Source of the DNA: an uncultured Acidobacteriaceae bacterium
Lineage (GTDB): Bacteria > Acidobacteriota > Terriglobia > Terriglobales > Acidobacteriaceae
Assembly: GCA_963800575.1 (NCBI GenBank)
Contig: CAWDBN010000013.1
Span: 4,497 to 68,496, forward strand
Direction of reading: 5' to 3'
Length of the DNA: 64,000 nucleotides
The position numbers and the translations under genes were made by a program. Positions 1 to 64,000 of this stretch are shown here, piece after piece. Within the stretch, counting starts at the first letter, position 1, and the number at the start of each line of letters is the position of its first letter. The notes beneath the pieces were generated by a model. The model searched no databases, was not told the DNA's origin, and was given only the letters and a program-made list of their open reading frames with translations.

Positions 1-1
1 G

Positions 2-235
2 AGCACAGGCCTTTCCGCTGCTTTGTCTGAGCTGGGGATTTCGCGCCAGAGTGTCGTAGCGATCGGGGATGCAGAAAACGATCATGAATTCTTAAGCGGC
101 TGCGGCTGTTCAGTGGCCGTGGCCAACGCTCTGCTTACGCTCAAGCAACGCGCCGACGTGGTCACCAGTCGCAGTTACGGGGCCGGCGTGACGGAAGTCA
201 TCAACCGATTGATCGACACGGATCGTCTCGGCTGA
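2..235 (+). CDS. HAD-superfamily hydrolase (Cof/HAD-IIB-like sugar phosphatase), C-terminal fragment; the 5' end lies outside the window
   Basis: The frame is open from base 2. The translation ...KGTGLSAALSELGIS..VVAIGDAENDHEFL... carries the HAD motif IV (GDxxND). Stop at 233-235. Confidence 0.6.
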   Translation, partial: STGLSAALSELGISRQSVVAIGDAENDHEFLSGCGCSVAVANALLTLKQRADVVTSRSYGAGVTEVINRLIDTDRLG

Positions 236-2527
236 CTGCTCGTAAGGTGCGGACTTCGACTGCGTTTCCAACCTGTTGGCTGCCTCATCGAGCCGCACTT
301 CGCAAAGTTCTGCAATCAGCGCGCCCGCCCAGCGATAGATGTTGTGTTCTCTCACGACCCGGCGCATGCGCTGCATCCTGATCTTTCGTTCCTCGGTATC
401 CATCTCAAGCGCGAAACGCAGGGCCTCTGCGGTTTGCTCGATGTCGTAGGGGTTGACCAGCAACGCGTCCGGCAACTCGCGGGCGGCGCCGGTGAAGCGG
501 CTCAGGACGAGCACTCCTTGTTCATCCTGGCGTGCGGCCACAAATTCCTTCGCCACCAGGTTCATTCCATCGTGCAGAGAAGTAACCAGGCAAAGATCCG
601 CAGTCCGGTAAAACCGCTGGATTTCGTGGTGGCTGTGCTGCCGTTTCATGAAGACGATGGGCTTCCATTTGCCGGTCTGGAAGCGCCAGTTGATGCGTTC
701 TGCTTCGGACTCCACCTCAGCCAGCAAATCCTGGTAACGCTTGATGTGGGTGCGGCTGGGCGCTCCGATCTGCAAAAACGTAAATTTCTCCCGATAAGCC
801 GGATACTTTTCCAGGAGCCGTTCGATCGCCAGGAAACGCTCCGGAATGCCTTTGGTATAGTCCACGCGATCCACGCCTACCCCCAGGAAAACCGCTTCGA
901 TCCCTAGCTCCCGCAGCAATGCCACCCGTTCCATGTAGACGGATTCCCCGGCTTCAGCCGGAGGATTCTCAGGAAATTCCACACTGATGGGAAATGGTTT
1001 TACCACGGTGCGGTGTTCCTCGCGATTCACCGTGCAATGTTCCCAATCGATACGCGATTCCAACGTGCGATCCACCGTTTGCAGGAAGTTCGTGCAGTGG
1101 GCTTGAATGTGGAAGCCGATCAAGTCCGCTCCCAACAACCCATCCACAAGTTCTCTTTGCCACGGACAAATGCCGAACGCCTCGGGGTTCGGCCACGGGA
1201 TATGCCAGAAGATCGCCACTCGCGCATCCGGACGCGCATCCTTAATCATCCGCGGCAGAAGCGCGAAATGGTAATCCTGTGCCAGCAGCACCGGACAGTC
1301 CATGCCCTCCATCTCTTTCAACACCGCGTCTGCGAACCGGCGGTTGACCCTTTGATAATGCTCCCAGTCAGAGACACGAAACATGGGGCGCGTGTGGGCA
1401 ATATGACAGAGTGGCCAGAGCCCCTCGTTGGCAAAGCCGTAGTAGTATCCTTCCTCTTCTTCCTTGCTGAGCCAGACACGGCGCAACGTGTAGCGGGGAT
1501 CGTCGGGTGGAACGCGCAAGCGGTCATGCTTGTCCACGGTTTCTCGATCCGCATCCCCGCTCCCGTGCGCAACCCAGGTTCCATCACAAGCGCACAAGAC
1601 TGGACCGAGAGCGGTCACCAGACCACTAGCCGGAACGATTGCCTCCACAGACTTGCCCTGGCGTCGATGCATGTAAGGCTCGCGGTTCGCAACTACGAAC
1701 AGGCGGCTTTCCCCTAGTCTGTCGCGAACGTGGACCGAGAGTCGTTCCGCAGTCCAGAAAGCATCGGCGGACTGGCGCAACTGGGCTTCTTTCTCCGCCG
1801 CGGAACGAGCTGCCGTGAGACTCGCGGCGAAGTTTGCCATTTCGTTGGCGAGTGGGCGGAACAAATCCAGATCTGGCAGAGCCGGCCGGAAAGAAGCTTT
1901 GCCCGTGCGCAGCGCCCGCATCCACTGCGCTGCCCGGGCAATGGGTCCCGCAATGCTCCAGCGCACAATCAACAGGGTGGTGAGTGTAATGAGGAAAACG
2001 AGGACGAGCACGCGCAGAAAGGTCTCGCGCCATATCCTCCTGCTTTGGGCGTTGATGTAGCTGGCGTCGTGAACGATCGCTAGCCCACCCACAACCGCGT
2101 CATCCTGGTGCAGAGGGACCGCATAAATATAGACTGGAGCCTCTCCCAGCCGGATGAATTGCCCTGCGCTTTCACCGTTCGTTGCCGCCTGCTGAACCAC
2201 TCCAGGTTCGTTTGTGAGTTGTGGCGCTAGTCCCGGGGTTGTAGCGATCGGCTTGCCTTGCGCGTTATAAATGGCAACGCCAGCCAGATGTTCGCGGATG
2301 CCAAACTGATCAACGATTGTCTGAAGTTCCTTGCGCGAGCCCCTCTTGGGATTGAGATAAGGTTCAACTTTATCCGCAAGACTCTCTCCCAATACTTCCG
2401 CTCGGTGCTCCAGATCGCGGCGCAGTCCAAGCTTCTGAAACCGCACCTCATAAGAAGACGAGAATAGTGAGATCAGCGTGATCCCGACGATCAGCGAGAT
2501 GGTAAGGCGAAGTGTTAGAAGGCGCAC
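110..2527 (-). CDS. otsA: Trehalose-6-phosphate synthase (GT20) with an N-terminal TM, extracytoplasmic sensor, TM and HAMP-like extension
   Basis: 805-aa ORF. The C-terminal ~500 aa show GT20 hallmarks ([59 protein letters not shown]). The N-terminal ~250 aa contain two hydrophobic helices flanking a ~150-aa region, followed by an amphipathic linker. Confidence 0.85.
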
Positions 2528-2841
2528 AAATTACCCTGATGCAAATCAAGTACCGCGGTAGTACAAAATCAAACGGCTTGTTATCAGCAGCTTAGAGCCA
2601 ACACGGTGAGCAGCGACGCACTTTGGGTAGGTAAGAAAGACCTCATCTTGAATCGCTCAGACATCGCGGGCTTTAATGGGAGCCTGGAGCATCCAGAGTG
2701 GAACAGGAAAAACTCTAGCGGGCATGCACTCGATTGTCTGTTCAAAAAGGCTCACATTCGACTGGGTCAGGCACTCCTCTCTCACGGGATTTGGAGATCG
2801 AGCAAGCGCGTGCTGGTTGCAAGGGATTTGTGAAATAGGTT

Positions 2842-5800
2842 CTAGTCGGCCGCCATAGTCTGTGCCTCTTGCTCGAGCTGCAGGAGTCGGGGAGCCTCAG
2901 ATGCAGTTTCTCCTCGCAGTTCCGCCTCCAGCGCGGCCAATTGCGCCTCGATTTCTTCAGATGCTTTGCGCTTCCGGATAACCTCCTCGCGGTAGCGGCG
3001 CAAGAAATAATCGATGGTCTCGACGCGAATCCTGATCGAGCCCGTTGGCTTGTTCTCATCCAGATCCTTAAAGCAGAAATAAGGAGTACCAGATTGCTCG
3101 ATAATGCCCTCGACTACGCCATAGATAGGCGCATCGTGGCCGCATTTGAAGCTGGAAACTTCCAGCGCCACCAGGTTTGGATGCCGAGCTGTGAACTTTG
3201 CCGCCCAGACTTTGTGGTTGGTACTGCAGGAATATGAATTCTTCCAGGCATCGGTGATATCGAGCGGGTGACTGATAATGCCGGCACGAACTTCTTCGCC
3301 AAAAAGCCGCTCCAGCAGGTCTTCATCGAGCGGCAAAGTATTTTGCGAGAAGATGGGATAGCCCAACTTCTGGAACTCCTCCATAATCTCGTGATTTAGA
3401 CCGGGATCATGGTGATACGGGCGGCCCAGCATCACAATGCCGATGCGATCTTCGTGTTCCAGTTGATCGAGGACCTGGCGGGCACGATTGCGGATGCTCG
3501 CTTCGTAATCCGCCAGCGCTTTGTAACCGACTTCGACCGCGCGGTCATTCTCTTCCTGTGACAAGCCCAGGATGGGCTGCCAGGCCTGCAGCATCTGGTA
3601 GGCAAACAGTTTGCGGTCGGCAAAGTTGAGGACTGGATCGACGTACTTTACGTTGTGTTCGGCGAACACGTCGTTCTCTTTTGTGAATGCAGCCTTCACC
3701 GTTTCGGGTGTTGCGGTAACCGTTGGGCAAGCGTTCGCGCCTACGATCTTCACCAGCGGTGAAGTCAGAACATCGTACATGGGGAAGAAAATCACATTGA
3801 GCGGTTTCTTGCGATGCTTTTCCTGGATCAGGTTGTACACATGGGAAATTCCGATCTTCGCGGGGAAACACGGATCGATCGCGCCGCGGCTCGCGCCCGC
3901 GCGGTAAAGATCGGAACTGGTGTAGTCGGAATAAATAATGTTCTCGGGCTGCACGCCGAGGCTTTCAAGATATCCATTGAAGAGCGGCGCGTAGGTGTAG
4001 ATGTTGAGAACGCGCGGAATGCCGACGCGGAGCTTCTTGCGATTTTGCATGAGGGGAATGCGTTCTTTGCCTGCCTTGTTCCAGAATGTGGTTACTGGAA
4101 TAGGATCGGCTACACTCTCGGCGTTCACTGGGCGGAACACTTCATGGGCCGCAAAATCAACGAAGTTAGGATATTTATCTTTGATCTCGTCAATTCCCGC
4201 CTTGATATCCTTCATGTCGTTAACATCTTCCACCAGACCTTTTTCGCAAGTAGCGATGATGAGGCGCTGCTCGCCGTGCATCAGCGGGACCTTGGTGACT
4301 TTCTGGATGGGAACGAACGCCAGGTCGTCCTTAGGCACCGTACGAATGTCGATGAAAGTGCGCAGGCAATTGTTCTTGCAAAAATTGCAGCGCGTGCTTT
4401 CGTTGCGCGTGGTGCGGTATTCAATTTTGCGAACCGCCTCCAGCCCGACAAACGATGTCTGCAAGCCGTTACGCCACAACCGGACAGATTCAACCGCAGC
4501 GCCGATGGCCCCGGATTCGCCACAGAATTCGTGGACGATGATTTCGGGTTTTTTGCCCGACGCACGGAAACTGTTATTGATGAAATCGACTTCCGCCTTC
4601 ACCACGGCCATGTTGTTCTGCGTTCCACCCTGCAGAACGAAGCGCGTGCCCAGCGCGGCGAGATTAGGGATGCTGGCCACGTAAAGAAATACGTTCTTCG
4701 GCAGCACAGTCGCGAGGCCAGCCAGAATTTCCTCGGCGCGCCAGCCCTGACGCTGGAAATTGACGATGTCCGATTGCATGAAGACGGCACAGCCATAGCC
4801 GAAAATCGGCATGGATTGCGCGGAAAAGGCCAGGTCGGCGTATTGCTCGACGCTCAATCCAAAACCTTCCGCGGTTGACTGCAAGAAATATCCATTGCCA
4901 GCCGAGCATTGGGTGTTGAGTTTGAAATCTTTGACACGGCCGTTGTGAAGGATGATGATTTTGATGTCTTGCCCACCGACGTCGACGATGACATGCGGAT
5001 CTTCGTAGAATTTGAGAGCCGATTCCGTGTGCGCCACAGTCTCGACCAGCGCTACGTCGGCGTGCAAGACGTCTTTCAGAATATCTTTCGCGTAGCCGGT
5101 GGTCGCAACTCCCAGAACTTCCAGCTTCGCCTTCTGCGCTTCTACCTGGCCGCGCAGGTTCTCAAACATTTCAATGGTGTCCTGAATCGGATTTCCGTTC
5201 GAGAGTTGGTAGGCTTTGCAAAGAATGTCGCCTTTTTCGTCGAGCAACACGGCCTTGGTTGAAGTGGAACCGCCGTCGATGCCGATGAACCCGCCGACCG
5301 TCTGGTTGGTGTGGAACGCCCCGGGCGTGAACTTCTTGCGCCGGTAGGAAACCTTGAACTCATCGAGTTCCGTCTCGCTGCTGGTCAGGCCTTTGGCGCC
5401 GAATTTAGCCTTCTCTTCCTGGCGCCCGTACTCGATGTAGTGCATCAGCTTTTCGTATCCCTGGTAGCAACCGACGCAGTCTTCTTCGCTCTTGCCGAAT
5501 TCAATCGCGCCCATGGCGGCAAAATATTGAGCGTTCTGCGGAACTTTGATCAGGTCTTCCGGCTTTGCGCCGTCGGGAATCGTGACCTTGCGTTCCTGCC
5601 ACATGCGCGGAATATTCGCCTGCCAGGCGTCGCGCATCCCGCGTATAAAGCTGTTGGGACCGCCCAGGAGCAGAACGTGAGGTCGCAGCGTGTGACCACG
5701 GGTGAGGACGCTCAGGTTTTGCAGAACGATGGCTTCGAACAACGAAGCCATCAATTCATCCGACGGAGTGCCAACCTTCTGCAGGCTGTTGATGTCAGTC

Positions 5801-6465
5801 TCGGCGAAGACGCCGCACTTCCCGGCGACTTTATGGAGTTTGATTCCGTGATACTTCTGCTCGCAGAGTTCCAGAGCCGGAATCTTCAGCTTGGCGTTAA
5901 TCTTGTCGATGACCGCGCCAGTGCCGCCGGCGCACTTGTCGTTCATCGAAGGAATTTTCTTCTTGCGGCCGGTTTCGTCATCGTCTTTGAAAACGATGAT
6001 CTTGGCGTCCTGACCGCCGAGTTCGATCACCGAGTAAACTTCCGGGTGCATCTTCTCGACGGCGAGCGAAACCGCCGTGACTTCCTGCACGAACTTGGCG
6101 CCGATCTGATCGGCAATCGCACCGCCGCCGGAACCGGTCATGAACATGCGCGTGTTGTGCCGGTTGATGCCGACTTCTTTCTCGATGCGCCGCAAGAATT
6201 CCAGCGTCTTTTCCGGCTGCTTGGTCTCATGGCGCTGATAGTCCTGCCAAAGCACCTTGTCGGTAGCGGCATCCACGACTGTCGCCTTGACCGTGGTTGA
6301 GCCCACGTCGAGTCCCACCATGAATTCCGTGTGATGATCGTGCGGCTTTTGCGGAGGCGCGGGAGCTATTTGCATTAGCTGCGGCTTCGATTGCTGTCCC
6401 AGATGGTCGTGCATTGTCTCTCCGATAAATCGTAAGAAGCGGTTCTTAATTGCGGTGACCGCCAT
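2842..6465 (-). CDS. Fused double BcrA/BadF/HgdC-type activase ATPase plus HgdA/B-like (BCR/HAD family) dehydratase-like domains
   Basis: 1207-aa ORF with two actin-fold ATPase repeats (GLDVGSTTVK..DKCAGGTG and GIDGGSTSTK..QCSAGNG, the Cys residues of the bridging 4Fe-4S site). The C-terminal half resembles 2-hydroxyacyl-CoA dehydratase subunits (RVGIPRVLNIY.., MLGRPYHHDPGLNH.., SSFKCGHDAP). The true start is possibly ATG 6414 (MHDHLG), preceded by GGAGAG. Confidence 0.85.
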   Translation of the reverse strand: MAVTAIKNRFLRFIGETMHDHLGQQSKPQLMQIAPAPPQKPHDHHTEFMVGLDVGSTTVKATVVDAATDKVLWQDYQRHETKQPEKTLEFLRRIEKEVGINRHNTRMFMTGSGGGAIADQIGAKFVQEVTAVSLAVEKMHPEVYSVIELGGQDAKIIVFKDDDETGRKKKIPSMNDKCAGGTGAVIDKINAKLKIPALELCEQKYHGIKLHKVAGKCGVFAETDINSLQKVGTPSDELMASLFEAIVLQNLSVLTRGHTLRPHVLLLGGPNSFIRGMRDAWQANIPRMWQERKVTIPDGAKPEDLIKVPQNAQYFAAMGAIEFGKSEEDCVGCYQGYEKLMHYIEYGRQEEKAKFGAKGLTSSETELDEFKVSYRRKKFTPGAFHTNQTVGGFIGIDGGSTSTKAVLLDEKGDILCKAYQLSNGNPIQDTIEMFENLRGQVEAQKAKLEVLGVATTGYAKDILKDVLHADVALVETVAHTESALKFYEDPHVIVDVGGQDIKIIILHNGRVKDFKLNTQCSAGNGYFLQSTAEGFGLSVEQYADLAFSAQSMPIFGYGCAVFMQSDIVNFQRQGWRAEEILAGLATVLPKNVFLYVASIPNLAALGTRFVLQGGTQNNMAVVKAEVDFINNSFRASGKKPEIIVHEFCGESGAIGAAVESVRLWRNGLQTSFVGLEAVRKIEYRTTRNESTRCNFCKNNCLRTFIDIRTVPKDDLAFVPIQKVTKVPLMHGEQRLIIATCEKGLVEDVNDMKDIKAGIDEIKDKYPNFVDFAAHEVFRPVNAESVADPIPVTTFWNKAGKERIPLMQNRKKLRVGIPRVLNIYTYAPLFNGYLESLGVQPENIIYSDYTSSDLYRAGASRGAIDPCFPAKIGISHVYNLIQEKHRKKPLNVIFFPMYDVLTSPLVKIVGANACPTVTATPETVKAAFTKENDVFAEHNVKYVDPVLNFADRKLFAYQMLQAWQPILGLSQEENDRAVEVGYKALADYEASIRNRARQVLDQLEHEDRIGIVMLGRPYHHDPGLNHEIMEEFQKLGYPIFSQNTLPLDEDLLERLFGEEVRAGIISHPLDITDAWKNSYSCSTNHKVWAAKFTARHPNLVALEVSSFKCGHDAPIYGVVEGIIEQSGTPYFCFKDLDENKPTGSIRIRVETIDYFLRRYREEVIRKRKASEEIEAQLAALEAELRGETASEAPRLLQLEQEAQTMAAD

Positions 6466-6504
6466 CTCGCCGGCAAATGTTTACCGGCGAGATGGCAGTG
6501 AGTC

Positions 6505-8289
6505 TTACGCGGCGTTTGGCACGGCGATGCCGGGAACGCGCGAGCGCTTCCACAGCCGAGTGCTCTTATCCATGCGATCGCTCACGTGCAAAATGAACTG
6601 CGCGGCAGTTCCGGCAACGCCCTCGCGATGCGGAACATGGTAGAAGGGCCGGCGCAGCTCAGGATGCTCGGCGATGTATTCCCGGATTTCGTCCAAACTC
6701 TTGCCTGTGGATTTCAGGCATTGTTCGAACTCGGTCTTGGCTTTCACTTTGGCCTCGCCCAGCGCCATTTGTACGCGGCTGTGGGCGTTCACTTCGCCTT
6801 CGCCGGAGGTTTCGATCGGCAGGAAGATCATGTCCTTAAACTTGTTGACCACCGCCGACTGCACTCCATCGGACTGCGAAGAAGGCATGCAGCCAAAAGG
6901 CTTCAGAGCCAGCACCATGTGGCACAGCTTGTGCACGGTGTAGTAAACGTTCTTGCCTACTTCAAGGTGTCCCTCACCGCCGCGGGCGAACTGGTTGTAG
7001 AAAGGGTGAGCCATTTCGGCCAACTCGGTCTGCGGCACCAGGTGGTGCGTAATGCCACCCATGTTCTTGATGGTGCGGTGGTAGAAATACTTCCAGGCGC
7101 CTTCCCCAAAACCAATGCCCCAGAGTTTCTTGTGCAAGCCGAAGTAGTTCGCTAAATTCTTCTTTAGTTCATACCATTCTGGATTGCGGTGCGGGCGATT
7201 CACCGGCCACTTCGCAATCGCGTGCGCCTTTGCCTGATACATCAGGTAAGCCACCCAGGTAGCAATCGGTTCCACGATTACCTGGGCGCCTTCGCGCTCA
7301 AGAAAGTTGAACATGTGGAAGTTGCCATCGCCCTCTGTGATCTGCGCCCAGAATTCGCCCGTGATCTTTACGACTGGCTTAACCTTGGTGCGGTCCACTT
7401 CGATGCGATTCACGCGGTCGCGGGCGGTATGCAGAGCATCGAGATAGTCCTTGCCCCACATGTGCTCGTGCATCTTGCCAAAAACATTGGCAGTGTTTCT
7501 GAGCACTTTGTTGCTCTTGAACTTCGGCTTAAGCCAATTCGGTGCTCGCTGCTCAATCTCGAAAGAATCGCGATTCCTGAGATCCTCGCAAAGTCCATCG
7601 ACCATTTCCCGGAACACGCGGTCGGTTTCGCCTTTGTTCACTTCAAACGGGCGGATCTGATAGATCATGTCGTTGATCACGTCGCCGAGATGCATGGCAT
7701 TCAGCATCCCGAAGCCGAAATCAATCGTAAATTTCAGGCCGGGCTCGCCCGAGGCGGCTTTAATCCCGTCACTGTCTTTGAACAGCAGGACGCGAAAACC
7801 GTCGAAGCCAGCGTTCTTCAGCGCGAAGCGATATTCCGCCTCGTACATTCCGAAGCGGCATGGACCGCAGGAACCAGCGGTGAAGAAGACGAAGTTGTTC
7901 AGAATGTTCTCTCGCGAGAGCCCTTCCTTCTCCAAGAACTGAAGGTACTGCACGAGATTGCCCACGGTGAAGTAGGTCGGATTACATTGGCCGTTGTTTC
8001 CAAACTCCTTGCCGGTCTGGAAGGCCGCGACATTGGGAACGGGAAGTTTTTCGCAGCGGTAGCCACAACCCTGAAAGACGGCACGAATCAGATCCTCATG
8101 CTTCCAGGTAAAGCCGCCAAACAGAATCGTGACACGATTCCGTTCCTCGGCTGTGAACGCTCTCTCAACAGGACGGTGAAAATGTGTGGGCTGGTCCAAA
8201 CCAGCGATCTTGCGGAGTCGGTTGCGCTCGGCTTCCAGGCGCTGCTTGATTTCTTCGTCATTGTCGATTTGCACAAGATTGGTCGCCAT
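6505..8289 (-). CDS. Acyl-CoA dehydratase activase-related protein (DUF2229/HgdB-like), partner of the fused activase
   Basis: 594-aa ORF with motifs GNNGQCNPTYFTVGNL and GSCGPCRFGMYEAEY, typical of the activase-associated family. It lies 39 bp upstream of 2842-6465 on the same strand. Confidence 0.8.
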   Translation of the reverse strand: MATNLVQIDNDEEIKQRLEAERNRLRKIAGLDQPTHFHRPVERAFTAEERNRVTILFGGFTWKHEDLIRAVFQGCGYRCEKLPVPNVAAFQTGKEFGNNGQCNPTYFTVGNLVQYLQFLEKEGLSRENILNNFVFFTAGSCGPCRFGMYEAEYRFALKNAGFDGFRVLLFKDSDGIKAASGEPGLKFTIDFGFGMLNAMHLGDVINDMIYQIRPFEVNKGETDRVFREMVDGLCEDLRNRDSFEIEQRAPNWLKPKFKSNKVLRNTANVFGKMHEHMWGKDYLDALHTARDRVNRIEVDRTKVKPVVKITGEFWAQITEGDGNFHMFNFLEREGAQVIVEPIATWVAYLMYQAKAHAIAKWPVNRPHRNPEWYELKKNLANYFGLHKKLWGIGFGEGAWKYFYHRTIKNMGGITHHLVPQTELAEMAHPFYNQFARGGEGHLEVGKNVYYTVHKLCHMVLALKPFGCMPSSQSDGVQSAVVNKFKDMIFLPIETSGEGEVNAHSRVQMALGEAKVKAKTEFEQCLKSTGKSLDEIREYIAEHPELRRPFYHVPHREGVAGTAAQFILHVSDRMDKSTRLWKRSRVPGIAVPNAA

Positions 8290-8753
8290 TATCTTCCTCC
8301 GGCGTATGCAGTGTTTTTGGGTTTTGGTGAGAGAACGCGGACAGATGAAAGGTTGTCCGGGTTGTCGTGAGAAAAGTTGGAGAAGCAGAAGTTAGAGAAG
8401 CAGAAAAGGGCAGACCCATGCGCGCTCTTGGCGGAGCGCTTCGGAACCTGGGATGTAGGGCCACCGGAAACTCCTAAAGCGTGTTACGGAGGTTCGATGT
8501 TTTACGCCCGGCGAGAAACGTTCAGAACGAATCTCGGCAGGGCACCGGATTGGCTAAAGATCACCCATTCCCGTCTTTCGCAAGCGGGAAAACGCCCCGG
8601 TTCTGCAAGACCCAATAAAGTCGCCGCAGTTATCAGAAGCTGGCACTCACTTCCGGAAGAACTACGCGCAGGCTGCTCGGCAGCCGCCAGCTACATTTCT
8701 AATCTTTTTAGCAGAAACCCGGGTTGTGATTCAAGTCAGAACAGAGGAAAAGC

Positions 8754-10073
8754 TTATGCGGCGAATTCCACCTTCTTCAATCCGGGAGCGAGCCCGCACA
8801 GAACCATCAGAGCAAGCAGATAAGCGCTGGATGCGATGCCGAACAGGATCCCATAACTGTGAGTCAGTTGCAGAATGTGGCCAGCAAAGAAAGCGAAAAG
8901 TGCGCTGCCCAAAGATCCAGCCATACCGCCGATGCCGACCACTGCGCCCACGGCACTGCGGGGGAACATGTCCGACGATGTTGTGAAGAGATTGGCGGAC
9001 CAGCCTTGATGTGCACCTGCGGCAACGCCGATCAGCGCGATGGCGCTCCACAACGACTTGACACTTGCAGCCGTGAAAATGGGAAGAACCAGCGACGCGC
9101 AGACGAGCATCGCTGCAAGGCGTGCATAGTTCGGCGACAGTCCGAGACGACGGAAGGGCGCGGGCAGCCAGCCTCCGCCGATACTGCCGATCGCCGAAAC
9201 GTTATAGACCAGAATGAGTGGCAGACCAAGGTGCGAGAGGTTCAGATTGAATTTCGCGCTAAAGTAAGACGGAAGCCAGAATAAATAAAACCACCAGATC
9301 GGATCGGTGAGGAACTTAGCGGCAGAATAGCCCCACGTCTGGCGGCAACGCAGCAATCGCCGCCAAGGCACTGAGGGACCCAGGTCCTCGGACGCCTCCT
9401 GATAAATGTGCCGCAGTTCCCTGGCAGTCAGCGTTGGATGGTCGGTCGGTCTGCGGTAATAGAGAAACCACCAAAGAATCCAGAGCACGCTGAAGAGGCC
9501 AGTAGTGAGAAAGGCCACGTGCCACCCCCAGCGCAGCGTGACCCAGGGCACGACGGCAGGAGCTAGAATCGCTCCAACATTTGCGCCGGAGTTGAAGATG
9601 CCCGTTGCCAGCGAGCGCTCGTTTTGCGGAAACCACTCGGCTATCGTCTTGATCGCAGCGGGGAAGTTGCCGGATTCGCCGAGTCCGAGGAAGAAGCGGG
9701 CAAACCCAAACTCCAGCACCGTGTTGGCCAGCGCGTGTCCCATTGCGGAGAGGCTCCAAGTCGCCATCACCAACATGTAGCCGATGCGCGTGCCCAGCTT
9801 GTCGATGAGCCGGCCGCCGGCCAGCAAGCCAATCGCATAAGCGATTTGGAACGCATCCACAATGTAGCCGTAACTTACTTCCGTCATGCCGATACTGCGC
9901 TCGAGGGTCGGCTTGAGGATCGCGATTACCTGGCGGTCCATGTAATTGATCGAGGTGGCGGCGAACAGCATGGCGCAAATGGTCCAGCGCACTCCGCCGA
10001 GCCCCGCGCGTAGAGCAGGCCCGGGTGATGAACCGCCTTCCGTCTGGTTGTCGAAAGTCACCGTATCCGCCAT
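8754..10073 (-). CDS. exuT: MFS transporter, hexuronate (ExuT)-like
   Basis: 439 aa with about 12 predicted TM helices and the MFS motif INYMDRQ near TM1. It starts 9 bp downstream of uxaC on the same strand. Confidence 0.75.
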   Translation of the reverse strand: MADTVTFDNQTEGGSSPGPALRAGLGGVRWTICAMLFAATSINYMDRQVIAILKPTLERSIGMTEVSYGYIVDAFQIAYAIGLLAGGRLIDKLGTRIGYMLVMATWSLSAMGHALANTVLEFGFARFFLGLGESGNFPAAIKTIAEWFPQNERSLATGIFNSGANVGAILAPAVVPWVTLRWGWHVAFLTTGLFSVLWILWWFLYYRRPTDHPTLTARELRHIYQEASEDLGPSVPWRRLLRCRQTWGYSAAKFLTDPIWWFYLFWLPSYFSAKFNLNLSHLGLPLILVYNVSAIGSIGGGWLPAPFRRLGLSPNYARLAAMLVCASLVLPIFTAASVKSLWSAIALIGVAAGAHQGWSANLFTTSSDMFPRSAVGAVVGIGGMAGSLGSALFAFFAGHILQLTHSYGILFGIASSAYLLALMVLCGLAPGLKKVEFAA

Positions 10074-10082
10074 GCCGCGCTC

Positions 10083-11474
10083 CTACAGTCGATATGCCTT
10101 TTTTACCAGCCCGTAGGCGAGATCCCGCGCCACTTCTGAAGCCTCTTCCTCTTCGAGCCGATGCTCGACGACCAACTTCGCGAGGAATGCACAATCCACG
10201 CGCCGTGCCACATCGTGCCGTGCCGGAATCGAGAGGAAGGCCCGCGTATCGTCGTTGAAACCCACCGTGTTGTAGAAGCCTGCGGTCTCCGTCACGCGCT
10301 GGCGGAAACGCATCATCCCCTCCGGACTGTCGTGAAACCACCACGGCGGCCCGAGCCTCAGGCACGGATAATGTCCAGCCAGCGGGGCTAATTCCCGGCT
10401 GTAGGTTGACTCGTCCAGCGTGAAAAGAATGATCGTTAGATCGCGCTCATTGCCGAATTGATCGAGCAAAGGGCGCAGCGCGTCCACATAATTCGTTGGC
10501 ATGGGGATGTCGGCACCTACGTCGCGACCGTATCGCTTGTAGAGTTCGCGATTATGATTGCGTGCGCTACCCGAGTGAATCTGCATTACCAGCCCGTCTT
10601 CGAGGCTCATCCGCGCCATTTCTGTCAGCATCTGGGCACGAAAGAGTTCGTGTTGCCGGGCATCGGCGCCGCCGGTGATTACCCGGCGAAAGAGTTGCGC
10701 GGCCTCTGCTGCGGGAAGATTCGCGGTTCGCGCGGTGGGGTGCCCATGGTCGGTTGCGGTGCAGCCGAGTTCGCGAAAGCGGACCCGCATCACTCGCAGT
10801 GCGCGCAGGTATCCCGCCCAAGCCGATGTATCTTCACCGGCCTTCTCGCTTAGCTTTGCGATGTTTTCGGCAAAGCCCTCAAAATCAGGGTCGACAACCG
10901 AATCTGGCCGGAAGGTCGGCAGGATCCTTCCTTTCCAGTTCGATTCCCGAAGGGCCTGGTGATCGGTCAACGAATCGAGCGGAGAATCGGTCGTCGCCAG
11001 CACTTCCAGATTGAAACGCTCATACAGAGCCCGCGGCAGAAACTCGGGTGTCCCTAACTTTTCTGAGATCGTGTCGAAATACATATCGGCGGTCTTTTCC
11101 GACAGCCGCTGCTCAAGTCCGAATAGTTCCTGGAAGGCAGAGTCCAGCCACATCCGCGTCGGCGTTCCGCGGAACAGAAAATAATGGCTCGCGAAGATGC
11201 GCCAGACTTTCCGCGGATTCCTTAATGTTGTTCGCCCAATCTCAAGATCCTCAAGCAAAATCCCCTGGCTGTAGAGCATGCGGAAAATGTAGTGATCGGG
11301 CTGCACAAACAGGCTGGTTGGATCGGGGAAGTGTTCATTCTTCGCAAACCACACAGCACGGGTATGCCCGTGAGGACTGAGGATGGGCAGGTTTCGCACA
11401 TTCTCATATAGCGTCCTGGCTATCCTTCGTGTGCCGGGCTCGGGCGGAAACAGACGATCTGGGTCGATGAGCAT
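10083..11474 (-). CDS. uxaC: Glucuronate (uronate) isomerase
   Basis: 463 aa. The N-terminus MLIDPDRLFP...LPILSPHGHT and the overall length match UxaC. Confidence 0.9.
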   Translation of the reverse strand: MLIDPDRLFPPEPGTRRIARTLYENVRNLPILSPHGHTRAVWFAKNEHFPDPTSLFVQPDHYIFRMLYSQGILLEDLEIGRTTLRNPRKVWRIFASHYFLFRGTPTRMWLDSAFQELFGLEQRLSEKTADMYFDTISEKLGTPEFLPRALYERFNLEVLATTDSPLDSLTDHQALRESNWKGRILPTFRPDSVVDPDFEGFAENIAKLSEKAGEDTSAWAGYLRALRVMRVRFRELGCTATDHGHPTARTANLPAAEAAQLFRRVITGGADARQHELFRAQMLTEMARMSLEDGLVMQIHSGSARNHNRELYKRYGRDVGADIPMPTNYVDALRPLLDQFGNERDLTIILFTLDESTYSRELAPLAGHYPCLRLGPPWWFHDSPEGMMRFRQRVTETAGFYNTVGFNDDTRAFLSIPARHDVARRVDCAFLAKLVVEHRLEEEEASEVARDLAYGLVKKAYRL

Positions 11475-11743
11475 AACTCCGACACTAAAAATGTGGCTTT
11501 AACTTATCCTAAGTAAAATCGTGATTATCTTACATCCGCATCCTGCTGAACGCTCTTCCTTGCATGCGCGAGTTGGCCACAGGCAAGCGCTACGGCAGAA
11601 TGCCTTCAGCATGAGCTCGATCCAAACTCGGCTTCATCACTGTTTCCTCCGTGCAGGTACTAAATTCCGTGCGAAATGCAACGCGTTACAAGCTGATTGC
11701 CAACCGTACGCGTTCATCCCTTCGTAGCGGTTAAGATATCGAG

Positions 11744-12679
11744 ATGGCGATCACATGCGCCGCGGCGCAGGAAGCGCGGCGAAACATTGCGTCGGTTGCC
11801 CTGCGCACGCCACTCATCCGGTGCAATGCAGAGGGGCCTGCAAACTTGTATCTGAAGTTAGAGAACCTGCAACCGATCGGGTCGTTCAAGATTCGCGGAG
11901 CTGCCAACGTCATGGCGCGGACCCCGCGCGAGCGGCTCACGCGCGGCGTTCTAACCGCCTCCGCCGGCAACATGGCGCAAGGCGTGGCTTTCTGCGCACG
12001 GCGAATCGGGGTTAGTGCGACGATTATCGCTCCTGACACCGCTCCGGCTACGAAGATTCAAGCCGTCGAACGCATGGGCGGGCGCGTGATCAAAGTTCCT
12101 TTTGCCGAGTGGTGGCGAACTTTCGAGACTCGCTCCTACCCGGGGGTCGACGCCACGTTTATTCACGCCTTCGACGATCCGGACGTGATGGCGGGTAATG
12201 GCACGATCGCTCTGGAACTGCTCGAAGATCTGCCCGATTTAGACGCTGTGGTAATTCCCTGGGGTGGTGGAGGATTGTCATGCGGCATCGCCGCGGTATT
12301 GCGAGAGCTTGCGCCCCGAGTGCGGATTTATGCCGCCGAGATTGAAACTGCGGCTCCGCTGGCTGCATCGCTTGCTGCCGGTGAGCCCCGAGCCGTCGAT
12401 TATAAGCCATCGTTTGTCGATGGTATCGGCAGCAAGACGGTATTTCCCGGCATGTTCGAATCGGCACGCGAGCTGCTCGATGGATCGTTGGTGGTCACTC
12501 TGACGGAAGCCGCGAACGCCATGAAAGTGGTGGCCGAGCGGAACCGGATGATTATCGAAGGCGCCGCAGCTTGTGCAGTTGCAGCTTGTCTGTCGGGCCG
12601 CGCCGGCTCCGGCAAGATCGTCGCTATCGTGTCTGGCGGCAACATCGACCTCGACAAGTTCGCTCGACTTGTCAGCTAG
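11744..12679 (+). CDS. PLP-dependent threonine/serine dehydratase family protein
   Basis: 311 aa. It has the PLP-lysine motif SFKIRGA and a glycine loop GGGGLSCG, consistent with the fold-type II PLP family. Confidence 0.85.
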   Translation: MAITCAAAQEARRNIASVALRTPLIRCNAEGPANLYLKLENLQPIGSFKIRGAANVMARTPRERLTRGVLTASAGNMAQGVAFCARRIGVSATIIAPDTAPATKIQAVERMGGRVIKVPFAEWWRTFETRSYPGVDATFIHAFDDPDVMAGNGTIALELLEDLPDLDAVVIPWGGGGLSCGIAAVLRELAPRVRIYAAEIETAAPLAASLAAGEPRAVDYKPSFVDGIGSKTVFPGMFESARELLDGSLVVTLTEAANAMKVVAERNRMIIEGAAACAVAACLSGRAGSGKIVAIVSGGNIDLDKFARLVS

Positions 12680-12915
12680 TGCCGCTCGTCGACCGGGGCT
12701 TCCGCACAGAACGGTACGATTGCATCACAGACTTATCTTTATCCGTCCCGCTTCGTCTAACCAGCAGGCTCACACCTTTTCTCGGCGACTTGGAAGCCCG
12801 TGGTGTTCGAGAGTGGCATCTGGGAACTGCACACGATTTGGAAAGAAGTCGCAAGACGAAAGGAGCGGTTCGTCCGGTCGGGAAAGAACAAATCGGATGA
12901 CCCGTCGAAGGTACA

Positions 12916-14175
12916 ATGTTATTGATTATGCGGATGATACTGGACATCTTCGCGCAAATCTTCCGCACGCTGTGGGCGCACAAGCTACGCTCGTTCCTGA
13001 CCATGTTCGGGGTCGCCTGGGGTGTGGGGTCACTGCTTCTGCTCGTCGGCCTGGGCGAGGGTTTCCGCTCGGGAAACAAGCGCGGGCTGTCCGAGTTCGG
13101 GGAGAACATCATGTTTATCTTTCCCGGCCGCGCACCAACCGTGGCAGGCAGCATGAACTCCGCGCGCAACTATTTGCTCACTTACCAGGATTATCTCGAC
13201 GTCCGGGCGGAAGCTCCCCACGTGCGCAGTTCTTCGCCTGTGCTGTCGCGTGATGACATGCACGCGGTGAGCGAATTCGCCAATGCCAATGGACAGATAG
13301 CGGGCGTCGAGCCGCAGTATGCCGGGATCAGGTACCTTCCGCTCCAGCAGGGTCGATGGCTCAATGGTTTGGACGAGGCGCAGAGGCGCAACGTGATTGT
13401 GCTCGGCGACGAACTGACTAGGAACCTCTTCTCCGGGCGCCCCGCGCTGGGCGCATTCATCCTGCTCAATGACATAAGGTTTGAAGTGATCGGCACGGTA
13501 AAGCGCATCGGCCGCGGTGACGAAAACATGACCAACATGCGCGGCTACATTCCCTTCAAGACGATGGCGACCTTCTTCCCAATTAAGGGCGAAAATCATG
13601 AAAACTCGATCTCGCTCATCAACTATCAGCCGCGAGTGCCGGCAGAGCACTTGCTGGCACGGGAAGAGGTGCACAGGATCATCGCGCGTAATCACGGTTT
13701 CGATTACCGCGATCAAGACGCATTCGAAGACCTGGACACGGTTCAGCAGGCCGAGATGATGGGAAAGATTTTCGATGCCATGAATATGTTTCTGGGCACC
13801 GTGGGACTGGTGACGCTGGCTCTGGGCGCTATTGGCGTGATCAACATCATGCTGGTTGCGGTGAGTGAACGCACGCGTGAAATCGGATTGCGCAAAGCAT
13901 TGGGGGCAACGAACCGCAGCATCCTGTTTCAGTTTTTCATGGAGGGAGTTCTGCTGACGCTGCTGAGCGGCTTGATCGGCATGGGACTGGCGGGCGGGCT
14001 GATGGCGCTGCTGGGTACGCAACAATCGCCAGGGAATTTTGATCCTCCCAAGCTGGTGCCTGCTTCGGCAATTCTCGCAATTCTCTGCTTAACGCTGGCG
14101 GGCGTGGTGGCCGGATTGTATCCGGCGCGCAAGGCCGCCATGCTGCCGCCGGTTGAGGCGCTCCGGCAGGAATGA
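12916..14175 (+). CDS. MacB/FtsX-type ABC transporter permease (no ATPase domain)
   Basis: 419 aa. It has an N-terminal TM, a large periplasmic MacB-PCD-like region and a C-terminal FtsX 3-TM bundle (ERTREIGLRKALGA motif). Confidence 0.85.
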   Translation: MLLIMRMILDIFAQIFRTLWAHKLRSFLTMFGVAWGVGSLLLLVGLGEGFRSGNKRGLSEFGENIMFIFPGRAPTVAGSMNSARNYLLTYQDYLDVRAEAPHVRSSSPVLSRDDMHAVSEFANANGQIAGVEPQYAGIRYLPLQQGRWLNGLDEAQRRNVIVLGDELTRNLFSGRPALGAFILLNDIRFEVIGTVKRIGRGDENMTNMRGYIPFKTMATFFPIKGENHENSISLINYQPRVPAEHLLAREEVHRIIARNHGFDYRDQDAFEDLDTVQQAEMMGKIFDAMNMFLGTVGLVTLALGAIGVINIMLVAVSERTREIGLRKALGATNRSILFQFFMEGVLLTLLSGLIGMGLAGGLMALLGTQQSPGNFDPPKLVPASAILAILCLTLAGVVAGLYPARKAAMLPPVEALRQE

Positions 14176-15431
14176 GGGTTAGAGAGAATATGGTTGGTGA
14201 TTTGCTCAGCGAGGCCTACGGCGCGATGCGGCATAACCGCCGCCGCACTATGCTGACCATGCTCGGCATGGCTTGGGGAATCGCTACGGTTGTGATGCTG
14301 CTCTCCTATGGAAACGGCTTCGGTCAGGCTTGCGCCAACATCTTCGCCAACTTCGGCACCAAGCTGATGATCCTGGCTCCCGGCCGAAGCTCGATGCAGG
14401 CGGGCGGCCAGAAAGCCGGCGTTCCCATACGCTTCACGCTCGACGACGTCGAGACGCTTACTACCAACATTCCGCAAATTGCGCAGATCACACCCGAAGC
14501 CGACAAGCAAGCCAACATCCAGTACGAGACGCGGACGTTCACTTTCAACGTCACCGGCAATTATCCCAACGTCTTTTCCATCCGCGCGCTCAAACTGGCG
14601 CAGGGTCGCTTCTACAACCCGCAAGACGAGACCCAGCATGCCCGCGTCGCCGTCATTGGCTCAGAAGCCAAGGAAAAGCTTTTCTCGGGACGCAACGCGT
14701 TGGGCGAACGAATCCGTATCGATGGGCTCAGCGTTGAAGTCATCGGGATCCTGGGCCCTAAGATGCAGGGCGGCGATGACAATGTCAACCGCGTGATCTA
14801 CGTCCCTTTCACTACCATGAGCGGCGTCAAAGATACGCACTATCTCGACTCCATCTGGTTTAACTATGAAACACCTGCGTATGAAGATCTGGAACACACC
14901 GTACGCTCCGTGATGGCGATAGAACACAAGTTCAACCCGATCGACCGGCGAGCCATGTATGTATTTAACCTGATGCAACAGATCCATCAGTTCGAAATGA
15001 TTACTCTCGGCCTGAAGATTCTGCTGGGATTCATTGGCACACTTACCTTGGGCATCGGCGGCGTTGGCCTGATGAACATCATGCTGGTCTCGGTGACGCA
15101 GCGCACGCGGGAGATTGGGGTGGAAAAGGCGCTCGGCGCGCGCCGGAGCGACATCCTGCTTCAGTTCCTGGCAGAATCTTTGACGATCACTTTCCTCGGC
15201 GGCGCGCTCGGAGTCATCCTGGCCTACGCGGTTTCGCTTTTCGTGGGAAGGCTTACGCTATACAGCGCGATGGCAAAGAACGCCGAAGCCGGTGATATCC
15301 GGCTGGTCATTGCTCCGGGTACGCTGATCGTTGCCACGCTTATCCTCGCTGCGGTCGGACTCGTAAGCGGGATGGTGCCCGCCGTCCGGGCCTCACGACT
15401 GGATCCTATTGAGGCTCTGCGATACGAATAA
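14172..15431 (+). CDS. MacB/FtsX-type ABC transporter permease (paralog of the preceding gene)
   Basis: 419 aa with the same architecture (QRTREIGVEKALGA). There is an ATGA start/stop overlap with the upstream permease. Confidence 0.85.
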   Translation: MRVRENMVGDLLSEAYGAMRHNRRRTMLTMLGMAWGIATVVMLLSYGNGFGQACANIFANFGTKLMILAPGRSSMQAGGQKAGVPIRFTLDDVETLTTNIPQIAQITPEADKQANIQYETRTFTFNVTGNYPNVFSIRALKLAQGRFYNPQDETQHARVAVIGSEAKEKLFSGRNALGERIRIDGLSVEVIGILGPKMQGGDDNVNRVIYVPFTTMSGVKDTHYLDSIWFNYETPAYEDLEHTVRSVMAIEHKFNPIDRRAMYVFNLMQQIHQFEMITLGLKILLGFIGTLTLGIGGVGLMNIMLVSVTQRTREIGVEKALGARRSDILLQFLAESLTITFLGGALGVILAYAVSLFVGRLTLYSAMAKNAEAGDIRLVIAPGTLIVATLILAAVGLVSGMVPAVRASRLDPIEALRYE

Positions 15432-15444
15432 TTTAGACCGACGA

Positions 15445-17439
15445 CTACTGCGTCTTCGCGAACCATTCCTCGAACCACTCAAGCGTGCGTAAAGTGTAGT
15501 CCCGGGCGTCGGCGGGCTTAATGAATGCATGGCCCTCATCCGGATACACCACGAGCCTTGTCGGCACATGCAAGGTGCTGAGCGCGTGCCACCATTCGAC
15601 CGACTGCTCCATCGGAACTTCACCGTCCCGGTTGCCAACCAGGATCAGGGTCGGCGTCTTCAACGCGGTGACGAAGTGCATGGGATCGCTCTTGGCGTAC
15701 ACTGCGGGATCGTTGTACACCGATGCCCCGAAGAAGGGAATCATCCACTCGTCGATATCATTGAGACCGTAGTAGCTCAGCCAGTCGGAAAGGCCGGCGC
15801 CCGCCACTGCCGCGGCGAACCGGTGCGTTTGGGTTTCGGCCCACATGGTCATGTATCCGCCGTAGCTGTGTCCGCGAATGCCGATGCGCTTGCTGTCGAT
15901 GGGATACTGCTTCGAAATCGCATCCACCCCGGCCATGATGTCGCGGAAGTCCCCGCCGCCGAAATCTTTCACGTTGCCCTGCGTGAACAGCTCTCCCTGT
16001 CCGTAGCTGCCGCGCGGATTGGGGCAAAGAGCAAAGTAACCCATCGCCGAGAGCGCGCCCAGACTGCGGTCGTCCCAGCGCGACATGCATGCGGCCGACG
16101 GCCCTCCGTGCACAGTGACAACGAGCGGATAGGTTTTGCCTGACACAAAATCTTTGGGCAGCATCAACCACCCTTGGACACGTGTGTCGCCGTTCATCCA
16201 ATGCACATTCCGCATCTCGCCCCACGCCGGCTTGATGTCGGCGTTCAAGTCGGTCAGCCGCTTCCATTTGCCGATCGGACCCGCCCAGACTTCCGGTGGA
16301 GTGCTTGCCGATTGCCGCACGATGGCAGTAATTAATTTTCCGTCGGCTCCGGAACCAACTGAAGCCCAGGCAGCGCCGGCTGGGGATGCCGCCTCTTCGC
16401 CCGTCCAGAGCGTCTGGACCGCGCCGCCTTTGGTACTCACGCTGCCGAAGCCGGAATTTCCATCCACGTTTTCGGCGAATGTAACGCGGTCAGGAGCCGT
16501 CCAACTAAGCCTGGAGGGCGATGCCTTGAGGTTGGGCGTGAGATTTCGCGCGATACCCCCTGTCATCGGAACGACGTGGACGTCGCCGCCCGTGGACCCC
16601 TCATCGCTCATCAATCCTTCGATGAATGCAACGTTTTTCCCATCCGGAGAGACGCGTGGGACGGCGATTTGCAGTTTTGGCTTGTAGACCTCGCGCATCT
16701 CCCCGGTCTGCGCGTTCACCAGATACAGACGCGCAATCCACCAGTTGGCATCGCCCGAACCATGCGCGGCGATCGCTGCCCACGCGTGTCCGTCAGGAGT
16801 CCAGTCGTATTCGTAGACATACACATCCGCGGGCGTGACCTGCGTCAGATGTTCCGTGCTCAGAGCGTCGGTGCTCAGATCGATGATTGCAATGCGCTGC
16901 TCATAAATCTTCTCGTCGACGACGCCCGCAAGCGGGGTCATCGGTTGGAGCGGGCCGGCGACGCGAGGCATTCCCTCAATAAAAAGGACGGCAAGCTTCG
17001 AACCGTCGGGAGAGAAGCGCGGGGTCTCGACATAACCCTTCAGCTCAGCATGCTTTTGCTGACCAGTACCGTCGGATGCAGCGGTCCAGACTTGAGCAGC
17101 GGGCACCCCGCCGGGAAGACTGGCGATGAATGCAATACGCTTGCTATCTGCGGACCAGGCCACATCGCGGAGCGGAAGGTTAGCCTCCACGGCGATCGTG
17201 TGAGAGGCACCGCCCTTGGCCGGAATTACCGCGAGTTCTCCATTCGAGATAAAAGCGACTTGGGTTCCGTCGGGTGAGAGCGCAACCTGATCGATCGTCT
17301 TGGCGTGCGGCATGGAGTCAAGCACGGTTGCGGCGTGAGAAGGTGCGTCCTGGGCGAAAAGGGAAGCGCAAACCAACACCAAGGCGACAAAGAAAAACAG
17401 CGCTGAATAACCGAAGCGTGGGTTCGTTCGTGCACTCAT
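15445..17439 (-). CDS. S9 family serine peptidase (prolyl oligopeptidase/dipeptidyl peptidase-like) with N-terminal beta-propeller
   Basis: The nucleophile elbow GHSYGGYM and a C-terminal Asp/His region are present, with repeated SPDG propeller motifs. I chose the start at MSARTNPRF... (17439), which gives a signal peptide and avoids overlap with galT. The ORF track extends it to 17526. Confidence 0.85.
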   Translation of the reverse strand: MSARTNPRFGYSALFFFVALVLVCASLFAQDAPSHAATVLDSMPHAKTIDQVALSPDGTQVAFISNGELAVIPAKGGASHTIAVEANLPLRDVAWSADSKRIAFIASLPGGVPAAQVWTAASDGTGQQKHAELKGYVETPRFSPDGSKLAVLFIEGMPRVAGPLQPMTPLAGVVDEKIYEQRIAIIDLSTDALSTEHLTQVTPADVYVYEYDWTPDGHAWAAIAAHGSGDANWWIARLYLVNAQTGEMREVYKPKLQIAVPRVSPDGKNVAFIEGLMSDEGSTGGDVHVVPMTGGIARNLTPNLKASPSRLSWTAPDRVTFAENVDGNSGFGSVSTKGGAVQTLWTGEEAASPAGAAWASVGSGADGKLITAIVRQSASTPPEVWAGPIGKWKRLTDLNADIKPAWGEMRNVHWMNGDTRVQGWLMLPKDFVSGKTYPLVVTVHGGPSAACMSRWDDRSLGALSAMGYFALCPNPRGSYGQGELFTQGNVKDFGGGDFRDIMAGVDAISKQYPIDSKRIGIRGHSYGGYMTMWAETQTHRFAAAVAGAGLSDWLSYYGLNDIDEWMIPFFGASVYNDPAVYAKSDPMHFVTALKTPTLILVGNRDGEVPMEQSVEWWHALSTLHVPTRLVVYPDEGHAFIKPADARDYTLRTLEWFEEWFAKTQ

Positions 17440-17483
17440 AGCGCAAGGAGTATAGCTGGTTCCGATGCGGGATGCCGCACCGG

Positions 17484-18554
17484 TCACACATCCAGGTAAT
17501 GCTTGGAGGGCACATCCCGCAACCATTGCGCCGCTGTCTCAGCGGTGATGTCCCGTTGCGGCATGGCGAGCATTTCGTATCCCACCATGAATTTTTTTAC
17601 AGTCGCCGAGCGCAGCAAGGGTGGGTAGAAATGCGCATGCAGATGGAATTCGGGATGAGCCTCGCCATCGGTCGGCCGTTGATGAAAACCCATGGTGTAG
17701 GGAAACGAAGTTTTGAACAGGTTGTCATATCGAACGGTGATTTGCGAGAGTATGTCGGCAAGAGCATCGCGCTCCTCATGATTCAGTTCGTGCAACGCTG
17801 GCACGGATTTTCGGCTGATAAGCAGCGTCTCAAAAGGCCACACCGCCCAGTACGGCACCAGCACTACAAAATGGTCGTTGAAGCAGACCACGCGTTCCTG
17901 CTTTTCCAGTTCCAGCGCAAGGTAATCTCCCAGCAAGGTCGAGGCATGCGACCGGTAGTACTCCAAAACTGCGGCCAATTCATCTGCCGATTCGTTGGGC
18001 AGAGTTTGGTTGGCCCAGATTTGCCCATGCGGGTGTGGATTGCTGCACCCCATCATTGCGCCACGGTTTTCGAAAATTTGCACCGACCGGATGTTTTGCT
18101 GACTCCCGAGTCCGCGGAACTCTTCGGCCCAGGTATCGACCACGCGACGAATTTCCGGCACGCTCATTCGTGCCATTGTGAGATCGTGCCGCGGTGAATA
18201 ACAAACCACGCGACAGCGGCCCGCTTCACTGCTGGCAATGAGAAGTCCGCTTTCCTGGACTTCTGCGGCGGGAGTTTCTGGTTTGAGAGCTGCAAAATCG
18301 TTGTCGAAAACAAACGTCCCAGTGTAGGCGGGATTTCTCACTCCGCCAGCTCGCACATTGCCGGGGCAAAGGTAACAATTGGGATCGAATGCCACCTGCG
18401 TCTCGGGCGGAACGCTCTCAACCTGTCCCTGCCATGGACGCTGCGTCCGCCGCGGAGAAACCAGAAGCCATTCCCGCTTTAGTGGGTTGAAGCGGCGATG
18501 CGGATGCGCCGTCAGATCGGATGAACTCATCAGCGGACCTTTTTCATCTTTCAT
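17484..18554 (-). CDS. galT: Galactose-1-phosphate uridylyltransferase
   Basis: 356 aa with the active-site HPHGQIW (HxHxQ) and an N-terminal CxxC...H zinc-site region. Confidence 0.9.
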
Positions 18555-18585
18555 CCCGCATCCTGATACGTAATACTCTGGTTCA

Positions 18586-19755
18586 TTACGCTACCCGCTT
18601 CACTCCGTTCGCAGCCGAGCAGACATAGATCTCAGCCGCACGGCCGGTCGAACGCCGGTACCCGTCGCCTACGCGCGCTTTGAACTCCCCGACACGGTCC
18701 TTGCGAACCAGGTTGATGGTGCAGCCTCCGAAACCTCCACCGGTCATTCGAGCCCCGTAAACACCTGGGGCTTGACCAGCCAGTTCCACCATCAAATCGA
18801 GCTCGGCACAGCTCACTTCAAAATCTTCGCGCAGGCTTTTGTGCGATTCTCGAATCAGGACTCCAAAGGTCTCAAGATCCCCGCGCTCCAGAGCAGATGC
18901 GGCCTGAAGCACACGAGAGTTTTCGCTGATCACGTGGCGGCAACGGCGAATGATTGTTTCCGGCAAATCTCCTCCATAGGCCGCCAAATCGCTCAGGGTG
19001 ACGTCTCTCAAGGCATGGACGCCTGGCAGATGCGCTGCAAGACATCGCACACCGGCTTCACATTCAGCGCGCCGCCGGTTGTATTCACCGCCCGATATGC
19101 TGTGGCGAACCATCGTGTTGCAAATCACGAGACGAGCCTTGTCACCGAGTGGAAGAAGCCGGTGTTCGAGTGAGCGGCAGTCGAGCATCAGCGCGTGGCC
19201 ATCTTGCCCATGGCTGGAAATAAACTGATCCATGATTCCGCAGCGCGCGCCCACAAACTCGTTCTCGGCTTTTTGGCACAGCAAGGCGAGTTTCGTCAGG
19301 TCGATCGCATCTCCTGCCACATCTAATAGCGCATAGCCGACCGCGATTTCCAGCGAAGCTGATGAGCTTAACCCTGCGCCCTGCGGTACATCGCCTTCGA
19401 TCAGCAAGTCGGCGCCTCTGCCGGAGTATGCCAGGGTTTTCGCCACTCCAATCACATAGTCGCTCCAATGCCCGGAACCTTTGTCTGGTGGTGCGTCCAG
19501 ATCGAATTCGAGTTGTTCGGCAAAGTTCTCCGATCGAACCACCAACTTGCGGTCGTGGCGGGGAGCCACGGCTACTCGGGTACAAAAACCGATCGCCGCC
19601 GGCATAACATAGCCATCGTTGTAGTCTGTGTGTTCTCCGATGAGATTCACCCTTCCCGGCGCCAGAAAGACGCGCGGGGCGGCCTCAAAAAGCTGGGTAA
19701 ATCTGTCTATCAACCCTTGAATCCGATTGTCGATCTCTAGATTGCCGCGACGCAT
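18586..19755 (-). CDS. galK: Galactokinase
   Basis: 389 aa with the galactokinase signature [17 protein letters not shown] and the GHMP motif [11 protein letters not shown]. Confidence 0.92.
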
Positions 19756-19818
19756 GGCAAACTCACTGTAACAAAATGAACTGACGCGCGCTTAGTCGGC
19801 AAGCGCGCGAGCTGTACA

Positions 19819-21039
19819 ATGCGCGTGAAGATACCGGAAGCGGAGGCACGCGTGACAACCTGCTGCAATCATTCATCCTTGAAATTCGCCCTGTTCCTGA
19901 TCTTTTTCGTGTGCGGGATGTCCGTCGCTCACTTATCCGCCGCTCAGATGACTGGCGGCCCGCCGCAAGCATCGCTCGCTCCGACTCCTCCGATGGGCTG
20001 GAATAGTTGGAACAAGTTTGGCTGTAACGTGAGCGAAAAGCTTATTCGAGAGATCGCCGACGCCATGGTCAGCAGCGGGATGAAGGCCGCTGGCTACCAA
20101 TACGTCAACATTGACGACTGCTGGCAGGTAAGCCGTCAGGCGGATGGAACGATTGTCGCCGATCCGCAGCGTTTTCCTAACGGCATCAAGAACCTCGCTG
20201 ATTACGTCCATGGAAAAGGATTGAAGCTCGGCATCTATACCGACGCCGGACGCCTGACCTGCGAAAAACGCCCGGGAAGTTTCGAGCATGAGCTTCAAGA
20301 CGCCAAGACTTATGCGTCATGGGGTATCGACTACGTGAAGGTTGACTGGTGTAACGCCGAGGGACTGGAACCAGAAATACAGTATGCGAAAATTCGTGAC
20401 GCTCTGGCGCAGTCGGGCCGGCCAATCGTATTCAGCATCTGCAATTGGGGAGTAAAGGCGCCGTGGCGCTGGGGCCCGGCTACAGGAAATCTCTGGCGCG
20501 CTACGGGAGACATTAGCGATCACTACAGTCGCATGTCGGAGATTGGATTTTCACAAAACGGTCTGGAGAAATTTGCCGGCCCCGGACACTGGAATGATCC
20601 CGACATGCTGGAAGTTGGCAACGGCGGCATGAGCCGCGACGAATACCGCACGCACATGGCGCTCTGGGCGATCCTCGCAGCGCCCTTGCTCGCGGGAAAC
20701 GACTTGCGAACCATGAACGCCGAGACTCGGGAACTCCTGACCAACCCTGAAGTAATTGCCATCGATCAGGATCGCAAAGGCGTACAAGGCCAACGCGTGT
20801 GGGAGGAAGGACCGCTGGAAATCTGGGTGAAGCCGCTCGCAGACGGGAGCCTGGCGGTTGGGCTCTTCAATCGCACCGAAGCCGCCTTCAAAATGCAACT
20901 CGATTCAAAACTGATTGGCGTGCCGCCTTCGGGGAAGCTGCGTGACGTGCTCGACCACAAGGATCTTGGCCCGATCAATGATTCTTATGACACAGATGTC
21001 CCGGGGCACGGTGTCGTCATGCTCCGCGTTTCTGAGTGA
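19819..21039 (+). CDS. Alpha-galactosidase (GH27), secreted
   Basis: 406 aa with motifs PPMGWNSWNKFGCN and YVKVDWC and a hydrophobic N-terminal signal-like segment. It is divergent from galK-galT. Confidence 0.88.
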   Translation: MRVKIPEAEARVTTCCNHSSLKFALFLIFFVCGMSVAHLSAAQMTGGPPQASLAPTPPMGWNSWNKFGCNVSEKLIREIADAMVSSGMKAAGYQYVNIDDCWQVSRQADGTIVADPQRFPNGIKNLADYVHGKGLKLGIYTDAGRLTCEKRPGSFEHELQDAKTYASWGIDYVKVDWCNAEGLEPEIQYAKIRDALAQSGRPIVFSICNWGVKAPWRWGPATGNLWRATGDISDHYSRMSEIGFSQNGLEKFAGPGHWNDPDMLEVGNGGMSRDEYRTHMALWAILAAPLLAGNDLRTMNAETRELLTNPEVIAIDQDRKGVQGQRVWEEGPLEIWVKPLADGSLAVGLFNRTEAAFKMQLDSKLIGVPPSGKLRDVLDHKDLGPINDSYDTDVPGHGVVMLRVSE

Positions 21040-21044
21040 GCGGA

Positions 21045-21977
21045 TTAGTGCGAGCTGACGTATTTAATTGTGGCTAACACCGCTTGCTTAATGGTCAATC
21101 GCGGACGCCAGCCCAGGGCCCGGATGCGCGAGCAGTCGAGCAGGATGAAGGGACTGTCCCCAACCCAGCCGCGTTCGCCGCCGGAATACGTAAGTTTCGG
21201 ATGAAGGCCGAGATGCTCGCAAATCCAGCCGATAGAGTCGTTGACCTCGCAATACTCGTCGGTCCCGAGATTGAAGATGTTGACTTTTTCCTTGGCTCGA
21301 CCGATGGCGGTAAGAATCGCGTCGATGCAATCCTGCACGTATAAATACGATTTCCGCTGATGCCCGTTCCCCAGAACATGAAGACGTTCGGGATGCTCGG
21401 CAAGTTGCTGGTAAAAATCGAACACATGCCCGTGCGAGTAGCGCTCGCCCAGAATCGACACGAAGCGAAAAATATAACCCTGCATTCCAAAGCCTTCGCA
21501 GTAAGCCTGAATCAGGCCTTCCGCAGCCAGCTTCGAAGCTCCGTAAAGCGAAGTTTGGATGGGGAAGGGACACGTCTCCGGCGTGGGGAAAATATTCGGC
21601 TCTCCGTAAACCGATCCCGTCGAAGAAAAGACGATTCGTTTGCAGTTTCGCTCGCGCATCGCCTCCAGCACGTTCCAGGTTGCGATCGTGTTCTGATCCA
21701 GATCCTTGCGCGGATGTTCAGTGCCGAAACGCACGTCGGCATTGGCTGCGAAATGAACCACCAGCTCCACGCCCTCCATCGCCTGCGCCAGGCTTTTCCC
21801 GTCGAGCAAGTCCGCCTGATAGAGAGCGAATTCCGGACGCGCCAGCGCACTTTCCAGGAACCGGATCTGTCCCGTCGACAAGTTATCGAAGCCAATGACG
21901 CGGTGACCGGCGGAGAGAAGGCGGTCGACCATATTGCTGCCGATAAAGCCCGCCGCACCCGTAACTAAAACGCGCAA
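21045..21977 (-). CDS. SDR-family NAD-dependent sugar-nucleotide epimerase/dehydratase (GalE-like)
   Basis: 310 aa with the Rossmann motif VTGAAGFIGS and the catalytic YGASK (YxxxK). Confidence 0.85.
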   Translation of the reverse strand: MRVLVTGAAGFIGSNMVDRLLSAGHRVIGFDNLSTGQIRFLESALARPEFALYQADLLDGKSLAQAMEGVELVVHFAANADVRFGTEHPRKDLDQNTIATWNVLEAMRERNCKRIVFSSTGSVYGEPNIFPTPETCPFPIQTSLYGASKLAAEGLIQAYCEGFGMQGYIFRFVSILGERYSHGHVFDFYQQLAEHPERLHVLGNGHQRKSYLYVQDCIDAILTAIGRAKEKVNIFNLGTDEYCEVNDSIGWICEHLGLHPKLTYSGGERGWVGDSPFILLDCSRIRALGWRPRLTIKQAVLATIKYVSSH

Positions 21978-22037
21978 AATAACCTCCGGGAAAAAATCGA
22001 AACCTGGGTAGCTCTCAGACGCTGTCGTACAGGAAGT

Positions 22038-23231
22038 CTATCTGCTATCCGAAGAAGTCTGCCGCAGCGCGATGCGCGTTCCCTTCAACTCAAACCGGCT
22101 GTCGCGCCAAACATAACGCAGATTCAGATAACTGGCGAACCACACCAGAAAGCCGAGCAAATCTCGTAGCGGATACAACCAGGGCGCAAGCCGTATCTGC
22201 GGATCCCGAACCACCATCCAGCCAACCAGCCATGCCTCAGTCAGGCGGTTCAGCACGGCCACAGCTAGCAGCAGCGCACCTGCTCCCCAGTGTCCTAAGA
22301 ATCCGGCCGCAAGAAATCCAAGCAGGCCGTACGGCATGGCGAAGATCAGCCCGCTTCCAAAGTGTCCCTTGGGGCGCGAATATCGCGTCGTCTGCGCCCA
22401 GCGCAGCTGGTTCTGCCACATGCGGCGGAATGATGCTTGATTCACAATGTGATCGATGACGTGGCCAGAGAGCACGACCTGGTAGCCTTTCTTCGCCATC
22501 AGGTTGCCGATCGCGAAATCGTAGGCGATGTAATCCCGCAGCGCGGTGTAGCCGCCGATGCTCGCCAGAGAATCTTTGCGAACCACAGTCGTCGGCCCCA
22601 ATCCAAACTTCATGCCCTCGAGCAGATTCGCTACCAGCACTCCGGCTGTCATTTCCACCGACATGCCGATGGCCGTGAGGCCGGAGAAAAAACCTGCCGC
22701 GTTCTTGCCGCGATACACGCATGTCACCATACCGACTTGTGGGTCCAGCAACGGCGGAACAATTTCCCGCAGATAGCGTGGGTCCACCTCTACGTCGCTG
22801 TCGGTGGTAACCAGAATGTCGTGTGTCGCGGCTTCAGACATGCAATGAAACGCGTAAACCACTGGGTTGGGCCACGGTGTGCCGGTTACCAGCACCCGGC
22901 TTCGGATGTGCGGATAGCGGGCACAAACTTCGCGCACCACATCCAGAGCCGCATCGTTCGCTTCGTCTGCCGCAAATAGAATTTCGTAATCGGGATAGTC
23001 CTGCCGGAAGAAGCTCTCAATGTTTTCCTTCAGCTGCGCTTCCAAGCCATGCACCGGCTTGAGCACGGAGACCGGAGGCAAGTGCGCGTCGTCAGGAACG
23101 GACCTGACCTGCTTCCGTGCTTCTCCACGAAACCGGATTACTCCCAGAACGGCCAGACCGAGGAACACGGCCGAAGATACTGTGCCGATCAGCGCCACAC
23201 CTAAAACGAAATAAAGAATCAGCCCGATCAA
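22038..23231 (-). CDS. GT21-family glycosyltransferase (ceramide glucosyltransferase / HpnI-like)
   Basis: 397 aa. The segment PPVSVLKPVHGLEAQLKENIESFFRQDYPDYEILF...DSDV...QLRWAQT parallels the conserved blocks of eukaryotic ceramide glucosyltransferase and bacterial HpnI. An N-terminal TM helix is present. Confidence 0.75.
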   Translation of the reverse strand: MIGLILYFVLGVALIGTVSSAVFLGLAVLGVIRFRGEARKQVRSVPDDAHLPPVSVLKPVHGLEAQLKENIESFFRQDYPDYEILFAADEANDAALDVVREVCARYPHIRSRVLVTGTPWPNPVVYAFHCMSEAATHDILVTTDSDVEVDPRYLREIVPPLLDPQVGMVTCVYRGKNAAGFFSGLTAIGMSVEMTAGVLVANLLEGMKFGLGPTTVVRKDSLASIGGYTALRDYIAYDFAIGNLMAKKGYQVVLSGHVIDHIVNQASFRRMWQNQLRWAQTTRYSRPKGHFGSGLIFAMPYGLLGFLAAGFLGHWGAGALLLAVAVLNRLTEAWLVGWMVVRDPQIRLAPWLYPLRDLLGFLVWFASYLNLRYVWRDSRFELKGTRIALRQTSSDSR

Positions 23232-23335
23232 AGGTTATATTTTCCGCAGGGTTCGGATTGCTGCCCTTCCTCTTCACGGCAGCAATTCACACTATACATT
23301 TCCGTGGTGTTCAGAGGTAAGACGGGCACGTTGGG

Positions 23336-23403
23336 TCACGTCGATTCTTTACTCACTTCGATTCTTTACTCACTTCGATTCTCGGCTCACTTCGACTCTT
23401 GGC
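23336..23403. repeat. Tandem direct repeat, 17 bp x 4 (TCACTTCGATTCTTTAC and variants)
   Basis: The units are read directly: tcacgtcgattctttac / tcacttcgattctttac / tcacttcgattctcggc / tcacttcgactcttggc. The last unit contains the stop codon and the final codons of the 23387-24169 gene. Confidence 0.9.
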
Positions 23404-24169
23404 TCGCGGTCTCACTGCCGCGCAACGGCGAGGCTTTCGTGATTTTGTAATCTTTGTATTCAATGGAAAGGATGGCGCGGCCTCCGAGCCGGATCACGCT
23501 CTCCGTATGGTTCTCAGCCGGAAGCCAGAAGTCATCCACCTTGACATATCTGTGCCTCACCTCCGTCTTCTTGATCCACCATGACGGATTCTTAGCCGGT
23601 TCTCCCTCGATTCGCACGACGGCAAAGTCTTTTGCGTCAATCCAGATTTTTCCTCGATAGAGAAACTTGTTCTTGGTCTTGGGCAGCAGATTCAGGACAT
23701 ACTCCGCGCCTTCGGGCGTAATTTCGTATCCCGCCGAAGTAAATTCGTAATTCTCATTGGTCAGCGCGGAATTCCTGCGGTTCTCCTCATTCGCGGCTTC
23801 CTGCTCGCCCTCCAGCAACTTCTTGAATACATGGTCGATCACGAACTTGGAGCCGCTCTGGGACACTATGCTAAATTCTTTGACATCGGGGGCGCGGTAG
23901 GTGACGTTGACTACCATTTCGGCGTCCCGGTCACCAGGAATCCCGCGATATTGCATGCGGTAGACCCGGGTTCCGATGAACTGATTCAGCGCCGCAGCTC
24001 GCTCGGAATTCCGCTCTTGAAGTTTCTGGGCTATCTGCTCGGCCGACGGGGAACCATTCTCCGCGGAATTCGAAGATCGCGTTGAACCCGCTGTTTGTAG
24101 GGGTGTCTGGCAGCAAGCGGCCAGACTCCAACCCAGCAAAAGACTAGTTCCAACTCGCGCGCAATGCAT
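23387..24169 (-). CDS. LolA-like outer-membrane lipoprotein-sorting family lipoprotein
   Basis: 260 aa with a lipobox (LAAC) after a hydrophobic N-terminus. The C-terminal region LLPKTKNKFLYRGKIWIDAKDFAVVRIEG resembles the LolA-like/DUF family. Confidence 0.6.
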   Translation of the reverse strand: MHCARVGTSLLLGWSLAACCQTPLQTAGSTRSSNSAENGSPSAEQIAQKLQERNSERAAALNQFIGTRVYRMQYRGIPGDRDAEMVVNVTYRAPDVKEFSIVSQSGSKFVIDHVFKKLLEGEQEAANEENRRNSALTNENYEFTSAGYEITPEGAEYVLNLLPKTKNKFLYRGKIWIDAKDFAVVRIEGEPAKNPSWWIKKTEVRHRYVKVDDFWLPAENHTESVIRLGGRAILSIEYKDYKITKASPLRGSETASQESK

Positions 24170-24395
24170 ATCGACCCCTGGATGGTGAAAAGGATGGCCA
24201 AAAACCGCTGTGCTCTCAGTCTACGCCGGATAGGTGACCACTGAACTTGTATTTCGCCGGACTCGGATGCTCCTTCCCGCTCTGGAATTGTCCACAAAAG
24301 CCGTGCAGCAGCGCGGGTGGTTACCTTCGTGCCTCACTCGTCGGAGCTATTCCCATCTTCTCCGGCTTGCCGCACACTGTCTTCAGGCCACAAGT

Positions 24396-24770
24396 ATGCA
24401 GGCACCCACCGTCAAGACCAACCGCCGTCGGCAAAGTCGCATTCAGGCTGTGCTTCCCGTTCGAGTCCGGGGCACGGACTCTTCCGGCAAGTCATTCGAA
24501 ATCCTGGCCCACACCCTCGACCTCACGGCAAATGGGGCGCGGCTGGGGTCGATTCGCCACCAGATGAAAGCGCCCGACACGCTAACCATTTTTTATCGCC
24601 AGCGCAAAATGGAATTCACCGTGGTGTGGACCAAGTTGCTGGATGGAAGAAGCGAGTACCAGGTTGGCCTGCAAGCTTTTTCGCAGGAAAAGGAAGGGTG
24701 GGGGATGAATCTTTTCATTTCCAGCATACAACCGTTAACCAGCGCCACGGCAGCGCCGGGAGTGGTGTGA
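24396..24770 (+). CDS. PilZ-domain protein
   Basis: The start is taken at MQAPTVKTN. The motifs RRQSRI...(D/L)xSxxGxR (RRRQSRIQAVLPVRV...LDLTANGARLG) match PilZ c-di-GMP binding motifs. The ORF track extends the N-terminus to 24234. Confidence 0.7.
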   Translation: MQAPTVKTNRRRQSRIQAVLPVRVRGTDSSGKSFEILAHTLDLTANGARLGSIRHQMKAPDTLTIFYRQRKMEFTVVWTKLLDGRSEYQVGLQAFSQEKEGWGMNLFISSIQPLTSATAAPGVV

Positions 24771-24781
24771 ACCGGAAAATT

Positions 24782-24946
24782 ATGCGCTATCTCCTATTCA
24801 AACTCTGGTCAAACGAAGAAGGACAGGACGTTGCTGAGTATGCCGTTATGCTGGCCGTCGTTCTCGTTATTGTAGTCAGCACCGTCCGCCTGATCGGTGC
24901 TAACGCAAGCAATGTGTTTTCGCAGGTCGGCAGCACCATCCAGTAA
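24782..24946 (+). CDS. flp: Flp-family type IVb pilin (54 aa)
   Basis: MRYLLFKLWSNEEGQDVAEYAVMLAVVLVIVVSTV... has the Flp processing/assembly motif (G/xxxxEY followed by a hydrophobic helix). It is embedded in the 3' end of the 209-aa track ORF 24317-24946. Confidence 0.75.
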   Translation: MRYLLFKLWSNEEGQDVAEYAVMLAVVLVIVVSTVRLIGANASNVFSQVGSTIQ

Positions 24947-24986
24947 GCAAACCATTCGGAAAACTTCTGCGCTAGTGTTCGAAGGC

Positions 24987-25922
24987 TTAAGGGCGCGACG
25001 AGTTGCCCATCATCAGCACAAACAAAAGTGGAAGGTAGATGACTGTGGCTTGCAACACATGACGAGCGAGCATCTTCGATCGCGGGGCGTTGATGGGCAA
25101 TTTGAGAAGCGCTAGCCTGGCGCCAAAGTAGAAAAGAGCAGCGCCAAGAATCACCGCTCCCACCAGATAGATCTTTCCTGCCATGCCGAAAACACTCGGC
25201 AGAACGCTCAGTGGAATCAAAATCAGCGAGTAGGCCACGATGCGCCTAGCCGTGGATCGTCCGTCCTCTTCCACCACTGGCAGCATGCGAATTCCGCCGG
25301 CGGCGTAATCCTCCCGATAGAGCCACGCAATGGAGAAAAAATGCGGAAACTGCCACACAAAAAGGATGGCAAACAATATCAACGTGCTCCACTCCAGCCG
25401 CCCGCGTGCGGCCGTCCAACCCAAAACTCCCGGCATAGCTCCCGGAAAAGCGCCCACGAACGTGCAGATCGGCGAGACCCTTTTTAACGGCGTATAAACC
25501 GCCAGATACACCACCGATGTCAGGAGAGTCAGCAGACCGGTCAGCAGATTCGTGAAAACCGCCAGATAAATTGACCCGCCTACAGTAGCCAGCACCCCGG
25601 CCGTCGCAGCATGAGCAAGACTCATACGGCCCGCTGGCAGCGGACGCTGTGCGGTCCGGCGCATGTTCCCGTCTACCTCGTGCTCCATCACTTCATTGAG
25701 TGCCGCAGTTCCGCTTGAGACCAGTCCGATCCCCAGTAGGGCGTGTAAAAGCCCCCACGATAGCGAAGAAACCCCAGCCTTCTGCGCACCGAAATAGTAG
25801 CCACACCACGCCGTCATCACGATCAGAGAAGTCACGCGCAGCTTCATCAATTCGGCATAGTCGCGCAAGAGAGAAGTCGCTTGCTTGCGAAATAAAACCA
25901 GGGGTTGGGTCATCGCGCTCAT
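24987..25922 (-). CDS. ctaB: Protohaem IX farnesyltransferase (haem O synthase)
   Basis: UbiA-family polytopic protein. The start is chosen at MSAMTQPLV. The length and the N..E....D.....M.RT..RPLP region are typical of CtaB/CyoE. Confidence 0.85.
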   Translation of the reverse strand: MSAMTQPLVLFRKQATSLLRDYAELMKLRVTSLIVMTAWCGYYFGAQKAGVSSLSWGLLHALLGIGLVSSGTAALNEVMEHEVDGNMRRTAQRPLPAGRMSLAHAATAGVLATVGGSIYLAVFTNLLTGLLTLLTSVVYLAVYTPLKRVSPICTFVGAFPGAMPGVLGWTAARGRLEWSTLILFAILFVWQFPHFFSIAWLYREDYAAGGIRMLPVVEEDGRSTARRIVAYSLILIPLSVLPSVFGMAGKIYLVGAVILGAALFYFGARLALLKLPINAPRSKMLARHVLQATVIYLPLLFVLMMGNSSRP

Positions 25923-26124
25923 GGAAGATTCAGTGGTGTGGTTGTCGTACCGCTTCCTTACACTCGAACACGCCCTCCAAGCCTGGCAAGAGGGCAGCTC
26001 CCACAAAGCGGCCCAAATACTTAAGAATTGTATGGGTACTCCGATGGCTTTCGAAAGTCAAGTCGAAACTCGGGAATCGGCCCACCAGCCTCTGATCCCG
26101 AATCTCAGGATCCGCCCGCAACCA

Positions 26125-27540
26125 CTACTGGCTAGCCGAAACGCCGGTCCCATTGAAAGTTTCCGGCGGATCGAAAAAGCATTGATGCCACAGAGCTGCG
26201 TCGGATAATTTGCCCGCCTTCCATTGCTGAAGCGTCGGCAACGTGGCGGCCAGCATCCCTCCGTCGACCGCATCGAAGATCACGACCACCCCGGCAAGCT
26301 CCTGCGGCTTCTGCGCGAGTTCCGCGTAATCCTTGTCGAGCACGGACTTCGCGAACTCCAGTCTGAGCTGAGGGCCTGCGCTCTGCTTCTCGTCAATTTT
26401 TTCCACCGAAACGATCCTCACATTCTTGCCGCGAAGAGGCGCCCAATCTCCCGGAAAAGGCGCGGTTTCTTCGCGCGTCACATGAAACAAATCCGCCGCC
26501 ACCGATCCCGATGCAGCACTCGCCGGCGCATCGCCATCCGGAACGCTGTCGGGCATTTCGAGGCTGTTACGCCAGATCCATCCTCGTGATAGTCCGGAGA
26601 TCCTCACATGGACCCAATCCCGATTGAAGTCGAGCATCTCGAACTCATCGTGTGCGCTGGCCAGGAACAGAGTCTTGGCCGTCAGACTCGCGGTCTCCAC
26701 CACCGGCGTTCCCGACTTCTTTACCGCTACAAGATTCCTGGGATGCGCCTGATTTTTGAGAATCTCCTCCAGACTCTCTGCCTCGGCTCGCAGGCCGGAA
26801 TCTTCAACAGGTTTGTTACCCGCGGCACCGGCTTTCTCTTGCTCGGCCAAAGTCTGTGCCAGAGATGACGACAAACCGCCATTGGCGTCAGGAAGTCGAG
26901 GCTCCGGCGCTGAGAGGGCAGGTTCCGTTGCAGTTGGCGTCTTCGCCACGGGTACAGCGGCAGGTTGCCTTGCCGGAGATTGCCCCGCGGGAGTGCGGAC
27001 CGGCGGACCTTGCGCCGAAACGATCGGTGCGGGGGCCGTTGCTAGAGAAGACTTCTGCGATGGGACCGGCTTGGGCTCCGCGTTCACCGGAGCGCTCGCC
27101 CCAACTTGCTGTCCCTTGGCCGCGAGCTGATCCGCCAGTTGATCCAGCAGGTCTGCTTCCAGCCGTCCATTCGAGGTCAGTACTTGATATCCGGAACGCG
27201 CCGCGACTGGGTCCGTATACCAGGCTGTCACGGAGACGCTTACGCTAACAATCGATCCCCCGGAAGGAGCCGCCGTAACCTGAATTTTCGCCTCATAGTA
27301 GCCGCGCCGGTACCGCTCGAGGGGATGATCGGCCGAAGTCGCGAATCCTTCGAGCACTGGAAGACGTCCGGCAGTGGCGGCCTGGATTTCTTGCACAGCC
27401 TTCTCCACCTGGGCTTTGGACTGTGGGAAGGCCCGCTCTAATCCGTTGCCTTGCGCGTGGCCTCGCGGCGCACCGAAAAAAACCAGCGCCAATAGGAGTG
27501 CCGAGACTGCCGGGCTGAATTCTGCTCCGCGACGTTTCAT
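26125..27540 (-). CDS. Secreted hypothetical protein with P/A-rich linker and SH3b-like segment
   Basis: 471 aa with a signal peptide (LLLALVFFGAPRGHAQG), a low-complexity P/A/Q linker, and FNRDWVHVRISGLSRGWIWRNSLE, which resembles a bacterial SH3 strand pattern. Confidence 0.55.
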   Translation of the reverse strand: MKRRGAEFSPAVSALLLALVFFGAPRGHAQGNGLERAFPQSKAQVEKAVQEIQAATAGRLPVLEGFATSADHPLERYRRGYYEAKIQVTAAPSGGSIVSVSVSVTAWYTDPVAARSGYQVLTSNGRLEADLLDQLADQLAAKGQQVGASAPVNAEPKPVPSQKSSLATAPAPIVSAQGPPVRTPAGQSPARQPAAVPVAKTPTATEPALSAPEPRLPDANGGLSSSLAQTLAEQEKAGAAGNKPVEDSGLRAEAESLEEILKNQAHPRNLVAVKKSGTPVVETASLTAKTLFLASAHDEFEMLDFNRDWVHVRISGLSRGWIWRNSLEMPDSVPDGDAPASAASGSVAADLFHVTREETAPFPGDWAPLRGKNVRIVSVEKIDEKQSAGPQLRLEFAKSVLDKDYAELAQKPQELAGVVVIFDAVDGGMLAATLPTLQQWKAGKLSDAALWHQCFFDPPETFNGTGVSASQ

Positions 27541-27550
27541 TCCTGCACTT

Positions 27551-28750
27551 TCATTTCTGCACCAAGTCGTCGCGCATAATCCATCCGTGTTGACCGTCGT
27601 GCGTTTCTACGCCGTACCAGTAGGGCGTCGAAATCAGAATCAGGACTTCCGTGCCAGTGGGCAATGACTGCAGCGTGCTGGCAGTATGGAAGGGCGCGGA
27701 TTTCAGCGGTGCTCCCGGATCTTTCACTAGCCGCTCGAGCTGCCGGCGGAGATCTTTGACGTGCTCTTCCAAGCTCTGACCGGACGCGATCGCCGCCGGC
27801 CCGCTCCCACTCGGCAGACTCGGACCAGGCTGATCCTGACTGGGCTGATCTTGACCGGCCTGGCTTTGCATTGGCTGATTTTGCATTGGCTGGTTTTGTA
27901 TCGGCTGCTCTTGTACCGGTTGGCTCTGATCGGGCATGCTCTCGCTTGCAACCTGCGTAGTTCCGCTGGGAGCGGCATCTTGGCGACTCTCAACGGGCGC
28001 TGCCGCCGCCGGTTGCTCGGATTGCGGCACCGGCCAAGCCCCTGTCTCCGCCTGCGATGAAGAGGTTTGCTTCTTCTCCAACTTTTCCCGTCGTTCGTTC
28101 AACGCCTCGACGTTCTGCCTCTGCATGAGTTCGATCGCGTCAATGTGCTCGCGAATGTCCCGGTACTCGGCGCTTTCGACCGAACCGTCGGATTGATGCA
28201 CGATGTGGCGGAAGTCTTCCTTAAAAAGCGCATTGATGCGCAACACCGTGTTCTTCTGACCTTGAGGTTGTACGATATAGCGCACAACCAGGGTTCCTGA
28301 GTCGCTGCTATCCTTGAAGTTCCGCGGGTCAAGCGCCTGCTCGCGAACTTTGTAGAAAACCTTTCCCCCCTCAGTCCAGGCGGGAAATACGTGCGACGAG
28401 GTCGCCGCTTTTGCGCCGCTGACAAACTCGTCCTTGTTGTATTCTTTGGTTCCACGGATCACTCCGTTATCCGCCACCTCTGCCACCACCTGCTCAACCT
28501 CGCTCTCCGGCGCGGGAATGTTGACTGCCAGTCCCTCGCCGTAGTGCAGCTTATCTTTTCCACGCCCAGCCAGCGGAAGCGCACCCGGGAAGAGCAGTAG
28601 CAGTAGGACCAATCTCGCGGACGCGCGCACCCGTCCCGCCGCAGTGCAGCGGCAACTAGCGCCGCCAGCCCCTCTGCTCGCGCTGTTTCTATCTCTAATC
28701 TCGGCACGGGAGACCAACCACCCGCTCCCATCACTTCTCGACCGACCCAC
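27551..28750 (-). CDS. Secreted hypothetical protein with Q/P pentapeptide repeats and C-terminal SH3b-like domain
   Basis: 399-aa ORF with a hydrophobic signal-like segment LVLLLLLFPGALPLAG, a QxQP(M/I) repeat tract and the C-terminus LPTGTEVLILISTPYWYGVETHDGQHGWIMRDDL. The start codon is uncertain. Confidence 0.55.
   Translation of the reverse strand: MGRSRSDGSGWLVSRAEIRDRNSASRGAGGASCRCTAAGRVRASARLVLLLLLFPGALPLAGRGKDKLHYGEGLAVNIPAPESEVEQVVAEVADNGVIRGTKEYNKDEFVSGAKAATSSHVFPAWTEGGKVFYKVREQALDPRNFKDSSDSGTLVVRYIVQPQGQKNTVLRINALFKEDFRHIVHQSDGSVESAEYRDIREHIDAIELMQRQNVEALNERREKLEKKQTSSSQAETGAWPVPQSEQPAAAAPVESRQDAAPSGTTQVASESMPDQSQPVQEQPIQNQPMQNQPMQSQAGQDQPSQDQPGPSLPSGSGPAAIASGQSLEEHVKDLRRQLERLVKDPGAPLKSAPFHTASTLQSLPTGTEVLILISTPYWYGVETHDGQHGWIMRDDLVQK
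27836..27925. repeat. In-frame 15-bp tandem repeat (about 6 units) encoding QNQPM/QDQPS pentapeptides
   Basis: The units are ttgcattggctgatt / ttgcattggctggtt / ttgtatcggctgctc / ttgtaccggttggct plus degenerate flanking units, all inside CDS 27551-28750. Confidence 0.7.
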
Positions 28751-28880
28751 CGCAGCCTCCGTTTCCAGATTTCCAGAGTCTCATACTCTTGGCGTAAAGC
28801 TGTCAACCCGCCGTGGACCATTCGATTCCGATGTGACCAACGGTTCCGTTAACGTTGTAAAAAAAATGTCAAAAAACCTC

Positions 28881-28910
28881 TTGAACTTTTTCTTGCGATA
28901 GTAGTAGGAT
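28881..28910 (+). promoter_or_regulatory. Candidate sigma70-type promoter upstream of the cytochrome/oxidase operon
   Basis: TTGAAC (28881-28886), an 18-nt spacer, then TAGGAT (28905-28910), within the only AT-rich patch of the 334-bp intergenic region. There is no experimental or comparative support. Confidence 0.25.
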
Positions 28911-29084
28911 TCACCCCCGGTAGGGTGGTAGAACCTTTCGTCCACTGTTCTGCTGCCGGCCTGAATGGGAGCCACCTCCCGTTCGAGGCCTTCATTGCTG
29001 GGTGTCACCTGCGGCTTGCGCTTGGGGAAAAGCTTAGTTTCAGGAAAACCAGATTTTGATTTGATCTTGCCGAGGAGTCCGGCC

Positions 29085-30608
29085 ATGCACGTTTCGAGTC
29101 GTTTTCATCTCCGCAACATCTTGCAGCTCGCGACTTCGTTCGCGGCTGTCGCTCTGGTTCTTGCATCCGTAGTCCTCACCTGCAGCCAGCCCGCGCATGC
29201 CCTGCCGGCGTTCGCCCGGAAGTACGGGCTGCGCTGCTCGGCCTGCCACGAGTCCTGGCCGATGCTGAATTACTTTGGACAAAAGTTCAAAGACAACGGG
29301 TATCAGTTGATGAACGATCGCGATGCCCCGATTTGGCAGAACCCTGGATACTGGCCGGTGGTCTTTCGCATCACGCCGATCTGGCACCGGGTGAGCGTCG
29401 GCAAGGAAGACGTTGACACCTACGCGGGCGGAGTCCTCACGGGTACGAATGCGGCGGTCCAGCGCATCTCAAGTTCCGGCTTCGACCTGAGCGGACTCGA
29501 CTTCCATACCGGCGGAACCCTGGAAAAGAACATTTCGTTCTATTTACTTCCGTCCTCTGATCCTACCGGCGCTTTCCACTTTGAGCAGGTCTTTGTGCGC
29601 TTTGACAATATTGCCCACAGCCCCTGGCTTAATTTCAAGCTCGGTCGATTCGAACTCGACAACCTGCTTTCCGAAAAGCGCATTCTCACCCTGACCGGGA
29701 ACGGCGGCGTTTATCAGACTTATCACTTCATCCCGCAAGGTGACGGGAACATCTTTGGGCAGATCGGCGACAACCAGCTCGGTATCGAATATCTGGGGCA
29801 CTCCGTGGACGATCGGACGCGAATTTCCGCGTCTCTTGTCAGCTCGAGCGATGGCAACGTGAACCTCAGTACCACAGCCAACGCCTACACCGCGTTCTTT
29901 GCCGGAAGCCAGGCTTTTGACGCCGGCAGGCTGGGGGTACAACGGGTCGGCTTCTATGCCATGGCTGGAGAGGCGTCAACGTATTATCTGACCTCTAATG
30001 GCGGGGTTCCAATTCCTGGCTCCGGAATCGGCAACAAGAGCTTCACGCGCGAAGGGTTCGTAGGGCAGTTCTACGCGGGCCCGCACATCGGCCTCACGAT
30101 CGTGACTCAGCATGGCTCGGATAACGCGTGGTTCGGGCAGGGTTATGGCGGTGCAGAAGCCACGGATGGCAACGGAGGCAACACCTGCGGCGCTCCTCCG
30201 TGCCCCCCAAACAATGTGCCGGGAACGACTCTTCCGGTCGGCTCACAAGCGCCCAGTTGGAACGGCGCCACCTTCGAGGGTCACTACATCTACAGTCCGC
30301 AGCTGATTTTCATCAGCCGGTATGAGTTTGAGAAAATGTCGCAGCAGGCCAACGGGTCGGGGTACGGCGCTTTGGTCACAGGAGCCAACGGATTCACAGG
30401 CCCCATGCCTTCCAACCTGGGCAACATCTCAACCTACACCATCGGCTTCCGCTACAACCCGTTCATGACCAGCCGCGCCGGCTTAGCCTGGCACAACGAG
30501 TACAACTGGCTGCACCAGGACGGCACTGGCCCGGCAAATCTTACGACCGGGGCGCTTACCAACCTCAACACCAGCGAAATTCTGATGGGACTCGACTTCG
30601 ACTTCTAG
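29085..30608 (+). CDS. Fused monohaem cytochrome c / beta-barrel outer-membrane protein (Cyc2/Cyt572-like architecture)
   Basis: ATG 29085 is preceded by GAGGAG with a 7-nt spacer. A signal peptide ends in AHA. A single CXXCH (FARKYGLRCSACH) follows directly after the predicted cleavage site. The following ~460 aa are beta-rich and G/S/T/N/Y-rich, ending in ...ILMGLDFDF (an aromatic C-terminal OMP signature). Confidence 0.7.
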   Translation: MHVSSRFHLRNILQLATSFAAVALVLASVVLTCSQPAHALPAFARKYGLRCSACHESWPMLNYFGQKFKDNGYQLMNDRDAPIWQNPGYWPVVFRITPIWHRVSVGKEDVDTYAGGVLTGTNAAVQRISSSGFDLSGLDFHTGGTLEKNISFYLLPSSDPTGAFHFEQVFVRFDNIAHSPWLNFKLGRFELDNLLSEKRILTLTGNGGVYQTYHFIPQGDGNIFGQIGDNQLGIEYLGHSVDDRTRISASLVSSSDGNVNLSTTANAYTAFFAGSQAFDAGRLGVQRVGFYAMAGEASTYYLTSNGGVPIPGSGIGNKSFTREGFVGQFYAGPHIGLTIVTQHGSDNAWFGQGYGGAEATDGNGGNTCGAPPCPPNNVPGTTLPVGSQAPSWNGATFEGHYIYSPQLIFISRYEFEKMSQQANGSGYGALVTGANGFTGPMPSNLGNISTYTIGFRYNPFMTSRAGLAWHNEYNWLHQDGTGPANLTTGALTNLNTSEILMGLDFDF

Positions 30609-30618
30609 AGAGGATGAC

Positions 30619-31497
30619 ATGCGGACACGATTGCAGAATTGGACGCTTTTGCTCAGCTCAGCTGCCCTTTTGGCGTTTCCGTCGGCTTCCTCGGCGCAGC
30701 TCACGACATTCGACATACAGACACGTCTTGGTACGGAAAGCCACGTCGGAAACGTCACCGGTCACGCCAAGGACGCTGCACCTGATTACCGGCGCTATTG
30801 CGTCGGCTGCCACGGCGATCTTGGAGACGGAAACGGCGAAAACGCTGTCTGGATGCAGCCTCCGATGTACCAACAGCCACGCGACTTCCAGTTGGGTGTA
30901 TTTAAGTGCCGCTCCACTCCCACTGGAACCTTGCCCACAGACCAGGATCTGTTTGACGCCATCACTCGCGGCTTTGACCGGTCCAATATGCCGCCGTGGA
31001 ACACTTTTACCAAACAGCAACGCGCCGACCTCGTCGCCTGGGTGAAGCACTTCTCTCCCCGCTTTAAAACCGAGAAACCTGGAACGCCAATCACCATTCC
31101 TCCTGAGCCCGAAGTCACCCCTGAGCGTATCAAGGCTGGGCGCGAGGTATTTGCCAAAGTGCAGTGCTGGAAGTGCCACGGCGTGCAAGGCATGGCGAAC
31201 GGTCCGTCCGCTTCCACCCTTACCGATGATCTCGGCCGTCCAATCGCGCCTTTCAACTTCACTGACGGATCCCGGCCGAAGTGCGGCGACACTGATCAGG
31301 ATATTTACCGGATCTTCATGACCGGCTTGGACGGCACTCCGATGCCTTCATTTGCCGACAACATCAAGCCCGATGAGGCCTGGGATTTGGTTTTCTATTT
31401 GCGAACGTTTATGGCTCAGAAGAGCCGAGAGAAAGAACTGGCGAAACAACTAGGCTTGAAGCCGGTTGATCCCAACGCTCCGGTGGCGCAACAATAG
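30619..31497 (+). CDS. Periplasmic dihaem class I cytochrome c
   Basis: 292 aa with a signal peptide (AFPSASSAQ) and two CXXCH motifs (CVGCH, CWKCH), each followed by a distal Met-Pro (SNMPPW, GTPMPSF). It starts 10 bp after the upstream gene. Confidence 0.85.
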   Translation: MRTRLQNWTLLLSSAALLAFPSASSAQLTTFDIQTRLGTESHVGNVTGHAKDAAPDYRRYCVGCHGDLGDGNGENAVWMQPPMYQQPRDFQLGVFKCRSTPTGTLPTDQDLFDAITRGFDRSNMPPWNTFTKQQRADLVAWVKHFSPRFKTEKPGTPITIPPEPEVTPERIKAGREVFAKVQCWKCHGVQGMANGPSASTLTDDLGRPIAPFNFTDGSRPKCGDTDQDIYRIFMTGLDGTPMPSFADNIKPDEAWDLVFYLRTFMAQKSREKELAKQLGLKPVDPNAPVAQQ

Positions 31498-31549
31498 GCG
31501 GAGAAAAGCGTCGTGTCACCGATTTGCTTTTCGTCTTAAAGGAGAAATC

Positions 31550-32293
31550 ATGAGGAAGCGATTCAATCCCGCGGTCGTACTATCGCTGATAGTTTTAGTT
31601 GGCTGTGCAGCGTTGATCTTGGGTCAGAAAGTCAACGCTGCCGGAGAAGGCAAGATTACCGGTACGGTAAAACTGAGTGGCACGGCTCCGCACATGAGGG
31701 GCATCGACATGTCGAAAGACCCGTACTGCGTTAAGGCTAATCCGACTCCCGCCCACTACCAAAACGTAGAGGTTGGTTCGGGCGAAGGACTGGAAAATGT
31801 GGTTGTCTACATCTCCGACTGGAGCGGCACGGCTGAGGTAACGACAACGATCCCCGTATTCGATCAAAAGAACTGCATGTATGTGCCGCACGTGTTGGCA
31901 ATGGATGTAGGTGAGACATTCAAGGTGGTCACCAGCGATCAGACAGCCCACAACATACACCCGCTGCCCAACCCGATGATTAATGTCGGGTGGAATCAGT
32001 CTCAGCCGCCGGGAGCACCACCGGTCGAGAAGAGTTGGAAAGCTGCGGAGTTTATTCCGGTGCAGTGCAACATCCATCCTTGGATGCACGGTTATTTCGC
32101 TGTGGTCAAAGGCCCTTACGCAACCACCGATGCGAACGGCTCCTTCACCATCAGCAACGTGCCGCCCGGAACTTACACGGTGACTGCGTGGCATGAACCC
32201 GACCCCGCCCTGCCGCAAAATACCCAAGGTCAAAAGGTGACAGTCGCCGCCGGGGGCGCGGCATCCGCCGACTTTACTTTCAAGGCGAAGTAA
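31550..32293 (+). CDS. Cupredoxin (type 1 copper) protein with C-terminal carboxypeptidase-regulatory-like beta domain
   Basis: ATG 31550 is preceded by AAAGGAG, and a signal peptide is present. Candidate T1 Cu ligands are H (AHNIHP) and C-x2-H-x2-M (VQCNIHPWM), the same loop spacing as amicyanin CTPHPFM. The C-terminal segment is GSFTISNVPPGTYTVTAWHE. Confidence 0.7.
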   Translation: MRKRFNPAVVLSLIVLVGCAALILGQKVNAAGEGKITGTVKLSGTAPHMRGIDMSKDPYCVKANPTPAHYQNVEVGSGEGLENVVVYISDWSGTAEVTTTIPVFDQKNCMYVPHVLAMDVGETFKVVTSDQTAHNIHPLPNPMINVGWNQSQPPGAPPVEKSWKAAEFIPVQCNIHPWMHGYFAVVKGPYATTDANGSFTISNVPPGTYTVTAWHEPDPALPQNTQGQKVTVAAGGAASADFTFKAK

Positions 32294-32345
32294 GGGCAAC
32301 GGAAGTAGGGAACTGAGAGATCTGCAAAATCATCATCTGAACAAC

Positions 32346-32379
32346 CGAATCGCCGCAATTAGGCTCTTGCGGCGATTCG
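32346..32379 (+). promoter_or_regulatory. Perfect 13-bp-stem hairpin between the cupredoxin gene and coxB
   Basis: cgaatcgccgcaa (32346-32358) pairs perfectly with ttgcggcgattcg (32367-32379) across an 8-nt loop. No U-tract follows, so it is not a canonical intrinsic terminator. Confidence 0.5.
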
Positions 32380-32416
32380 ATTATGAAGGCCGGGTTTCCG
32401 GCTAAAGGCGGACGAT

Positions 32417-33220
32417 ATGGCGAAAATATTTGCGGTGACGATCGTTGTGATCGCAATTGCTTCGGCGATTCCCATCGTGATGCACATGTGGCCGATGCCG
32501 CCCGACATCTCCACCCACGGCCATCTGATCGACGAGCAGTATGCCGATACGATGCTGGAAGCCGGTATTTCCTTCCTGGCCTCTCAGTTCCTGCTCGCCT
32601 TTTTCATCTGGAAGTTTTCCAACCATAAGCCCAGCGACAAGATTAAGCGTTTCCCTGGCGGAGCTGCTGGATTGGTAATAGCCGCTTTCCTGTTGGTAGG
32701 TACCGAATGCCTGGCTTTGGGTGTGTTCGGAGTAAAGGCCTGGGCTAGCGTTTATCTCACCCCTCCCGCAGCCGACGCGCTGCCGGTGCAGGTGCAGGCG
32801 GGACAGTTCGCGTTTTATTTCCGTTATCCCGGACCGGACGGAATCTTCGGCCCAATTCACGCCGACCAGATCAGCGAGGCCAACGCGAATTTCTTCGGGC
32901 TCGATACTACGCATGACCAGGCTTCCAAGGATGACATCGTCACCGCTGAGATGGCCATTCCTGTGAACCGTGAAATTCACTTACTCATGCATTCGAAGGA
33001 TGTAGGCCATTCCTTCTACGTCCCCGAATTGCGCGTCCAGCAGGACTTCGTTCCCGGCTTGGACGTTACTCTTCATTTCACGGCCACTAAAATCGGGAAG
33101 TACGAAATCGTCTGCACCCAGCTTTGCGGCCTCGGGCATTACAACATGAAGGCCTATCTCGAAGTGAAGTCTCAGGAAGATTACGACGCTTGGATCAAAC
33201 AGCAGGCAGCTCTGCAGTAG
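32417..33220 (+). CDS. coxB: Cytochrome c oxidase subunit II (no fused cytochrome c domain)
   Basis: 267 aa with two N-terminal TM helices. The CuA site is HSFYVPEL ... CTQLCGLGHYNM. Confidence 0.9.
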   Translation: MAKIFAVTIVVIAIASAIPIVMHMWPMPPDISTHGHLIDEQYADTMLEAGISFLASQFLLAFFIWKFSNHKPSDKIKRFPGGAAGLVIAAFLLVGTECLALGVFGVKAWASVYLTPPAADALPVQVQAGQFAFYFRYPGPDGIFGPIHADQISEANANFFGLDTTHDQASKDDIVTAEMAIPVNREIHLLMHSKDVGHSFYVPELRVQQDFVPGLDVTLHFTATKIGKYEIVCTQLCGLGHYNMKAYLEVKSQEDYDAWIKQQAALQ

Positions 33221-33271
33221 CGCTGAATTTGCGCACGATGTGGCCCAAACATCTGGCTTGAGGTGAGCACA

Positions 33272-35056
33272 ATGCACGACATGTCCGCACATGCAGTGGG
33301 TCATGGAGCCCCGACCAGCTTCATCCGGAAGCACGTGTTCAGTACTGATCATAAGGTCATCGGCAAGCAGTATTACGCGCTGGCTTTGGTCGCTGCCTTC
33401 TTCGGTATGTTTCTTTCCTGGCTCATGCGTATCCATCTGGGGTGGGGCAGTTTCGCGATCCCAGGGCTGCATCTGCTCTCGAAGAACGGCGCCCCGGGCG
33501 ACGTAATGACGCCGGAGTACTATCTCCAACTGATGACCATGCACGGCACCATTATGGTGTTCTTCGTGCTCACCACCGCCCCCTTTGCAGCCTTCGGCAA
33601 TTTCTTTTTGCCTATCCAGACAGGCGCGGAAGACATGCCCTTCCCGCATTTCAACATGATGTCGTTCTGGGTCACCTTCACAGCCTTCTTGCCTATCGTT
33701 GCGTCATTCTTTGTCAGTGATGGGCCCACCCTGGGCGGCTGGACACAGTATGCCCCACTGAGCGCGATCGGTCCCGTTGGCGGTCCTGGCGAGGGTTGGG
33801 GAGTGATTCTCTGGGCGACCTCGATTGGTCTTTTCTGCATTGGCCAGTTACTGGGTTCGCTGAACTTCATCACTACCACGCTTGATATGCGTTGCAAAGG
33901 CATGTCCCTGATGCGGCTCCCGCTCAGCACCTGGGGATGGTTCATTACTTCGATCATGGGCTTGACGGCGTTTGCCGTGCTGATGCCCGCCTGCATCCTT
34001 CTCATTCTCGATCACGTGGCCGGAACCAGCTTCTTCGTAGCCTCGAATCTGGTGATTAACGACCAGATGTTGCCGCACTCCGGCGGATCGACTCTGCTTT
34101 GGCAGCACCTGTTCTGGTTCTTCGGCCATCCCGAGGTCTACATCGCAATCGTCCCCGGCATGGGCATCGTTTCCCACGTTCTCATCACGAACATGCGCCG
34201 GCCGATGCTCAGCCACCGAGTGCTCATTTATTCCATGGGATCGCTGGCCGTCCTCAGCTACATGGTCTACGGACACCACATGTTCGTCAGCGGGATGAAT
34301 CCCGTCTCTTCGCTGGCCTTCTCGTTCCCAACGCTGGTCATCACCATTCCCTCCACCATCGTCGTGCTGATTTGGCTGGGTAGCCTCTATGGCTCCAAGT
34401 TGCGGATCAACGCCGCCTCGCTATTCGCGCTCGGGTTCATTTCGATGTTCATCAGCGGCGGCGTGAGCGGCTTTTTCCTGGCTCAGCCTTCCATCGACAT
34501 CATGCTGCACGCCACCTATTTCGTGGTCGGCCACTTCCATCTGGTGATGGGCGTTGCGGCCATGTTCGGCATCTTCGCGGGAACCTACTTCTGGTTCCCC
34601 AAGATGACCGGCCGCATGATGAATGAGACTCTGGGCAAGGTTCACTTCTGGATGAGTTTCGTAGGTGCCTACTGCATCTTTATGCCGTTCCACTACCTGG
34701 GAATTGCCGGCAACGTGCGCCGCTACCAGGCTTTCACCGACGATTACCTGATCCCGCTGATCCCCGTTCATAAGTTCATCACCGTAGCGGCGCTGTTCAC
34801 CGGGGCTGCCCAGCTGGTTTTCCTTTACAACCTGATCCACAGCCGGTTCTGGGGTGCACATGCGCCGAACGACAACCCGTGGGAAGGGACATCCCTCGAA
34901 TGGAGCACGGCCACGCCGCCGCCCCATAACAACTTTGGCGACAAGATGCCCGTGGTTTATCACGATCCTTATCAGTATAGCGTCGAGGGCGCCAGCGCCG
35001 ACTACATCATGCAGACTTCGCCGGAGAGTGTTCATAGCCCGGACGAAGAAAAATAA
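33272..35056 (+). CDS. ctaD: Cytochrome c oxidase subunit I (A-family haem-copper oxidase)
   Basis: About 594 aa with 12 TM helices and conserved blocks (GHPEVYI, HHMF, VVGHFH). ATG 33272 is preferred (GAGGTG lies 6 nt upstream) over the track GTG at 33263. Confidence 0.92.
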   Translation: MHDMSAHAVGHGAPTSFIRKHVFSTDHKVIGKQYYALALVAAFFGMFLSWLMRIHLGWGSFAIPGLHLLSKNGAPGDVMTPEYYLQLMTMHGTIMVFFVLTTAPFAAFGNFFLPIQTGAEDMPFPHFNMMSFWVTFTAFLPIVASFFVSDGPTLGGWTQYAPLSAIGPVGGPGEGWGVILWATSIGLFCIGQLLGSLNFITTTLDMRCKGMSLMRLPLSTWGWFITSIMGLTAFAVLMPACILLILDHVAGTSFFVASNLVINDQMLPHSGGSTLLWQHLFWFFGHPEVYIAIVPGMGIVSHVLITNMRRPMLSHRVLIYSMGSLAVLSYMVYGHHMFVSGMNPVSSLAFSFPTLVITIPSTIVVLIWLGSLYGSKLRINAASLFALGFISMFISGGVSGFFLAQPSIDIMLHATYFVVGHFHLVMGVAAMFGIFAGTYFWFPKMTGRMMNETLGKVHFWMSFVGAYCIFMPFHYLGIAGNVRRYQAFTDDYLIPLIPVHKFITVAALFTGAAQLVFLYNLIHSRFWGAHAPNDNPWEGTSLEWSTATPPPHNNFGDKMPVVYHDPYQYSVEGASADYIMQTSPESVHSPDEEK

Positions 35057-35097
35057 TCTTCAAGCAGGTCGTTGGGTTTCAGCAGGAGAGTAGCAGT

Positions 35098-35775
35098 ATG
35101 GCAACCACAGTCCACGAACCGCCGAAAATCGACGACCGCCTGCCGAGCCACGGCTCGGGGAACGGCTGGCGCAATCTTGTTCCTGCCGATGGCGAATTGC
35201 GCGGCGTCAAGGATTCTTCCCCTCCCCCCGCGAGCACCGGAATCTGGGTAGGCTTGGCGGCCATCACCATGAGTTTTGCCGCCTTCACCAGCGCGCTGAT
35301 CGTTCGTCAGGGGACTGCACCTTTGGTGCACATCACTTTACCCCCAGTGCTTTACCTGAACACGCTCGTGATCGTCGCCAGCAGCTTAACGCTCGAAATA
35401 GCACGCCGCAGGATTGCGGCCTTTATGGGTGGCGGCCTGGCAGGCAAAGCCAGCCAACAGGAGAATCCCGCACGCTGGCTGTATATCACCTTGTTTCTGG
35501 GACTGCTCTTTGTTGCGGGACAAACCTTTGCCTGGATTCAACTCAAATCTCAAGGGTTCGGCCTCGCCACCAACATCAGCTACTCGTTCTTCTATGTACT
35601 GACTGTCGCTCACGCTCTGCACGTGTTCGGAGGGCTCGGCGGTCTGGTCCGGGTGATTGGCAAACTGAACAAATCGGTCCTGCGAAGGAGCACTCTGGAC
35701 GCCACTTCGCGTTACTGGCATTTCATGGGTGTGCTGTGGGTGTATCTGCTTTTGCTGCTTTGGATGAAGCTCTGA
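35098..35775 (+). CDS. ctaE: Cytochrome c oxidase subunit III
   Basis: 225 aa and polytopic. The C-terminal segment YWHFMGVLWVYLLLLLW is typical of subunit III. AGGAGA lies 8 nt upstream. Confidence 0.85.
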   Translation: MATTVHEPPKIDDRLPSHGSGNGWRNLVPADGELRGVKDSSPPPASTGIWVGLAAITMSFAAFTSALIVRQGTAPLVHITLPPVLYLNTLVIVASSLTLEIARRRIAAFMGGGLAGKASQQENPARWLYITLFLGLLFVAGQTFAWIQLKSQGFGLATNISYSFFYVLTVAHALHVFGGLGGLVRVIGKLNKSVLRRSTLDATSRYWHFMGVLWVYLLLLLWMKL

Positions 35776-35813
35776 GCGACGACGCTCGAACCCAGTCAAA
35801 GGTAGGAGGCAAC

Positions 35814-36449
35814 GTGAGTCAAGCCGATCTTTCAATTCACGGTCAGGTGTCGCGAACCGATGCGACGGAGTTTATGACCGCACCCACATTCTCGGTCGCG
35901 GCCAAGAAAATGGCGATGTGGCTGTTCATCATCGCAGACACCGCGACCTTTGCCGGTTGTCTGGTCGCCTACGGATTCATCCGCAACGCCACTCCCGATT
36001 GGCCAAGACCTTTTCACAGTATCTCGAACGTACTGGTGATGACACTGATTCTGCTCACCAGCAGCTTGACCATGCTCATCGCAGAACGCCACGCCTGGCT
36101 GGGTGACAAAGCCAAAGCGTTTCGCTGGACCATGATCACCGCGGTTTGCGGAATCATGTTCGCCGCTCTCCACCTGCGGGAATGGATGGGCCTGATCGGA
36201 GAAGGCGCGACGCTATTTCACAATCCCTGGGGCACGCCTTTATTCAGTTCGATGTTTTTCAGCATCACGGGCCTGCACCTGCTGCACGTAACCGGCGGAG
36301 TGGTTGCTCTCATCGCCGTGGGCCTGCGCTACCAGGGCGGACGCTACAACGCCGATGACCTCGAAATCACAGGGCTCTATTGGCATTTCGTGGATTTGGT
36401 TTGGATGTTTGTTGTGCCGCTGGTCTATCTTTTGAATCTATCCCACTAA
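35814..36449 (+). CDS. Second haem-copper oxidase subunit III-family protein
   Basis: A GTG start at 35814 is preceded by GGTAGGAGG. The segments MAMWLFIIADTATFAG... and YWHFVDLVWMFVVPLVY match the subunit III/CyoC family. Confidence 0.8.
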   Translation: MSQADLSIHGQVSRTDATEFMTAPTFSVAAKKMAMWLFIIADTATFAGCLVAYGFIRNATPDWPRPFHSISNVLVMTLILLTSSLTMLIAERHAWLGDKAKAFRWTMITAVCGIMFAALHLREWMGLIGEGATLFHNPWGTPLFSSMFFSITGLHLLHVTGGVVALIAVGLRYQGGRYNADDLEITGLYWHFVDLVWMFVVPLVYLLNLSH

Positions 36450-36474
36450 GACAGACACGCAGGAGCGAATCTCT

Positions 36475-36786
36475 ATGACTACCGCCGAAACCCATAAGAA
36501 TAGTGGAATGACGAATGATCTGATCGTCTTCGTTTGTATTCTGGCCCTGGCGGGGCTACAGTTCGTGATCGCATATCAGGACATTAGCGCGTCCCAGATG
36601 TTAGTCCGCATGCTCTCGGTCGCCGTGATTGAGGCTGCCCTGGCGCTGCTGTTCTTTATGCATTTGGCCGCGAATCGCGGATTGTTGTGGTTTGTCGGAA
36701 TCTTCACCGTCTTTGTGCTCCTTGCCATGCAATACGGCTGGACGGATAGCTTCCGGCTGACCAGCGGTGTACCATGGGCAAAGTAG
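36475..36786 (+). CDS. Cytochrome c oxidase subunit IV (prokaryotic CoxD/CtaF-like)
   Basis: 103 aa with three hydrophobic helices, an AGGAG RBS, and a position after the subunit III genes. Confidence 0.7.
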   Translation: MTTAETHKNSGMTNDLIVFVCILALAGLQFVIAYQDISASQMLVRMLSVAVIEAALALLFFMHLAANRGLLWFVGIFTVFVLLAMQYGWTDSFRLTSGVPWAK

Positions 36787-37109
36787 CCAAAGCAACCATG
36801 AAGCTCTGGAAACCAATCTCGTTTGGGTGCATTGCGCTGGTCGGGCTGATCATCCTGCTAGCTCCAGTGCCAGCCTCCGCCCAGAGCTGCGCTCTGTGTT
36901 ATACCCAGGCCGCGGCATCGGGCTCTCGAATGATTCAGGCCTTGAAGAGTGGCATCCTGATCCTGATCGCTCCGCCGACCTTCATGAGCATCGGGTTGAT
37001 CTTCGTTTGCTATCGCAAACGCAATCAGACGCGTAACGACAGCGCCGAGTCAGACAGCGATTGGCGCAAAGTCGACGACTCAGACGATTTCTCATCCAGG
37101 AACTGGTAG
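36774..37109 (+). CDS. Small two-TM membrane protein with CxxC (CALCY) loop and acidic tail; hypothetical
   Basis: The ORF overlaps the subunit IV stop by 13 bp. It has two hydrophobic helices flanking SCALCYTQAAASG. There is no recognisable RBS, and an alternative start exists at MKLWKP (36798). Confidence 0.45.
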   Translation: MGKVAKATMKLWKPISFGCIALVGLIILLAPVPASAQSCALCYTQAAASGSRMIQALKSGILILIAPPTFMSIGLIFVCYRKRNQTRNDSAESDSDWRKVDDSDDFSSRNW

Positions 37110-37135
37110 GACGCTTCCCGTAGAGACGCTTCGGA

Positions 37136-39742
37136 TCACCCGCCAAGTTCCAGACTCTTCAACTCACTCACCACCGCCTTCTCCACCTTCTTCTGGGTCT
37201 CCGCCGTGAGCTTGTTTCCCTGCGAGGTCAAGTAAAACGTGTCGATCGCCATTTGACCCTCGGTGTCGATCAAGGCAATCTCAATGTTGCATTTCTGATG
37301 CGAGAGGCAAGAACTGATGCGATGCAGCAACCGCGGCCGGTCCTGTGCGATCACCTGCAGGAGAGTGCTGGTCGACGAGCATTCATCGTCAAAGTCAATC
37401 CGGGTCTCGACCACCACTTTGACGCGGGCGCTCTTCTCGCTGCGCTGCCGATCGCGCAGCATCTTATCCAGATCCGCCGTCCCCGACAAGACCGCGGCGA
37501 TGCTCTGCTTGAACCGCTCCCACTCTGACATGTTCAATTCCAAAGTGCGAAAGCGATCCGTAAAGTAAAGCGTGTCCACTACGGTTCCCACCTGGTTTGA
37601 AAAAGCATGGGCCTTCACGATGTTCAATCCCCACGCCGCCAGCACTCCGGTCAAAGTCGCGAACAGCGACGCGCGATCTTTTGTGACCAGCGTCACCTCA
37701 TACCAGTGCCGCCCCCGCTTCAAGTCCACCTGCACTGGATCGTGGCCAAACTTTTCCGCCATTTCCATGTGCCGCATCACTTCTTCAGCGGAGTGCACCC
37801 GCAAGTATCTTTGCGGAAATCCCTCTACAAATTCCTTGAACTTCGCGCTCATCACCGGAGCCAGGCTGCGCAGCCGCGCCAGTTTTTCTCCGTTCGCATC
37901 GTGCACCCGCTGGTCTGCGCTGCGATTCAGATAGTTGGCCGCGCCAATGTAGAGCTGCCAAACGTTTTCCGCCTTCCACGGCGTCAGCGCCTCAGGATTC
38001 ACCGCCTTGATATCCGCATACGTCAGCAGGCACAGCATCTTCAGCCGCTCCGGTGTGCCTACTTTTTCCGCGAAAGCCGCTACCGTCTCGGGATTGAAAA
38101 TGTCCCGGCGCAACTGTGCGGACATTTCCAGATGGTTTCCGATCAAAAACAGAACCGCCGCCCGTTCTCCCGCATCGACATCGAGCCGGTCCAGGCACCG
38201 GGCTGCAATCTCCAGACTCGCCTCCACATGATTGCCGCCGGGCATACCTTTCCCTGTGTCGTGCAATAACAGCGCAAGATAAAGCAATTCCGGATCTTCG
38301 AGCTCCCCCAGCAACTCCGCATATCGCCGGTCCCATTCGGATCTCGATTCCTTCAACCGGTGCAGACTCTCAATGGCGAGGATCGAGTGCTCGTCCACCG
38401 TGAAGCGGTGATAAAAATCCCGCACCACCAGCGAATCAATGGGCTTCAGTTCCGGCAATAGCAATGTAAGTAAGCGCAGTGAATGCATGGCCCGCAGCGC
38501 CTCTGCGGCGTGGGGCTGCAGAAGCGTCTCCTGCAGATAGAGCCAGAGCTCGGCCCCTCGCGGTGGCGCCACCGCCAGCGCCGGCAGCTCCTGCTCGATC
38601 CTGTGCTCCGTCGTCGCACTCAACCTCAACCCGTGATGCGCCATAAAATGAAACAGCCGCAGCAGCATCTCAGGATCTCGTAGCGAAGATGACTGCTGCA
38701 GAAAAATCATTCCATCCACCACAGAAAAGTCAGAACTCGCCGGCCGCGACCGCCAGCCCTGAAATTGCCGTCGCAGCGAAGACCACGCCTCCGGAATCTC
38801 CTCCTGCAACTGCATCACCGTACGCTGCACTGCACGGGCGTGCCCGAAGTAAATCCGCATCCAATCTGCGGCAGTAAGCTCCGCTGCATCCGAAGCCCCA
38901 ATCTTCCGCGCCGCGGCTTCGTCCTGCGCCTCCCAGCTGAGCGAGTTATCGTCACGCCCGTGGCGGAAATGCAGAAAACACCGCGTCGCCATCAGGAATT
39001 CCAGCGCTGCATCCAGCTGCTTCCTCACCGGTGCCCGCAGCGAGCTCGCGTGCGGCCAGTCGCCCAGTTTACCCATGGCGGAGATCAGCGCCAGCCAGCA
39101 GGCCACGTTGCAATCCCGCAGGCCGCCCGGAGTCTCTTTTAAATTCGGCTCCAGATGAAATACGGTCTGCCCGAATTTTCCATGCCGCTCCCGCGTGACT
39201 TCGGCCAGCCCCTGGAGCAATGGCTTTGCTTCCCGCATCACGAGCTTGGGTATTACTTTGTCGCGGAGCCGCGCGAACAGCTCAGGGTCGCCGGCAAGGT
39301 AACGGCAATCCAGAAGAGAAATAGTGAATTCGGTATTGTTCGGATCGAAGCGATCGCACTCCGCCAGCGTCCGCGATGCCGGGCTCAACTTGAGCTTAAG
39401 ATCCCACAACTCCTGCGAGAACCGCTCGATCTTTTCTTTGTGGGCTTCCTCACCCCGGCGGTCGGCATATAAGAAGAGAAGATCGATGTCGGAAAAAGGA
39501 AACAGCCAGCCCCGCCCGAATCCTCCGGTCGCGATCAGCGTAAAGTCCCGCGGGCCCGTCAGGTCGGCTGACACCAGGTCCTGCCACAACCGCTTGAGAA
39601 TGTCTTCAACTAGCCGTGTCCGCTGCGCAACCGCGGCACGCCCGTCTCCGGCTGCCGCAAAGTCCCGCGCGATCCGCGCCGACTCCTCGACGAGAGAACC
39701 TCGCAGTTCACTGATCAGTGAAGACGCTGCCGTCATGACCAT
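37136..39742 (-). CDS. glnD: Bifunctional [protein-PII] uridylyltransferase/uridylyl-removing enzyme
   Basis: 868 aa with an N-terminal nucleotidyltransferase (GGFGRGWLFPFSDIDLLF), an HD domain (LLLHDTGK) and two C-terminal ACT-like domains. It lies downstream of glnB. Confidence 0.9.
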   Translation of the reverse strand: MVMTAASSLISELRGSLVEESARIARDFAAAGDGRAAVAQRTRLVEDILKRLWQDLVSADLTGPRDFTLIATGGFGRGWLFPFSDIDLLFLYADRRGEEAHKEKIERFSQELWDLKLKLSPASRTLAECDRFDPNNTEFTISLLDCRYLAGDPELFARLRDKVIPKLVMREAKPLLQGLAEVTRERHGKFGQTVFHLEPNLKETPGGLRDCNVACWLALISAMGKLGDWPHASSLRAPVRKQLDAALEFLMATRCFLHFRHGRDDNSLSWEAQDEAAARKIGASDAAELTAADWMRIYFGHARAVQRTVMQLQEEIPEAWSSLRRQFQGWRSRPASSDFSVVDGMIFLQQSSSLRDPEMLLRLFHFMAHHGLRLSATTEHRIEQELPALAVAPPRGAELWLYLQETLLQPHAAEALRAMHSLRLLTLLLPELKPIDSLVVRDFYHRFTVDEHSILAIESLHRLKESRSEWDRRYAELLGELEDPELLYLALLLHDTGKGMPGGNHVEASLEIAARCLDRLDVDAGERAAVLFLIGNHLEMSAQLRRDIFNPETVAAFAEKVGTPERLKMLCLLTYADIKAVNPEALTPWKAENVWQLYIGAANYLNRSADQRVHDANGEKLARLRSLAPVMSAKFKEFVEGFPQRYLRVHSAEEVMRHMEMAEKFGHDPVQVDLKRGRHWYEVTLVTKDRASLFATLTGVLAAWGLNIVKAHAFSNQVGTVVDTLYFTDRFRTLELNMSEWERFKQSIAAVLSGTADLDKMLRDRQRSEKSARVKVVVETRIDFDDECSSTSTLLQVIAQDRPRLLHRISSCLSHQKCNIEIALIDTEGQMAIDTFYLTSQGNKLTAETQKKVEKAVVSELKSLELGG

Positions 39743-39825
39743 GCTGCTGATGTTGCCGTCCGGTGGAGTCCGGTAGAATGTTCTCTCTTTCCCAGTCTGG
39801 CCGCGATCCTTGCGCGAGTTACGTC

Positions 39826-40164
39826 CTACAAAGCTCCCTCACCCCGCTCCTCATTGCGGATGCGAATCGCATCATCCACGCGCGTCAGAAAGATTTTCCC
39901 GTCGCCGATCTTCCCCGTCCGGGCTGCCACCAATATGGCCTGCACCGCCTTCTCCACCATTGTGTCCGCCAGCACTACTTCCAGCTTTGTCTTGGGGATC
40001 AAGTCCACGCTGTACTCGCGGCCGCGGTACACCTCGGTGTGCCCCTTTTGCCGCCCGTGCCCTCGCACCTCGATCACCGTCATACCCTCGACGCCAATCT
40101 CCTGCAGTGCGCTCTTCACCGCCTCCAGTTTGGAGTTTTGGATGACTGCCTCAACCTTGGTCAT
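39826..40164 (-). CDS. glnB: Nitrogen regulatory protein P-II
   Basis: 112 aa. It has the T-loop GHGRQKGHTEVYRGREY, including the uridylylatable Tyr, and the C-terminal TGKIGDGKIF motif. Confidence 0.93.
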   Translation of the reverse strand: MTKVEAVIQNSKLEAVKSALQEIGVEGMTVIEVRGHGRQKGHTEVYRGREYSVDLIPKTKLEVVLADTMVEKAVQAILVAARTGKIGDGKIFLTRVDDAIRIRNEERGEGAL

Positions 40165-40335
40165 GATGTTGTTCTAAACAGTCGTTTCCCCGTGATGAGC
40201 GCCTTTGCCTAAGCCAGCCAGCCGAACACAAACCGGCACGCGCTCACTTTATCGTCTGCCGCCGCTTCACGGAAATCGAAACTATTTATCCTTCCTATCA
40301 GGATTTGTTATGCAGAACGAAGCAGTACAAAACGA

Positions 40336-41499
40336 TCACTTCGCCGGGCCCTTCTGCGCTTCCGGAGGTACGGGGGGCCTGGCAAACTTAGCATCATCCA
40401 CCGGAACATTCTCCTTCACTTCACTAATCTGAATCGTGAACCGGCCGCCCGGCCGCGCCAGCGTCCAGCGGAACGGAATTTTCACTCCGCCCGCTTCGCG
40501 GTAATCCGCATAATCGATCTGCGTGGGCAACAGCCCCAGCGGCGTGTCTCCGTACCGAACCAGCCGCACCAGCAACCCCGACTGCTCGTCGAAATACATC
40601 CGCAGCGGCGTTTTACCATCACGCTGCCCAATTACCAGGTAGGCATCGCGCTCACCTATCTTCTCCGTGCCTGACGCCTCCACTGCGCTGAACATCTCTT
40701 TCAAGTGCGCAGCAAAGTGAAGATCCGCGTCCATCGAAGCACCGTCGACATCGGGCCCGTGCATTTCCCGCACTGCATGCCCGGGAACTCCCAGCCAGCC
40801 TTCGTGCCCGTCGAAAGCGGTGACGCTGTCTCCGTCCGGCGTGTGCGTGAACGACACTCGTTTGTCCGGATCCTTCGAGAAAATATCGATCGGAATATTC
40901 CTGTCACCGAAAGTGATCGTCCCCTTCATCACTCGGCTCGTAATTTTCTCGACTGCAGCGGCGCCGCCAACAGCCTGCAGATATTTGTCGAGCAACTGAT
41001 CAGCCGGTGGACCACCCGCTTCCTTTCCCGCCTCTTGGCTGTTCGTTTCCTCCGCCTTCTTCGCTTCGCCAACGCCCATCGGCGCTTCCGCCATTACTAA
41101 CGGCGTAGCGATGGGAGTGGCACTACCCCGGTGGCAGGAATAGCAAGTCACCTCGCGATGTCCCTCGAAGTTATCCTTATTGATGGCGAACATCATCTGT
41201 ATCATTTTCCGCGCGGTCTGCTTCGTCTTTTTGTCGTCCTTCTCAAACGCGCCCTCCACGTGGCAAAACTGGCACTCCACTCCCAGTGACGCCGTGATGA
41301 ATTGCATCGCCGGGAACACTTGATCCGCCGGAATTCCTTTGAGCGCCTGAATGTTCTTGAACTGCTCCTCGGCTTTTTTCGGTCCGGCAGCGTTCGCAAC
41401 CGTGGCCGCACCCGACTGCGCCTTCGCCTCGCCGATCGCGATTCCACCGAGCATCAGCAAGACGACCATGCCAAAGGCTGAAAGCAGTTTTTTCTTCAT
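40336..41499 (-). CDS. Secreted c-type cytochrome (photosynthetic reaction-centre cytochrome c subunit-like N-domain, 2 CXXCH) fused to a LolA-like/beta-sandwich C-domain
   Basis: The start is taken at MKKKLLSAFG (signal peptide). The segments FKNIQALKGIPADQ...CQFCH and ...CYSCH follow the PRC-cytochrome-family pattern. The ORF track extends the start to 41688, which would overlap the upstream gene. Confidence 0.7.
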   Translation of the reverse strand: MKKKLLSAFGMVVLLMLGGIAIGEAKAQSGAATVANAAGPKKAEEQFKNIQALKGIPADQVFPAMQFITASLGVECQFCHVEGAFEKDDKKTKQTARKMIQMMFAINKDNFEGHREVTCYSCHRGSATPIATPLVMAEAPMGVGEAKKAEETNSQEAGKEAGGPPADQLLDKYLQAVGGAAAVEKITSRVMKGTITFGDRNIPIDIFSKDPDKRVSFTHTPDGDSVTAFDGHEGWLGVPGHAVREMHGPDVDGASMDADLHFAAHLKEMFSAVEASGTEKIGERDAYLVIGQRDGKTPLRMYFDEQSGLLVRLVRYGDTPLGLLPTQIDYADYREAGGVKIPFRWTLARPGGRFTIQISEVKENVPVDDAKFARPPVPPEAQKGPAK

Positions 41500-41539
41500 C
41501 GATTTAGCCCCAATAGAAAATTTCGGAAACAAGTACTTT

Positions 41540-43420
41540 TTACGGCTGATTACTGTACACGTATTTACCAGAAAGCTCCGCGATGACAAACTTCGCCGGC
41601 AAAAGTTCATCAACTTTCGCCATTTCGTATGGAGGCACAAACAGGAACACTCGTCCGCTCCCCGCCCAGTCGCGTTGCAAATCTGCATCGCTCAAATAGA
41701 TATTGGGCGCATCCGCGAAGGTCGAACCGAACCACATCGAAGTCGTACGCCCCTCCACCAGATCAATCGGCCGCCGCAGATAAAACAGCAACGAGGACCC
41801 GAACGCCTGGTCGCCGTAAATCATCACCTTATCTTCCGGCCTTGCCCGCGCCTCGATTTCCTGCGCCAACTGCTTCGAAGAAAGATACGGACCAAACCGC
41901 CCGAGAGCGATGTGCGCCGCCACCAGGAAGACCGCAAATCCTGCTCCGAGAGCCCAGGTCGCAGAATAATGCCGCCGGTACACGCGCAGAATGAATGACG
42001 TGAACGGAGCCACCAGCAGCACCGCGGCGGCCAGCGCCGCCGGAAGCCGCAGCGCGGCAAATGACGCATAGCTCAAATCGAGAATGTGCGACATCGAAAG
42101 CTGGTACGCGTTCAGATCCTGCTTGCCCAGCACATTTCCGATGTCCGCCTCGAACGGTAGGTTCCGCGACTTCCACAGTCCGATCAATAATGCAACGCTG
42201 GCTGCAACTCCAATCGCCGCCAGAAAGCCCGCGGAGGTCGTCAGCCAACCCGTACGCACCCCGCGTTCACACTCCGTCTGCTCGCACTGTGCCACACCGT
42301 CCGCCAGCAACAACAAAAGTGGCAAGTAGGCAGGAAACGTGTAGTACTCCTGGTTGGTCGACAAGGCGAAAAAGATCAGAACCACCCCCGCCCAGATCCA
42401 GCACAGCATCCTAGTCCGCAATGCGAAATCGCTCAGCCGCCGCTCTGCACTCTGCCTTGTCTCGGAACTTGTCTCTGAACTGCTGCGCCAGCTCCGCCAC
42501 GCTCCCATGGCAGTCGTCACCGCCGCCGGCAAATAGAGACTCCACGGAAACAACCACACCAGATGCAGCGTCCAGTACAGTGTTGCGGGAAGTTTGCTGT
42601 AATCCCGCGGATACCGCTTGCCCAGGAATCTCAGGAAGTGTTCGTTCACGAAATAAAACCAGAAGAAACCGTGATGGTCCGCCGTACCCGGATTCCGCAG
42701 CCCCGCCAGAATATGCCACGGGGCGGCAATCGCCAGAAATAACGCCAGCCCTGAAATCAACCGGAACTGCCGCCAGCGCCGCCAATCTCCCGTAACGAGC
42801 AGAAAGAAGAATGCCGCCCCGCAGGGAAATACCAGTGCAATCAATCCCTTGGTCAGCACGCCCAACGCCATCATCGCGTATCCGGCATACCATCTCCACG
42901 GCGCAGCATCTGGCTCGAGCGCTGTGAGGAAAAAATACATAGCCGCCGCGATCAGCAGGCTGAGCAGCACATCCGGGATGAGAACCCGCGTAAACAGGTA
43001 CACGCCCGCGCAGGTAAAGACGAACAAACTCGCATAAATCCCGGTCCGCTCCCCGAACGCGCGACGCCCCCAGCAAAACGCCAACACTCCCAACAGCAGC
43101 ACCGACAACACCATCGGCAGCCGCGTACTGAATTCGTTCACTCCTAAGGCCTTGTAGCAGATTGCCACCAGCCAGTACGGCAACGGCGGTTTCTCCAGAT
43201 ACCGGACTCCGTTGATGTGCAGCGTGACGTAGTCGCCCGTCACGACCATTTCGCGTGCCGCCTCCGCGTGTGTACTATCGGCGTCATCCAGCAGCCCGGG
43301 GGTAAACATCGACCCAACGTAAACCGCGAGAAACACCACCGCCAGCGCCCAGTAAGCCACCCTGGACCCGTGCCCACGCTGGTTTTCCGCAGATGTAGGA
43401 GAAACCGGATTTGCCATCAA
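41540..43420 (-). CDS. GT39/ArnT-like (GT-C fold) glycosyltransferase
   Basis: 626 aa. The N-terminal two-thirds contain many TM helices with an ArnT/PMT-like loop (LDDADSTHAEAAREM...YLEKPPL). A soluble C-terminal domain follows. Confidence 0.75.
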   Translation of the reverse strand: MMANPVSPTSAENQRGHGSRVAYWALAVVFLAVYVGSMFTPGLLDDADSTHAEAAREMVVTGDYVTLHINGVRYLEKPPLPYWLVAICYKALGVNEFSTRLPMVLSVLLLGVLAFCWGRRAFGERTGIYASLFVFTCAGVYLFTRVLIPDVLLSLLIAAAMYFFLTALEPDAAPWRWYAGYAMMALGVLTKGLIALVFPCGAAFFFLLVTGDWRRWRQFRLISGLALFLAIAAPWHILAGLRNPGTADHHGFFWFYFVNEHFLRFLGKRYPRDYSKLPATLYWTLHLVWLFPWSLYLPAAVTTAMGAWRSWRSSSETSSETRQSAERRLSDFALRTRMLCWIWAGVVLIFFALSTNQEYYTFPAYLPLLLLLADGVAQCEQTECERGVRTGWLTTSAGFLAAIGVAASVALLIGLWKSRNLPFEADIGNVLGKQDLNAYQLSMSHILDLSYASFAALRLPAALAAAVLLVAPFTSFILRVYRRHYSATWALGAGFAVFLVAAHIALGRFGPYLSSKQLAQEIEARARPEDKVMIYGDQAFGSSLLFYLRRPIDLVEGRTTSMWFGSTFADAPNIYLSDADLQRDWAGSGRVFLFVPPYEMAKVDELLPAKFVIAELSGKYVYSNQP

Positions 43421-43532
43421 GTCGATGAGCCCAACACAGTCTTACAAATACCAAGCCGGTCAGCAACTATCGCAAAGCTGGGGCCATGGAGAGACGACGC
43501 TCATGCGGGGACGGGCGCATTCGCGAGCCTGC

Positions 43533-43556
43533 CCTGAGCGAGGCCGAAGGGTCCCC
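43533..43556. repeat. Degenerate copy of dispersed repeat family A (CCTGAGCGAGGCCGAAGGGTCCCC)
   Basis: It shares the CYGAGCGA-N-CGAAGG core with the copies at 48241, 55496, 61079, 61695 and 62508, and it is intergenic. Confidence 0.45.
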
Positions 43557-43574
43557 GCGAGCGCAGCGAGCCGA

Positions 43575-44900
43575 TCACTGCTGTTTCCCTCCCGCCTCCC
43601 CACCCCGAATAAAATATCGCCACTTGTCCATCCCGGCCGGCACCGCCACATCGAAAAATCCGACCATCATTTCCTGTGACGTCTGATCGCCCCAAGTTAC
43701 CATCTTCTCCGGATCCGGATTATGTGGATTATTCTTCGAATTGTCATACCACGCCACCGCCCGCAACTTTGTCCCCGCCTTCAACTCCCGCGGCTCAGCC
43801 AGCTTGTAACTCAGCTGCCAGTGAAAGTGATAATTCACCCGCAGTAGCGTCTCCACGCTTCCATCGTCGTGCACAATGTCATATTCAAACCGCTTCCCGC
43901 GCAAATGCATGTGCGGGAAAAAGCTAAGCAAAGTTGCATCGTTCGGCAGAGTCCCCTCCACCTCTACTCGAAAATCGTTCGCTCCCGGCGGAATCAGCAA
44001 CGCATGATTATTCAACTGCAGTGTGATCACCCGCTCCTTCGGCGGATTCTTCGCAAAAACCAGCCCAACACTAGTCTCGTCGCTCGATGCCTCGCCGTTC
44101 GTCGTGTAGTGCATCTGAAACACCAGATCCGACCCCGCCGGAACAAACTTCGCCATCCCGTCCGCCCATCGGTCAGGCGCACTCCCTGGCGCATACACCA
44201 ACAGCAAATCGCTCGTAGTCTCGTGCGCCTGCCGCCGTTCCTCCGGATCCGTCAGCATCGAGGCCGTGAACGGCTCGCCCACCGGCGCATGCCGCAGCCA
44301 AGGCGAATCCGGAGGCCGGATGTACACCACCGCATGATGCACATGCGCCGCGCTCGAAGGCCGCGCCTCCACCATCTGCACCCATTTGTCCTCGGTAAAA
44401 TGTGTAGGCACAATCTCGTACGTGTATTCCACCTCGCCGTTAGCTGGAATCTGCACCGCCTTCGGCATTTTCACCACCAAGTCCGGCTTCGGGATGTTCC
44501 AGTCTCCACTCCATGTCCGCGGAGCAGGCGCATCGCGCGCGTCTCCAGGCGGTGCTCCAGCATTTGCCCAGGCCACAATGCTCGCAATCTGCTCCGCACT
44601 CAACGAAGGATCATTCGCAAAATGCCCATATCGCGGATCGGCAAACCAGGGTGGCATCATCCGCATCTGTACCGCAGCCGCAATTTTCGCTGCCCAGGGC
44701 CGTGTCTGCTCATAAGTCACCAGCGCCATCGGCGCAGCCTCCCCGCTCCGGTGGCAACTCTGGCATTTGTCCTGGAGCATCGGAAGCACATCCTTATAAA
44801 AAGTAGGTGACGCAGTTTTCTCATTCCCGGCGGGAGCCGAACCCGGCATCTGCGAGAGTGCCCCCGTCAACAGCAGAGTCAACGCCGCCGCGAAAACCAT
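43575..44900 (-). CDS. Haem c (CXXCH) domain fused to a copper type II ascorbate-dependent monooxygenase (DBH/PHM)-like domain
   Basis: The start is chosen at MVFAAALT (signal peptide). The N-domain is FYKDVLPMLQDKCQSCHR...MPPW. The C-domain has HHAVVY and FPHMHLRGKRFEY (HxH...M copper-site-like motifs). Confidence 0.7.
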   Translation of the reverse strand: MVFAAALTLLLTGALSQMPGSAPAGNEKTASPTFYKDVLPMLQDKCQSCHRSGEAAPMALVTYEQTRPWAAKIAAAVQMRMMPPWFADPRYGHFANDPSLSAEQIASIVAWANAGAPPGDARDAPAPRTWSGDWNIPKPDLVVKMPKAVQIPANGEVEYTYEIVPTHFTEDKWVQMVEARPSSAAHVHHAVVYIRPPDSPWLRHAPVGEPFTASMLTDPEERRQAHETTSDLLLVYAPGSAPDRWADGMAKFVPAGSDLVFQMHYTTNGEASSDETSVGLVFAKNPPKERVITLQLNNHALLIPPGANDFRVEVEGTLPNDATLLSFFPHMHLRGKRFEYDIVHDDGSVETLLRVNYHFHWQLSYKLAEPRELKAGTKLRAVAWYDNSKNNPHNPDPEKMVTWGDQTSQEMMVGFFDVAVPAGMDKWRYFIRGGEAGGKQQ

Positions 44901-44911
44901 CCCGAGTCTCT

Positions 44912-45625
44912 TCACGAGCGCAAAAACTCCAAAGTCAAAACCCATGCCTGCCGCGCCGAGTGCGGTTCATAAGCCGCCCTCTCGTCACAAAAGAATCCAT
45001 GGTCGGCGCGGGAGAACACTACATTCACATAAACCTTCTGCTGTGCACTCAAAGCATCGGTCACTCCCTTCCGGTACTCCGGCGTGAGGCGCTTGTCCAA
45101 TCCACCCCAGATGAGCAACGACGGCGCCCGCAGCTTCGCCACTCGATCCAGCAATCCCGGAGCGATTCCTCCTCCATAAAACGAAACCGCACTGCGCAAT
45201 GGAACTACGCTGTTAGCAAGAAAAGAGACCCGCCCACCCATGCAGAACCCCACACTCGAAATCTCGTTACCTTTTATTTTCGCATTCGATCTCAGCCACT
45301 CATATGCGGATCGTAGGTCTGCTTCCGCAGTCTCTGTTGTCACTGCCTCGTAGTGCGACTTCAAAGAGGGAAAGTCCGTATAGCTGCCCTCAAACCCCGG
45401 CGGCGCCGTGCGATGAAACAGCTCCGGGGCAATCACCACGTATCCCTCCCCAGCAAACCGGTCGCTCATGCTGCGAATGTGATGGTTAACCCCAAATGCT
45501 TCCTGGAACAACAGCAGCCCAGGATGCGGCCCGCTCGCCTCCGGACGCGCCACATAAGCTGCCATCCGCGTTCCATCCGAAACGGCCAGTTCCACCTTCT
45601 CTTTCAAGATCGCAATTCCGCTCAT
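44912..45625 (-). CDS. Dienelactone hydrolase family protein
   Basis: 237 aa. It has PGLLLFQEAFGVN, the nucleophile elbow GFCMGG and a C-terminal ADHGF motif. Confidence 0.85.
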   Translation of the reverse strand: MSGIAILKEKVELAVSDGTRMAAYVARPEASGPHPGLLLFQEAFGVNHHIRSMSDRFAGEGYVVIAPELFHRTAPPGFEGSYTDFPSLKSHYEAVTTETAEADLRSAYEWLRSNAKIKGNEISSVGFCMGGRVSFLANSVVPLRSAVSFYGGGIAPGLLDRVAKLRAPSLLIWGGLDKRLTPEYRKGVTDALSAQQKVYVNVVFSRADHGFFCDERAAYEPHSARQAWVLTLEFLRS

Positions 45626-45736
45626 ACTTTTTCCACCGTGAAGATTTCTTCCTTGTTAGTCTCGCACAGCTACGACTCCGCGGCGCACGCGTCTCCCCAC
45701 AAAAATGCTAAAGTAATCGGTCGATCTGATCGAATC

Positions 45737-46819
45737 ATGTCTGCGCCCAATTCTCTCTTCGTTCGCGCTTGCAAGTCCCAGCCCGTCGAGCGAACTCCCG
45801 TCTGGTTCATGCGCCAGGCCGGACGCTACATGCCCGAGTATCGCGCCGTTCGCAAGCAGCATTCCCTGCTTGAAATCTGCAAGAAACCGGCACTCGCCGC
45901 CGAAGTCACCATTACCGCCGCTGAAATTCTTCAGGTCGACGCCGCCATCATCTTTGCCGACCTCCTGCTTCCACTCGAAGTCATGGGCCTGCCCTTTCAT
46001 TTCTCTGCCGGAGAAGGTCCTGTAATCGAGAAGCCGGTCCGCACTTCGGAAGACGTTGCTCGCCTCCGCACCGACCGCGCCGCCGATCTCGGCTATGTCT
46101 CCGAGGCCGTGAGTTTGGTCGCAAAACATTTCGCCGAAAAGCTTCCTGTCATCGGCTTCTGTGGAGCACCCTTCACCCTGGCCAGCTACATGATTGAGGG
46201 CGGCAGCTCCCGCCACTACCTCCACACCAAGAAAATGATGTACAACGCCCCGGCCGACTGGGACGCATTAATGCGCAAACTGGTGGATGTCACCGCCGAG
46301 TACTCCGCCGCCCAGGTGCATGCCGGCGCCGATGTCATCCAGATTTTCGATAGCTGGGTCGGCTGCCTGGGCGTGGAAGACTATCGCCGTCACGTTCTGC
46401 CGCACGTGACCGACTTAGTCAAGCGCCTGCAAAAGACCGGAGCACCCATAATTTATTTTGGCACCGACAGCGCGACCCTGCTTCCCGCGATGAGTCAAAC
46501 CGGAGCCGAAGTCATCGGCCTGGATTGGCGCATTCCGCTCGATCAGGGCTGGAGCGACCTCGAACATCGCTGCGCCGTGCAAGGCAATCTGGACCCCGTC
46601 CTGCTCTTCGCCGACTGGAAGGAACTGAAGTCTCGCGCCGAGCATATTCTTCGACTCGCCGGCGGACGCACCGGCCACATCTTCAATCTAGGACACGGCA
46701 TCCTCCCGGAAACCCCGGTCGAAAATGTGAAGAAACTCGCCCGCCTGATTCAAGAACATTCTGCCGTGAATTCGCAGAGCCGAAGCCCGAAGTCTGAAGC
46801 CCGAAGCCCGCATCCATGA
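45737..46819 (+). CDS. hemE: Uroporphyrinogen decarboxylase
   Basis: The start is at MSAPNSLF, and the signature PVWFMRQAGRYMPEYR is present (360 aa). The track ORF extends spuriously upstream to 45353. Confidence 0.92.
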   Translation: MSAPNSLFVRACKSQPVERTPVWFMRQAGRYMPEYRAVRKQHSLLEICKKPALAAEVTITAAEILQVDAAIIFADLLLPLEVMGLPFHFSAGEGPVIEKPVRTSEDVARLRTDRAADLGYVSEAVSLVAKHFAEKLPVIGFCGAPFTLASYMIEGGSSRHYLHTKKMMYNAPADWDALMRKLVDVTAEYSAAQVHAGADVIQIFDSWVGCLGVEDYRRHVLPHVTDLVKRLQKTGAPIIYFGTDSATLLPAMSQTGAEVIGLDWRIPLDQGWSDLEHRCAVQGNLDPVLLFADWKELKSRAEHILRLAGGRTGHIFNLGHGILPETPVENVKKLARLIQEHSAVNSQSRSPKSEARSPHP

Positions 46820-48204
46820 TTCGCATCGCCATCATCGGCGGGGGCATCTCCGGACTCGCCGCCGCTTTCGCCCTCGAAGACCACCGCCGCACCGGCGCAG
46901 TCGAATACACGCTGTACGAATCTTCGCCCCACCTCGGCGGCGTCCTCCGCACCGAGCACATTGACGGATGCATCGTCGAAGCCGGTCCCGACTCCTTCAT
47001 CACCGAAAAGCCCTGGGCCGCCGATCTCTGCCGCACCCTCGGCATCGGCGATCAACTAATCGGCTCCAACGACTCTGATCGCAAAACCTATATACTCGTC
47101 CGCGGTCGTCTTATCCCCATGCCCGACGGCCTGATGTTCATGGTCCCAACCAAAATCCTGCCTACTGGGTTCTCCCCGCTTTTCTCCTGGACCACCAAGC
47201 TCCGCATGGCGCAGGAACTGCTCCATCCCCCGCGCGCCGCCGAAGCCGACGAAAGCGTCGCATCACTGGTCGAGCGCCACTACGGCGCGGAAATGGTCGA
47301 CCGCCTCGCCAACCCGCTACTTTCCGGCATCTACGGCGGCGATGCCGCCAGTCTCAGCGTACGCGCCGTCCTCCCTCGCTTCGCCGAAATGGAGCGCACC
47401 CACGGCAGTCTCGGCCGCGCCATGCTGGCGGCAAGAAACAAAATACCGCACGCCGTCAACAAAACTCCCGCTCCACTTTTCACTTCTCTCAAGAACGGCA
47501 TGCAGCAACTCGTCGAAACCCTCGTCCCACGCTTGAACTCGTCATCCCTCATCACCAACCACTCCGTGCAGGCAATTCATGCCGAAACCGGAGGCTGGAC
47601 TGTCTCAGCCGGACTGAAATCCGACAATTTCGACGCCGCAATTCTAGCCTTGCCCGCCCATGCGGCCGCAAAGCTCCTGTCCGTCAGCAGCCCCGAGCTT
47701 TCCGCCGAGCTCGCTGCCATCGCCTACAGCTCTTCCATCACCGTCGGCCTCGCCTACAATCGCGAAGTCCGCCAGTCACTTCCACCCGGCTTCGGCTTTC
47801 TCGTCCCGCGCAGCGAAGGCAAGCGCCTGCTGGCTGCAACCTTCGTCCACAACAAGTTTCCCCACCGTGCTCCCGAAGACCGTGCCCTGCTGCGCTGCTT
47901 CTTCGCGGGATCAAACGCCGAAAACATCTGGCAGCAATCTGACGACGCCATCATCGGCATAGTCCGCAACGAATTGCAGCAGATCCTCGGCCTCAGCGCC
48001 GAGCCTCTATTTGCCCGCGTCTACAAATGGAAGTCCGCCATGGCCCAGTACAGCGTAGGCCACCTCGAACGCCTCGACCGCATCGAGCGCCTCCGCCAGA
48101 AGCTCCCGAAACTAGCCCTCGCCGGCAACGGCTACCGCGGCATAGGCGTGCCTGATTGCATCCGCTCCGGCCAGGAAGCTGCGAAACAAGTCCTTGATCC
48201 CTAG
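46816..48204 (+). CDS. hemY: Protoporphyrinogen/coproporphyrinogen III oxidase (HemY/CgoX family flavoprotein)
   Basis: 462 aa with an N-terminal FAD fold (IAIIGGGISGLAAA). There is an ATGA overlap with hemE. Confidence 0.85.
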   Translation: MIRIAIIGGGISGLAAAFALEDHRRTGAVEYTLYESSPHLGGVLRTEHIDGCIVEAGPDSFITEKPWAADLCRTLGIGDQLIGSNDSDRKTYILVRGRLIPMPDGLMFMVPTKILPTGFSPLFSWTTKLRMAQELLHPPRAAEADESVASLVERHYGAEMVDRLANPLLSGIYGGDAASLSVRAVLPRFAEMERTHGSLGRAMLAARNKIPHAVNKTPAPLFTSLKNGMQQLVETLVPRLNSSSLITNHSVQAIHAETGGWTVSAGLKSDNFDAAILALPAHAAAKLLSVSSPELSAELAAIAYSSSITVGLAYNREVRQSLPPGFGFLVPRSEGKRLLAATFVHNKFPHRAPEDRALLRCFFAGSNAENIWQQSDDAIIGIVRNELQQILGLSAEPLFARVYKWKSAMAQYSVGHLERLDRIERLRQKLPKLALAGNGYRGIGVPDCIRSGQEAAKQVLDP

Positions 48205-48240
48205 GAGGGCTCATTCTGCGTTGATACCTTGCTCGTCTCC

Positions 48241-48270
48241 GTCATCCCGAGCGAAGTCGAGGGGACCCCT
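48241..48270. repeat. Dispersed repeat family A copy (GTCATCCCGAGCGAAGTCGAGGGGACCCCT)
   Basis: It is an intergenic copy between hemY and recQ and carries the core shared with the other copies. Confidence 0.7.
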
Positions 48271-48340
48271 ATCCGTATGCGCAGCCACCAGCCCCGCGAG
48301 GCATTTTTCTATGCTGCCCTGTCTTCTTGCCGTTCGACCA

Positions 48341-50215
48341 CTACGCCGGAACATCCACTTTACTGACCCTCTGCTCCCGCCGCACCCGAGCCACCACCAG
48401 CCGAATCTCATCGTACGTAATCTCCGGAGGTAAAGAGTCCTTCAAAGGCTTCAATCCGTTGATGCCAAGTTTCCCGCAGGCCGCCTCAATGACAGCCTGC
48501 TTGTTTCGGTCAATCCAGGCCGGCTGGAACTCCAGATCTCCTCTTTCCACCAGATTGGCGACCGCATTCACGACGGTCGCCACTTGCCGTCCGCGGATTT
48601 TCGCAATTTCCTCGAAGCTGTTTCCTGCAACCAGCAAGCGCATCGTTTCGAGCGCCGGCGCGGTCTTCTTTTCGGAAGAAAGACCCGCCGAGGCCCGAGC
48701 TCCATCGCGATAGCGTTCGAGCGCCGCGAGTATGCCCTTCCCGTACACCTCAGCTTTCCGCTCACCGATTCCGGTGATGTTCCTCAGCTCGGCAATCGAC
48801 GACGGCCGCCGCCGGCAAATTTCCTCCAGCGTCGTATCATGCAGCACGACAAACGCTGGCACGCCCTGCTCCTTCGCCGTCGTTCGCCGCCACTCCCGCA
48901 AATATTCCTGCAGCTCCGCATCGGCAACAGAAACGGCCTCCGAAACCTGCCGCGATTCTTTCCCCGCAAAACTCGCGCCCCGCCCCGCCGCCGTCATCCA
49001 TTCCGTCACGCTTCCGCAAACATCGCAAGCCCCACAACTTTCCCACTTCGCGACCTCGCCAAAATGCCCGCAAATCTGCCGATGCCGGCAGCGCTTCGAC
49101 TCCACAAACTCCCGGATAATCCGGTACCGCTCCCAAGCCCGTTCGCGCTCCGCCGCATCCGTGATCCGGTTGGCAAAAAATCCCAGCAGCCCAGCATCTT
49201 TTTTCTGCCACAGCAGAACGCAATCCGCGCTCTCGCCATCGCGTCCCGCCCGTCCCGCTTCCTGGTAGTACTGCTCAATCGACTTTGGCAGGGACAAATG
49301 AATCACCGCCCGCACTGCCGCCTTGTTAATCCCCAACCCAAAAGCAATCGTACCCACCAGCACTCGCACTTCGTCCGACATCCACCGTTCCTGATTCCGC
49401 CTCCGGTCTTCGCTTCCCATCTTGCCGTGATACCCCACCGCAGCAATGTCGTGATCTCCCAGGAAGTCCACCGTCTCCTCGACCCGATTAATCGTAGGAG
49501 AATAGACAATTACGTTGCTGCCGGAGTAACTGCGCAAAGCCTTAACCAGCAATTCCATCTGCTCGAGCCCCTCACACTCCCGCACCAGGTAGCGCAGGTT
49601 CGGCCGGTAGAAGCTGGCGATGTATTTATCGGGATCGCGCAACTGCAGTTGCGCCAGAATGTCATGCCGCACGTGCCGCGTAGCACTCGCCGTAAAAGCC
49701 GCTATGGGGCGATCGGGAAACTTGGTGCGCAGCTTGTTCAACTGCCGGTATTCCGGACGAAACTCATGCCCCCATTCGGAAATGCAGTGCGCCTCATCAA
49801 TCGCGAAAAAAGTAATCGGCACCTGCTGCAACCATCCCATCGTATCGCCGCGCGCCACCCGTTCGGGCGAAACGTAAAGCAGCCGGTAAGCCCCGTCCCG
49901 CACCCGGCTCATCACTTTGGCCTGCTCTGCCTCACTCAAAGTGCTGTTCAGCACCGCCGCCGGAATCCCCATCTGCGCCAGCTGCGCTGCCTGGTCCTGC
50001 ATCAGCGCGATCAGCGGAGAAATCACCACCGCCGTCCCTCCCGACACCACCGCCGGCAACTGATAGCATAAAGACTTGCCTCCGCCCGTCGGCATCACCA
50101 CACAAGCATCGTGCCCAGCCAGCAGGCTGCGCACAATCCGCTCCTGCAGCGGACGAAACGTGCTGTACCCCCAATACCTCCGAAGCGGTGTAAGCAGGTC
50201 GGATTCAGCACTCAT
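48341..50215 (-). CDS. recQ: ATP-dependent DNA helicase RecQ with C-terminal HRDC and HTH extension
   Basis: 624 aa with the motifs MPTGGGKSLCYQLP, FAIDEAHCISEWGHEFRPEY and the RecQ-Ct zinc cysteines CRHRQICGHFGE..CGACDVC. Confidence 0.92.
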   Translation of the reverse strand: MSAESDLLTPLRRYWGYSTFRPLQERIVRSLLAGHDACVVMPTGGGKSLCYQLPAVVSGGTAVVISPLIALMQDQAAQLAQMGIPAAVLNSTLSEAEQAKVMSRVRDGAYRLLYVSPERVARGDTMGWLQQVPITFFAIDEAHCISEWGHEFRPEYRQLNKLRTKFPDRPIAAFTASATRHVRHDILAQLQLRDPDKYIASFYRPNLRYLVRECEGLEQMELLVKALRSYSGSNVIVYSPTINRVEETVDFLGDHDIAAVGYHGKMGSEDRRRNQERWMSDEVRVLVGTIAFGLGINKAAVRAVIHLSLPKSIEQYYQEAGRAGRDGESADCVLLWQKKDAGLLGFFANRITDAAERERAWERYRIIREFVESKRCRHRQICGHFGEVAKWESCGACDVCGSVTEWMTAAGRGASFAGKESRQVSEAVSVADAELQEYLREWRRTTAKEQGVPAFVVLHDTTLEEICRRRPSSIAELRNITGIGERKAEVYGKGILAALERYRDGARASAGLSSEKKTAPALETMRLLVAGNSFEEIAKIRGRQVATVVNAVANLVERGDLEFQPAWIDRNKQAVIEAACGKLGINGLKPLKDSLPPEITYDEIRLVVARVRREQRVSKVDVPA

Positions 50216-50301
50216 GAAAAGAAGTATAGGCCGAGGCGAACATTAGGAGAAACGAATTGCAGATATTTTGGCGGAAACTTTCCAAACCGGGAACCCGAAA
50301 T

Positions 50302-51363
50302 CTACCCTGTGATCCCCTGTGTCCCCTGTGCTAAAAATTTTTCTTCGCCGACTCCATACCGAACGTCTCGATAAATCATCGCAAACACCACCCAAACCAC
50401 CCCAATTACCAAGAAGCAAAGCAAGCTACCCTCCGGCCCAACAACCCCACCCGTAAGCCAAGCCGGCCCATGAAACGACGTCTTCAGTAGATGCCCCGGA
50501 AACACAGTCCCACTGTCCGGCACCGAATAAACAAATGTCTCTCCCCAATCCCAGGCTGCGTGAAATCCCACCGCAAACCACAAGCTGCCCGTGCGCCGCA
50601 ACGTCAAACAAAAGAACAATCCAATCACCGCCGCCGCCAGCAAGCCCGTCCAGCGTTCGCCTTCGTTCAAGCGGTGGCTCCAGCCGAAATACCCCGAGAG
50701 CAAAACCGCCGCCGGCCAGAAACCAATCCCCCGGGTAAGCGTGAACTGCAAATACCCGCGAAAGTGAAAATCCTCGAACGATCCCACTAACAGGAAATAC
50801 AGCCCCCAGAACGCCGCGAACTTCACGCTGCGCATCCCGTGGATTGCCAAATGCCCCACCTCAAACACTCGCAGCCCATACATCGTTCCCAGCAAAAGCG
50901 TGATGCTCGCGAATCCCCACACCGCGCCCACCCAAAATAATTTCCCAAACGCTCGCCGCCCCGGCAAACCGTACGCCCCCCACGACCGATTCTCAACCCT
51001 GGCCAGCACCAACGAGGGAACCACCGCCGCCACGAACACTCCAAACTCCTCCAGCATCATCGACCACAGTCCATCCGCCCCCAGATCCAGCGACCCAGCC
51101 CACCGGACGACCACATACTCCAGCAAATAAAACATCGCCGCATAAAACGCCACCCCCCATCCGGGCCTAAGTCCCTCCCCATCAAAAAACACCGTCCACA
51201 CATAAGATGGCTGCACCGCCGCCGCAAAGTCCGGCGTCGAAGCCGGCCCTCCATCAGCAGTCGCTCCCGGAGACAAAGCCCTCGGCTCCTCACCAGAGAT
51301 GTGTGTTCCGTTATCGTTCCTATCATTCATCGCAGAAGTTTTCGCGCAAACAGGCTCGGTCAT
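50302..51363 (-). CDS. CPBP-family (CAAX/Abi) intramembrane metalloprotease
   Basis: It is polytopic, with the motifs EDFHFRGY (EExxxR-like) and FHAAWDW. The start is uncertain (candidates 51363 and 51330); the track start at 51504 would overlap the divergent gene. Confidence 0.7.
   Translation of the reverse strand: MTEPVCAKTSAMNDRNDNGTHISGEEPRALSPGATADGGPASTPDFAAAVQPSYVWTVFFDGEGLRPGWGVAFYAAMFYLLEYVVVRWAGSLDLGADGLWSMMLEEFGVFVAAVVPSLVLARVENRSWGAYGLPGRRAFGKLFWVGAVWGFASITLLLGTMYGLRVFEVGHLAIHGMRSVKFAAFWGLYFLLVGSFEDFHFRGYLQFTLTRGIGFWPAAVLLSGYFGWSHRLNEGERWTGLLAAAVIGLFFCLTLRRTGSLWFAVGFHAAWDWGETFVYSVPDSGTVFPGHLLKTSFHGPAWLTGGVVGPEGSLLCFLVIGVVWVVFAMIYRDVRYGVGEEKFLAQGTQGITG
50303..50337 (+). repeat. 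Dispersed repeat family B copy (TACCCTGTGATCCCCTGTGTCCCCTGTGCTAAAAA)
   Basis: It is a triple YCCTGTG motif followed by TAAA. It overlaps the last 11 codons and the stop of CDS 50302-51363. Confidence 0.75.
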
Positions 51364-51385
51364 GGTAAAACACTTGTCCTGCCTC

Positions 51386-52618
51386 ATGACCCGTTTTTTC
51401 GCCCGCGAACGTTTCGGCCGCCCACAGTTTCTAGCCGGTCTCCTGCTCGCAGCTTTCCTGGCGCAGACATCCTGGCTGGTCCATTCCGAGTTGACCACAT
51501 CCAAAGACCCCGGCGTCTCCGAGGACGTCCGTATCGACGCAGGTTGGCTTCAACTTCACGGCGACCGCATCGCCGGTGCTCCCTTCCCCGATATCTCCTT
51601 CGGACTCCCTCTCGAGTTTTCCCAATCCGACGGCTACGACACCGAGCACTCCCCACTTCTCTACCTGGTAACCGCCGCGCCCTTGCTGGCGTCGCCCGAG
51701 AGCCGGCTCGATCCCCAATCTTCCTCCACTTGGCGCTGGCTCCCGCGCATTCCGTTCCTCGCCTGCGGAGTTTTCCTCGGCGCCTCCCTCTGGTACGTGG
51801 CCCGCCGCCTCTGCGGCAACACCGGAGGATTCCTGGCCCTGACCCTCTATTGTTTTTCACCGTCCATGATCCAGGCCAGCGCAGTCTGGCACACCGAGCC
51901 TGAAATCCTCGCGGCCTGGGGATCCTTCGGCGCCATTTTCACCGCCATCGCCGTCGCCCACACTCTTTACGCCCCGCGCGAAGTAGTTCTCTGGAACTGG
52001 CGTCGCATTGTGCTATTAGGTGTCTCCTTAGCCATCGCCGTGGGATCCCAATTCTCGATGATCATAGTCGTGCCTTTAGCTTTGGCCTTCCTGCTCTACC
52101 TGGCGCCCATCCGCCGAGGCGCAGCCCTCATCATCTGGATCGCAGCCTGCCTCCTCGCCTCGGCACTTCTCTTCGCCACCTATTTCTTCCATCCCCACGC
52201 TTTTTCCGAAAGCATGCGCCACGCCTCTTTCTGGGGAGCGACCTGGGACAGCTTCACCGTCCGCGCCGTCTACCGCCAGGTTGCACTCCAGATCCTGCGC
52301 GCCTGTCCTCCCTTGACCTTGCTGCTTCCGGTCGCGGTCTTCACTTATGTCCTCTGGCGACGGACCCGCTACTTCGGCAACACCGCTCCCGGACTCATGG
52401 CCCTCCTGTTCACCGGACTCGGCATGGCCCATCCCCACGTCGCCGGCGCAGGATTCCTCCTGGCCTCCATCCCCTTCATCCTGATCTTCGTCTCCGGCGT
52501 TCTAGCCGACCTGATGGAAACCTCCGCGCGCCCCCTGGTCACCGCCTCCGTCTGGGGATTACTAGCGGCCTACATTCTCTGGAGTCTCCAGGCCCTAACC
52601 CAAGTCCCACAAGGATGA
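51386..52618 (+). CDS. Polytopic membrane protein, possibly GT-C/ArnT-like glycosyltransferase
   Basis: About 410 aa with at least 9 hydrophobic helices. Alternative starts lie at 51362 and 51299. No catalytic motif was recognised with confidence. Confidence 0.5.
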   Translation: MTRFFARERFGRPQFLAGLLLAAFLAQTSWLVHSELTTSKDPGVSEDVRIDAGWLQLHGDRIAGAPFPDISFGLPLEFSQSDGYDTEHSPLLYLVTAAPLLASPESRLDPQSSSTWRWLPRIPFLACGVFLGASLWYVARRLCGNTGGFLALTLYCFSPSMIQASAVWHTEPEILAAWGSFGAIFTAIAVAHTLYAPREVVLWNWRRIVLLGVSLAIAVGSQFSMIIVVPLALAFLLYLAPIRRGAALIIWIAACLLASALLFATYFFHPHAFSESMRHASFWGATWDSFTVRAVYRQVALQILRACPPLTLLLPVAVFTYVLWRRTRYFGNTAPGLMALLFTGLGMAHPHVAGAGFLLASIPFILIFVSGVLADLMETSARPLVTASVWGLLAAYILWSLQALTQVPQG

Positions 52619-52722
52619 TCTTAGTGTTAATGTCGGGACAGCCGTCTCGACACTTCCGTAACGCATCTTCATCTCAAAATCGTTGCTAAGCTCGTGACGA
52701 ACTCCTCCATGGAGATATTTCC

Positions 52723-53793
52723 ATGCGATTCCCAGTCGATGTCGATCTAGCAATATTCCTCTTCGTGACCGGCAAAATGCTATTCACAGCACTGCCCCGT
52801 CTGCGCCAAAGCGTGCCGCACGTCCCCGCTCGTTACCAGATCCAAAACGTCCCCGAAGCCTCTCTCACCCAGGCGCAAGCAAGTTACTTCGCGCCTTACG
52901 ACGAAAAATTGGCCGCCATGAACTACCGTCCGGTCTGCACTTATCTCATCAGCAACTTTGGCAAAATCCTCACGCGCCAGTACGTCAACCCTGCCGAGAG
53001 CTCACGCTGTGAGGTGGCGATCCAGGAACTGGTCCAAACCGTCGACGGCAAACAAGCCTTCACCAGCTGTTGCGTACTACACTTCCATACCCGCTTCACC
53101 GACGACCGCGTTCTAACCACCCGCAACATGAAGCTAAAGTCCGTCCTGGACGATCCGCCCTATTGGGTCCTGCAGGAGTGTCCCCAGATCGATGATCCCG
53201 CAAAGTTGAAGCGCATCCACGACGCTCGCGCTCAGACCATGGGATCCCCCGTCGCCCCTCTCACCGACGCCGACCGCATCTTCAAATACGTTCAGAGCGA
53301 ACATGAGCGCTACAGCGCTTATCAGCTTTCCGTGGGAGACTACCAGCCTCTGCCCGGCGAAGACAGCTACACCTTCTCCGACAAAGTCTACCGGCGCGGC
53401 CTCCGCAACTATTTCAATCCTTTTGCCCAGGGCTTTTCCGCCCAGCGTTTCTTTTCCGTAGCAATCCTCGCAGCCGCCCTGACGGTCTTCGCCCGCCTCG
53501 AATACGCCCCCGCTGCCGCTCACGCCTTCCGTACTCTCGGTCTCCCTGCCGAATTCGCTGCTCAGGCCGTAATCCGTCTTTGTTACATCGTCGCGGGAGC
53601 TCTTATCGGCTACTTCCTGGAACGCGAAACCTTCCTCTGGGGCATGCTGCTGACCTACCTCCCGGTCCGGCTCTTCACCAGCGGCAGCCTGGGCCCCATT
53701 CCCTACAGCGCTCTCGCCGCAGGGGTGGCCTACTGCGTAGCCCAGTTCAAGAAACGCCGCCGCGCCGTCCTAATCCCCCAAACCGCTCCCTGA
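52723..53793 (+). CDS. Hypothetical membrane protein
   Basis: 356-aa ORF with an N-terminal TM helix, a soluble middle region and 3-4 C-terminal TM helices. No family was recognised. Confidence 0.5.
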   Translation: MRFPVDVDLAIFLFVTGKMLFTALPRLRQSVPHVPARYQIQNVPEASLTQAQASYFAPYDEKLAAMNYRPVCTYLISNFGKILTRQYVNPAESSRCEVAIQELVQTVDGKQAFTSCCVLHFHTRFTDDRVLTTRNMKLKSVLDDPPYWVLQECPQIDDPAKLKRIHDARAQTMGSPVAPLTDADRIFKYVQSEHERYSAYQLSVGDYQPLPGEDSYTFSDKVYRRGLRNYFNPFAQGFSAQRFFSVAILAAALTVFARLEYAPAAAHAFRTLGLPAEFAAQAVIRLCYIVAGALIGYFLERETFLWGMLLTYLPVRLFTSGSLGPIPYSALAAGVAYCVAQFKKRRRAVLIPQTAP

Positions 53794-53810
53794 TCAGAAT
53801 CGAAGCCTTT

Positions 53811-53844
53811 CCTCTGTGAACCTCAGTGTCCCCTGTGTTTAAGC
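53811..53844 (+). repeat. Dispersed repeat family B copy (CCTCTGTGAACCTCAGTGTCCCCTGTGTTTAAGC)
   Basis: It lies 18 bp after the stop of 52723-53793, in the same orientation as the other two copies. Confidence 0.7.
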
Positions 53845-53941
53845 TTTTGACTTTCCGGATCGCGCATCACAATTCTCTACAATTCGTCCGCATTAACCAC
53901 ACCGCCCCACGATCTAAACTGTAGACAGTTGGAGGTACGCC

Positions 53942-54646
53942 ATGACCCATCCGCTGGAGTATCATATTCCCGTGCCGCCTCTGATTCCGGCTTCGCTAGC
54001 GCTTTTCGGGACGCTTCTTCTCGCTTCCAGCAGCCCAGCTCAAAACAGCAGCGCGGCTTCCTCCGGCTCCGGCCATACCATCAGCACAACCGCCACCGCG
54101 CACGTCTCAGCCAACTCAGGCGTCATTTCTTCCACCAGGACTCCGCCCTCCACCACCAGCTCGCACGGCAACAACAAAGCCCCTCAGCGCACCACATCCA
54201 TCCCTCTGCCTTATTACTACTACCCGTACGTGTACGCGGTGCCCGTGCCCTACACCGCGGACGTTCTCGACAACGGCGCCTCCGACGACAACGATTCCAA
54301 CTATCAAGGCGGTCCCACCGTCTTCGATCGCCGGGGCGACGGACCATCCTCCTACATTCCCCCAGGCTACGAATCGCCCGCCGTGCAGACGCAAACCGAA
54401 CCAACTTCGCCGCCTGAATATAATTCTGACTCCGAACCATCCCCCGATCCCACCATCCTGGTCTTCAAAGACGGTCATCAACTCGAGATCGGAAACTACG
54501 CCATCGTCAATCAAACCATCTACGACCTGACACCCGGTCATCCCCGCAAGATCGCTCTCGCCGACCTCGATCTTCCCGCAACGCAAAAGCTGAACGATGA
54601 CCGCGGCATCACTTTCGACGTGCCGTCGTCGGCCCAGGCGAATTGA
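53942..54646 (+). CDS. Secreted hypothetical protein, S/T/P/Y-rich, with conserved C-terminal ~65-aa domain
   Basis: 234 aa with a signal-like segment LALFGTLLLASSSPAQ. The C-terminus is ILVFKDGHQLEIGNYAIVNQTIYDL..KIALADLDLPATQKLNDDRGITF. Confidence 0.55.
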   Translation: MTHPLEYHIPVPPLIPASLALFGTLLLASSSPAQNSSAASSGSGHTISTTATAHVSANSGVISSTRTPPSTTSSHGNNKAPQRTTSIPLPYYYYPYVYAVPVPYTADVLDNGASDDNDSNYQGGPTVFDRRGDGPSSYIPPGYESPAVQTQTEPTSPPEYNSDSEPSPDPTILVFKDGHQLEIGNYAIVNQTIYDLTPGHPRKIALADLDLPATQKLNDDRGITFDVPSSAQAN

Positions 54647-54649
54647 TAT

Positions 54650-55399
54650 ATGCGCTTACTCACTGTCTTCGGACTCTTCATCGCCCTAAGCCCATGGGCC
54701 ACAGCTCAAAGAGCAGCGCACGCCATAACTCCGCACTCCGCAACCCCGCATCTCAACTCAGTCACCGGCAGTTTTGCCCTCGGACGAGTCGCATCTTCAT
54801 CCAGATTCCGCCAGCGGTTCCCCTACACGTCGCTGCCGTTCCCGTTCTTCGTCGATTCTTTCGATCCCGATGACATCTACTCCACCGGCTACCCCGTAGC
54901 CGCGCAACCGCCGCTAATCCTGTTGCAGGCCGAACGCACCATGGCCCATCCCGACTATGCGGACCGTGAGCCCTCCATCCCTCAGCCACTGATGATCGAA
55001 CTCCAGAACGGCCGCTATGTCCGCGTGAACAGCACCGCAGCCGATGGCGAAGCCCTGCCGCTCACCCTCGCGCCCGACGCAGCCGAGTCAAATCAACCCC
55101 AGCTCGCGAGATCAGCTCGTAGTAATTCGGTAGGGCCAGCAATCGCTGTCGTCCCTCCGCCGCACGATCTCGCACCCGCACTCCTGGTCTTCTGCGACGG
55201 ACACAGCGAAGAAGTCCGCAACTACACCATCGCCGACGGCATCCTCTACGCCAGCGGCGATTACTACACCGACGGATACTGGAACAAGAAAGTCGCACTC
55301 TCCACCATCAACGTCCCACAAACCTTCGAAGCCAACGCCAAGCGCAACGTAAAATTCGTTCTCCCCGAATCCCCCAACGAAGTAATCACCCGCCCCTGA
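54650..55399 (+). CDS. Secreted hypothetical protein, paralogous C-terminal domain to the preceding gene
   Basis: 249 aa with the signal peptide MRLLTVFGLFIALSPWATAQ. The C-terminus is LLVFCDGHSEEVRNYTIADGILYA..KVALSTINVPQTFEANAKRNVKF. It starts 3 bp after the upstream stop. Confidence 0.6.
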   Translation: MRLLTVFGLFIALSPWATAQRAAHAITPHSATPHLNSVTGSFALGRVASSSRFRQRFPYTSLPFPFFVDSFDPDDIYSTGYPVAAQPPLILLQAERTMAHPDYADREPSIPQPLMIELQNGRYVRVNSTAADGEALPLTLAPDAAESNQPQLARSARSNSVGPAIAVVPPPHDLAPALLVFCDGHSEEVRNYTIADGILYASGDYYTDGYWNKKVALSTINVPQTFEANAKRNVKFVLPESPNEVITRP

Positions 55400-55495
55400 C
55401 TCGTATTCCGTGAACCGCGAGGATGCGCGCAAAATGAAGTAAGCACTCGTGATTAAGATGGACGCGCGCGGCGACATGGAAGAGCCGCGCTTCAT

Positions 55496-55555
55496 GTCAT
55501 CCTGAGCGGAGCATGATCGTCCGATAGGACGGTCATGCGCAGTCGAAGGACCCCT
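55496..55555. repeat. Dispersed repeat family A copy, long form with internal hairpin
   Basis: The sequence is gtcatcctgagcggag-[catgatcgtcc gata ggacggtcatg]-cgcagtcgaaggacccc. The layout is the same as the copy at 61695-61754. Confidence 0.75.
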
Positions 55556-55603
55556 TGCATCTTTCCTCCATCGCCGGCTCACCCGGGAGTTCCCACCACC
55601 ACC

Positions 55604-55668
55604 GCGGCCTGTCGTGAGCGAAGCCGAACAGGCCGCGTCAAGCGCCCCAGGGCAGGGGCTTCAGCCCC
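55604..55668. repeat. REP-like hairpin pair: 8-bp stem around a family A core, followed by the GGGGCTTCAGCCCC palindrome
   Basis: gcggcctg (55604-55611) pairs with caggccgc (55629-55636) around the loop tcgtgagcgaagccgaa. ggggcttcagcccc lies at 55655-55668, and the same 14-mer recurs inside gyrA at 58200-58213. Confidence 0.65.
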
Positions 55669-55879
55669 GGCAGCGCTCGAGGTGCACAAACTAGAACCGC
55701 GATAAGCAACAATCTCGACGCAGTTTTCACATTCCAAAACGTGCTACAATATCCTTCGACGAAATCCCATTAACCACCTGCAAATGCAACCGTTTAGCCC
55801 AAAATTCGCCGTCTCGGAAGGAAGCGAAGTAGACGACGAAAATCCAGAAGCTCAACACCGAAGACCCAAGACCTAACCC

Positions 55880-58589
55880 ATGCCAGACGATCAAAACCCC
55901 GAACTCCCCCTGACCCCACCGCCCGGCGGCGGCGAAGGCAGCCCCGGCGCTCTGCACATCCAGCCGGTCAACATTGAAGACGAGATGCGCAAGTCGTATC
56001 TCGACTATTCCATGTCGGTCATCATCGGCCGCGCTCTGCCCGATGTACGCGACGGACTCAAACCCGTCCATCGCCGCATTCTTTACACCATGCAGCAGAT
56101 GGGCCTCCAGCCCAACCGCGCCACCCGCAAGTGCGCCCGCATCGTCGGCGACGTAATGGGCAAGTACCATCCCCACGGAAATCTGGCTGTGTACGACGCG
56201 TTAGTCCGCTTAGCGCAAACCTGGAGCATGCGCTACCCATTGATTTTCGGACAAGGAAATTTCGGCTCCGTCGACGGCGACCCTCCAGCAGCCGATCGCT
56301 ACACCGAAGCCAAGCTGGCGCAAGTAGCAACAGCGCTCTTAGAAGATCTGGATAAAGAAACAGTAGACTTCCGTCCCAACTACGATGGCAGCGAAGTCGA
56401 GCCCGACGTTCTCCCCACCAGAATTCCGAACTTGTTAATCAACGGCTCCGACGGAATCGCCGTAGGCATGGCGACAAAAATTCCGCCGCACAACCTAACC
56501 GAAATCGTCGACGCCACCATCACGCTGATCAACGATCCGAACGCCCAGCTGGCCGAGATTCTGAAATTCGTCCAGGGCCCAGACTTTCCGACTGCCGGCG
56601 TAATCCACGGACGCGCCGGCGTCTTCGAAGCCTACCGCACCGGCCGTGGCCGCTTCATGATGCGCGCCAAAGCCGCCATCGAAAACATTTCCAAAGATCG
56701 CCAAGCCATCATCGTCACCGAAATCCCGTATCAGGTAAACAAAGCACGTTTAGTCGAACGCATCGCGCAGCTGGTCAACGATAAAGACATCGAAGACATC
56801 TCCGACATCCGCGACGAAAGCGATCGCGACGGCATGCGCATCGTAGTCGAACTAAAGCGCGGAGCCGAGCCCCAAATCGTTCTCAACCAACTCTACAAAC
56901 ACACCGCCATGCAGGAAGGTTTTTCCATGATCCTTCTAGCGGTGGTCAACGGCCAGCCCCGCGAAATGGGACTGATTCAGGCCATCAAGCACTTCATCAA
57001 TCACCGCGTCGACGTAGTCCGCCGCCGCACCGCCTTCCTGCTCCAGAAAGCCCGGGACCGCGAGCACATCTTAGAAGGTTATCTAAACGCGCTAGATCAT
57101 CTCGACAATGTGATCACCATAATCCGCGCCAGCGCCAACCGTGCCGACGCGAGAAAATTTAGTCGCCTACTTCGGCGGCAAGAAAATCGATATCAACACC
57201 ACCGGCCGCGCTCCCAAGCTCAGCCCCGAGAAGCCTTTCACCTCGCGCCAGGCCGAAGCCATCCTAGAGCTGCAACTGCATCGCCTGACCAAGCTCTCGA
57301 TCGATGAAATTTCCAACGAACTGAAAGAAACCCGCGAGCGCATCGAAGACTACGAATCCATCCTCGCCTCCGAAAGCAAACTCCGCAAAGTAATCATCAA
57401 GGAATTAGAAGAAGTAAAAGAACTCTACGGAGACGAACGTCGCACCCGCATCGAAGACGAAGCCGCAGAAATCGTTCTAGAAGACCTGATCGCAGACGAG
57501 CAGGTAGCCGTAACCTTCAGCCACTCCGGCTACATGAAGCGTACGCCCATCTCTACCTACCGCATGCAGCGCCGCGGAGGCACCGGCCGCACCGGCATGA
57601 AGACCCGCGAAGAGGATTTCGTCGAACACCTCTTCATCGCCTCCACTCACGCCTACATCCTGATCTTCACCAACAAGGGCCGAGTCTATTGGCTCAAGGT
57701 CTACGAAATTCCTGACGTAAGCGCCGCCGGCCGCGGCAAGCACATCGGCAACTTAATCGGCCTCCAACCCGGCGAAACCGTCCGCACCATGCTAGCCGTC
57801 CGCAACCTCGAAGAAGAAAACAAATACATCTTCTTCGCCACCCGCAACGGCCTGGTAAAAAAATCCGAACTCCGCGAATTCATGCACGTCCGCTCCAACG
57901 GCATCAACGCCATCAACATCGAAGAAGGAGATGAACTGGTAGCCGCCCGCATCACCAACGGCAACCAAATCGTTTTCATAGCCACTCACGAGGGCGCAGC
58001 CATCCGCTTCGACGAAAATCACGTCCGCCCCATGGGCCGCGCCGCGTATGGTGTGAACGGAATTAATCTGGAAGAGCGCGACTACGTAGTAGGCATGACG
58101 GTAACGCCAAAGCCAGACGCATCTCCGGAGAAAGATGGGGAGGGAAAAGATCGGGAAGGGCACGACTTAAGTCGTGCCGACCAAACCCCTCCTGATGCCG
58201 GGGCTTCAGCCCCTGAGGTGTCCGAAACCCTGGACCTAACTCAAAAAGGCACCCTAATCCTCTCCGTAACCGAAAACGGCTACGGCAAACGCACCCCCGC
58301 CGACGAATATCGTCTAACCAACCGAGCCGGCAAAGGTGTAATCAATATCAAAACCACAGAGCGAGTGGGCAAAGTAGTAGCGATAGCCCTGGTAGACGAA
58401 AATTCCCAGGTAATGTTAATCAGCCAGTACGGCAAAATCATCCGCATGGATTCCAAAACCATCCGCGAATCCGGCCGCAACGCCCAAGGCGTCCGCCTAC
58501 TCCACATGGAACCCGGCGACCGAGTAGCCGCAGCCGTAGTCTTAGCTCCAGAAGAAGAGCCCAACGGCAACGGAGGCTTGCTGCAATAG
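55880..58589 (+). CDS. gyrA: DNA gyrase subunit A, interrupted by an apparent +1 frameshift at an A4 run (57154-57157)
   Basis: Two track ORFs (55880-57307 and 57141-58589) together give a full GyrA: [23 protein letters not shown], the active-site AADRYTE, and C-terminal pinwheel repeats with GYGKRT. The GyrA-like sequence runs ...[12 protein letters not shown] in frame 1 and continues as [10 protein letters not shown]... in frame 2. Confidence 0.85.
58107..58250 (+). repeat. Hairpin-rich, low-complexity in-frame insertion in the gyrA C-terminal domain (REP-like element candidate)
   Basis: It encodes [48 protein letters not shown]. It contains a perfect 18-bp palindrome gcacgacttaagtcgtgc (58160-58177) and ggggcttcagcccc (58200-58213). 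Confidence 0.5.
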
Positions 58590-58607
58590 ATGCCCTGAGA
58601 GGAAAAC

Positions 58608-59933
58608 GTGGCTAGGTTTAACCCATTTCGCCCTAACGCAATCGTGCACCCCGGAATGTTTGCCGGCAGATATGATGAGCTCGTAGCCCTAGAGAAGGCT
58701 CTATATCAGACTAAGAACGGAAACCCCGCGCATTTCCTGATCGAGGGAGAGCGCGGGATTGGAAAGTCGTCTCTGCTGCTGAACCTGAAAGGCGCAGCCT
58801 CCGGGGACTTCGACTCGCTCGAAGACTCTCTAATCTTCAAGTTTATAACGGTCAGCATCTCCCTCGACGCGTCTCACGGATACACTGACATCGTGCGCAG
58901 CATCGGCACAGAGCTGCGCAGGAAGATCGCTGAGCGCGAACAGCTCAAGGAATTCGCTCGTAGCGCCTGGGACTTCCTGAAGAGATGGGAAGTCGCTGGC
59001 GTCAAGTACCACGAAGAGAAGCCAGACGTCAAAGACACCGAGCTCATAGAGGAACTGAGCTTCGCCATCGCAAAATCGCTGGAGAACCTAGGCTCGGAAG
59101 TCGACGGCATCCTAATTCTTATAGACGAAGCGGACAAGCCACCCGCTTCCGCCAATCTCGGCGCGATGGCGAAATTGTTAACGGAGAGACTCAAGATCTG
59201 CGGGTGCGACCGAGTATGCATGGGCCTCGCCGGACTAACCGCGCTCAGGGAAAGACTCCGGAAGAGCCATGAATCCTCGCTGCGACTTTTCAGAATCTTT
59301 GCCTTAGAGCCGCTATCGGCAATGGATAGCGCGGAGGTGATACGCAGAGGGCTGAAAGCAGCACAGGAGAAGAACGGCTTCCCAGTTACAATCTCGGACG
59401 AAGCCGTGTCCAGCCTTGCCTATATCACCGAAGGGTACCCTCACTTCATCCAACAATTCGCCTACTGTTCCTTCGAAGCTGACACTGACAACAATATCGA
59501 CACGGAAGACGTTATGAAAGGGGCCTACGGAGAAGAAGGAGCACTGAAGCAGCTTGGACTGAAGTACTTCGAAAAGCAATATTTTGAACAGATTGGTTCG
59601 GACGAATATCGACAGGTCCTTCGAGTTATGGCGAAGCATCTCGACGCCTGGGTGACGAAGGCCGAGATCCGAAAAGAGGCCACAGGAATTAAAGCCTCCA
59701 CACTCGACAACGCCTTGTCAGCGTTGAAATCGCGCGGCATTATCCTTGCAAAGGCCGGAAAGAAGGGAACGTACAAGCTTCCCTCCCGCTCCTTTGCGGT
59801 TTGGATCAGGGCCTATACTCAAACTGAGGAACTAGTCGCCTCAGCAAGCCTCGCCGGCCAGCAAGCGGCACCGGCGGAACCGAAAAAAGACCACCCGCCA
59901 GCCGCCCCTACTTCACTCCCTGCTTCCGATTAA
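58608..59933 (+). CDS. ORC/Cdc6-like AAA+ (AAA_16 / archaeal-ATPase type) NTPase with C-terminal winged-helix-like region
   Basis: 441 aa with a GTG start after AGAGGA. It has Walker A GERGIGKSSLL, Walker B ILILIDEAD and a C-terminal KAEIRKEATGIKASTLDNALSALKSRGII (wHTH-like). The GC content is visibly lower than the flanks. Confidence 0.7.
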   Translation: MARFNPFRPNAIVHPGMFAGRYDELVALEKALYQTKNGNPAHFLIEGERGIGKSSLLLNLKGAASGDFDSLEDSLIFKFITVSISLDASHGYTDIVRSIGTELRRKIAEREQLKEFARSAWDFLKRWEVAGVKYHEEKPDVKDTELIEELSFAIAKSLENLGSEVDGILILIDEADKPPASANLGAMAKLLTERLKICGCDRVCMGLAGLTALRERLRKSHESSLRLFRIFALEPLSAMDSAEVIRRGLKAAQEKNGFPVTISDEAVSSLAYITEGYPHFIQQFAYCSFEADTDNNIDTEDVMKGAYGEEGALKQLGLKYFEKQYFEQIGSDEYRQVLRVMAKHLDAWVTKAEIRKEATGIKASTLDNALSALKSRGIILAKAGKKGTYKLPSRSFAVWIRAYTQTEELVASASLAGQQAAPAEPKKDHPPAAPTSLPASD

Positions 59934-60825
59934 TCTCCCACGAAAACTCCGTAAAGAAATTCAGCAGCGTGCCCCACCCGATCTGCTCCAGCGCAGCCTG
60001 TCCCCCTTCGTCAAATAAACTGTGCGACCCCGGCTTCCAGGTGGTCGAAATCATCCCGCCGGCAAACGCTCCTCCGTACAACGCCCATTGCGGATGCAAA
60101 TGCTCCTCGCTGCGATCATAAGTCACCAGATTCCGGATGAACGCATGCCGCGTCCGCGGCCACAGCCCTTGGCACTTGCACTGGTCATAACGCACTTCAT
60201 ACCCCAGCATTGCATTGCCCGCAGCCGCCAGCGTGTTGGCCGAAATAAATTGCCCTTCCCGCGACGCAAACCGTTTCCCATACCCGCCCCAGCCACCGCC
60301 CCACTGCCACGGCGTCCCGCGCGCCTGGTCAATCGCTGCCGCAAACATTCGCTTCATGTAAGCTTCCGGAGTCGTCAGCGTCTGTCGCAGATAAATCACT
60401 TCCCGCTGCTCTCGCGTCGGGCTAACCAGCTTCCGGTTCCGGCCCACATACTCTCCCGTAATCCATCCCGACTCCCAGTCCCGCGCCTTCTTCAGCCCCG
60501 CCGTAGCCGCATCCTTGGTAATAACGACGGGATTGTCACTCTTCTTCTTACTCTCGTCCGGCGCATCCGGAAGCTCTTTCCCCGGAGCCTGCCCAGAAGT
60601 CTGTCCAGAACTCTGCGCCGGAGCCTGCGCCGGCTCATTTCCCTGCGCCCAGCCCAATCCCGTCCACATCAACCAAATCATCGCCAGCACAAAGCAAGCT
60701 CTACCCCGTGCCCTCAGTGTCCTCTGTGGCAAAGCCTTTGACGTCCCCACCAGAACCCCCAATGCTGAACTCCCTGAGATGCATTCGCCCGACACCCGCG
60801 TTGTTAGAAAGTTCAATCCGCGCAA
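59908..60825 (-). CDS. Secreted hypothetical protein
   Basis: 305-aa ORF with a hydrophobic signal-like segment CFVLAMIWLMWTGLGWAQG followed by a low-complexity Q/S/P linker. No family was recognised. It overlaps the ATPase 3' end by 26 bp (convergent). Confidence 0.5.
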   Translation of the reverse strand: MRGLNFLTTRVSGECISGSSALGVLVGTSKALPQRTLRARGRACFVLAMIWLMWTGLGWAQGNEPAQAPAQSSGQTSGQAPGKELPDAPDESKKKSDNPVVITKDAATAGLKKARDWESGWITGEYVGRNRKLVSPTREQREVIYLRQTLTTPEAYMKRMFAAAIDQARGTPWQWGGGWGGYGKRFASREGQFISANTLAAAGNAMLGYEVRYDQCKCQGLWPRTRHAFIRNLVTYDRSEEHLHPQWALYGGAFAGGMISTTWKPGSHSLFDEGGQAALEQIGWGTLLNFFTEFSWEINRKQGVK

Positions 60826-60845
60826 ATCCGCCGCGAAAAATTTTC

Positions 60846-61277
60846 CTACCCTCTTTCAAACGCGTGCTTCTTCTCCAACTCTTCCACCGCCGCGCGCATC
60901 GCAGCTTCGAATTTCTCTGCCTGTCCCATCAACCCAGCAGTAGCCTCAGCCCACTCGCCCTCAATCCGCATCAACCTAACGGCAGCAGGCCCTCCCGCAA
61001 CTCCCACCAAATGCTCCGCTGTAGTCTCCAGATACTGCGCGTCCGTAGGATCCCCAATCCAAACCTTCCGTTCAACGGCCTTGTCATTCCAAGCAACCGC
61101 CTTGTCATTCCGAGCCTCACTCTTGTCATTCCGAACGAAGTGAGGAATCTGCTGTTCGCCGGCATCACCACTGCTCGTCGGGCTCGCCTCACTGCGGCCT
61201 CGCTCGGTACCAGGTACTGGGTACTGGGCACTCAACTTCGTCTCCCAATAAACTTTCCCTTCGATAAAACTCAGCAA
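60846..61277 (-). CDS. Hypothetical; probably the C-terminal part of a gene split from 61189-61656 by a frame break
   Basis: 143-aa ORF with a TTG start in the track. The internal segment IPHFVRNDKSEARNDKAVAWNDKAVE is encoded by three tandem family A repeat copies. The C-terminal ~75 aa look like ordinary helical protein. Confidence 0.35.
   Translation of the reverse strand: MLSFIEGKVYWETKLSAQYPVPGTERGRSEASPTSSGDAGEQQIPHFVRNDKSEARNDKAVAWNDKAVERKVWIGDPTDAQYLETTAEHLVGVAGGPAAVRLMRIEGEWAEATAGLMGQAEKFEAAMRAAVEELEKKHAFERG
61079..61160. repeat. Three tandem degenerate copies of repeat family A
   Basis: The copies are ccttgtcattccaagcaaccg / ccttgtcattccgagcctcact / cttgtcattccgaacgaagtgaggaatctgctgttc. 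Confidence 0.75.
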
Positions 61278-61656
61278 TCACCTCATCCGTGGCTTTCCCA
61301 AACACCCACTTCCCCCGCTTGAAGTCATAATGCCGGCTCGAAAACGCCACCGGCTTCAGCTTCCCCGACTTCACAAACTCAATCTGCCGATGATCCACTT
61401 CCTTGCGCAAAGCATTGATCACCGGAGCCTCCACATCCACCGGCTCCAGCGACGCCACCACTTCCCGCACCGTAGCCGACAAATTCACCGCCACCGGCGC
61501 ATGCAGCCCAGCCGAATTCTCCAACCGGATATCCCCATGCAACACCCAGAAATCCGCCCCCGAAGTCGACCGGTGAAACGGCCACTCCAATTCAATCGTC
61601 AGCGGCAACCCCGTCAACGTCACCCAAATCTTCTTAGGCTCTCCCGCTTGCTCCAT
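61189..61656 (-). CDS. Hypothetical protein (N-terminal part of a possibly frameshifted gene)
   Basis: 155-aa ORF. The sequence is protein-like up to ...GKATDEVIAEF. The last ~25 aa (YRRESLLGDEVECPVPSTWYRARPQ) overlap the next ORF in another frame. Confidence 0.5.
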   Translation of the reverse strand: MEQAGEPKKIWVTLTGLPLTIELEWPFHRSTSGADFWVLHGDIRLENSAGLHAPVAVNLSATVREVVASLEPVDVEAPVINALRKEVDHRQIEFVKSGKLKPVAFSSRHYDFKRGKWVFGKATDEVIAEFYRRESLLGDEVECPVPSTWYRARPQ

Positions 61657-61694
61657 GTGTCAAACACCTCTTCCGTTGGGACTAAAATGTCTCT

Positions 61695-61754
61695 GTCATG
61701 TTGAGCGCAGTGGGGTCGTCCAAAATGGACGATCTCACGAAGTCGAAACACCCC
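61695..61754. repeat. Dispersed repeat family A copy, long form with internal hairpin
   Basis: The sequence is gtcatgttgagcgcag-[tggggtcgtcc aaaa tggacgatctca]-cgaagtcgaaacacccc, collinear with 55496-55555. Confidence 0.7.
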
Positions 61755-61833
61755 ATATCCGCCATCGCCATCACGAGCCCGCAGAGGAGTTTCCACCCCT
61801 GCGGAGCAGGTGTCACATCCACCAAGAGAGCAA

Positions 61834-61868
61834 TACCCTGTGTTCCTCTGTGCCCTCTGTGTTAAAGG
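61834..61868 (+). repeat. Dispersed repeat family B copy (TACCCTGTGTTCCTCTGTGCCCTCTGTGTTAAAGG)
   Basis: It has the same triple CTGTG plus TAAA structure and the same orientation as 50303 and 53811. Confidence 0.75.
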
Positions 61869-61893
61869 TGTGAGTCTGCAGCGTGCAAGCCCA

Positions 61894-62412
61894 CTACTTC
61901 TTTCGCACCTTACCCCCCATCCGCAACAACTTCCTCACCGTCCCCGTAGGCAGCCGCTTCATCTGATCATGCAACTCCGTCACCGCCTCAAAAAATCCCG
62001 CCATGGCCGCCAGCCGCTCCCGCGTAAACTCCGCCCCTGCCTCCTTCGGATCCAGTTCCTCAAGACTCCGCCGCAGCATCTCCCGCGTAGGGTCGATCTC
62101 CCGCCGCTTCCTCTGCTCAATCACCAGCCGGAACATCTCCCAAACATCTTTCATCGACTCATAATGTTCTCGCCGGTCCCCCAGCACATGCACCGCCCGC
62201 ACAATCCCCCACCCCTCCAGCTCTCGGATCGATGTACTCACATTCGACCGCGCCACGCTCAAAGTCTCGGCAATCTCCTCCGCCGGTAACGCCCGCGGCG
62301 ACAAATACAGCAGCGCATGGATCTGCGCCACCGTCCGGTTAATCCCCCACCGCGTCCCCATCTCTCCCCAATGCAGAATGTAGGCTTTCTGCACCCCAGT
62401 CAAAGTGTCCAT
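61894..62412 (-). CDS. GbsR/MarR-family winged-helix transcriptional regulator
   Basis: 172 aa. The segment WGINRTVAQIHALLYLSPRALPAEEIAETLSVARSNVSTSIRELEGWGIV matches the GbsR/OpcR-type HTH pattern. Confidence 0.75.
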   Translation of the reverse strand: MDTLTGVQKAYILHWGEMGTRWGINRTVAQIHALLYLSPRALPAEEIAETLSVARSNVSTSIRELEGWGIVRAVHVLGDRREHYESMKDVWEMFRLVIEQRKRREIDPTREMLRRSLEELDPKEAGAEFTRERLAAMAGFFEAVTELHDQMKRLPTGTVRKLLRMGGKVRKK

Positions 62413-62482
62413 GTCAGTACTTTCAGTTCAAACAGAATCTACAGAACAAACAACCGCCATGTCAACAAGAAGCCCCTCCTTA

Positions 62483-62545
62483 GGCTTTGTTCATCCCTAA
62501 CAAAGCCCTTGTCATCCCGAACGAAGTGAGGGATCTTGGTTTCCC
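62483..62545. repeat. 9-bp-stem hairpin abutting a repeat family A copy
   Basis: ggctttgtt (62483-62491) pairs with aacaaagcc (62499-62507), followed by cttgtcatcccgaacgaagtgagggatcttggtttc (62508-62545). Confidence 0.65.
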
Positions 62546-62645
62546 GGGAGTTCGACTCCGCCGCCGACTTTGCCGCAGCGCCGACTTTGCCTCTGGATGG
62601 CGCCGCGCTTCAGCGCTGCGATAGAGCGCAAGACGAGCAGCGGCT

Positions 62646-62783
62646 TTAGCCGCCGATGTGCGAGTTCTTCTTCTCGGCTTCGGCAATCACCTTCTTCTTA
62701 GGAACCTTCCGCTCCGCCTCCGCCCGCTTCCGCTCCTGATACCGCCGATCATGAAACGCCTGGTCCGACGATTGTTTCTTCAT
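62646..62783 (-). CDS. Possible 45-aa highly basic small protein
   Basis: MKKQSSDQAFHDRRYQERKRAEAERKVPKKKVIAEAEKKNSHIGG. Its ATG overlaps (ATGA) the stop of an upstream hydrophobic reading frame. The SD-like GGAGGG lies too close to the ATG. Support is weak. Confidence 0.25.
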   Translation of the reverse strand: MKKQSSDQAFHDRRYQERKRAEAERKVPKKKVIAEAEKKNSHIGG

Positions 62784-63123
62784 CCCTCCAGCTTGCCACA
62801 CACCCGCAAACATAGCCAGCCCAGCAAAATATAGGGAGCAAACGCGTCGACGATCGCTGCCACCGCAATTACTTGCACATTGCCTGGCCCAAATAGCCGA
62901 ATCTGATCCTCCGCAAGTTTGGGACGGGTAGCCCATTCAAGCCGTCCTTCGGCCTGAGTGGGGCAGTTCCCGAGTTCGCCCGAAAATATTTTTCCGGCCG
63001 ATGAGGCGTTTCGCCCGCACTTTCCGCCTTTCTGTACAGGCGCGGGATTCAGCCGTTGTTTGTACGGACCCTTTGTCTGCCACTTGAACCTGAGTCCATG
63101 AATCTCCAAAGGAGAAATCTTCC

Positions 63124-64000
63124 ATGAAACTCCGCACCGCTCATTGGGTAGTTGCGACGTTGTCGCTGGCTTTGTCCCCGATTCCACTTACCGTGGCCCA
63201 GACGCCGGCTCAAACCACATCCGCCCTGCCGCGCCTGGTCCGCTTCGCCAGCACGGCCAAAGATCTCAACGGCAATCCTCTAACCGGCGTGGTCGGCATC
63301 ACCTTCGCTTTCTACTCCGAGCAGACCGGTGGCGCTCCACTCTGGCTGGAAACACAAAACGTAGCCGCCGACAGCAACGGCCACTACACAGCTTTACTGG
63401 GATCAACCAAGCCCGAAGGGCTTCCCGCGGATCTGTTCACTTCCGAACAAGCCCGCTGGGTGGGAGTACAAGTCTCGGGGCAGGCTGAGCAGCCGCGTGT
63501 GCTGCTGGTCAGCGCTCCGTATGCATTGAAGGCCGGGGATGCGGAAACCTTGGGGGGACTTCCGCCCTCGGCCTTCGTGCTGGCCGCTCCAGCGCTCATC
63601 GGCTCGTCTGCGTCGAGCAGCACAACCGAGACGGTTACGCCGCTAACGGCCACCGACGTGACCACCACCGGCGGTACCCTGAACTATCTGCCGATCTTCA
63701 GCGGAGCCGACACCATCATCGATTCAGCAGTGTTTCAGACCGGCAGCGGAACCACAGCCAAGCTAGGCATCGACACCACCACGCCAGCCACTCAACTCGA
63801 CGTCAACGGAGCCGGCACCATCCGCGGCACGCTGACCTTGCCCGCCATCGGCGCGGCCACCGCCACAGGAGGCAAGAACTCGCAAGGTCTGAATCTGGTG
63901 GCATCGTCATTCAACAGCTCCAGCAGCACGGCGCTGAGCCAGATCTTCCGCTGGCAGGCGGAGCCCACGGCCAACGACACGACCACCCCCTTGGGAACGC
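63124..64000 (+). CDS. Secreted repeat-rich protein, 5' partial (continues beyond the window); tail-fibre/adhesin-like N-terminus
   Basis: It is not in the supplied ORF track because there is no stop in the window. ATG 63124 is preceded by AAAGGAG with an 8-nt spacer, and the frame stays open for 292 codons. It has the signal peptide MKLRTAHWVVATLSLALSPIPLTVAQ, then PLWLETQNV..DSNGHYTALLG and SAPYALKAGDAETLGG, followed by T/S/G-rich beta-like repeats. Confidence 0.7.
   Translation, partial: MKLRTAHWVVATLSLALSPIPLTVAQTPAQTTSALPRLVRFASTAKDLNGNPLTGVVGITFAFYSEQTGGAPLWLETQNVAADSNGHYTALLGSTKPEGLPADLFTSEQARWVGVQVSGQAEQPRVLLVSAPYALKAGDAETLGGLPPSAFVLAAPALIGSSASSSTTETVTPLTATDVTTTGGTLNYLPIFSGADTIIDSAVFQTGSGTTAKLGIDTTTPATQLDVNGAGTIRGTLTLPAIGAATATGGKNSQGLNLVASSFNSSSSTALSQIFRWQAEPTANDTTTPLGT

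Follow-up and report, generated by a model that had tools for sequence, protein, structure and literature searches.

A predicted Cyc2-type cytochrome-porin, a dihaem cytochrome c and a cupredoxin linked to an aa3-type oxidase in an Acidobacteriaceae genome: a candidate branch for extracellular electron uptake

Gene content and layout of the locus

Within the window, that is the whole 64-kb stretch of DNA analysed here, nine co-directional open reading frames occupy positions 29085 to 37109 of the plus strand, and all were found where the original prediction had placed its nine one-strand genes. These genes, numbered 1 to 9, and the linked genes upstream of them are the following:

24987..26006, minus strand: ctaB, encoding haem O synthase; linked accessory gene (TIGR01473, 254 bits, cut-off 210)
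26125..28750, minus strand: two divergently oriented conserved genes (471 and 399 aa) with weak SH3 matches, of uncertain membership in the system
29085..30608, plus strand: gene 1, cyc2-like, 507 aa; signal peptide, monohaem cytochrome c domain and predicted 16-strand outer-membrane porin
30619..31497, plus strand: gene 2, periplasmic dihaem cytochrome c, 292 aa (CVGCH, CWKCH)
31550..32293, plus strand: gene 3, predicted secreted type-1 copper cupredoxin with a CarboxypepD_reg-like β-sandwich part, 247 aa
32417..33220, plus strand: coxB for oxidase subunit II; CuA site present, fused cytochrome c absent
33263..35056, plus strand: coxA, A-family haem-copper oxidase subunit I (Pfam COX1, TIGR02891, GHPEVY)
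35098..35775, plus strand: subunit III-family gene a (Pfam COX3, NF050119)
35814..36449, plus strand: subunit III-family gene b (Pfam COX3, CyoC/QoxC-like matches), start likely GTG
36475..36786, plus strand: subunit IV (Pfam COX4_pro, 29.8 bits, cut-off 28.9)
36774..37109, plus strand: conserved small membrane protein with a CALCY motif, a possible extra subunit or assembly factor

From gene 1 to gene 9, the spacers measure 10 (between cyc2 and the dihaem gene), 52, 123, 42, 41, -40 (alternatively +38), 25 and -13 bp. The sixth value depends on the start of subunit IIIb: the open reading frame begins at 35736, which gives -40, and a GTG at 35814, preceded by AGGAGG, gives +38; the range of -13 to 123 bp holds with this GTG start. 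The nine genes are presumably co-transcribed. The 123-bp gap separates genes 1 to 3 (the trio) from coxB and receives an anti-sigma-antagonist gene in some relatives, so the trio and the cox genes may also form separate transcription units. At its downstream end, 37109, the operon abuts a convergent glnD gene. Haem biosynthesis genes, in addition to ctaB, lie near the operon. Carbon-fixation genes are absent from the window, the remaining content of which is heterotrophic.

Identities of the encoded proteins

Judged by its sequence and modelled fold, gene 1 belongs to the Cyc2 family of fused cytochrome-porins, with motif, length and predicted barrel all in agreement. The family criteria were taken from Keffer et al. 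2021 (PMC8406198), where the motif AXPXFAR[Q/K][T/Y] just upstream of CXXCH is stated to be unique to Cyc2. Gene 1 reads ALPAFARKY-GLR-CSACH-ESW-PML, which fits the published signature: A39-L-P-A-F-A-R-K-Y47 corresponds to the Cyc2 motif, CSACH at residue 51 is the sole haem motif and P59-M-L61 provides the PXL element. Among relatives down to 28% identity P41, F43, A44, R45 and K46 show little or no variation, and C51, C54 and H55 (in 55 sequences), as well as P59 and L61, are invariant. By inspection, residues 1-39 (MHVSSRFHLRN...VLTCSQPAHA, then LPAF) form a signal peptide, with a hydrophobic core followed by AHA and an AF2 helix at 7-32, and the 507 residues compare with a family minimum of at least 365 aa. 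The single CXXCH and the GLDFDF terminus described in the original prediction were both confirmed, and the barrel modelling that it proposed for 29085-30608 returned a 16-strand porin: the AF2 model (pLDDT 74, pTM 0.74) has 16 β elements between residues 92 and 506, most of this region at pLDDT 75-94, and Foldseek aligned it with the 16-strand porins Omp38 (1.5e-11), OprP (2o4v, 4.8e-11) and OprO (4rjx, 4.4e-9), the last two being structural templates previously reported for Cyc2. Gene 1 has no match in Pfam, NCBIfam or PDB sequence searches, and its porin identity is drawn from structure prediction. Alignment by hhalign (probability 98.4, E 6.6e-15) shows the cytochrome domain to be homologous to Cyc2-type proteins from cultured Caballeronia, in which the motif reads PAFARQT. 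The clade of gene 1 has its own loop insertions, one with a Cys pair that is probably extracellular. There is an indirect hint that gene 1 may fall in the Cyt572-containing cluster 3, as the Cyt572 network cluster includes homologues from Acidobacteria.

Gene 2 carries both predicted haem motifs, CVGCH and CWKCH, and Pfam recognises Cytochrome_CBB3/Cytochrom_C twice. Its closest structure is chain B of PDB 6H5L (E 3.8e-56, residues 55-266, both haem motifs aligned), and the PDB search gave no c4-type cytochrome at E<=0.1. As 6H5L_B is the sole strong PDB relative and no c4 match lies within that threshold, homology with Cyc1/c4 was rejected and gene 2 is better regarded as an analogue of Cyc1.

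Gene 3 is, by sequence and model, a type-1 copper cupredoxin with an amicyanin-like fold and predicted His...Cys-x2-His-x2-Met ligands. With the start corrected to 31550 its 247-aa product is identical to P0405, a public protein, and the predicted loop proved to be C173-x2-H176-x2-M179; these three residues, together with H134, C60 and C109, are invariant in the family (31 sequences, down to 29% identity). The AF2 model (pLDDT 81.6) retrieved amicyanin (5e-7), plastocyanin and, weakly, AcoP (7z3f, 1e-4, TM 0.44) in Foldseek; sequence homology between AcoP and gene 3 is not detectable. Pfam recognises only the C-terminal β-sandwich; the cupredoxin part has no Pfam or PDB sequence match, and its identity as a cupredoxin comes from structure prediction.

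Pfam and NCBIfam agree with the remaining assignments of coxB, coxA, two subunit III genes and subunit IV. CoxB matches Pfam COX2 and TIGR02866 (E 1.2e-33, 116 bits, under the model's cut-off of 147.7 bits) and has the CuA site CTQLCGLGHYNM, fitting C-x3-C-x3-H-x2-M. CoxA matches Pfam COX1 (E 1.6e-121) and TIGR02891 (E 8e-156, 519.6 bits, under the equivalog cut-off of 670.75), and its helix-VI motif GHPEV(Y) appears as FGHPEVY. Together with the two COX3 genes and COX4_pro, coxBA is on domain evidence a complete A-family aa3 oxidase, which needs a soluble donor because CoxB has no fused cytochrome c. The small CxxC membrane protein has no Pfam or NCBIfam match; in 75 loci it comes after subunit IV, and its motif Q-x-CALCYTQA...RMIQAL is invariant.

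Conservation of the locus and its possible role

Mapping of the operon across related genomes found the nine-gene order in 80/80 Terriglobia MAG loci (where the contig is long enough), so the arrangement is not due to chance. ctaB lies near the operon in most of these loci, and the two divergent genes upstream of cyc2 are kept in nearly all of them. Where there is room, the dihaem gene stands directly downstream of cyc2 in 62/63 further loci, the cupredoxin gene is present in 25/26, and a haem-copper oxidase follows at most 6 kb downstream in 20/26 (16 aa3, 4 cbb3). More distant relatives carry the cupredoxin-Cyc2-dihaem trio beside cbb3 or aa3 oxidases, or alone, and in some of them the module is directly upstream of ccoN and ccoO/P. 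The conserved functional unit is this trio. The layout recurs in more than 100 related soil genomes and contigs, and adjacency conserved in so many loci supports a functional link between the trio and a terminal oxidase. The titles of carrier loci mention palsa, SPRUCE and Danish soils (humic-rich peat).

With the parts identified, their folds modelled and their linkage conserved, we infer, with about even confidence, that the locus forms a respiratory branch that takes up electrons outside the cell, with Fe(II) as the most likely donor, and passes them to O2. The outer-membrane Cyc2-type protein would accept an electron from a small reductant that comes to its single haem either at the pore or by way of it. 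This reductant is most likely Fe(II), dissolved or complexed by organic matter, a form of iron that is stable under the acidic conditions of peat. The electron would then pass inwards to the periplasmic dihaem cytochrome c and/or the type-1 copper cupredoxin, in whichever order these act, and the carriers would reduce the CuA of the A-family aa3 oxidase, which would reduce O2 and pump protons. In Terriglobia, as in the window, the trio is plugged into aa3, and in a different lineage, with one member labelled Thermoanaerobaculia, into cbb3. For a host with sugar-catabolic neighbour genes, such a branch would supplement heterotrophy (lithoheterotrophy or mixotrophy) and not sustain autotrophy.

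The same conservation can be read differently. As the operon is universal in its lineage and resembles a main low-affinity oxidase, the carriers could be the normal connection between bc1, or alternative complex III, and that oxidase, and the Cyc2-like protein a side input for Fe(II) detoxification or surface redox homeostasis, without energy gain. The invariable presence of the operon in the Terriglobia loci suggests a core rather than an accessory function, and Hausmann et al., who described Sulfotelmatobacter-like bacteria as without iron-metabolism genes, report that these MAGs encode low-affinity oxidases as well as quinol-cytochrome c reductases; CoxB would require a soluble donor in any case, and the neighbourhood is heterotrophic, with ctaB and haem biosynthesis genes close by. 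We nevertheless consider this rather unlikely: the carriers travel with Cyc2 and not with a given oxidase, as the trio is seen with either oxidase family or with none, the dihaem gene almost always adjoins cyc2, and a quinol-to-O2 chain has no need of an outer-membrane haem protein.

It is improbable, to a greater degree, that the chain is the same but is fed by peat organic matter, through its reduced humic or quinone groups, by Mn(II) or by some other small reductant. Cyc2 proteins from each of the three clusters, among them a cluster-3 type expressed in E. coli, oxidise Fe(II) (PMC8406198; PMC13647500), as did every Cyc2 tested so far; humic or Mn(II) oxidation is shown for none, and a 16-strand single-haem porin is predicted to pass only small ions such as Fe2+. 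Against this must be set the humic-rich peat habitat, the enrichment of Cyc2 homologues in humic bog water, where they were proposed to serve organic-matter oxidation, the warning of the family curators that cluster-3-like homologues are divergent and their function 'most uncertain' (PMC8406198), and the clade-specific Cys loop, which could alter specificity. Export of electrons by the trio to extracellular Fe(III) or humics under anoxia, its position beside the oxidase genes being incidental, would suit the facultatively anaerobic Sulfotelmatobacter-like bacteria and the occurrence of Cyc2 homologues in Fe(III)-reducing taxa, but is very improbable given the linkage of the trio to O2 reductases of two families, a high-potential-type cupredoxin unlikely to be a reductase component, and the absence of a multihaem conduit.

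If the locus indeed serves electron uptake, abundant "sugar-eating" Acidobacteriota of peat soils may also draw electrons from extracellular iron, a possibility raised by the recurrence of the Cyc2-carriers-oxidase layout in so many soil genomes and contigs.

Comparison with known systems

The original prediction presented such a chain in Acidobacteriota as not known to be described, which was overstated, since surveys already include Cyc2 homologues from Acidobacteria and rus-like COX clusters of soil bacteria were noted in 2020. The trio cassette, and its universal occurrence in Sulfotelmatobacter-like bacteria, appear undescribed. The 2020 report describes the soil clusters as variants of the rus operon without Cyc1, in which COX3 is duplicated and c-type cytochromes of other kinds occur, exactly the layout found here. 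It concentrates on oxidase and CtaA evolution and derives the clusters from acidophiles by lateral transfer; it neither defines the trio cassette nor reports a cbb3-linked form, and the text consulted does not name Acidobacteria.

Gene 1 shares with the Cyc2 family (McAllister 2020; Keffer 2021) the signal peptide, AXPXFAR[Q/K][T/Y], a single CXXCH, PXL, a length above 365 aa and a predicted 16-strand OprO/OprP-like barrel, but is longer than the usual members (about 430-450 aa). Gene 2 is clearly homologous to the dihaem chain of the Kuenenia stuttgartiensis HAO-like complex (6H5L). That chain was crystallised with the octahaem HAO-like enzyme of an anammox bacterium, of which we take it to be the redox partner, whereas gene 2 is accompanied by Cyc2, cupredoxin and oxidase genes.

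The pathway proposed for Zetaproteobacteria and Gallionellaceae, from Cyc2 through a periplasmic cytochrome c (Cyc1) to cbb3, follows the same logic; by contrast with this neutrophilic route, the oxidase here is aa3, the cupredoxin is a constant third member and all genes are physically clustered. The analogy originally drawn with the Acidithiobacillus ferrooxidans rus operon (cyc2-cyc1-cup-coxBACD-rus) stands for the parts list and architecture and fails as gene-for-gene homology. Both have a cytochrome-porin gene first, a dihaem cytochrome c, a cupredoxin (cup/AcoP in rus) immediately before coxB, an aa3 oxidase and a haem O synthase gene nearby. The dihaem cytochrome here is not c4/Cyc1-like, its nearest relative being 6H5L_B; neither a rusticyanin gene nor a second cupredoxin was found by Pfam among the nine genes; the cupredoxin here carries an attached β-sandwich part, and its likeness to AcoP is confined to the fold; and subunit III has two genes, with a further gene for a CxxC membrane protein. 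The host of the rus operon is an extreme acidophilic autotroph, whereas that of the present locus is a peat heterotroph.

Layout and neighbourhood of the operon

By reading the open reading frames of the window, we found nine consecutive genes on the plus strand between 29085 and 37109, separated by spacers of 10, 52, 123, 42, 41, about 38, 25 and -13 bp, the sixth of which supposes that subunit IIIb starts at the GTG at 35814, downstream of an AGGAGG. Six of the nine are recognised by Pfam and NCBIfam, and neither collection gives an informative match for gene 1, the cupredoxin part of gene 3 or gene 9. The reading frames, the family matches and the gene order kept in related genomes together confirm the nine-gene operon of the original prediction. 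The genes are presumably co-transcribed; a scan for sigma-70 promoters and terminators returned fewer sites than in shuffled controls and has no bearing on this point.

Features of the operon and its surroundings
26125-27540, minus strand: Pro/Gln-rich, secreted-looking protein with a weak C-terminal SH3 signal, divergent from cyc2
27551-28750, minus strand: second protein of the same description
29085-37109, plus strand: the operon, its genes being in order
Gene 1: cyc2-like
Gene 2: dihaem cytochrome c with two Cytochrome_CBB3/Cytochrom_C domains (CVGCH, CWKCH)
Gene 3: cupredoxin, start at 31550, 247 aa
coxB: Pfam COX2, CuA motif CTQLCGLGHYNM, without a fused cytochrome c
coxA: Pfam COX1 (E 1.6e-121), FGHPEVY
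Subunits IIIa and IIIb: two COX3-family proteins (Pfam/NCBIfam)
Subunit IV: COX4_pro
36774-37109, plus strand: gene 9, small CxxC membrane protein in which Q-x-CALCYTQA...RMIQAL[KR]SGIL is invariant; it has a further hydrophobic segment, and its acidic tail finishes with DW
Near the operon, opposite strand: haem O synthase (TIGR01473, 254 bits against a cut-off of 210)
40336-41688, minus strand: PufC-like non-photosynthetic c-type cytochrome (NF033196, 77 bits) with two CxxCH; many related loci also have it, a few kb away from the operon
43575-44945, minus strand: protein with one CxxCH and a copper type II monooxygenase C-terminal domain

The other neighbours are haem-biosynthesis genes, glnD/PII, an alpha-galactosidase, an epimerase and glycosyltransferases. 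In 75 related loci gene 9 stands behind subunit IV, and its product may serve either as a subunit of the oxidase or as a factor for copper or assembly. The cytochrome at 40336-41688 was considered as the mark of an alternative complex III beside the oxidase and was dropped, its own neighbours (PMT_2, dienelactone hydrolase, haem biosynthesis) being unrelated. Per 2 kb, the GC skew is about 0 to -0.09 in the left part of the window and strongly and persistently negative (-0.15 to -0.32) in the right-hand 26 kb (38000-64000).

A Cyc2-family porin-cytochrome and its candidate periplasmic partners

Members of the Cyc2 family have a signal peptide, a single CXXCH with PXL four residues downstream and a length of at least 365 aa (Keffer et al., PMC8406198), and the motif AXPXFAR[Q/K][T/Y] directly upstream of CXXCH is stated to be unique to them (PMC8406198). 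All of these sequence features are present in gene 1 (...AHA-LPAFARKY-GLR-CSACH-ESW-PML..., 507 aa), and its signature residues are invariant across 55 aligned relatives, down to about 30% identity. Genes 1 and 3 needed structure prediction because sequence searches returned nothing or little: gene 1 had no match in Pfam, NCBIfam or the PDB, and gene 3 recovered β-sandwich repeats alone from the PDB.

The AlphaFold2 model of gene 1, built from the alignment of its relatives (pLDDT 74, pTM 0.74), has a confident barrel of 16 β elements at residues 92-506 and a poorly modelled haem domain, as expected without the cofactor. From the long-loop/short-turn pattern of this model we infer that the protein is laid out like other porins, its periplasmic turns being short and its extracellular loops long, among them a long L3-like loop at 191-229. 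Compared with the PDB using Foldseek, the model matched the 16-strand porins Omp38 (1.5e-11), PorB, OprP (2o4v, 4.8e-11) and OprO (4rjx), the last two being the templates on which 16-strand porin models of Cyc2 were previously built (PMC8406198). Gene 1 is therefore a Cyc2-family fused cytochrome-porin, and the barrel modelling that the original prediction had proposed bears out its porin claim.

Cultured Caballeronia have Cyc2-type proteins bearing ALPAFARQT...CVACH...FPEL, and hhalign shows the cytochrome domain of gene 1 to be homologous to them (probability 98.4, E 6.6e-15). When gene 1 was compared with the plasmid-borne Cyc2-type proteins of cultured Caballeronia, Ralstonia and Methylocystis, this domain alone aligned and the porin part did not by sequence, a pattern that the curators of the family describe as typical (PMC8406198). 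The Cyt572 network cluster includes homologues from Acidobacteria (PMC10654088), an indirect hint of cluster 3 for gene 1.

The long loop between barrel strands 11 and 12 of gene 1 contains an insertion particular to the clade, at residues ~355-385 (DNA ~30147-30240), in which a Cys pair is conserved (TCGAPPC); it has low pLDDT and is missing from relatives of 430-450 aa. Judged by porin topology, this loop would be extracellular and could affect substrate access. In the cultured soil Burkholderiaceae member Caballeronia sp. SBC1 (locus L164, plasmid pSBC1_3, 4933-7950), a HiPIP gene lies ~0.7 kb upstream of the Cyc2-type and c-type cytochrome genes, and the Cyc2 gene is annotated from 6067, too late to include its signal peptide and PAFARQT motif (from ~5932).

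Gene 2 has a Sec-type signal in addition to its two haem motifs and is strongly similar over residues 55-266 to PDB 6H5L chain B (E 3.8e-56), which we take to be the dihaem cytochrome crystallised with the HAO-like enzyme of Kuenenia; that 6H5L is an HAO structure from K. stuttgartiensis is confirmed in a preprint. Since no c4-type cytochrome was recovered for gene 2 at E<=0.1 in the PDB search, its sequence argues for analogy with A. ferrooxidans Cyc1 and against homology.

Gene 3 is identical to a public protein, and NCBI annotates it only as a "carboxypeptidase regulatory-like domain", JGI often as "plastocyanin". Across 31 sequences, down to 29% identity, C60, C109, H134, H137, C173, H176, W178 and M179 never vary; a type-1 copper ligand set of the classical kind, His...Cys-x2-His-x2-Met, would result. 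The AlphaFold2 model (pLDDT 81.6) matches amicyanin (5e-7), a Nitrosopumilus cupredoxin and plastocyanins; its match to the rus-operon cupredoxin AcoP is weak (7z3f, 1e-4). The invariant ligands and the predicted fold thus vindicate a cupredoxin call that every sequence-based tool had missed.

Conservation of the three-gene unit

Palsa, SPRUCE peat and Danish soils are the sources of the closest relatives, which are MAGs bearing the names Candidatus Sulfotelmatobacter, Acidobacteriaceae or Terriglobales. Using a 13-sequence alignment as query and one genome per GTDB species, we found a Cyc2 relative in at least 588 species-level genomes, the best 80 of which are all labelled as, or are apparently, Acidobacteriota MAGs (64-94% identity). 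Mapping the operon across related genomes had been suggested with the original prediction, and by tblastn the order and strand of the nine proteins proved to be the same in 80/80 of these best loci wherever the contig was long enough; the haem O synthase and the two divergent upstream genes are also kept in most of them, the latter pair holding its place in nearly all.

In distant relatives (32-55% identity), the cupredoxin, Cyc2 and dihaem cytochrome genes are followed by ccoN, a ccoO/P fusion, FixS and DsbD_2, that is, by a cbb3 oxidase, and one such locus has the trio without any oxidase. A further soil set of 83 loci has the dihaem gene directly downstream of cyc2 in 62 of the 63 loci with room for it. 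Among the 26 with at least 5.5 kb downstream, 25 have a cupredoxin gene and 20 a haem-copper oxidase within 6 kb (16 aa3, 4 cbb3). As the trio remains constant beside either aa3 or cbb3, it is the conserved unit and the oxidase type is exchangeable.

Between the cupredoxin gene and coxB, loci L049 (13441-14310) and L004 (13412-14281) have an inserted gene of 289 aa, whose C-terminal domain is of the STAS/anti-sigma-factor-antagonist type (TIGR00377, 69.8 bits in L049), and gene spacing suggests the same insertion in L031, L053, L054, L059, L067 and L072, where the cupredoxin-coxB gap is similarly enlarged. The presence of this insertion in several Terriglobia loci marks the junction of gene 3 and coxB, a 123-bp gap in the window, as a seam and a possible second promoter, and suggests that the trio is regulated separately from the oxidase genes.

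Copies 67-92% identical to those of the window also occur in MAGs labelled Verrucomicrobiia, Binatia, Eremiobacteraceae, Dormibacteraeota and Limisphaerales (loci L003, L022 and L039; public proteins P0110, P0508 and P0517). Such copies are otherwise found in Sulfotelmatobacter-like MAGs, and the contigs so labelled are probably mis-binned Acidobacteriota.

Proposed electron flow and comparison with known systems

In the reading that we consider most likely, with about even confidence, the outer-membrane Cyc2 would oxidise a small reductant, most plausibly Fe(II), and the electron would pass via the dihaem cytochrome and/or the cupredoxin to the CuA site of the aa3 oxidase, which has no cytochrome c domain of its own. 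Cyc2 proteins that oxidise Fe(II) are on record for each of the clusters 1, 2 and 3 and serve as precedent, one of cluster-3 type having been expressed in E. coli (PMC8406198; PMC13647500). The window contains no autotrophy genes, and any energy gain would therefore supplement heterotrophy.

That the trio forms a unit argues for a functional tie between Cyc2 and the two periplasmic proteins, and for O2 reductases as the destination of the module's electrons; we regard as unlikely the alternative that the operon is simply the main oxidase of the lineage, with carriers serving bc1 or ACIII and Cyc2 acting as a detoxifying side input. Another donor to the same chain, reduced humics or Mn(II), appears still less probable. 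The physical link of the trio to terminal oxidases is evidence on the direction of electron flow, and outward electron transfer is highly improbable.

We advance only tentatively the wider proposal that the trio is a portable "electron-intake cassette" for aa3 or cbb3 oxidases and a core trait of dominant peat and soil Acidobacteriota. Sulfotelmatobacter-type Acidobacteriota are abundant in peatlands, are modelled as polysaccharide degraders with sulfur metabolism and have been described as lacking dissimilatory iron metabolism genes (PMC6018796), a picture that would change with a universally conserved operon connecting the main oxidase to an outer-membrane cytochrome of the Cyc2 type. Fe(II) persists in peat that is acidic and at times oxic, and such bacteria could draw electrons from it, which would have consequences for the formation of Fe(III) oxides, the stabilisation of carbon and the competition with methanogens. 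If the proposal is true, supposed plain polysaccharide degraders perform a large, overlooked share of aerobic Fe(II) or reduced-humic oxidation at the oxic-anoxic interfaces of acidic peatlands, tying together the turnover of iron, oxygen and carbon in these places. A soil lineage that is abundant and was supposed to be indifferent to iron becomes, with the operon, a concrete candidate for respiration linked to Fe(II), one that can be tested, and the Cyc2 field gains a well-defined syntenic cassette in the least-understood part of the family, with candidate periplasmic partners named clearly enough for biochemical testing.

The original prediction, which likened the operon to the Acidithiobacillus ferrooxidans rus operon and thought it undescribed, is partly supported. 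Our literature search, whose coverage stopped short of two studies of acidobacterial oxidase operons, found no description of the trio as a cassette or of the aa3/cbb3 alternation, nor of the operon as universal in Sulfotelmatobacter-like bacteria, and no paper pairing "Sulfotelmatobacter" with "Cyc2". The gene family and the general architecture are, however, already known, from the Cyt572 network, from FeGenie-based surveys that place Acidobacteriota MAGs among predicted cyc2 iron oxidisers (PMC13594681) and from Degli Esposti et al. The likeness to the rus operon (cyc2-cyc1-cup-coxBACD-rus) holds for order and logic, but the operon is not a member of that group because two defining genes are missing, a Cyc1 homologue (gene 2 being nearest to 6H5L chain B) and rusticyanin. 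Its architecture is the same as that of clusters which Degli Esposti et al. describe as having other c-type cytochromes in place of Cyc1 and a duplicated COX3.

Follow-up and report, generated by a model that had tools for sequence, protein, structure and literature searches.

The locus raises two questions: whether the protein encoded at 29085-30608 of the window (the whole stretch of DNA analysed, 64,000 nt) holds a single haem in an outer-membrane pore, and where electrons taken up by such a protein would go. Cyc2 is the main genetic marker for inferring microbial iron oxidation. As the gene is usually found by itself, it is disputed what it signifies beyond the classical iron oxidisers. 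In the window a cyc2-like gene is physically linked with presumed electron carriers and a terminal oxidase, a linkage found across phyla, which gives a testable electron path. Judged from its sequence motifs and predicted structure, the protein is very probably a Cyc2-type cytochrome-porin. With a probability of roughly 0.6, we read it as the outer-membrane entry of a self-contained respiratory chain from extracellular electrons to O2.

The gene and its parts were located as follows.

29072-29077, + strand: ribosome-binding site GAGGAG, 7 nt 5' of the ATG at 29085, read directly from the sequence
29085-30608, + strand: cyc2-like gene, predicted fusion of a monohaem cytochrome c and a 16-strand porin, 507 aa plus stop codon
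29085-29201, + strand: signal peptide, aa 1-39, with predicted cleavage at A-H-A / L-P, from sequence features
29199-29225, + strand: Cyc2 signature A-L-P-A-F-A-R-K-Y, aa 39-47, which fits AXPXFAR[Q/K][T/Y]
29235-29249, + strand: C-S-A-C-H, aa 51-55, the protein's single CXXCH, for attachment of haem c
29259-29267, + strand: PXL motif P-M-L, aa 59-61, four residues past the CXXCH (H55-E-S-W-P59-M-L61)
29358-30605, + strand: beta-barrel domain, aa 92-507, 16 predicted strands (AlphaFold2), C-terminal ...GLDFDF
30186-30203, + strand: CGAPPC loop, aa 368-373, the only other Cys pair besides CSACH

The enclosing open reading frame runs from 28965 to 30608 (+), with the ATG at 29085 as the best start, and an independent JGI gene call on an identical metagenome contig gave the same 507-aa product. 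A start at 28965 was rejected: it lacks a ribosome-binding site, would give an N-terminus that is not of signal type, and is at odds with the JGI gene call. Promoter and terminator scans of 28500-37400 performed no better than on shuffled sequence, and neither Rfam nor tRNA scans gave a hit in the window. The protein had zero Pfam or NCBIfam matches, and a PDB sequence search returned noise only (E above 1). Homologs at E<=1e-3 numbered more than 5000 in a library clustered at 90% identity, all of them unnamed or 'hypothetical'.

The N-terminus, judged by eye, passes from a charged start through a hydrophobic stretch of about 21 residues to A-H-A/L. Residues 8-32 were modelled as a helix by AlphaFold2, and the -1 Ala of the cleavage site is conserved in 86% of the family (57 members). 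After cleavage, a protein of about 468 aa would remain. The original prediction had placed the only CXXCH about 10 residues past the signal-peptidase site, in agreement with Cys51 as residue 12 of the mature protein if cleaved at AHA/LP. It had also named CGAPPC as the only further Cys pair, and cysteines were indeed found only at positions 33 (within the signal peptide), 51, 54, 368 and 373. A chance CXXCH at such composition and length was calculated for about 1 per 1000 proteins. No variation in the motif or its flanks occurs among the 21 diverse full-length relatives that were aligned, nor among the 57 broader family members.

The published sequence criteria for Cyc2 are a signal peptide, a single N-terminal CXXCH, AXPXFAR[Q/K][T/Y], PXL and a length of >365-375 aa (Keffer et al. 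2021, PMC8406198), and the signature upstream of the CXXCH is stated to be unique to Cyc2 (PMC8406198). Every one of these features was found in the protein. Three residues separate Y47, the end of the signature, from Cys51. Among the 57 family members P41, F43, A44 and R45 of the signature are invariant, and in the PXL motif P59 is conserved in 100% and L61 in 98%. For a second axial haem ligand, no His or Met besides His55 reaches 40% in the 57-member alignment; His239 is nearly invariant, but among close relatives only. The CGAPPC loop sits in a lineage-specific insertion (residues 354-382) of low model confidence. It is not a family feature and is probably an exposed disulfide loop.

Structure prediction with AlphaFold2, run without haem, gave 16 antiparallel strand elements with a pTM of 0.76, and 70 residues had a pLDDT below 50. 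In Foldseek the PDB entry that matched best was OprP (2o4v_A, E 2.6e-12; target-normalised TM-score 0.61), and the hits after it were further porins, for the most part general porins with 16 strands. There were 231 PDB fold matches with E <= 0.001, and the best 50 listed were all outer-membrane barrels. OprP/OprO is also the template reported for Cyc2 (PMC8406198). The chain ends in ...GLDFDF, and residue 507 is Phe in 81% of the 57 family members, so that the C-terminal aromatic residue pointed out from the sequence is common in the family. The composition described with it held in part: G/N/S/T/Y make up 40% of the mature protein as expected, and the alternation of hydrophobic and polar residues in the predicted strands proved only loose. 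Between the signal peptide and the 16-strand barrel stands a haem c peptide of about 50 residues with the full Cyc2 signature. The single CXXCH, the modelled membrane-type barrel and the OprP match together uphold the claim of a single-haem cytochrome fused to an outer-membrane barrel, and with the published sequence criteria they also support the Cyc2-type architecture.

Loci with the Cyc2 signature were gathered using a degenerate DNA pattern of the motif with fixed spacing, which returned at least 120 genome loci, including Mariprofundus, other Zetaproteobacteria, Acidithiobacillus and Chlorobiaceae. In the Mariprofundus, Zetaproteobacteria and Acidithiobacillus loci the motif has the same spacing as in the protein of the window. 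For Cyc2 sequences chosen by the motif itself, and taken from MAGs of those genera and not from biochemically tested strains, profile comparison gave 99.0% probability over 149 N-terminal columns (Acidithiobacillus group), 97.7% over 79 N-terminal columns (Mariprofundus) and 99.4% over 326 columns (Nitrospira group). By this comparison the N-terminal domain appears clearly homologous to Acidithiobacillus-group and Mariprofundus Cyc2. When the motif was trimmed off, the barrel reached 40% probability against Acidithiobacillus-type Cyc2 and 0.3% against Mariprofundus. The same trimmed test between two accepted Cyc2 clusters gave 2.1%, i.e. these are mutually undetectable too.

On sequence grounds, the protein is assigned to a large, distinct subfamily, mostly of Acidobacteriota, which accounts for about 15% of the Cyc2-signature gene sample (species-representative genomes). 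Its nearest relatives outside the subfamily belong to Krumholzibacteriia, Nitrospinota and Nitrospira. In the published similarity network (PMC10654088), Cyt572 of Leptospirillum ('Cluster 3') lies beside densely clustered homologs from Acidobacteria and Nitrospira. From this network, and because the nearest relatives include Nitrospira and Nitrospinota, we infer a placement in Cyc2 Cluster 3. The host of the window is a relative of Ca. Sulfotelmatobacter, a peat/soil acidobacterium, and its close relatives come from peat or permafrost (loci palsa_246, SPRUCE). There were no cultured carriers of the subfamily among the matches listed, and all named cluster members are MAGs. A literature search returned no paper tying Sulfotelmatobacter to Cyc2 or iron oxidation; unclassified Acidobacteriota MAGs have been flagged as predicted iron oxidisers in surveys.

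As to where the electrons would go, the cyc2-like gene heads an operon of nine genes, all on the + strand and separated by gaps of 10-123 nt or overlapping: after it come a dihaem cytochrome c, a cupredoxin, coxB, coxA, two cox3 genes, cox4 and a small membrane protein. The neighbouring genes are listed below.

24987-26006, - strand: ctaB, haem O synthase (TIGR01473 above cutoff), divergent from the operon
26125-27540 and 27551-28750, - strand: two secreted proteins with weak SH3-like matches, divergent from the operon
30619-31497, + strand: secreted dihaem class-I cytochrome c (CVGCH, CWKCH), two Pfam Cytochrome_CBB3 domains
31547-32293, + strand: amicyanin-like type-1 copper cupredoxin with a C-terminal CarboxypepD_reg domain (Pfam)
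32417-33220, + strand: coxB, cytochrome c oxidase subunit II, CuA motif CTQLCGLGHYNM (Pfam COX2, TIGR02866)
33263-35056, + strand: coxA, haem-copper oxidase subunit I (Pfam COX1, E 1.6e-121)
35098-35775, + strand: first cox3-family subunit (Pfam COX3)
35871-36449, + strand: second cox3-family subunit (Pfam COX3), open reading frame from 35736, start uncertain
36475-36786, + strand: prokaryotic cytochrome oxidase subunit IV (Pfam COX4_pro)
36774-37109, + strand: predicted membrane protein of 111 aa, the last same-strand gene before the convergent glnD

The dihaem cytochrome c begins 10 nt after the stop codon of the cyc2-like gene, and its best solved relative is PDB 6h5l_B (E 3.8e-56). The cupredoxin starts with a signal peptide or membrane anchor. 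Its structure model was poor (pLDDT 65.8, with values under 50 over much of the cupredoxin region, residues 98-105 and 125-154), and a fold search with this model was confident for the C-terminal Ig-like domain only, with amicyanin at rank 22 (E 0.07). The cupredoxin assignment was therefore based on the family profile, which matches amicyanin (E 1e-9), and on the copper ligands H135, C174, H177 and M180, which are invariant in the family. The best NCBIfam match of coxA is CtaD_CoxA, below its curated cutoff. Since CoxB carries CuA, the oxidase is expected to take electrons from periplasmic carriers, not from quinol. On the opposite strand, close relatives keep the synteny of ctaB, and throughout the Acidobacteriota loci the SH3-like pair stays syntenic with the cyc2-like gene; the secreted pair may lie outside the system.

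Gene order was also compared between loci. In 13 of the 14 subfamily loci that extend far enough, the dihaem cytochrome c lies directly 3' of the cyc2-like gene; the cupredoxin is next in 10 of 11 informative loci, and coxB is next in 9/11. Loci with the conserved order come from Acidobacteriota, Gemmatimonadales and a Chloroflexi MAG (41-87% identity), and two subfamily loci (L079, L113) are without cox genes downstream. In the wider sample, a cupredoxin homolog stands beside Cyc2-signature genes in 29 of 120 sampled loci (from a list of at least 120), including Nitrospira. The module in Nitrospira and other phyla consists of Cyc2, dihaem cytochrome and cupredoxin, and cox genes were not detected in the 8-kb stretches sampled there.

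Taken together as a mechanism, the protein would be exported by Sec and cleaved after Ala39, haem would be attached at Cys51 and Cys54 with His55 as axial ligand, and the BAM machinery would insert the barrel into the outer membrane. Both chain ends are proposed to face the periplasm, given the even number of strands, and the haem peptide would lie in the pore or at its periplasmic mouth, where dissolved Fe(II) entering the pore could reduce the haem. The electron would then pass to the dihaem cytochrome c and/or the cupredoxin, on to CuA of CoxB and to haem a3-CuB, where an aa3-type oxidase would reduce O2 and pump protons. It is likely that the cyc2-like protein feeds the co-encoded oxidase; for Fe(II) as the physiological donor we see odds only slightly better than even. 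Such a chain may supplement the organotrophy of a heterotrophic acidobacterium in acidic, low-oxygen, Fe(II)-rich zones of peat or soil.

With the same architecture and direction, the donor may instead be reduced humics or hydroquinones, Mn(II) or another soluble extracellular reductant, which we regard as unlikely. For Ca. Manganitrophaceae, Cyc2 has been put forward as a possible Mn(II) oxidase (PMC9040806). According to the literature, Cyc2 homologs are present in many bacteria that are not known to oxidise iron, and they are commonly carried by humic-lake bacteria, for which dissolved organic matter has been proposed as electron donor. The habitat of the close relatives, peat, where hydroquinones and humics are abundant, or permafrost, points the same way. 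However, all biochemically tested members (A. ferrooxidans Cyc2, Cyt572 and PV-1 Cyc2) oxidise Fe(II), and a pore of 16 strands that has its haem inside is considered to pass small dissolved species only, which argues against bulky humics. The direction could also be the opposite one: under anoxic conditions the protein would serve as an outlet through which respiration delivers electrons to Fe(III) or humics outside the cell, as might suit the relatives of Ca. Sulfotelmatobacter, which are described as facultative anaerobes. This is improbable given an operon that holds an O2-reducing cytochrome c oxidase and two carriers of high-potential type, is without quinol dehydrogenases or multihaem cytochromes, and keeps its linkage to the oxidase across phyla.

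A role outside respiration appears quite improbable, be it as a channel that brings in copper, iron or haem for building the oxidase, as a sensor of redox state or as an outer-membrane cytochrome that detoxifies peroxide. An open haem coordination site would be possible where no second axial ligand is conserved, and a part in oxidase biogenesis would agree with a cyc2-like gene that always accompanies the oxidase or its carriers, with ctaB nearby; yet proven Fe(II) oxidases carry the Cyc2 signature too, and the modules of Nitrospira and other phyla, cox-less in the 8-kb stretches sampled, make up an electron-transfer set and not an assembly set. That the protein is no membrane barrel at all, being a soluble or periplasmic cytochrome with a beta-rich domain, is hardly credible: the 70 residues of low confidence leave some room for it, whereas the 16 antiparallel strands at pTM 0.76, the outer-membrane barrels that fill the best 50 of 231 fold matches, and the C-terminal aromatic ...DFDF with Phe507 in 81% of 57 family members all speak for a barrel. 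The preferred reading is the respiratory one, in which electrons enter through the cytochrome-porin and end at O2.

What is new here is the operon context of the cyc2-like gene; the Cyc2-type protein itself is of an already known kind. A wider proposal, which we make tentatively and at somewhat less than even odds, is that abundant Acidobacteriota of peat and soil (Terriglobia, among them relatives of Ca. Sulfotelmatobacter) and some Gemmatimonadales possess a complete extracellular Fe(II)-to-O2 chain in a single operon, built from parts that are non-orthologous to those of the rus system. If true, significant iron oxidisers of acidic, low-oxygen soils would have been overlooked among organisms taken for organoheterotrophs or sulfate reducers, and Cyc2, dihaem cytochrome and cupredoxin would form a module for electron uptake that is widespread and extends to Nitrospira and other phyla. 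In acidic peat and permafrost soils the host lineage is dominant, and carbon storage there is under the control of iron cycling. The locus also marks three gaps in annotation: a large subfamily carries the label "hypothetical", neither Pfam nor NCBIfam has a model for the cytochrome-porin, and for the partner cupredoxin the label is no more than "carboxypeptidase regulatory-like domain-containing protein".

Among known systems, the rus operon of Acidithiobacillus, with the layout cyc2-cyc1-cup-coxBACD and rus at its end (PMC10654088), is similar in gene order: cytochrome-porin, dihaem cytochrome c, cupredoxin and coxB-coxA-coxC-coxD, here at 29085-36786. A dihaem cytochrome follows cyc2 directly in the Acidithiobacillus locus L022 as well, but the dihaem cytochrome of the window has 19% identity to it (E 0.004) and is not an ortholog of the c4-type Cyc1. 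The cupredoxin of the window differs in being amicyanin-like and in its extra CarboxypepD_reg domain. No rusticyanin or AcoP chains occurred in the 60 listed of its 73 PDB sequence matches (E <= 1), and no rusticyanin or any second cupredoxin gene was found within 29085-37109. Cyc2 of A. ferrooxidans shares the signal peptide, the single N-terminal CXXCH, the PXL motif and a barrel of about 420 aa, and the P-x-F-A-R-[Q/K] signature has identical spacing in the Acidithiobacillus protein (474 aa in locus L022). In contrast, Acidithiobacillus has FARQT where the window protein has FARKY, and the barrels are barely alignable after motif removal (40% probability). The hosts differ too, an extreme acidophile there and a peat/soil acidobacterium here. 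As far as the sequences tell, the operon of the window mirrors the rus operon by analogy, not by orthology.

Cyc2 of Mariprofundus ferrooxydans PV-1 ('Cluster 1', with the Mariprofundus locus L003, 473 aa, and the Zetaproteobacteria locus L052 as examples) has the FARKY-type signature at the same spacing and a predicted 16-strand fusion like the protein of the window, but similarity of the barrels is undetectable once the motif is trimmed. Cluster 1 cyc2 genes usually lie outside aa3 oxidase operons, and their hosts typically use cbb3-type oxidases. Leptospirillum Cyt572 is likewise a fused monohaem cytochrome-porin, with iron-oxidase activity; it has an unusual haem and stands on a long branch in the Cyc2 tree (PMC8406198). 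OprP/OprO and general 16-strand porins are the best structural match of the barrel, at about 12% identity, and unlike the protein of the window they have neither an N-terminal haem peptide nor a CXXCH. In MtoAB, PioAB and MtrCAB, too, electrons cross the outer membrane by way of a cytochrome inside a barrel. These systems use a separate 26-strand barrel and a decahaem cytochrome, whereas the protein of the window is predicted to be one chain with 16 strands and one haem.

The cyc2-like gene lies in an open reading frame at 28965-30608 (+). Its ATG at 29085, the start originally assigned, is preceded by GAGGAG at 29072-29077 and was also called independently in an identical contig from JGI metagenome sample 3300081828, giving a product of 507 aa with cysteines at 33, 51, 54, 368 and 373 only. 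The original prediction of a sole haem motif was borne out by a single CXXCH (C51-S-A-C-H55). The N-terminus reads as a putative Sec signal peptide ending A-H-A/L-P; with this cleavage Cys51 would be mature residue 12, close to the roughly 10 residues proposed. The one further Cys pair expected, CGAPPC, was located at residues 368-373, within a lineage-specific insertion of low model confidence. Richness in G/N/S/T/Y, also anticipated, reached 40% of the mature protein, which ends in the aromatic residue foreseen (...GLDFDF). The haem motif and its flanks were invariant in every full-length relative examined, which excludes a chance origin of the motif. The initial observation on this protein is confirmed.

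Published criteria for Cyc2 (PMC8406198, Keffer et al. 2021) are a signal peptide, one CXXCH, a length above ~365 aa, the Cyc2-specific AXPXFAR[Q/K][T/Y] just upstream of CXXCH, PXL four residues downstream and a porin of 16 strands similar to OprO/OprP. The sequence motifs are matched exactly at the N-terminus, which reads A39-L-P-A-F-A-R-K-Y47-G-L-R-C51-S-A-C-H55-E-S-W-P59-M-L61. An AlphaFold2 model (mean pLDDT 75.8, pTM 0.76), built from an alignment of 22 sequences of diverse relatives, comprised a signal helix, a short helical stretch surrounding the haem site and, in agreement with the beta-barrel proposed earlier, 16 predicted strand elements in residues 92-506. Foldseek against the PDB ranked OprP (2o4v_A) first (E 2.6e-12), followed by other outer-membrane barrels, mostly 16-strand general porins. 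Given the full signature and the OprP-like 16-strand model, the reading as a Cyc2/Cyt572-type fused porin-cytochrome was upheld, and the product is assigned as a Cyc2-type cytochrome-porin with a probability of about 0.9. The Cyc2 family and its fused architecture are already known.

No family was found for the protein in Pfam or NCBIfam, and no relative among PDB sequences. More than 5000 proteins matched at E <= 1e-3 in a library clustered at 90% identity (a lower bound), with 2329 representatives at 50% clustering, all unnamed or "hypothetical" in the clustered libraries. The nearest named relatives belong to Candidatus Sulfotelmatobacter (Acidobacteriota; 82-90% identity). End-to-end alignment was obtained for 14 of 91 full-length sampled proteins (41-87% identity; 11 Acidobacteriota, 2 Gemmatimonadales and 1 MAG labelled Chloroflexi), referred to here as the subfamily. 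The best match beyond it, from Krumholzibacteriia, shared 32% identity across 296 residues, and matches from Nitrospinota and Nitrospira ranked next. In a published similarity network (PMC10654088) Leptospirillum Cyt572 is the neighbour of a cluster formed by homologs from Acidobacteria and Nitrospira, and we therefore assign the subfamily tentatively to Cyc2 "Cluster 3".

A degenerate DNA pattern for P-x-F-A-R-[Q/K]-x4-C-x2-C-H-x3-P was scanned over one genome per GTDB species. At least 120 loci were recovered (about 2 expected by chance, own calculation), and all 120 listed (L handles) encode a Cyc2-signature protein. Among those listed are Mariprofundus (L003), another Zetaproteobacterium (L052), Acidithiobacillus (L022), Chlorobiaceae (L015) and Ca. 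Nitrospira defluvii (L010); the motif, with identical spacing, is therefore common to recognised iron-oxidiser lineages and the window protein. Acidobacteriota genomes carry at least three kinds of Cyc2-signature protein: the window type, a ~430-aa type reading FARKYGVKCYTCHTVPPALNKNG... and a FARQTG type otherwise typical of Proteobacteria. The non-window types occur at L019, L045, L046, L091, L106 and L109 (one) and at L064 and L120 (another). Because the compared sequences had been selected by motif, profile comparisons were repeated without everything up to the PXL proline.

Match probabilities and aligned columns in profile-profile comparison of the window subfamily, full and motif-trimmed
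Acidithiobacillus-type: full 99.0% (E 9.5e-18), 149 columns; trimmed 40%
Mariprofundus: full (single sequence) 97.7%, 79 columns; trimmed 0.3%
Nitrospira: full 99.4%, 326 columns; trimmed 97.3%, 291 columns
Second acidobacterial type: full 99.4%, 388 columns; trimmed 95%
Ignavibacteria/Chlorobi: trimmed 95.6%
Control, Acidithiobacillus-type against Mariprofundus: trimmed 2.1%

From the trimmed values and the 2.1% control, the window porin diverges no more than accepted Cyc2 clusters do from one another. This agrees with the published statement that Cyc2, Cyt572 and strain PV-1 Cyc2 are homologous in the N-terminus only (PMC5566968).

The genes following the cyc2-like gene share its strand and either overlap or are spaced 10-123 nt apart.

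Genes downstream of the cyc2-like gene
30619-31497 (+), secreted dihaem class-I cytochrome c
31547-32293 (+), 248-aa protein, cupredoxin-like
32417-33220 (+), coxB, with CuA motif
33263-35056 (+), coxA
35098-35775 and about 35871-36449 (+), two cox3-family genes
36475-36786 (+), COX4_pro gene
36774-37109 (+), 111-aa predicted membrane protein

A convergent glnD comes next, and ctaB (haem O synthase) lies upstream of the cyc2-like gene on the opposite strand. Divergent from the cyc2-like gene, 26125-27540 (-) and 27551-28750 (-) encode secreted low-complexity proteins whose C-termini give weak SH3-like matches; about a dozen Acidobacteriota loci have the pair in this position, and in one (L113) it is downstream on the same strand.

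The window neighbours were searched by tblastn against the 120 loci, and counts were made over those subfamily loci whose downstream sequence was long enough. The dihaem cytochrome was directly downstream in 13/14, the cupredoxin next in 10/11 and coxB next in 9/11, the Gemmatimonadales and Chloroflexi-labelled loci included. Outside the subfamily, a cupredoxin homologue adjoined the Cyc2-signature gene in 29 of the 120 loci listed (Nitrospira, Holophagaceae, Thermoanaerobaculia, Myxococcota and others); a dihaem cytochrome homologue did so in 23 of the 120. Cyc2, dihaem cytochrome and cupredoxin therefore form a recurrent module, to which the window subfamily adds an aa3-type oxidase operon.

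Public annotation of the 248-aa protein goes no further than "carboxypeptidase regulatory-like domain-containing protein" or, from JGI, "plastocyanin". A profile of 15 homologues matched amicyanin (E 1e-9), and His135, Cys174, His177 and Met180 (C-x2-H-x2-M) were invariant among homologues. The protein is read from sequence as a probable type-1-copper cupredoxin carrying an extra Ig-like domain; the cupredoxin part of its AlphaFold2 model was too weak to confirm the fold. Amicyanin-like cupredoxins with the invariant His/Cys/His/Met, fused to CarboxypepD_reg, adjoin Cyc2-signature genes in many phyla (L009, L010, L012, L025, L028, L051, L065, L068, L080, L081, L094, L095, L099, L107, L110) and may serve FARKY-type Cyc2 proteins in general as a periplasmic partner.

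Elsewhere in the window, 43575-44945 (-) encodes a 456-aa protein with one N-terminal CXXCH (CQSCH), HH... and HMH motifs and a C-terminal Cu2_monoox_C (copper type II monooxygenase) match just above the Pfam cutoff (E 3.1e-5); it looks like a fusion of a cytochrome c with a copper monooxygenase-like domain. A 450-aa protein at 40336-41688 (-) has two CXXCH and matches reaction-centre cytochrome (PufC-like) and NCBIfam 'c_type_nonphoto', its C-terminal half (~200 aa) being without match. The gyrase/topoisomerase IV subunit A match at 55880-57307 (+) spans profile positions 1-369 of 432 only and is overlapped in another frame by a second long ORF, 57141-58589 (+), which may reflect a frameshift or assembly error. 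Over the first 36 kb GC skew stays close to zero, and from about 38000 to 64000 it is strongly and persistently negative (-0.15 to -0.32, 2-kb windows). ORF 24317-24946 has in its C-terminal part, at about 24785-24946 (+), a short frame ending ...MRYLLFKLWSNEEGQDVAEYAVMLAVVLVIVVSTVRLIGANASNVFSQVGSTIQ that looks by eye like a Flp-type pilin and adjoins a PilZ-domain protein (24234-24770).

Beyond the domain architecture, fold prediction, cofactor-binding motifs and conserved operon documented here, the cytochrome-porin would be exported to the outer membrane and hold its haem within the pore or at its periplasmic opening; a conserved second axial ligand was looked for across the family alignment and none was found. 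Electrons taken from Fe(II) outside the cell would reach O2 by way of the carriers. That the protein feeds the co-encoded oxidase is probable, and Fe(II) is slightly favoured as its donor. Reduced organic matter, a proposed Cyc2 substrate in other bacteria, and Mn(II), proposed elsewhere (PMC9040806), are candidate alternative donors. Cyc2 homologs often occur in bacteria for which iron oxidation is not known (PMC5566968), the function of Cluster 3 is considered the least certain (PMC8406198), and FeGenie lists that cluster as possibly reductive. Unclassified Acidobacteriota MAGs are among the predicted iron oxidisers of metagenome surveys (PMC13594681). No literature was found that describes the subfamily, the operon linking it to an oxidase or the cupredoxin that recurs beside it, nor any tying Sulfotelmatobacter to Cyc2; with incomplete coverage, this is absence of evidence only. 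The operon context makes cyc2, a disputed marker gene, directly testable.

The dihaem cytochrome matched PDB 6h5l chain B over 212 residues (55-266; E 3.8e-56) at ~50% identity, our own estimate from the printed alignment. This is a 'conserved hypothetical cytochrome protein' crystallised with the HAO-like enzyme in the Kuenenia stuttgartiensis HAO structure, and it serves that enzyme as dihaem redox partner. Anammox bacteria and the window oxidase operon thus use one carrier family. The rus operon of Acidithiobacillus, ordered cyc2-cyc1-cup-coxBACD-rus (PMC10654088), is parallel in layout, and at the Acidithiobacillus locus (L022) a dihaem cytochrome likewise directly follows the Cyc2-signature gene. 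The parts of the two operons correspond by analogy and not by orthology: the window dihaem cytochrome has 19% identity to an Acidithiobacillus Cyc1-like protein, the window cupredoxin is amicyanin-like, and the window operon is without a rusticyanin gene.
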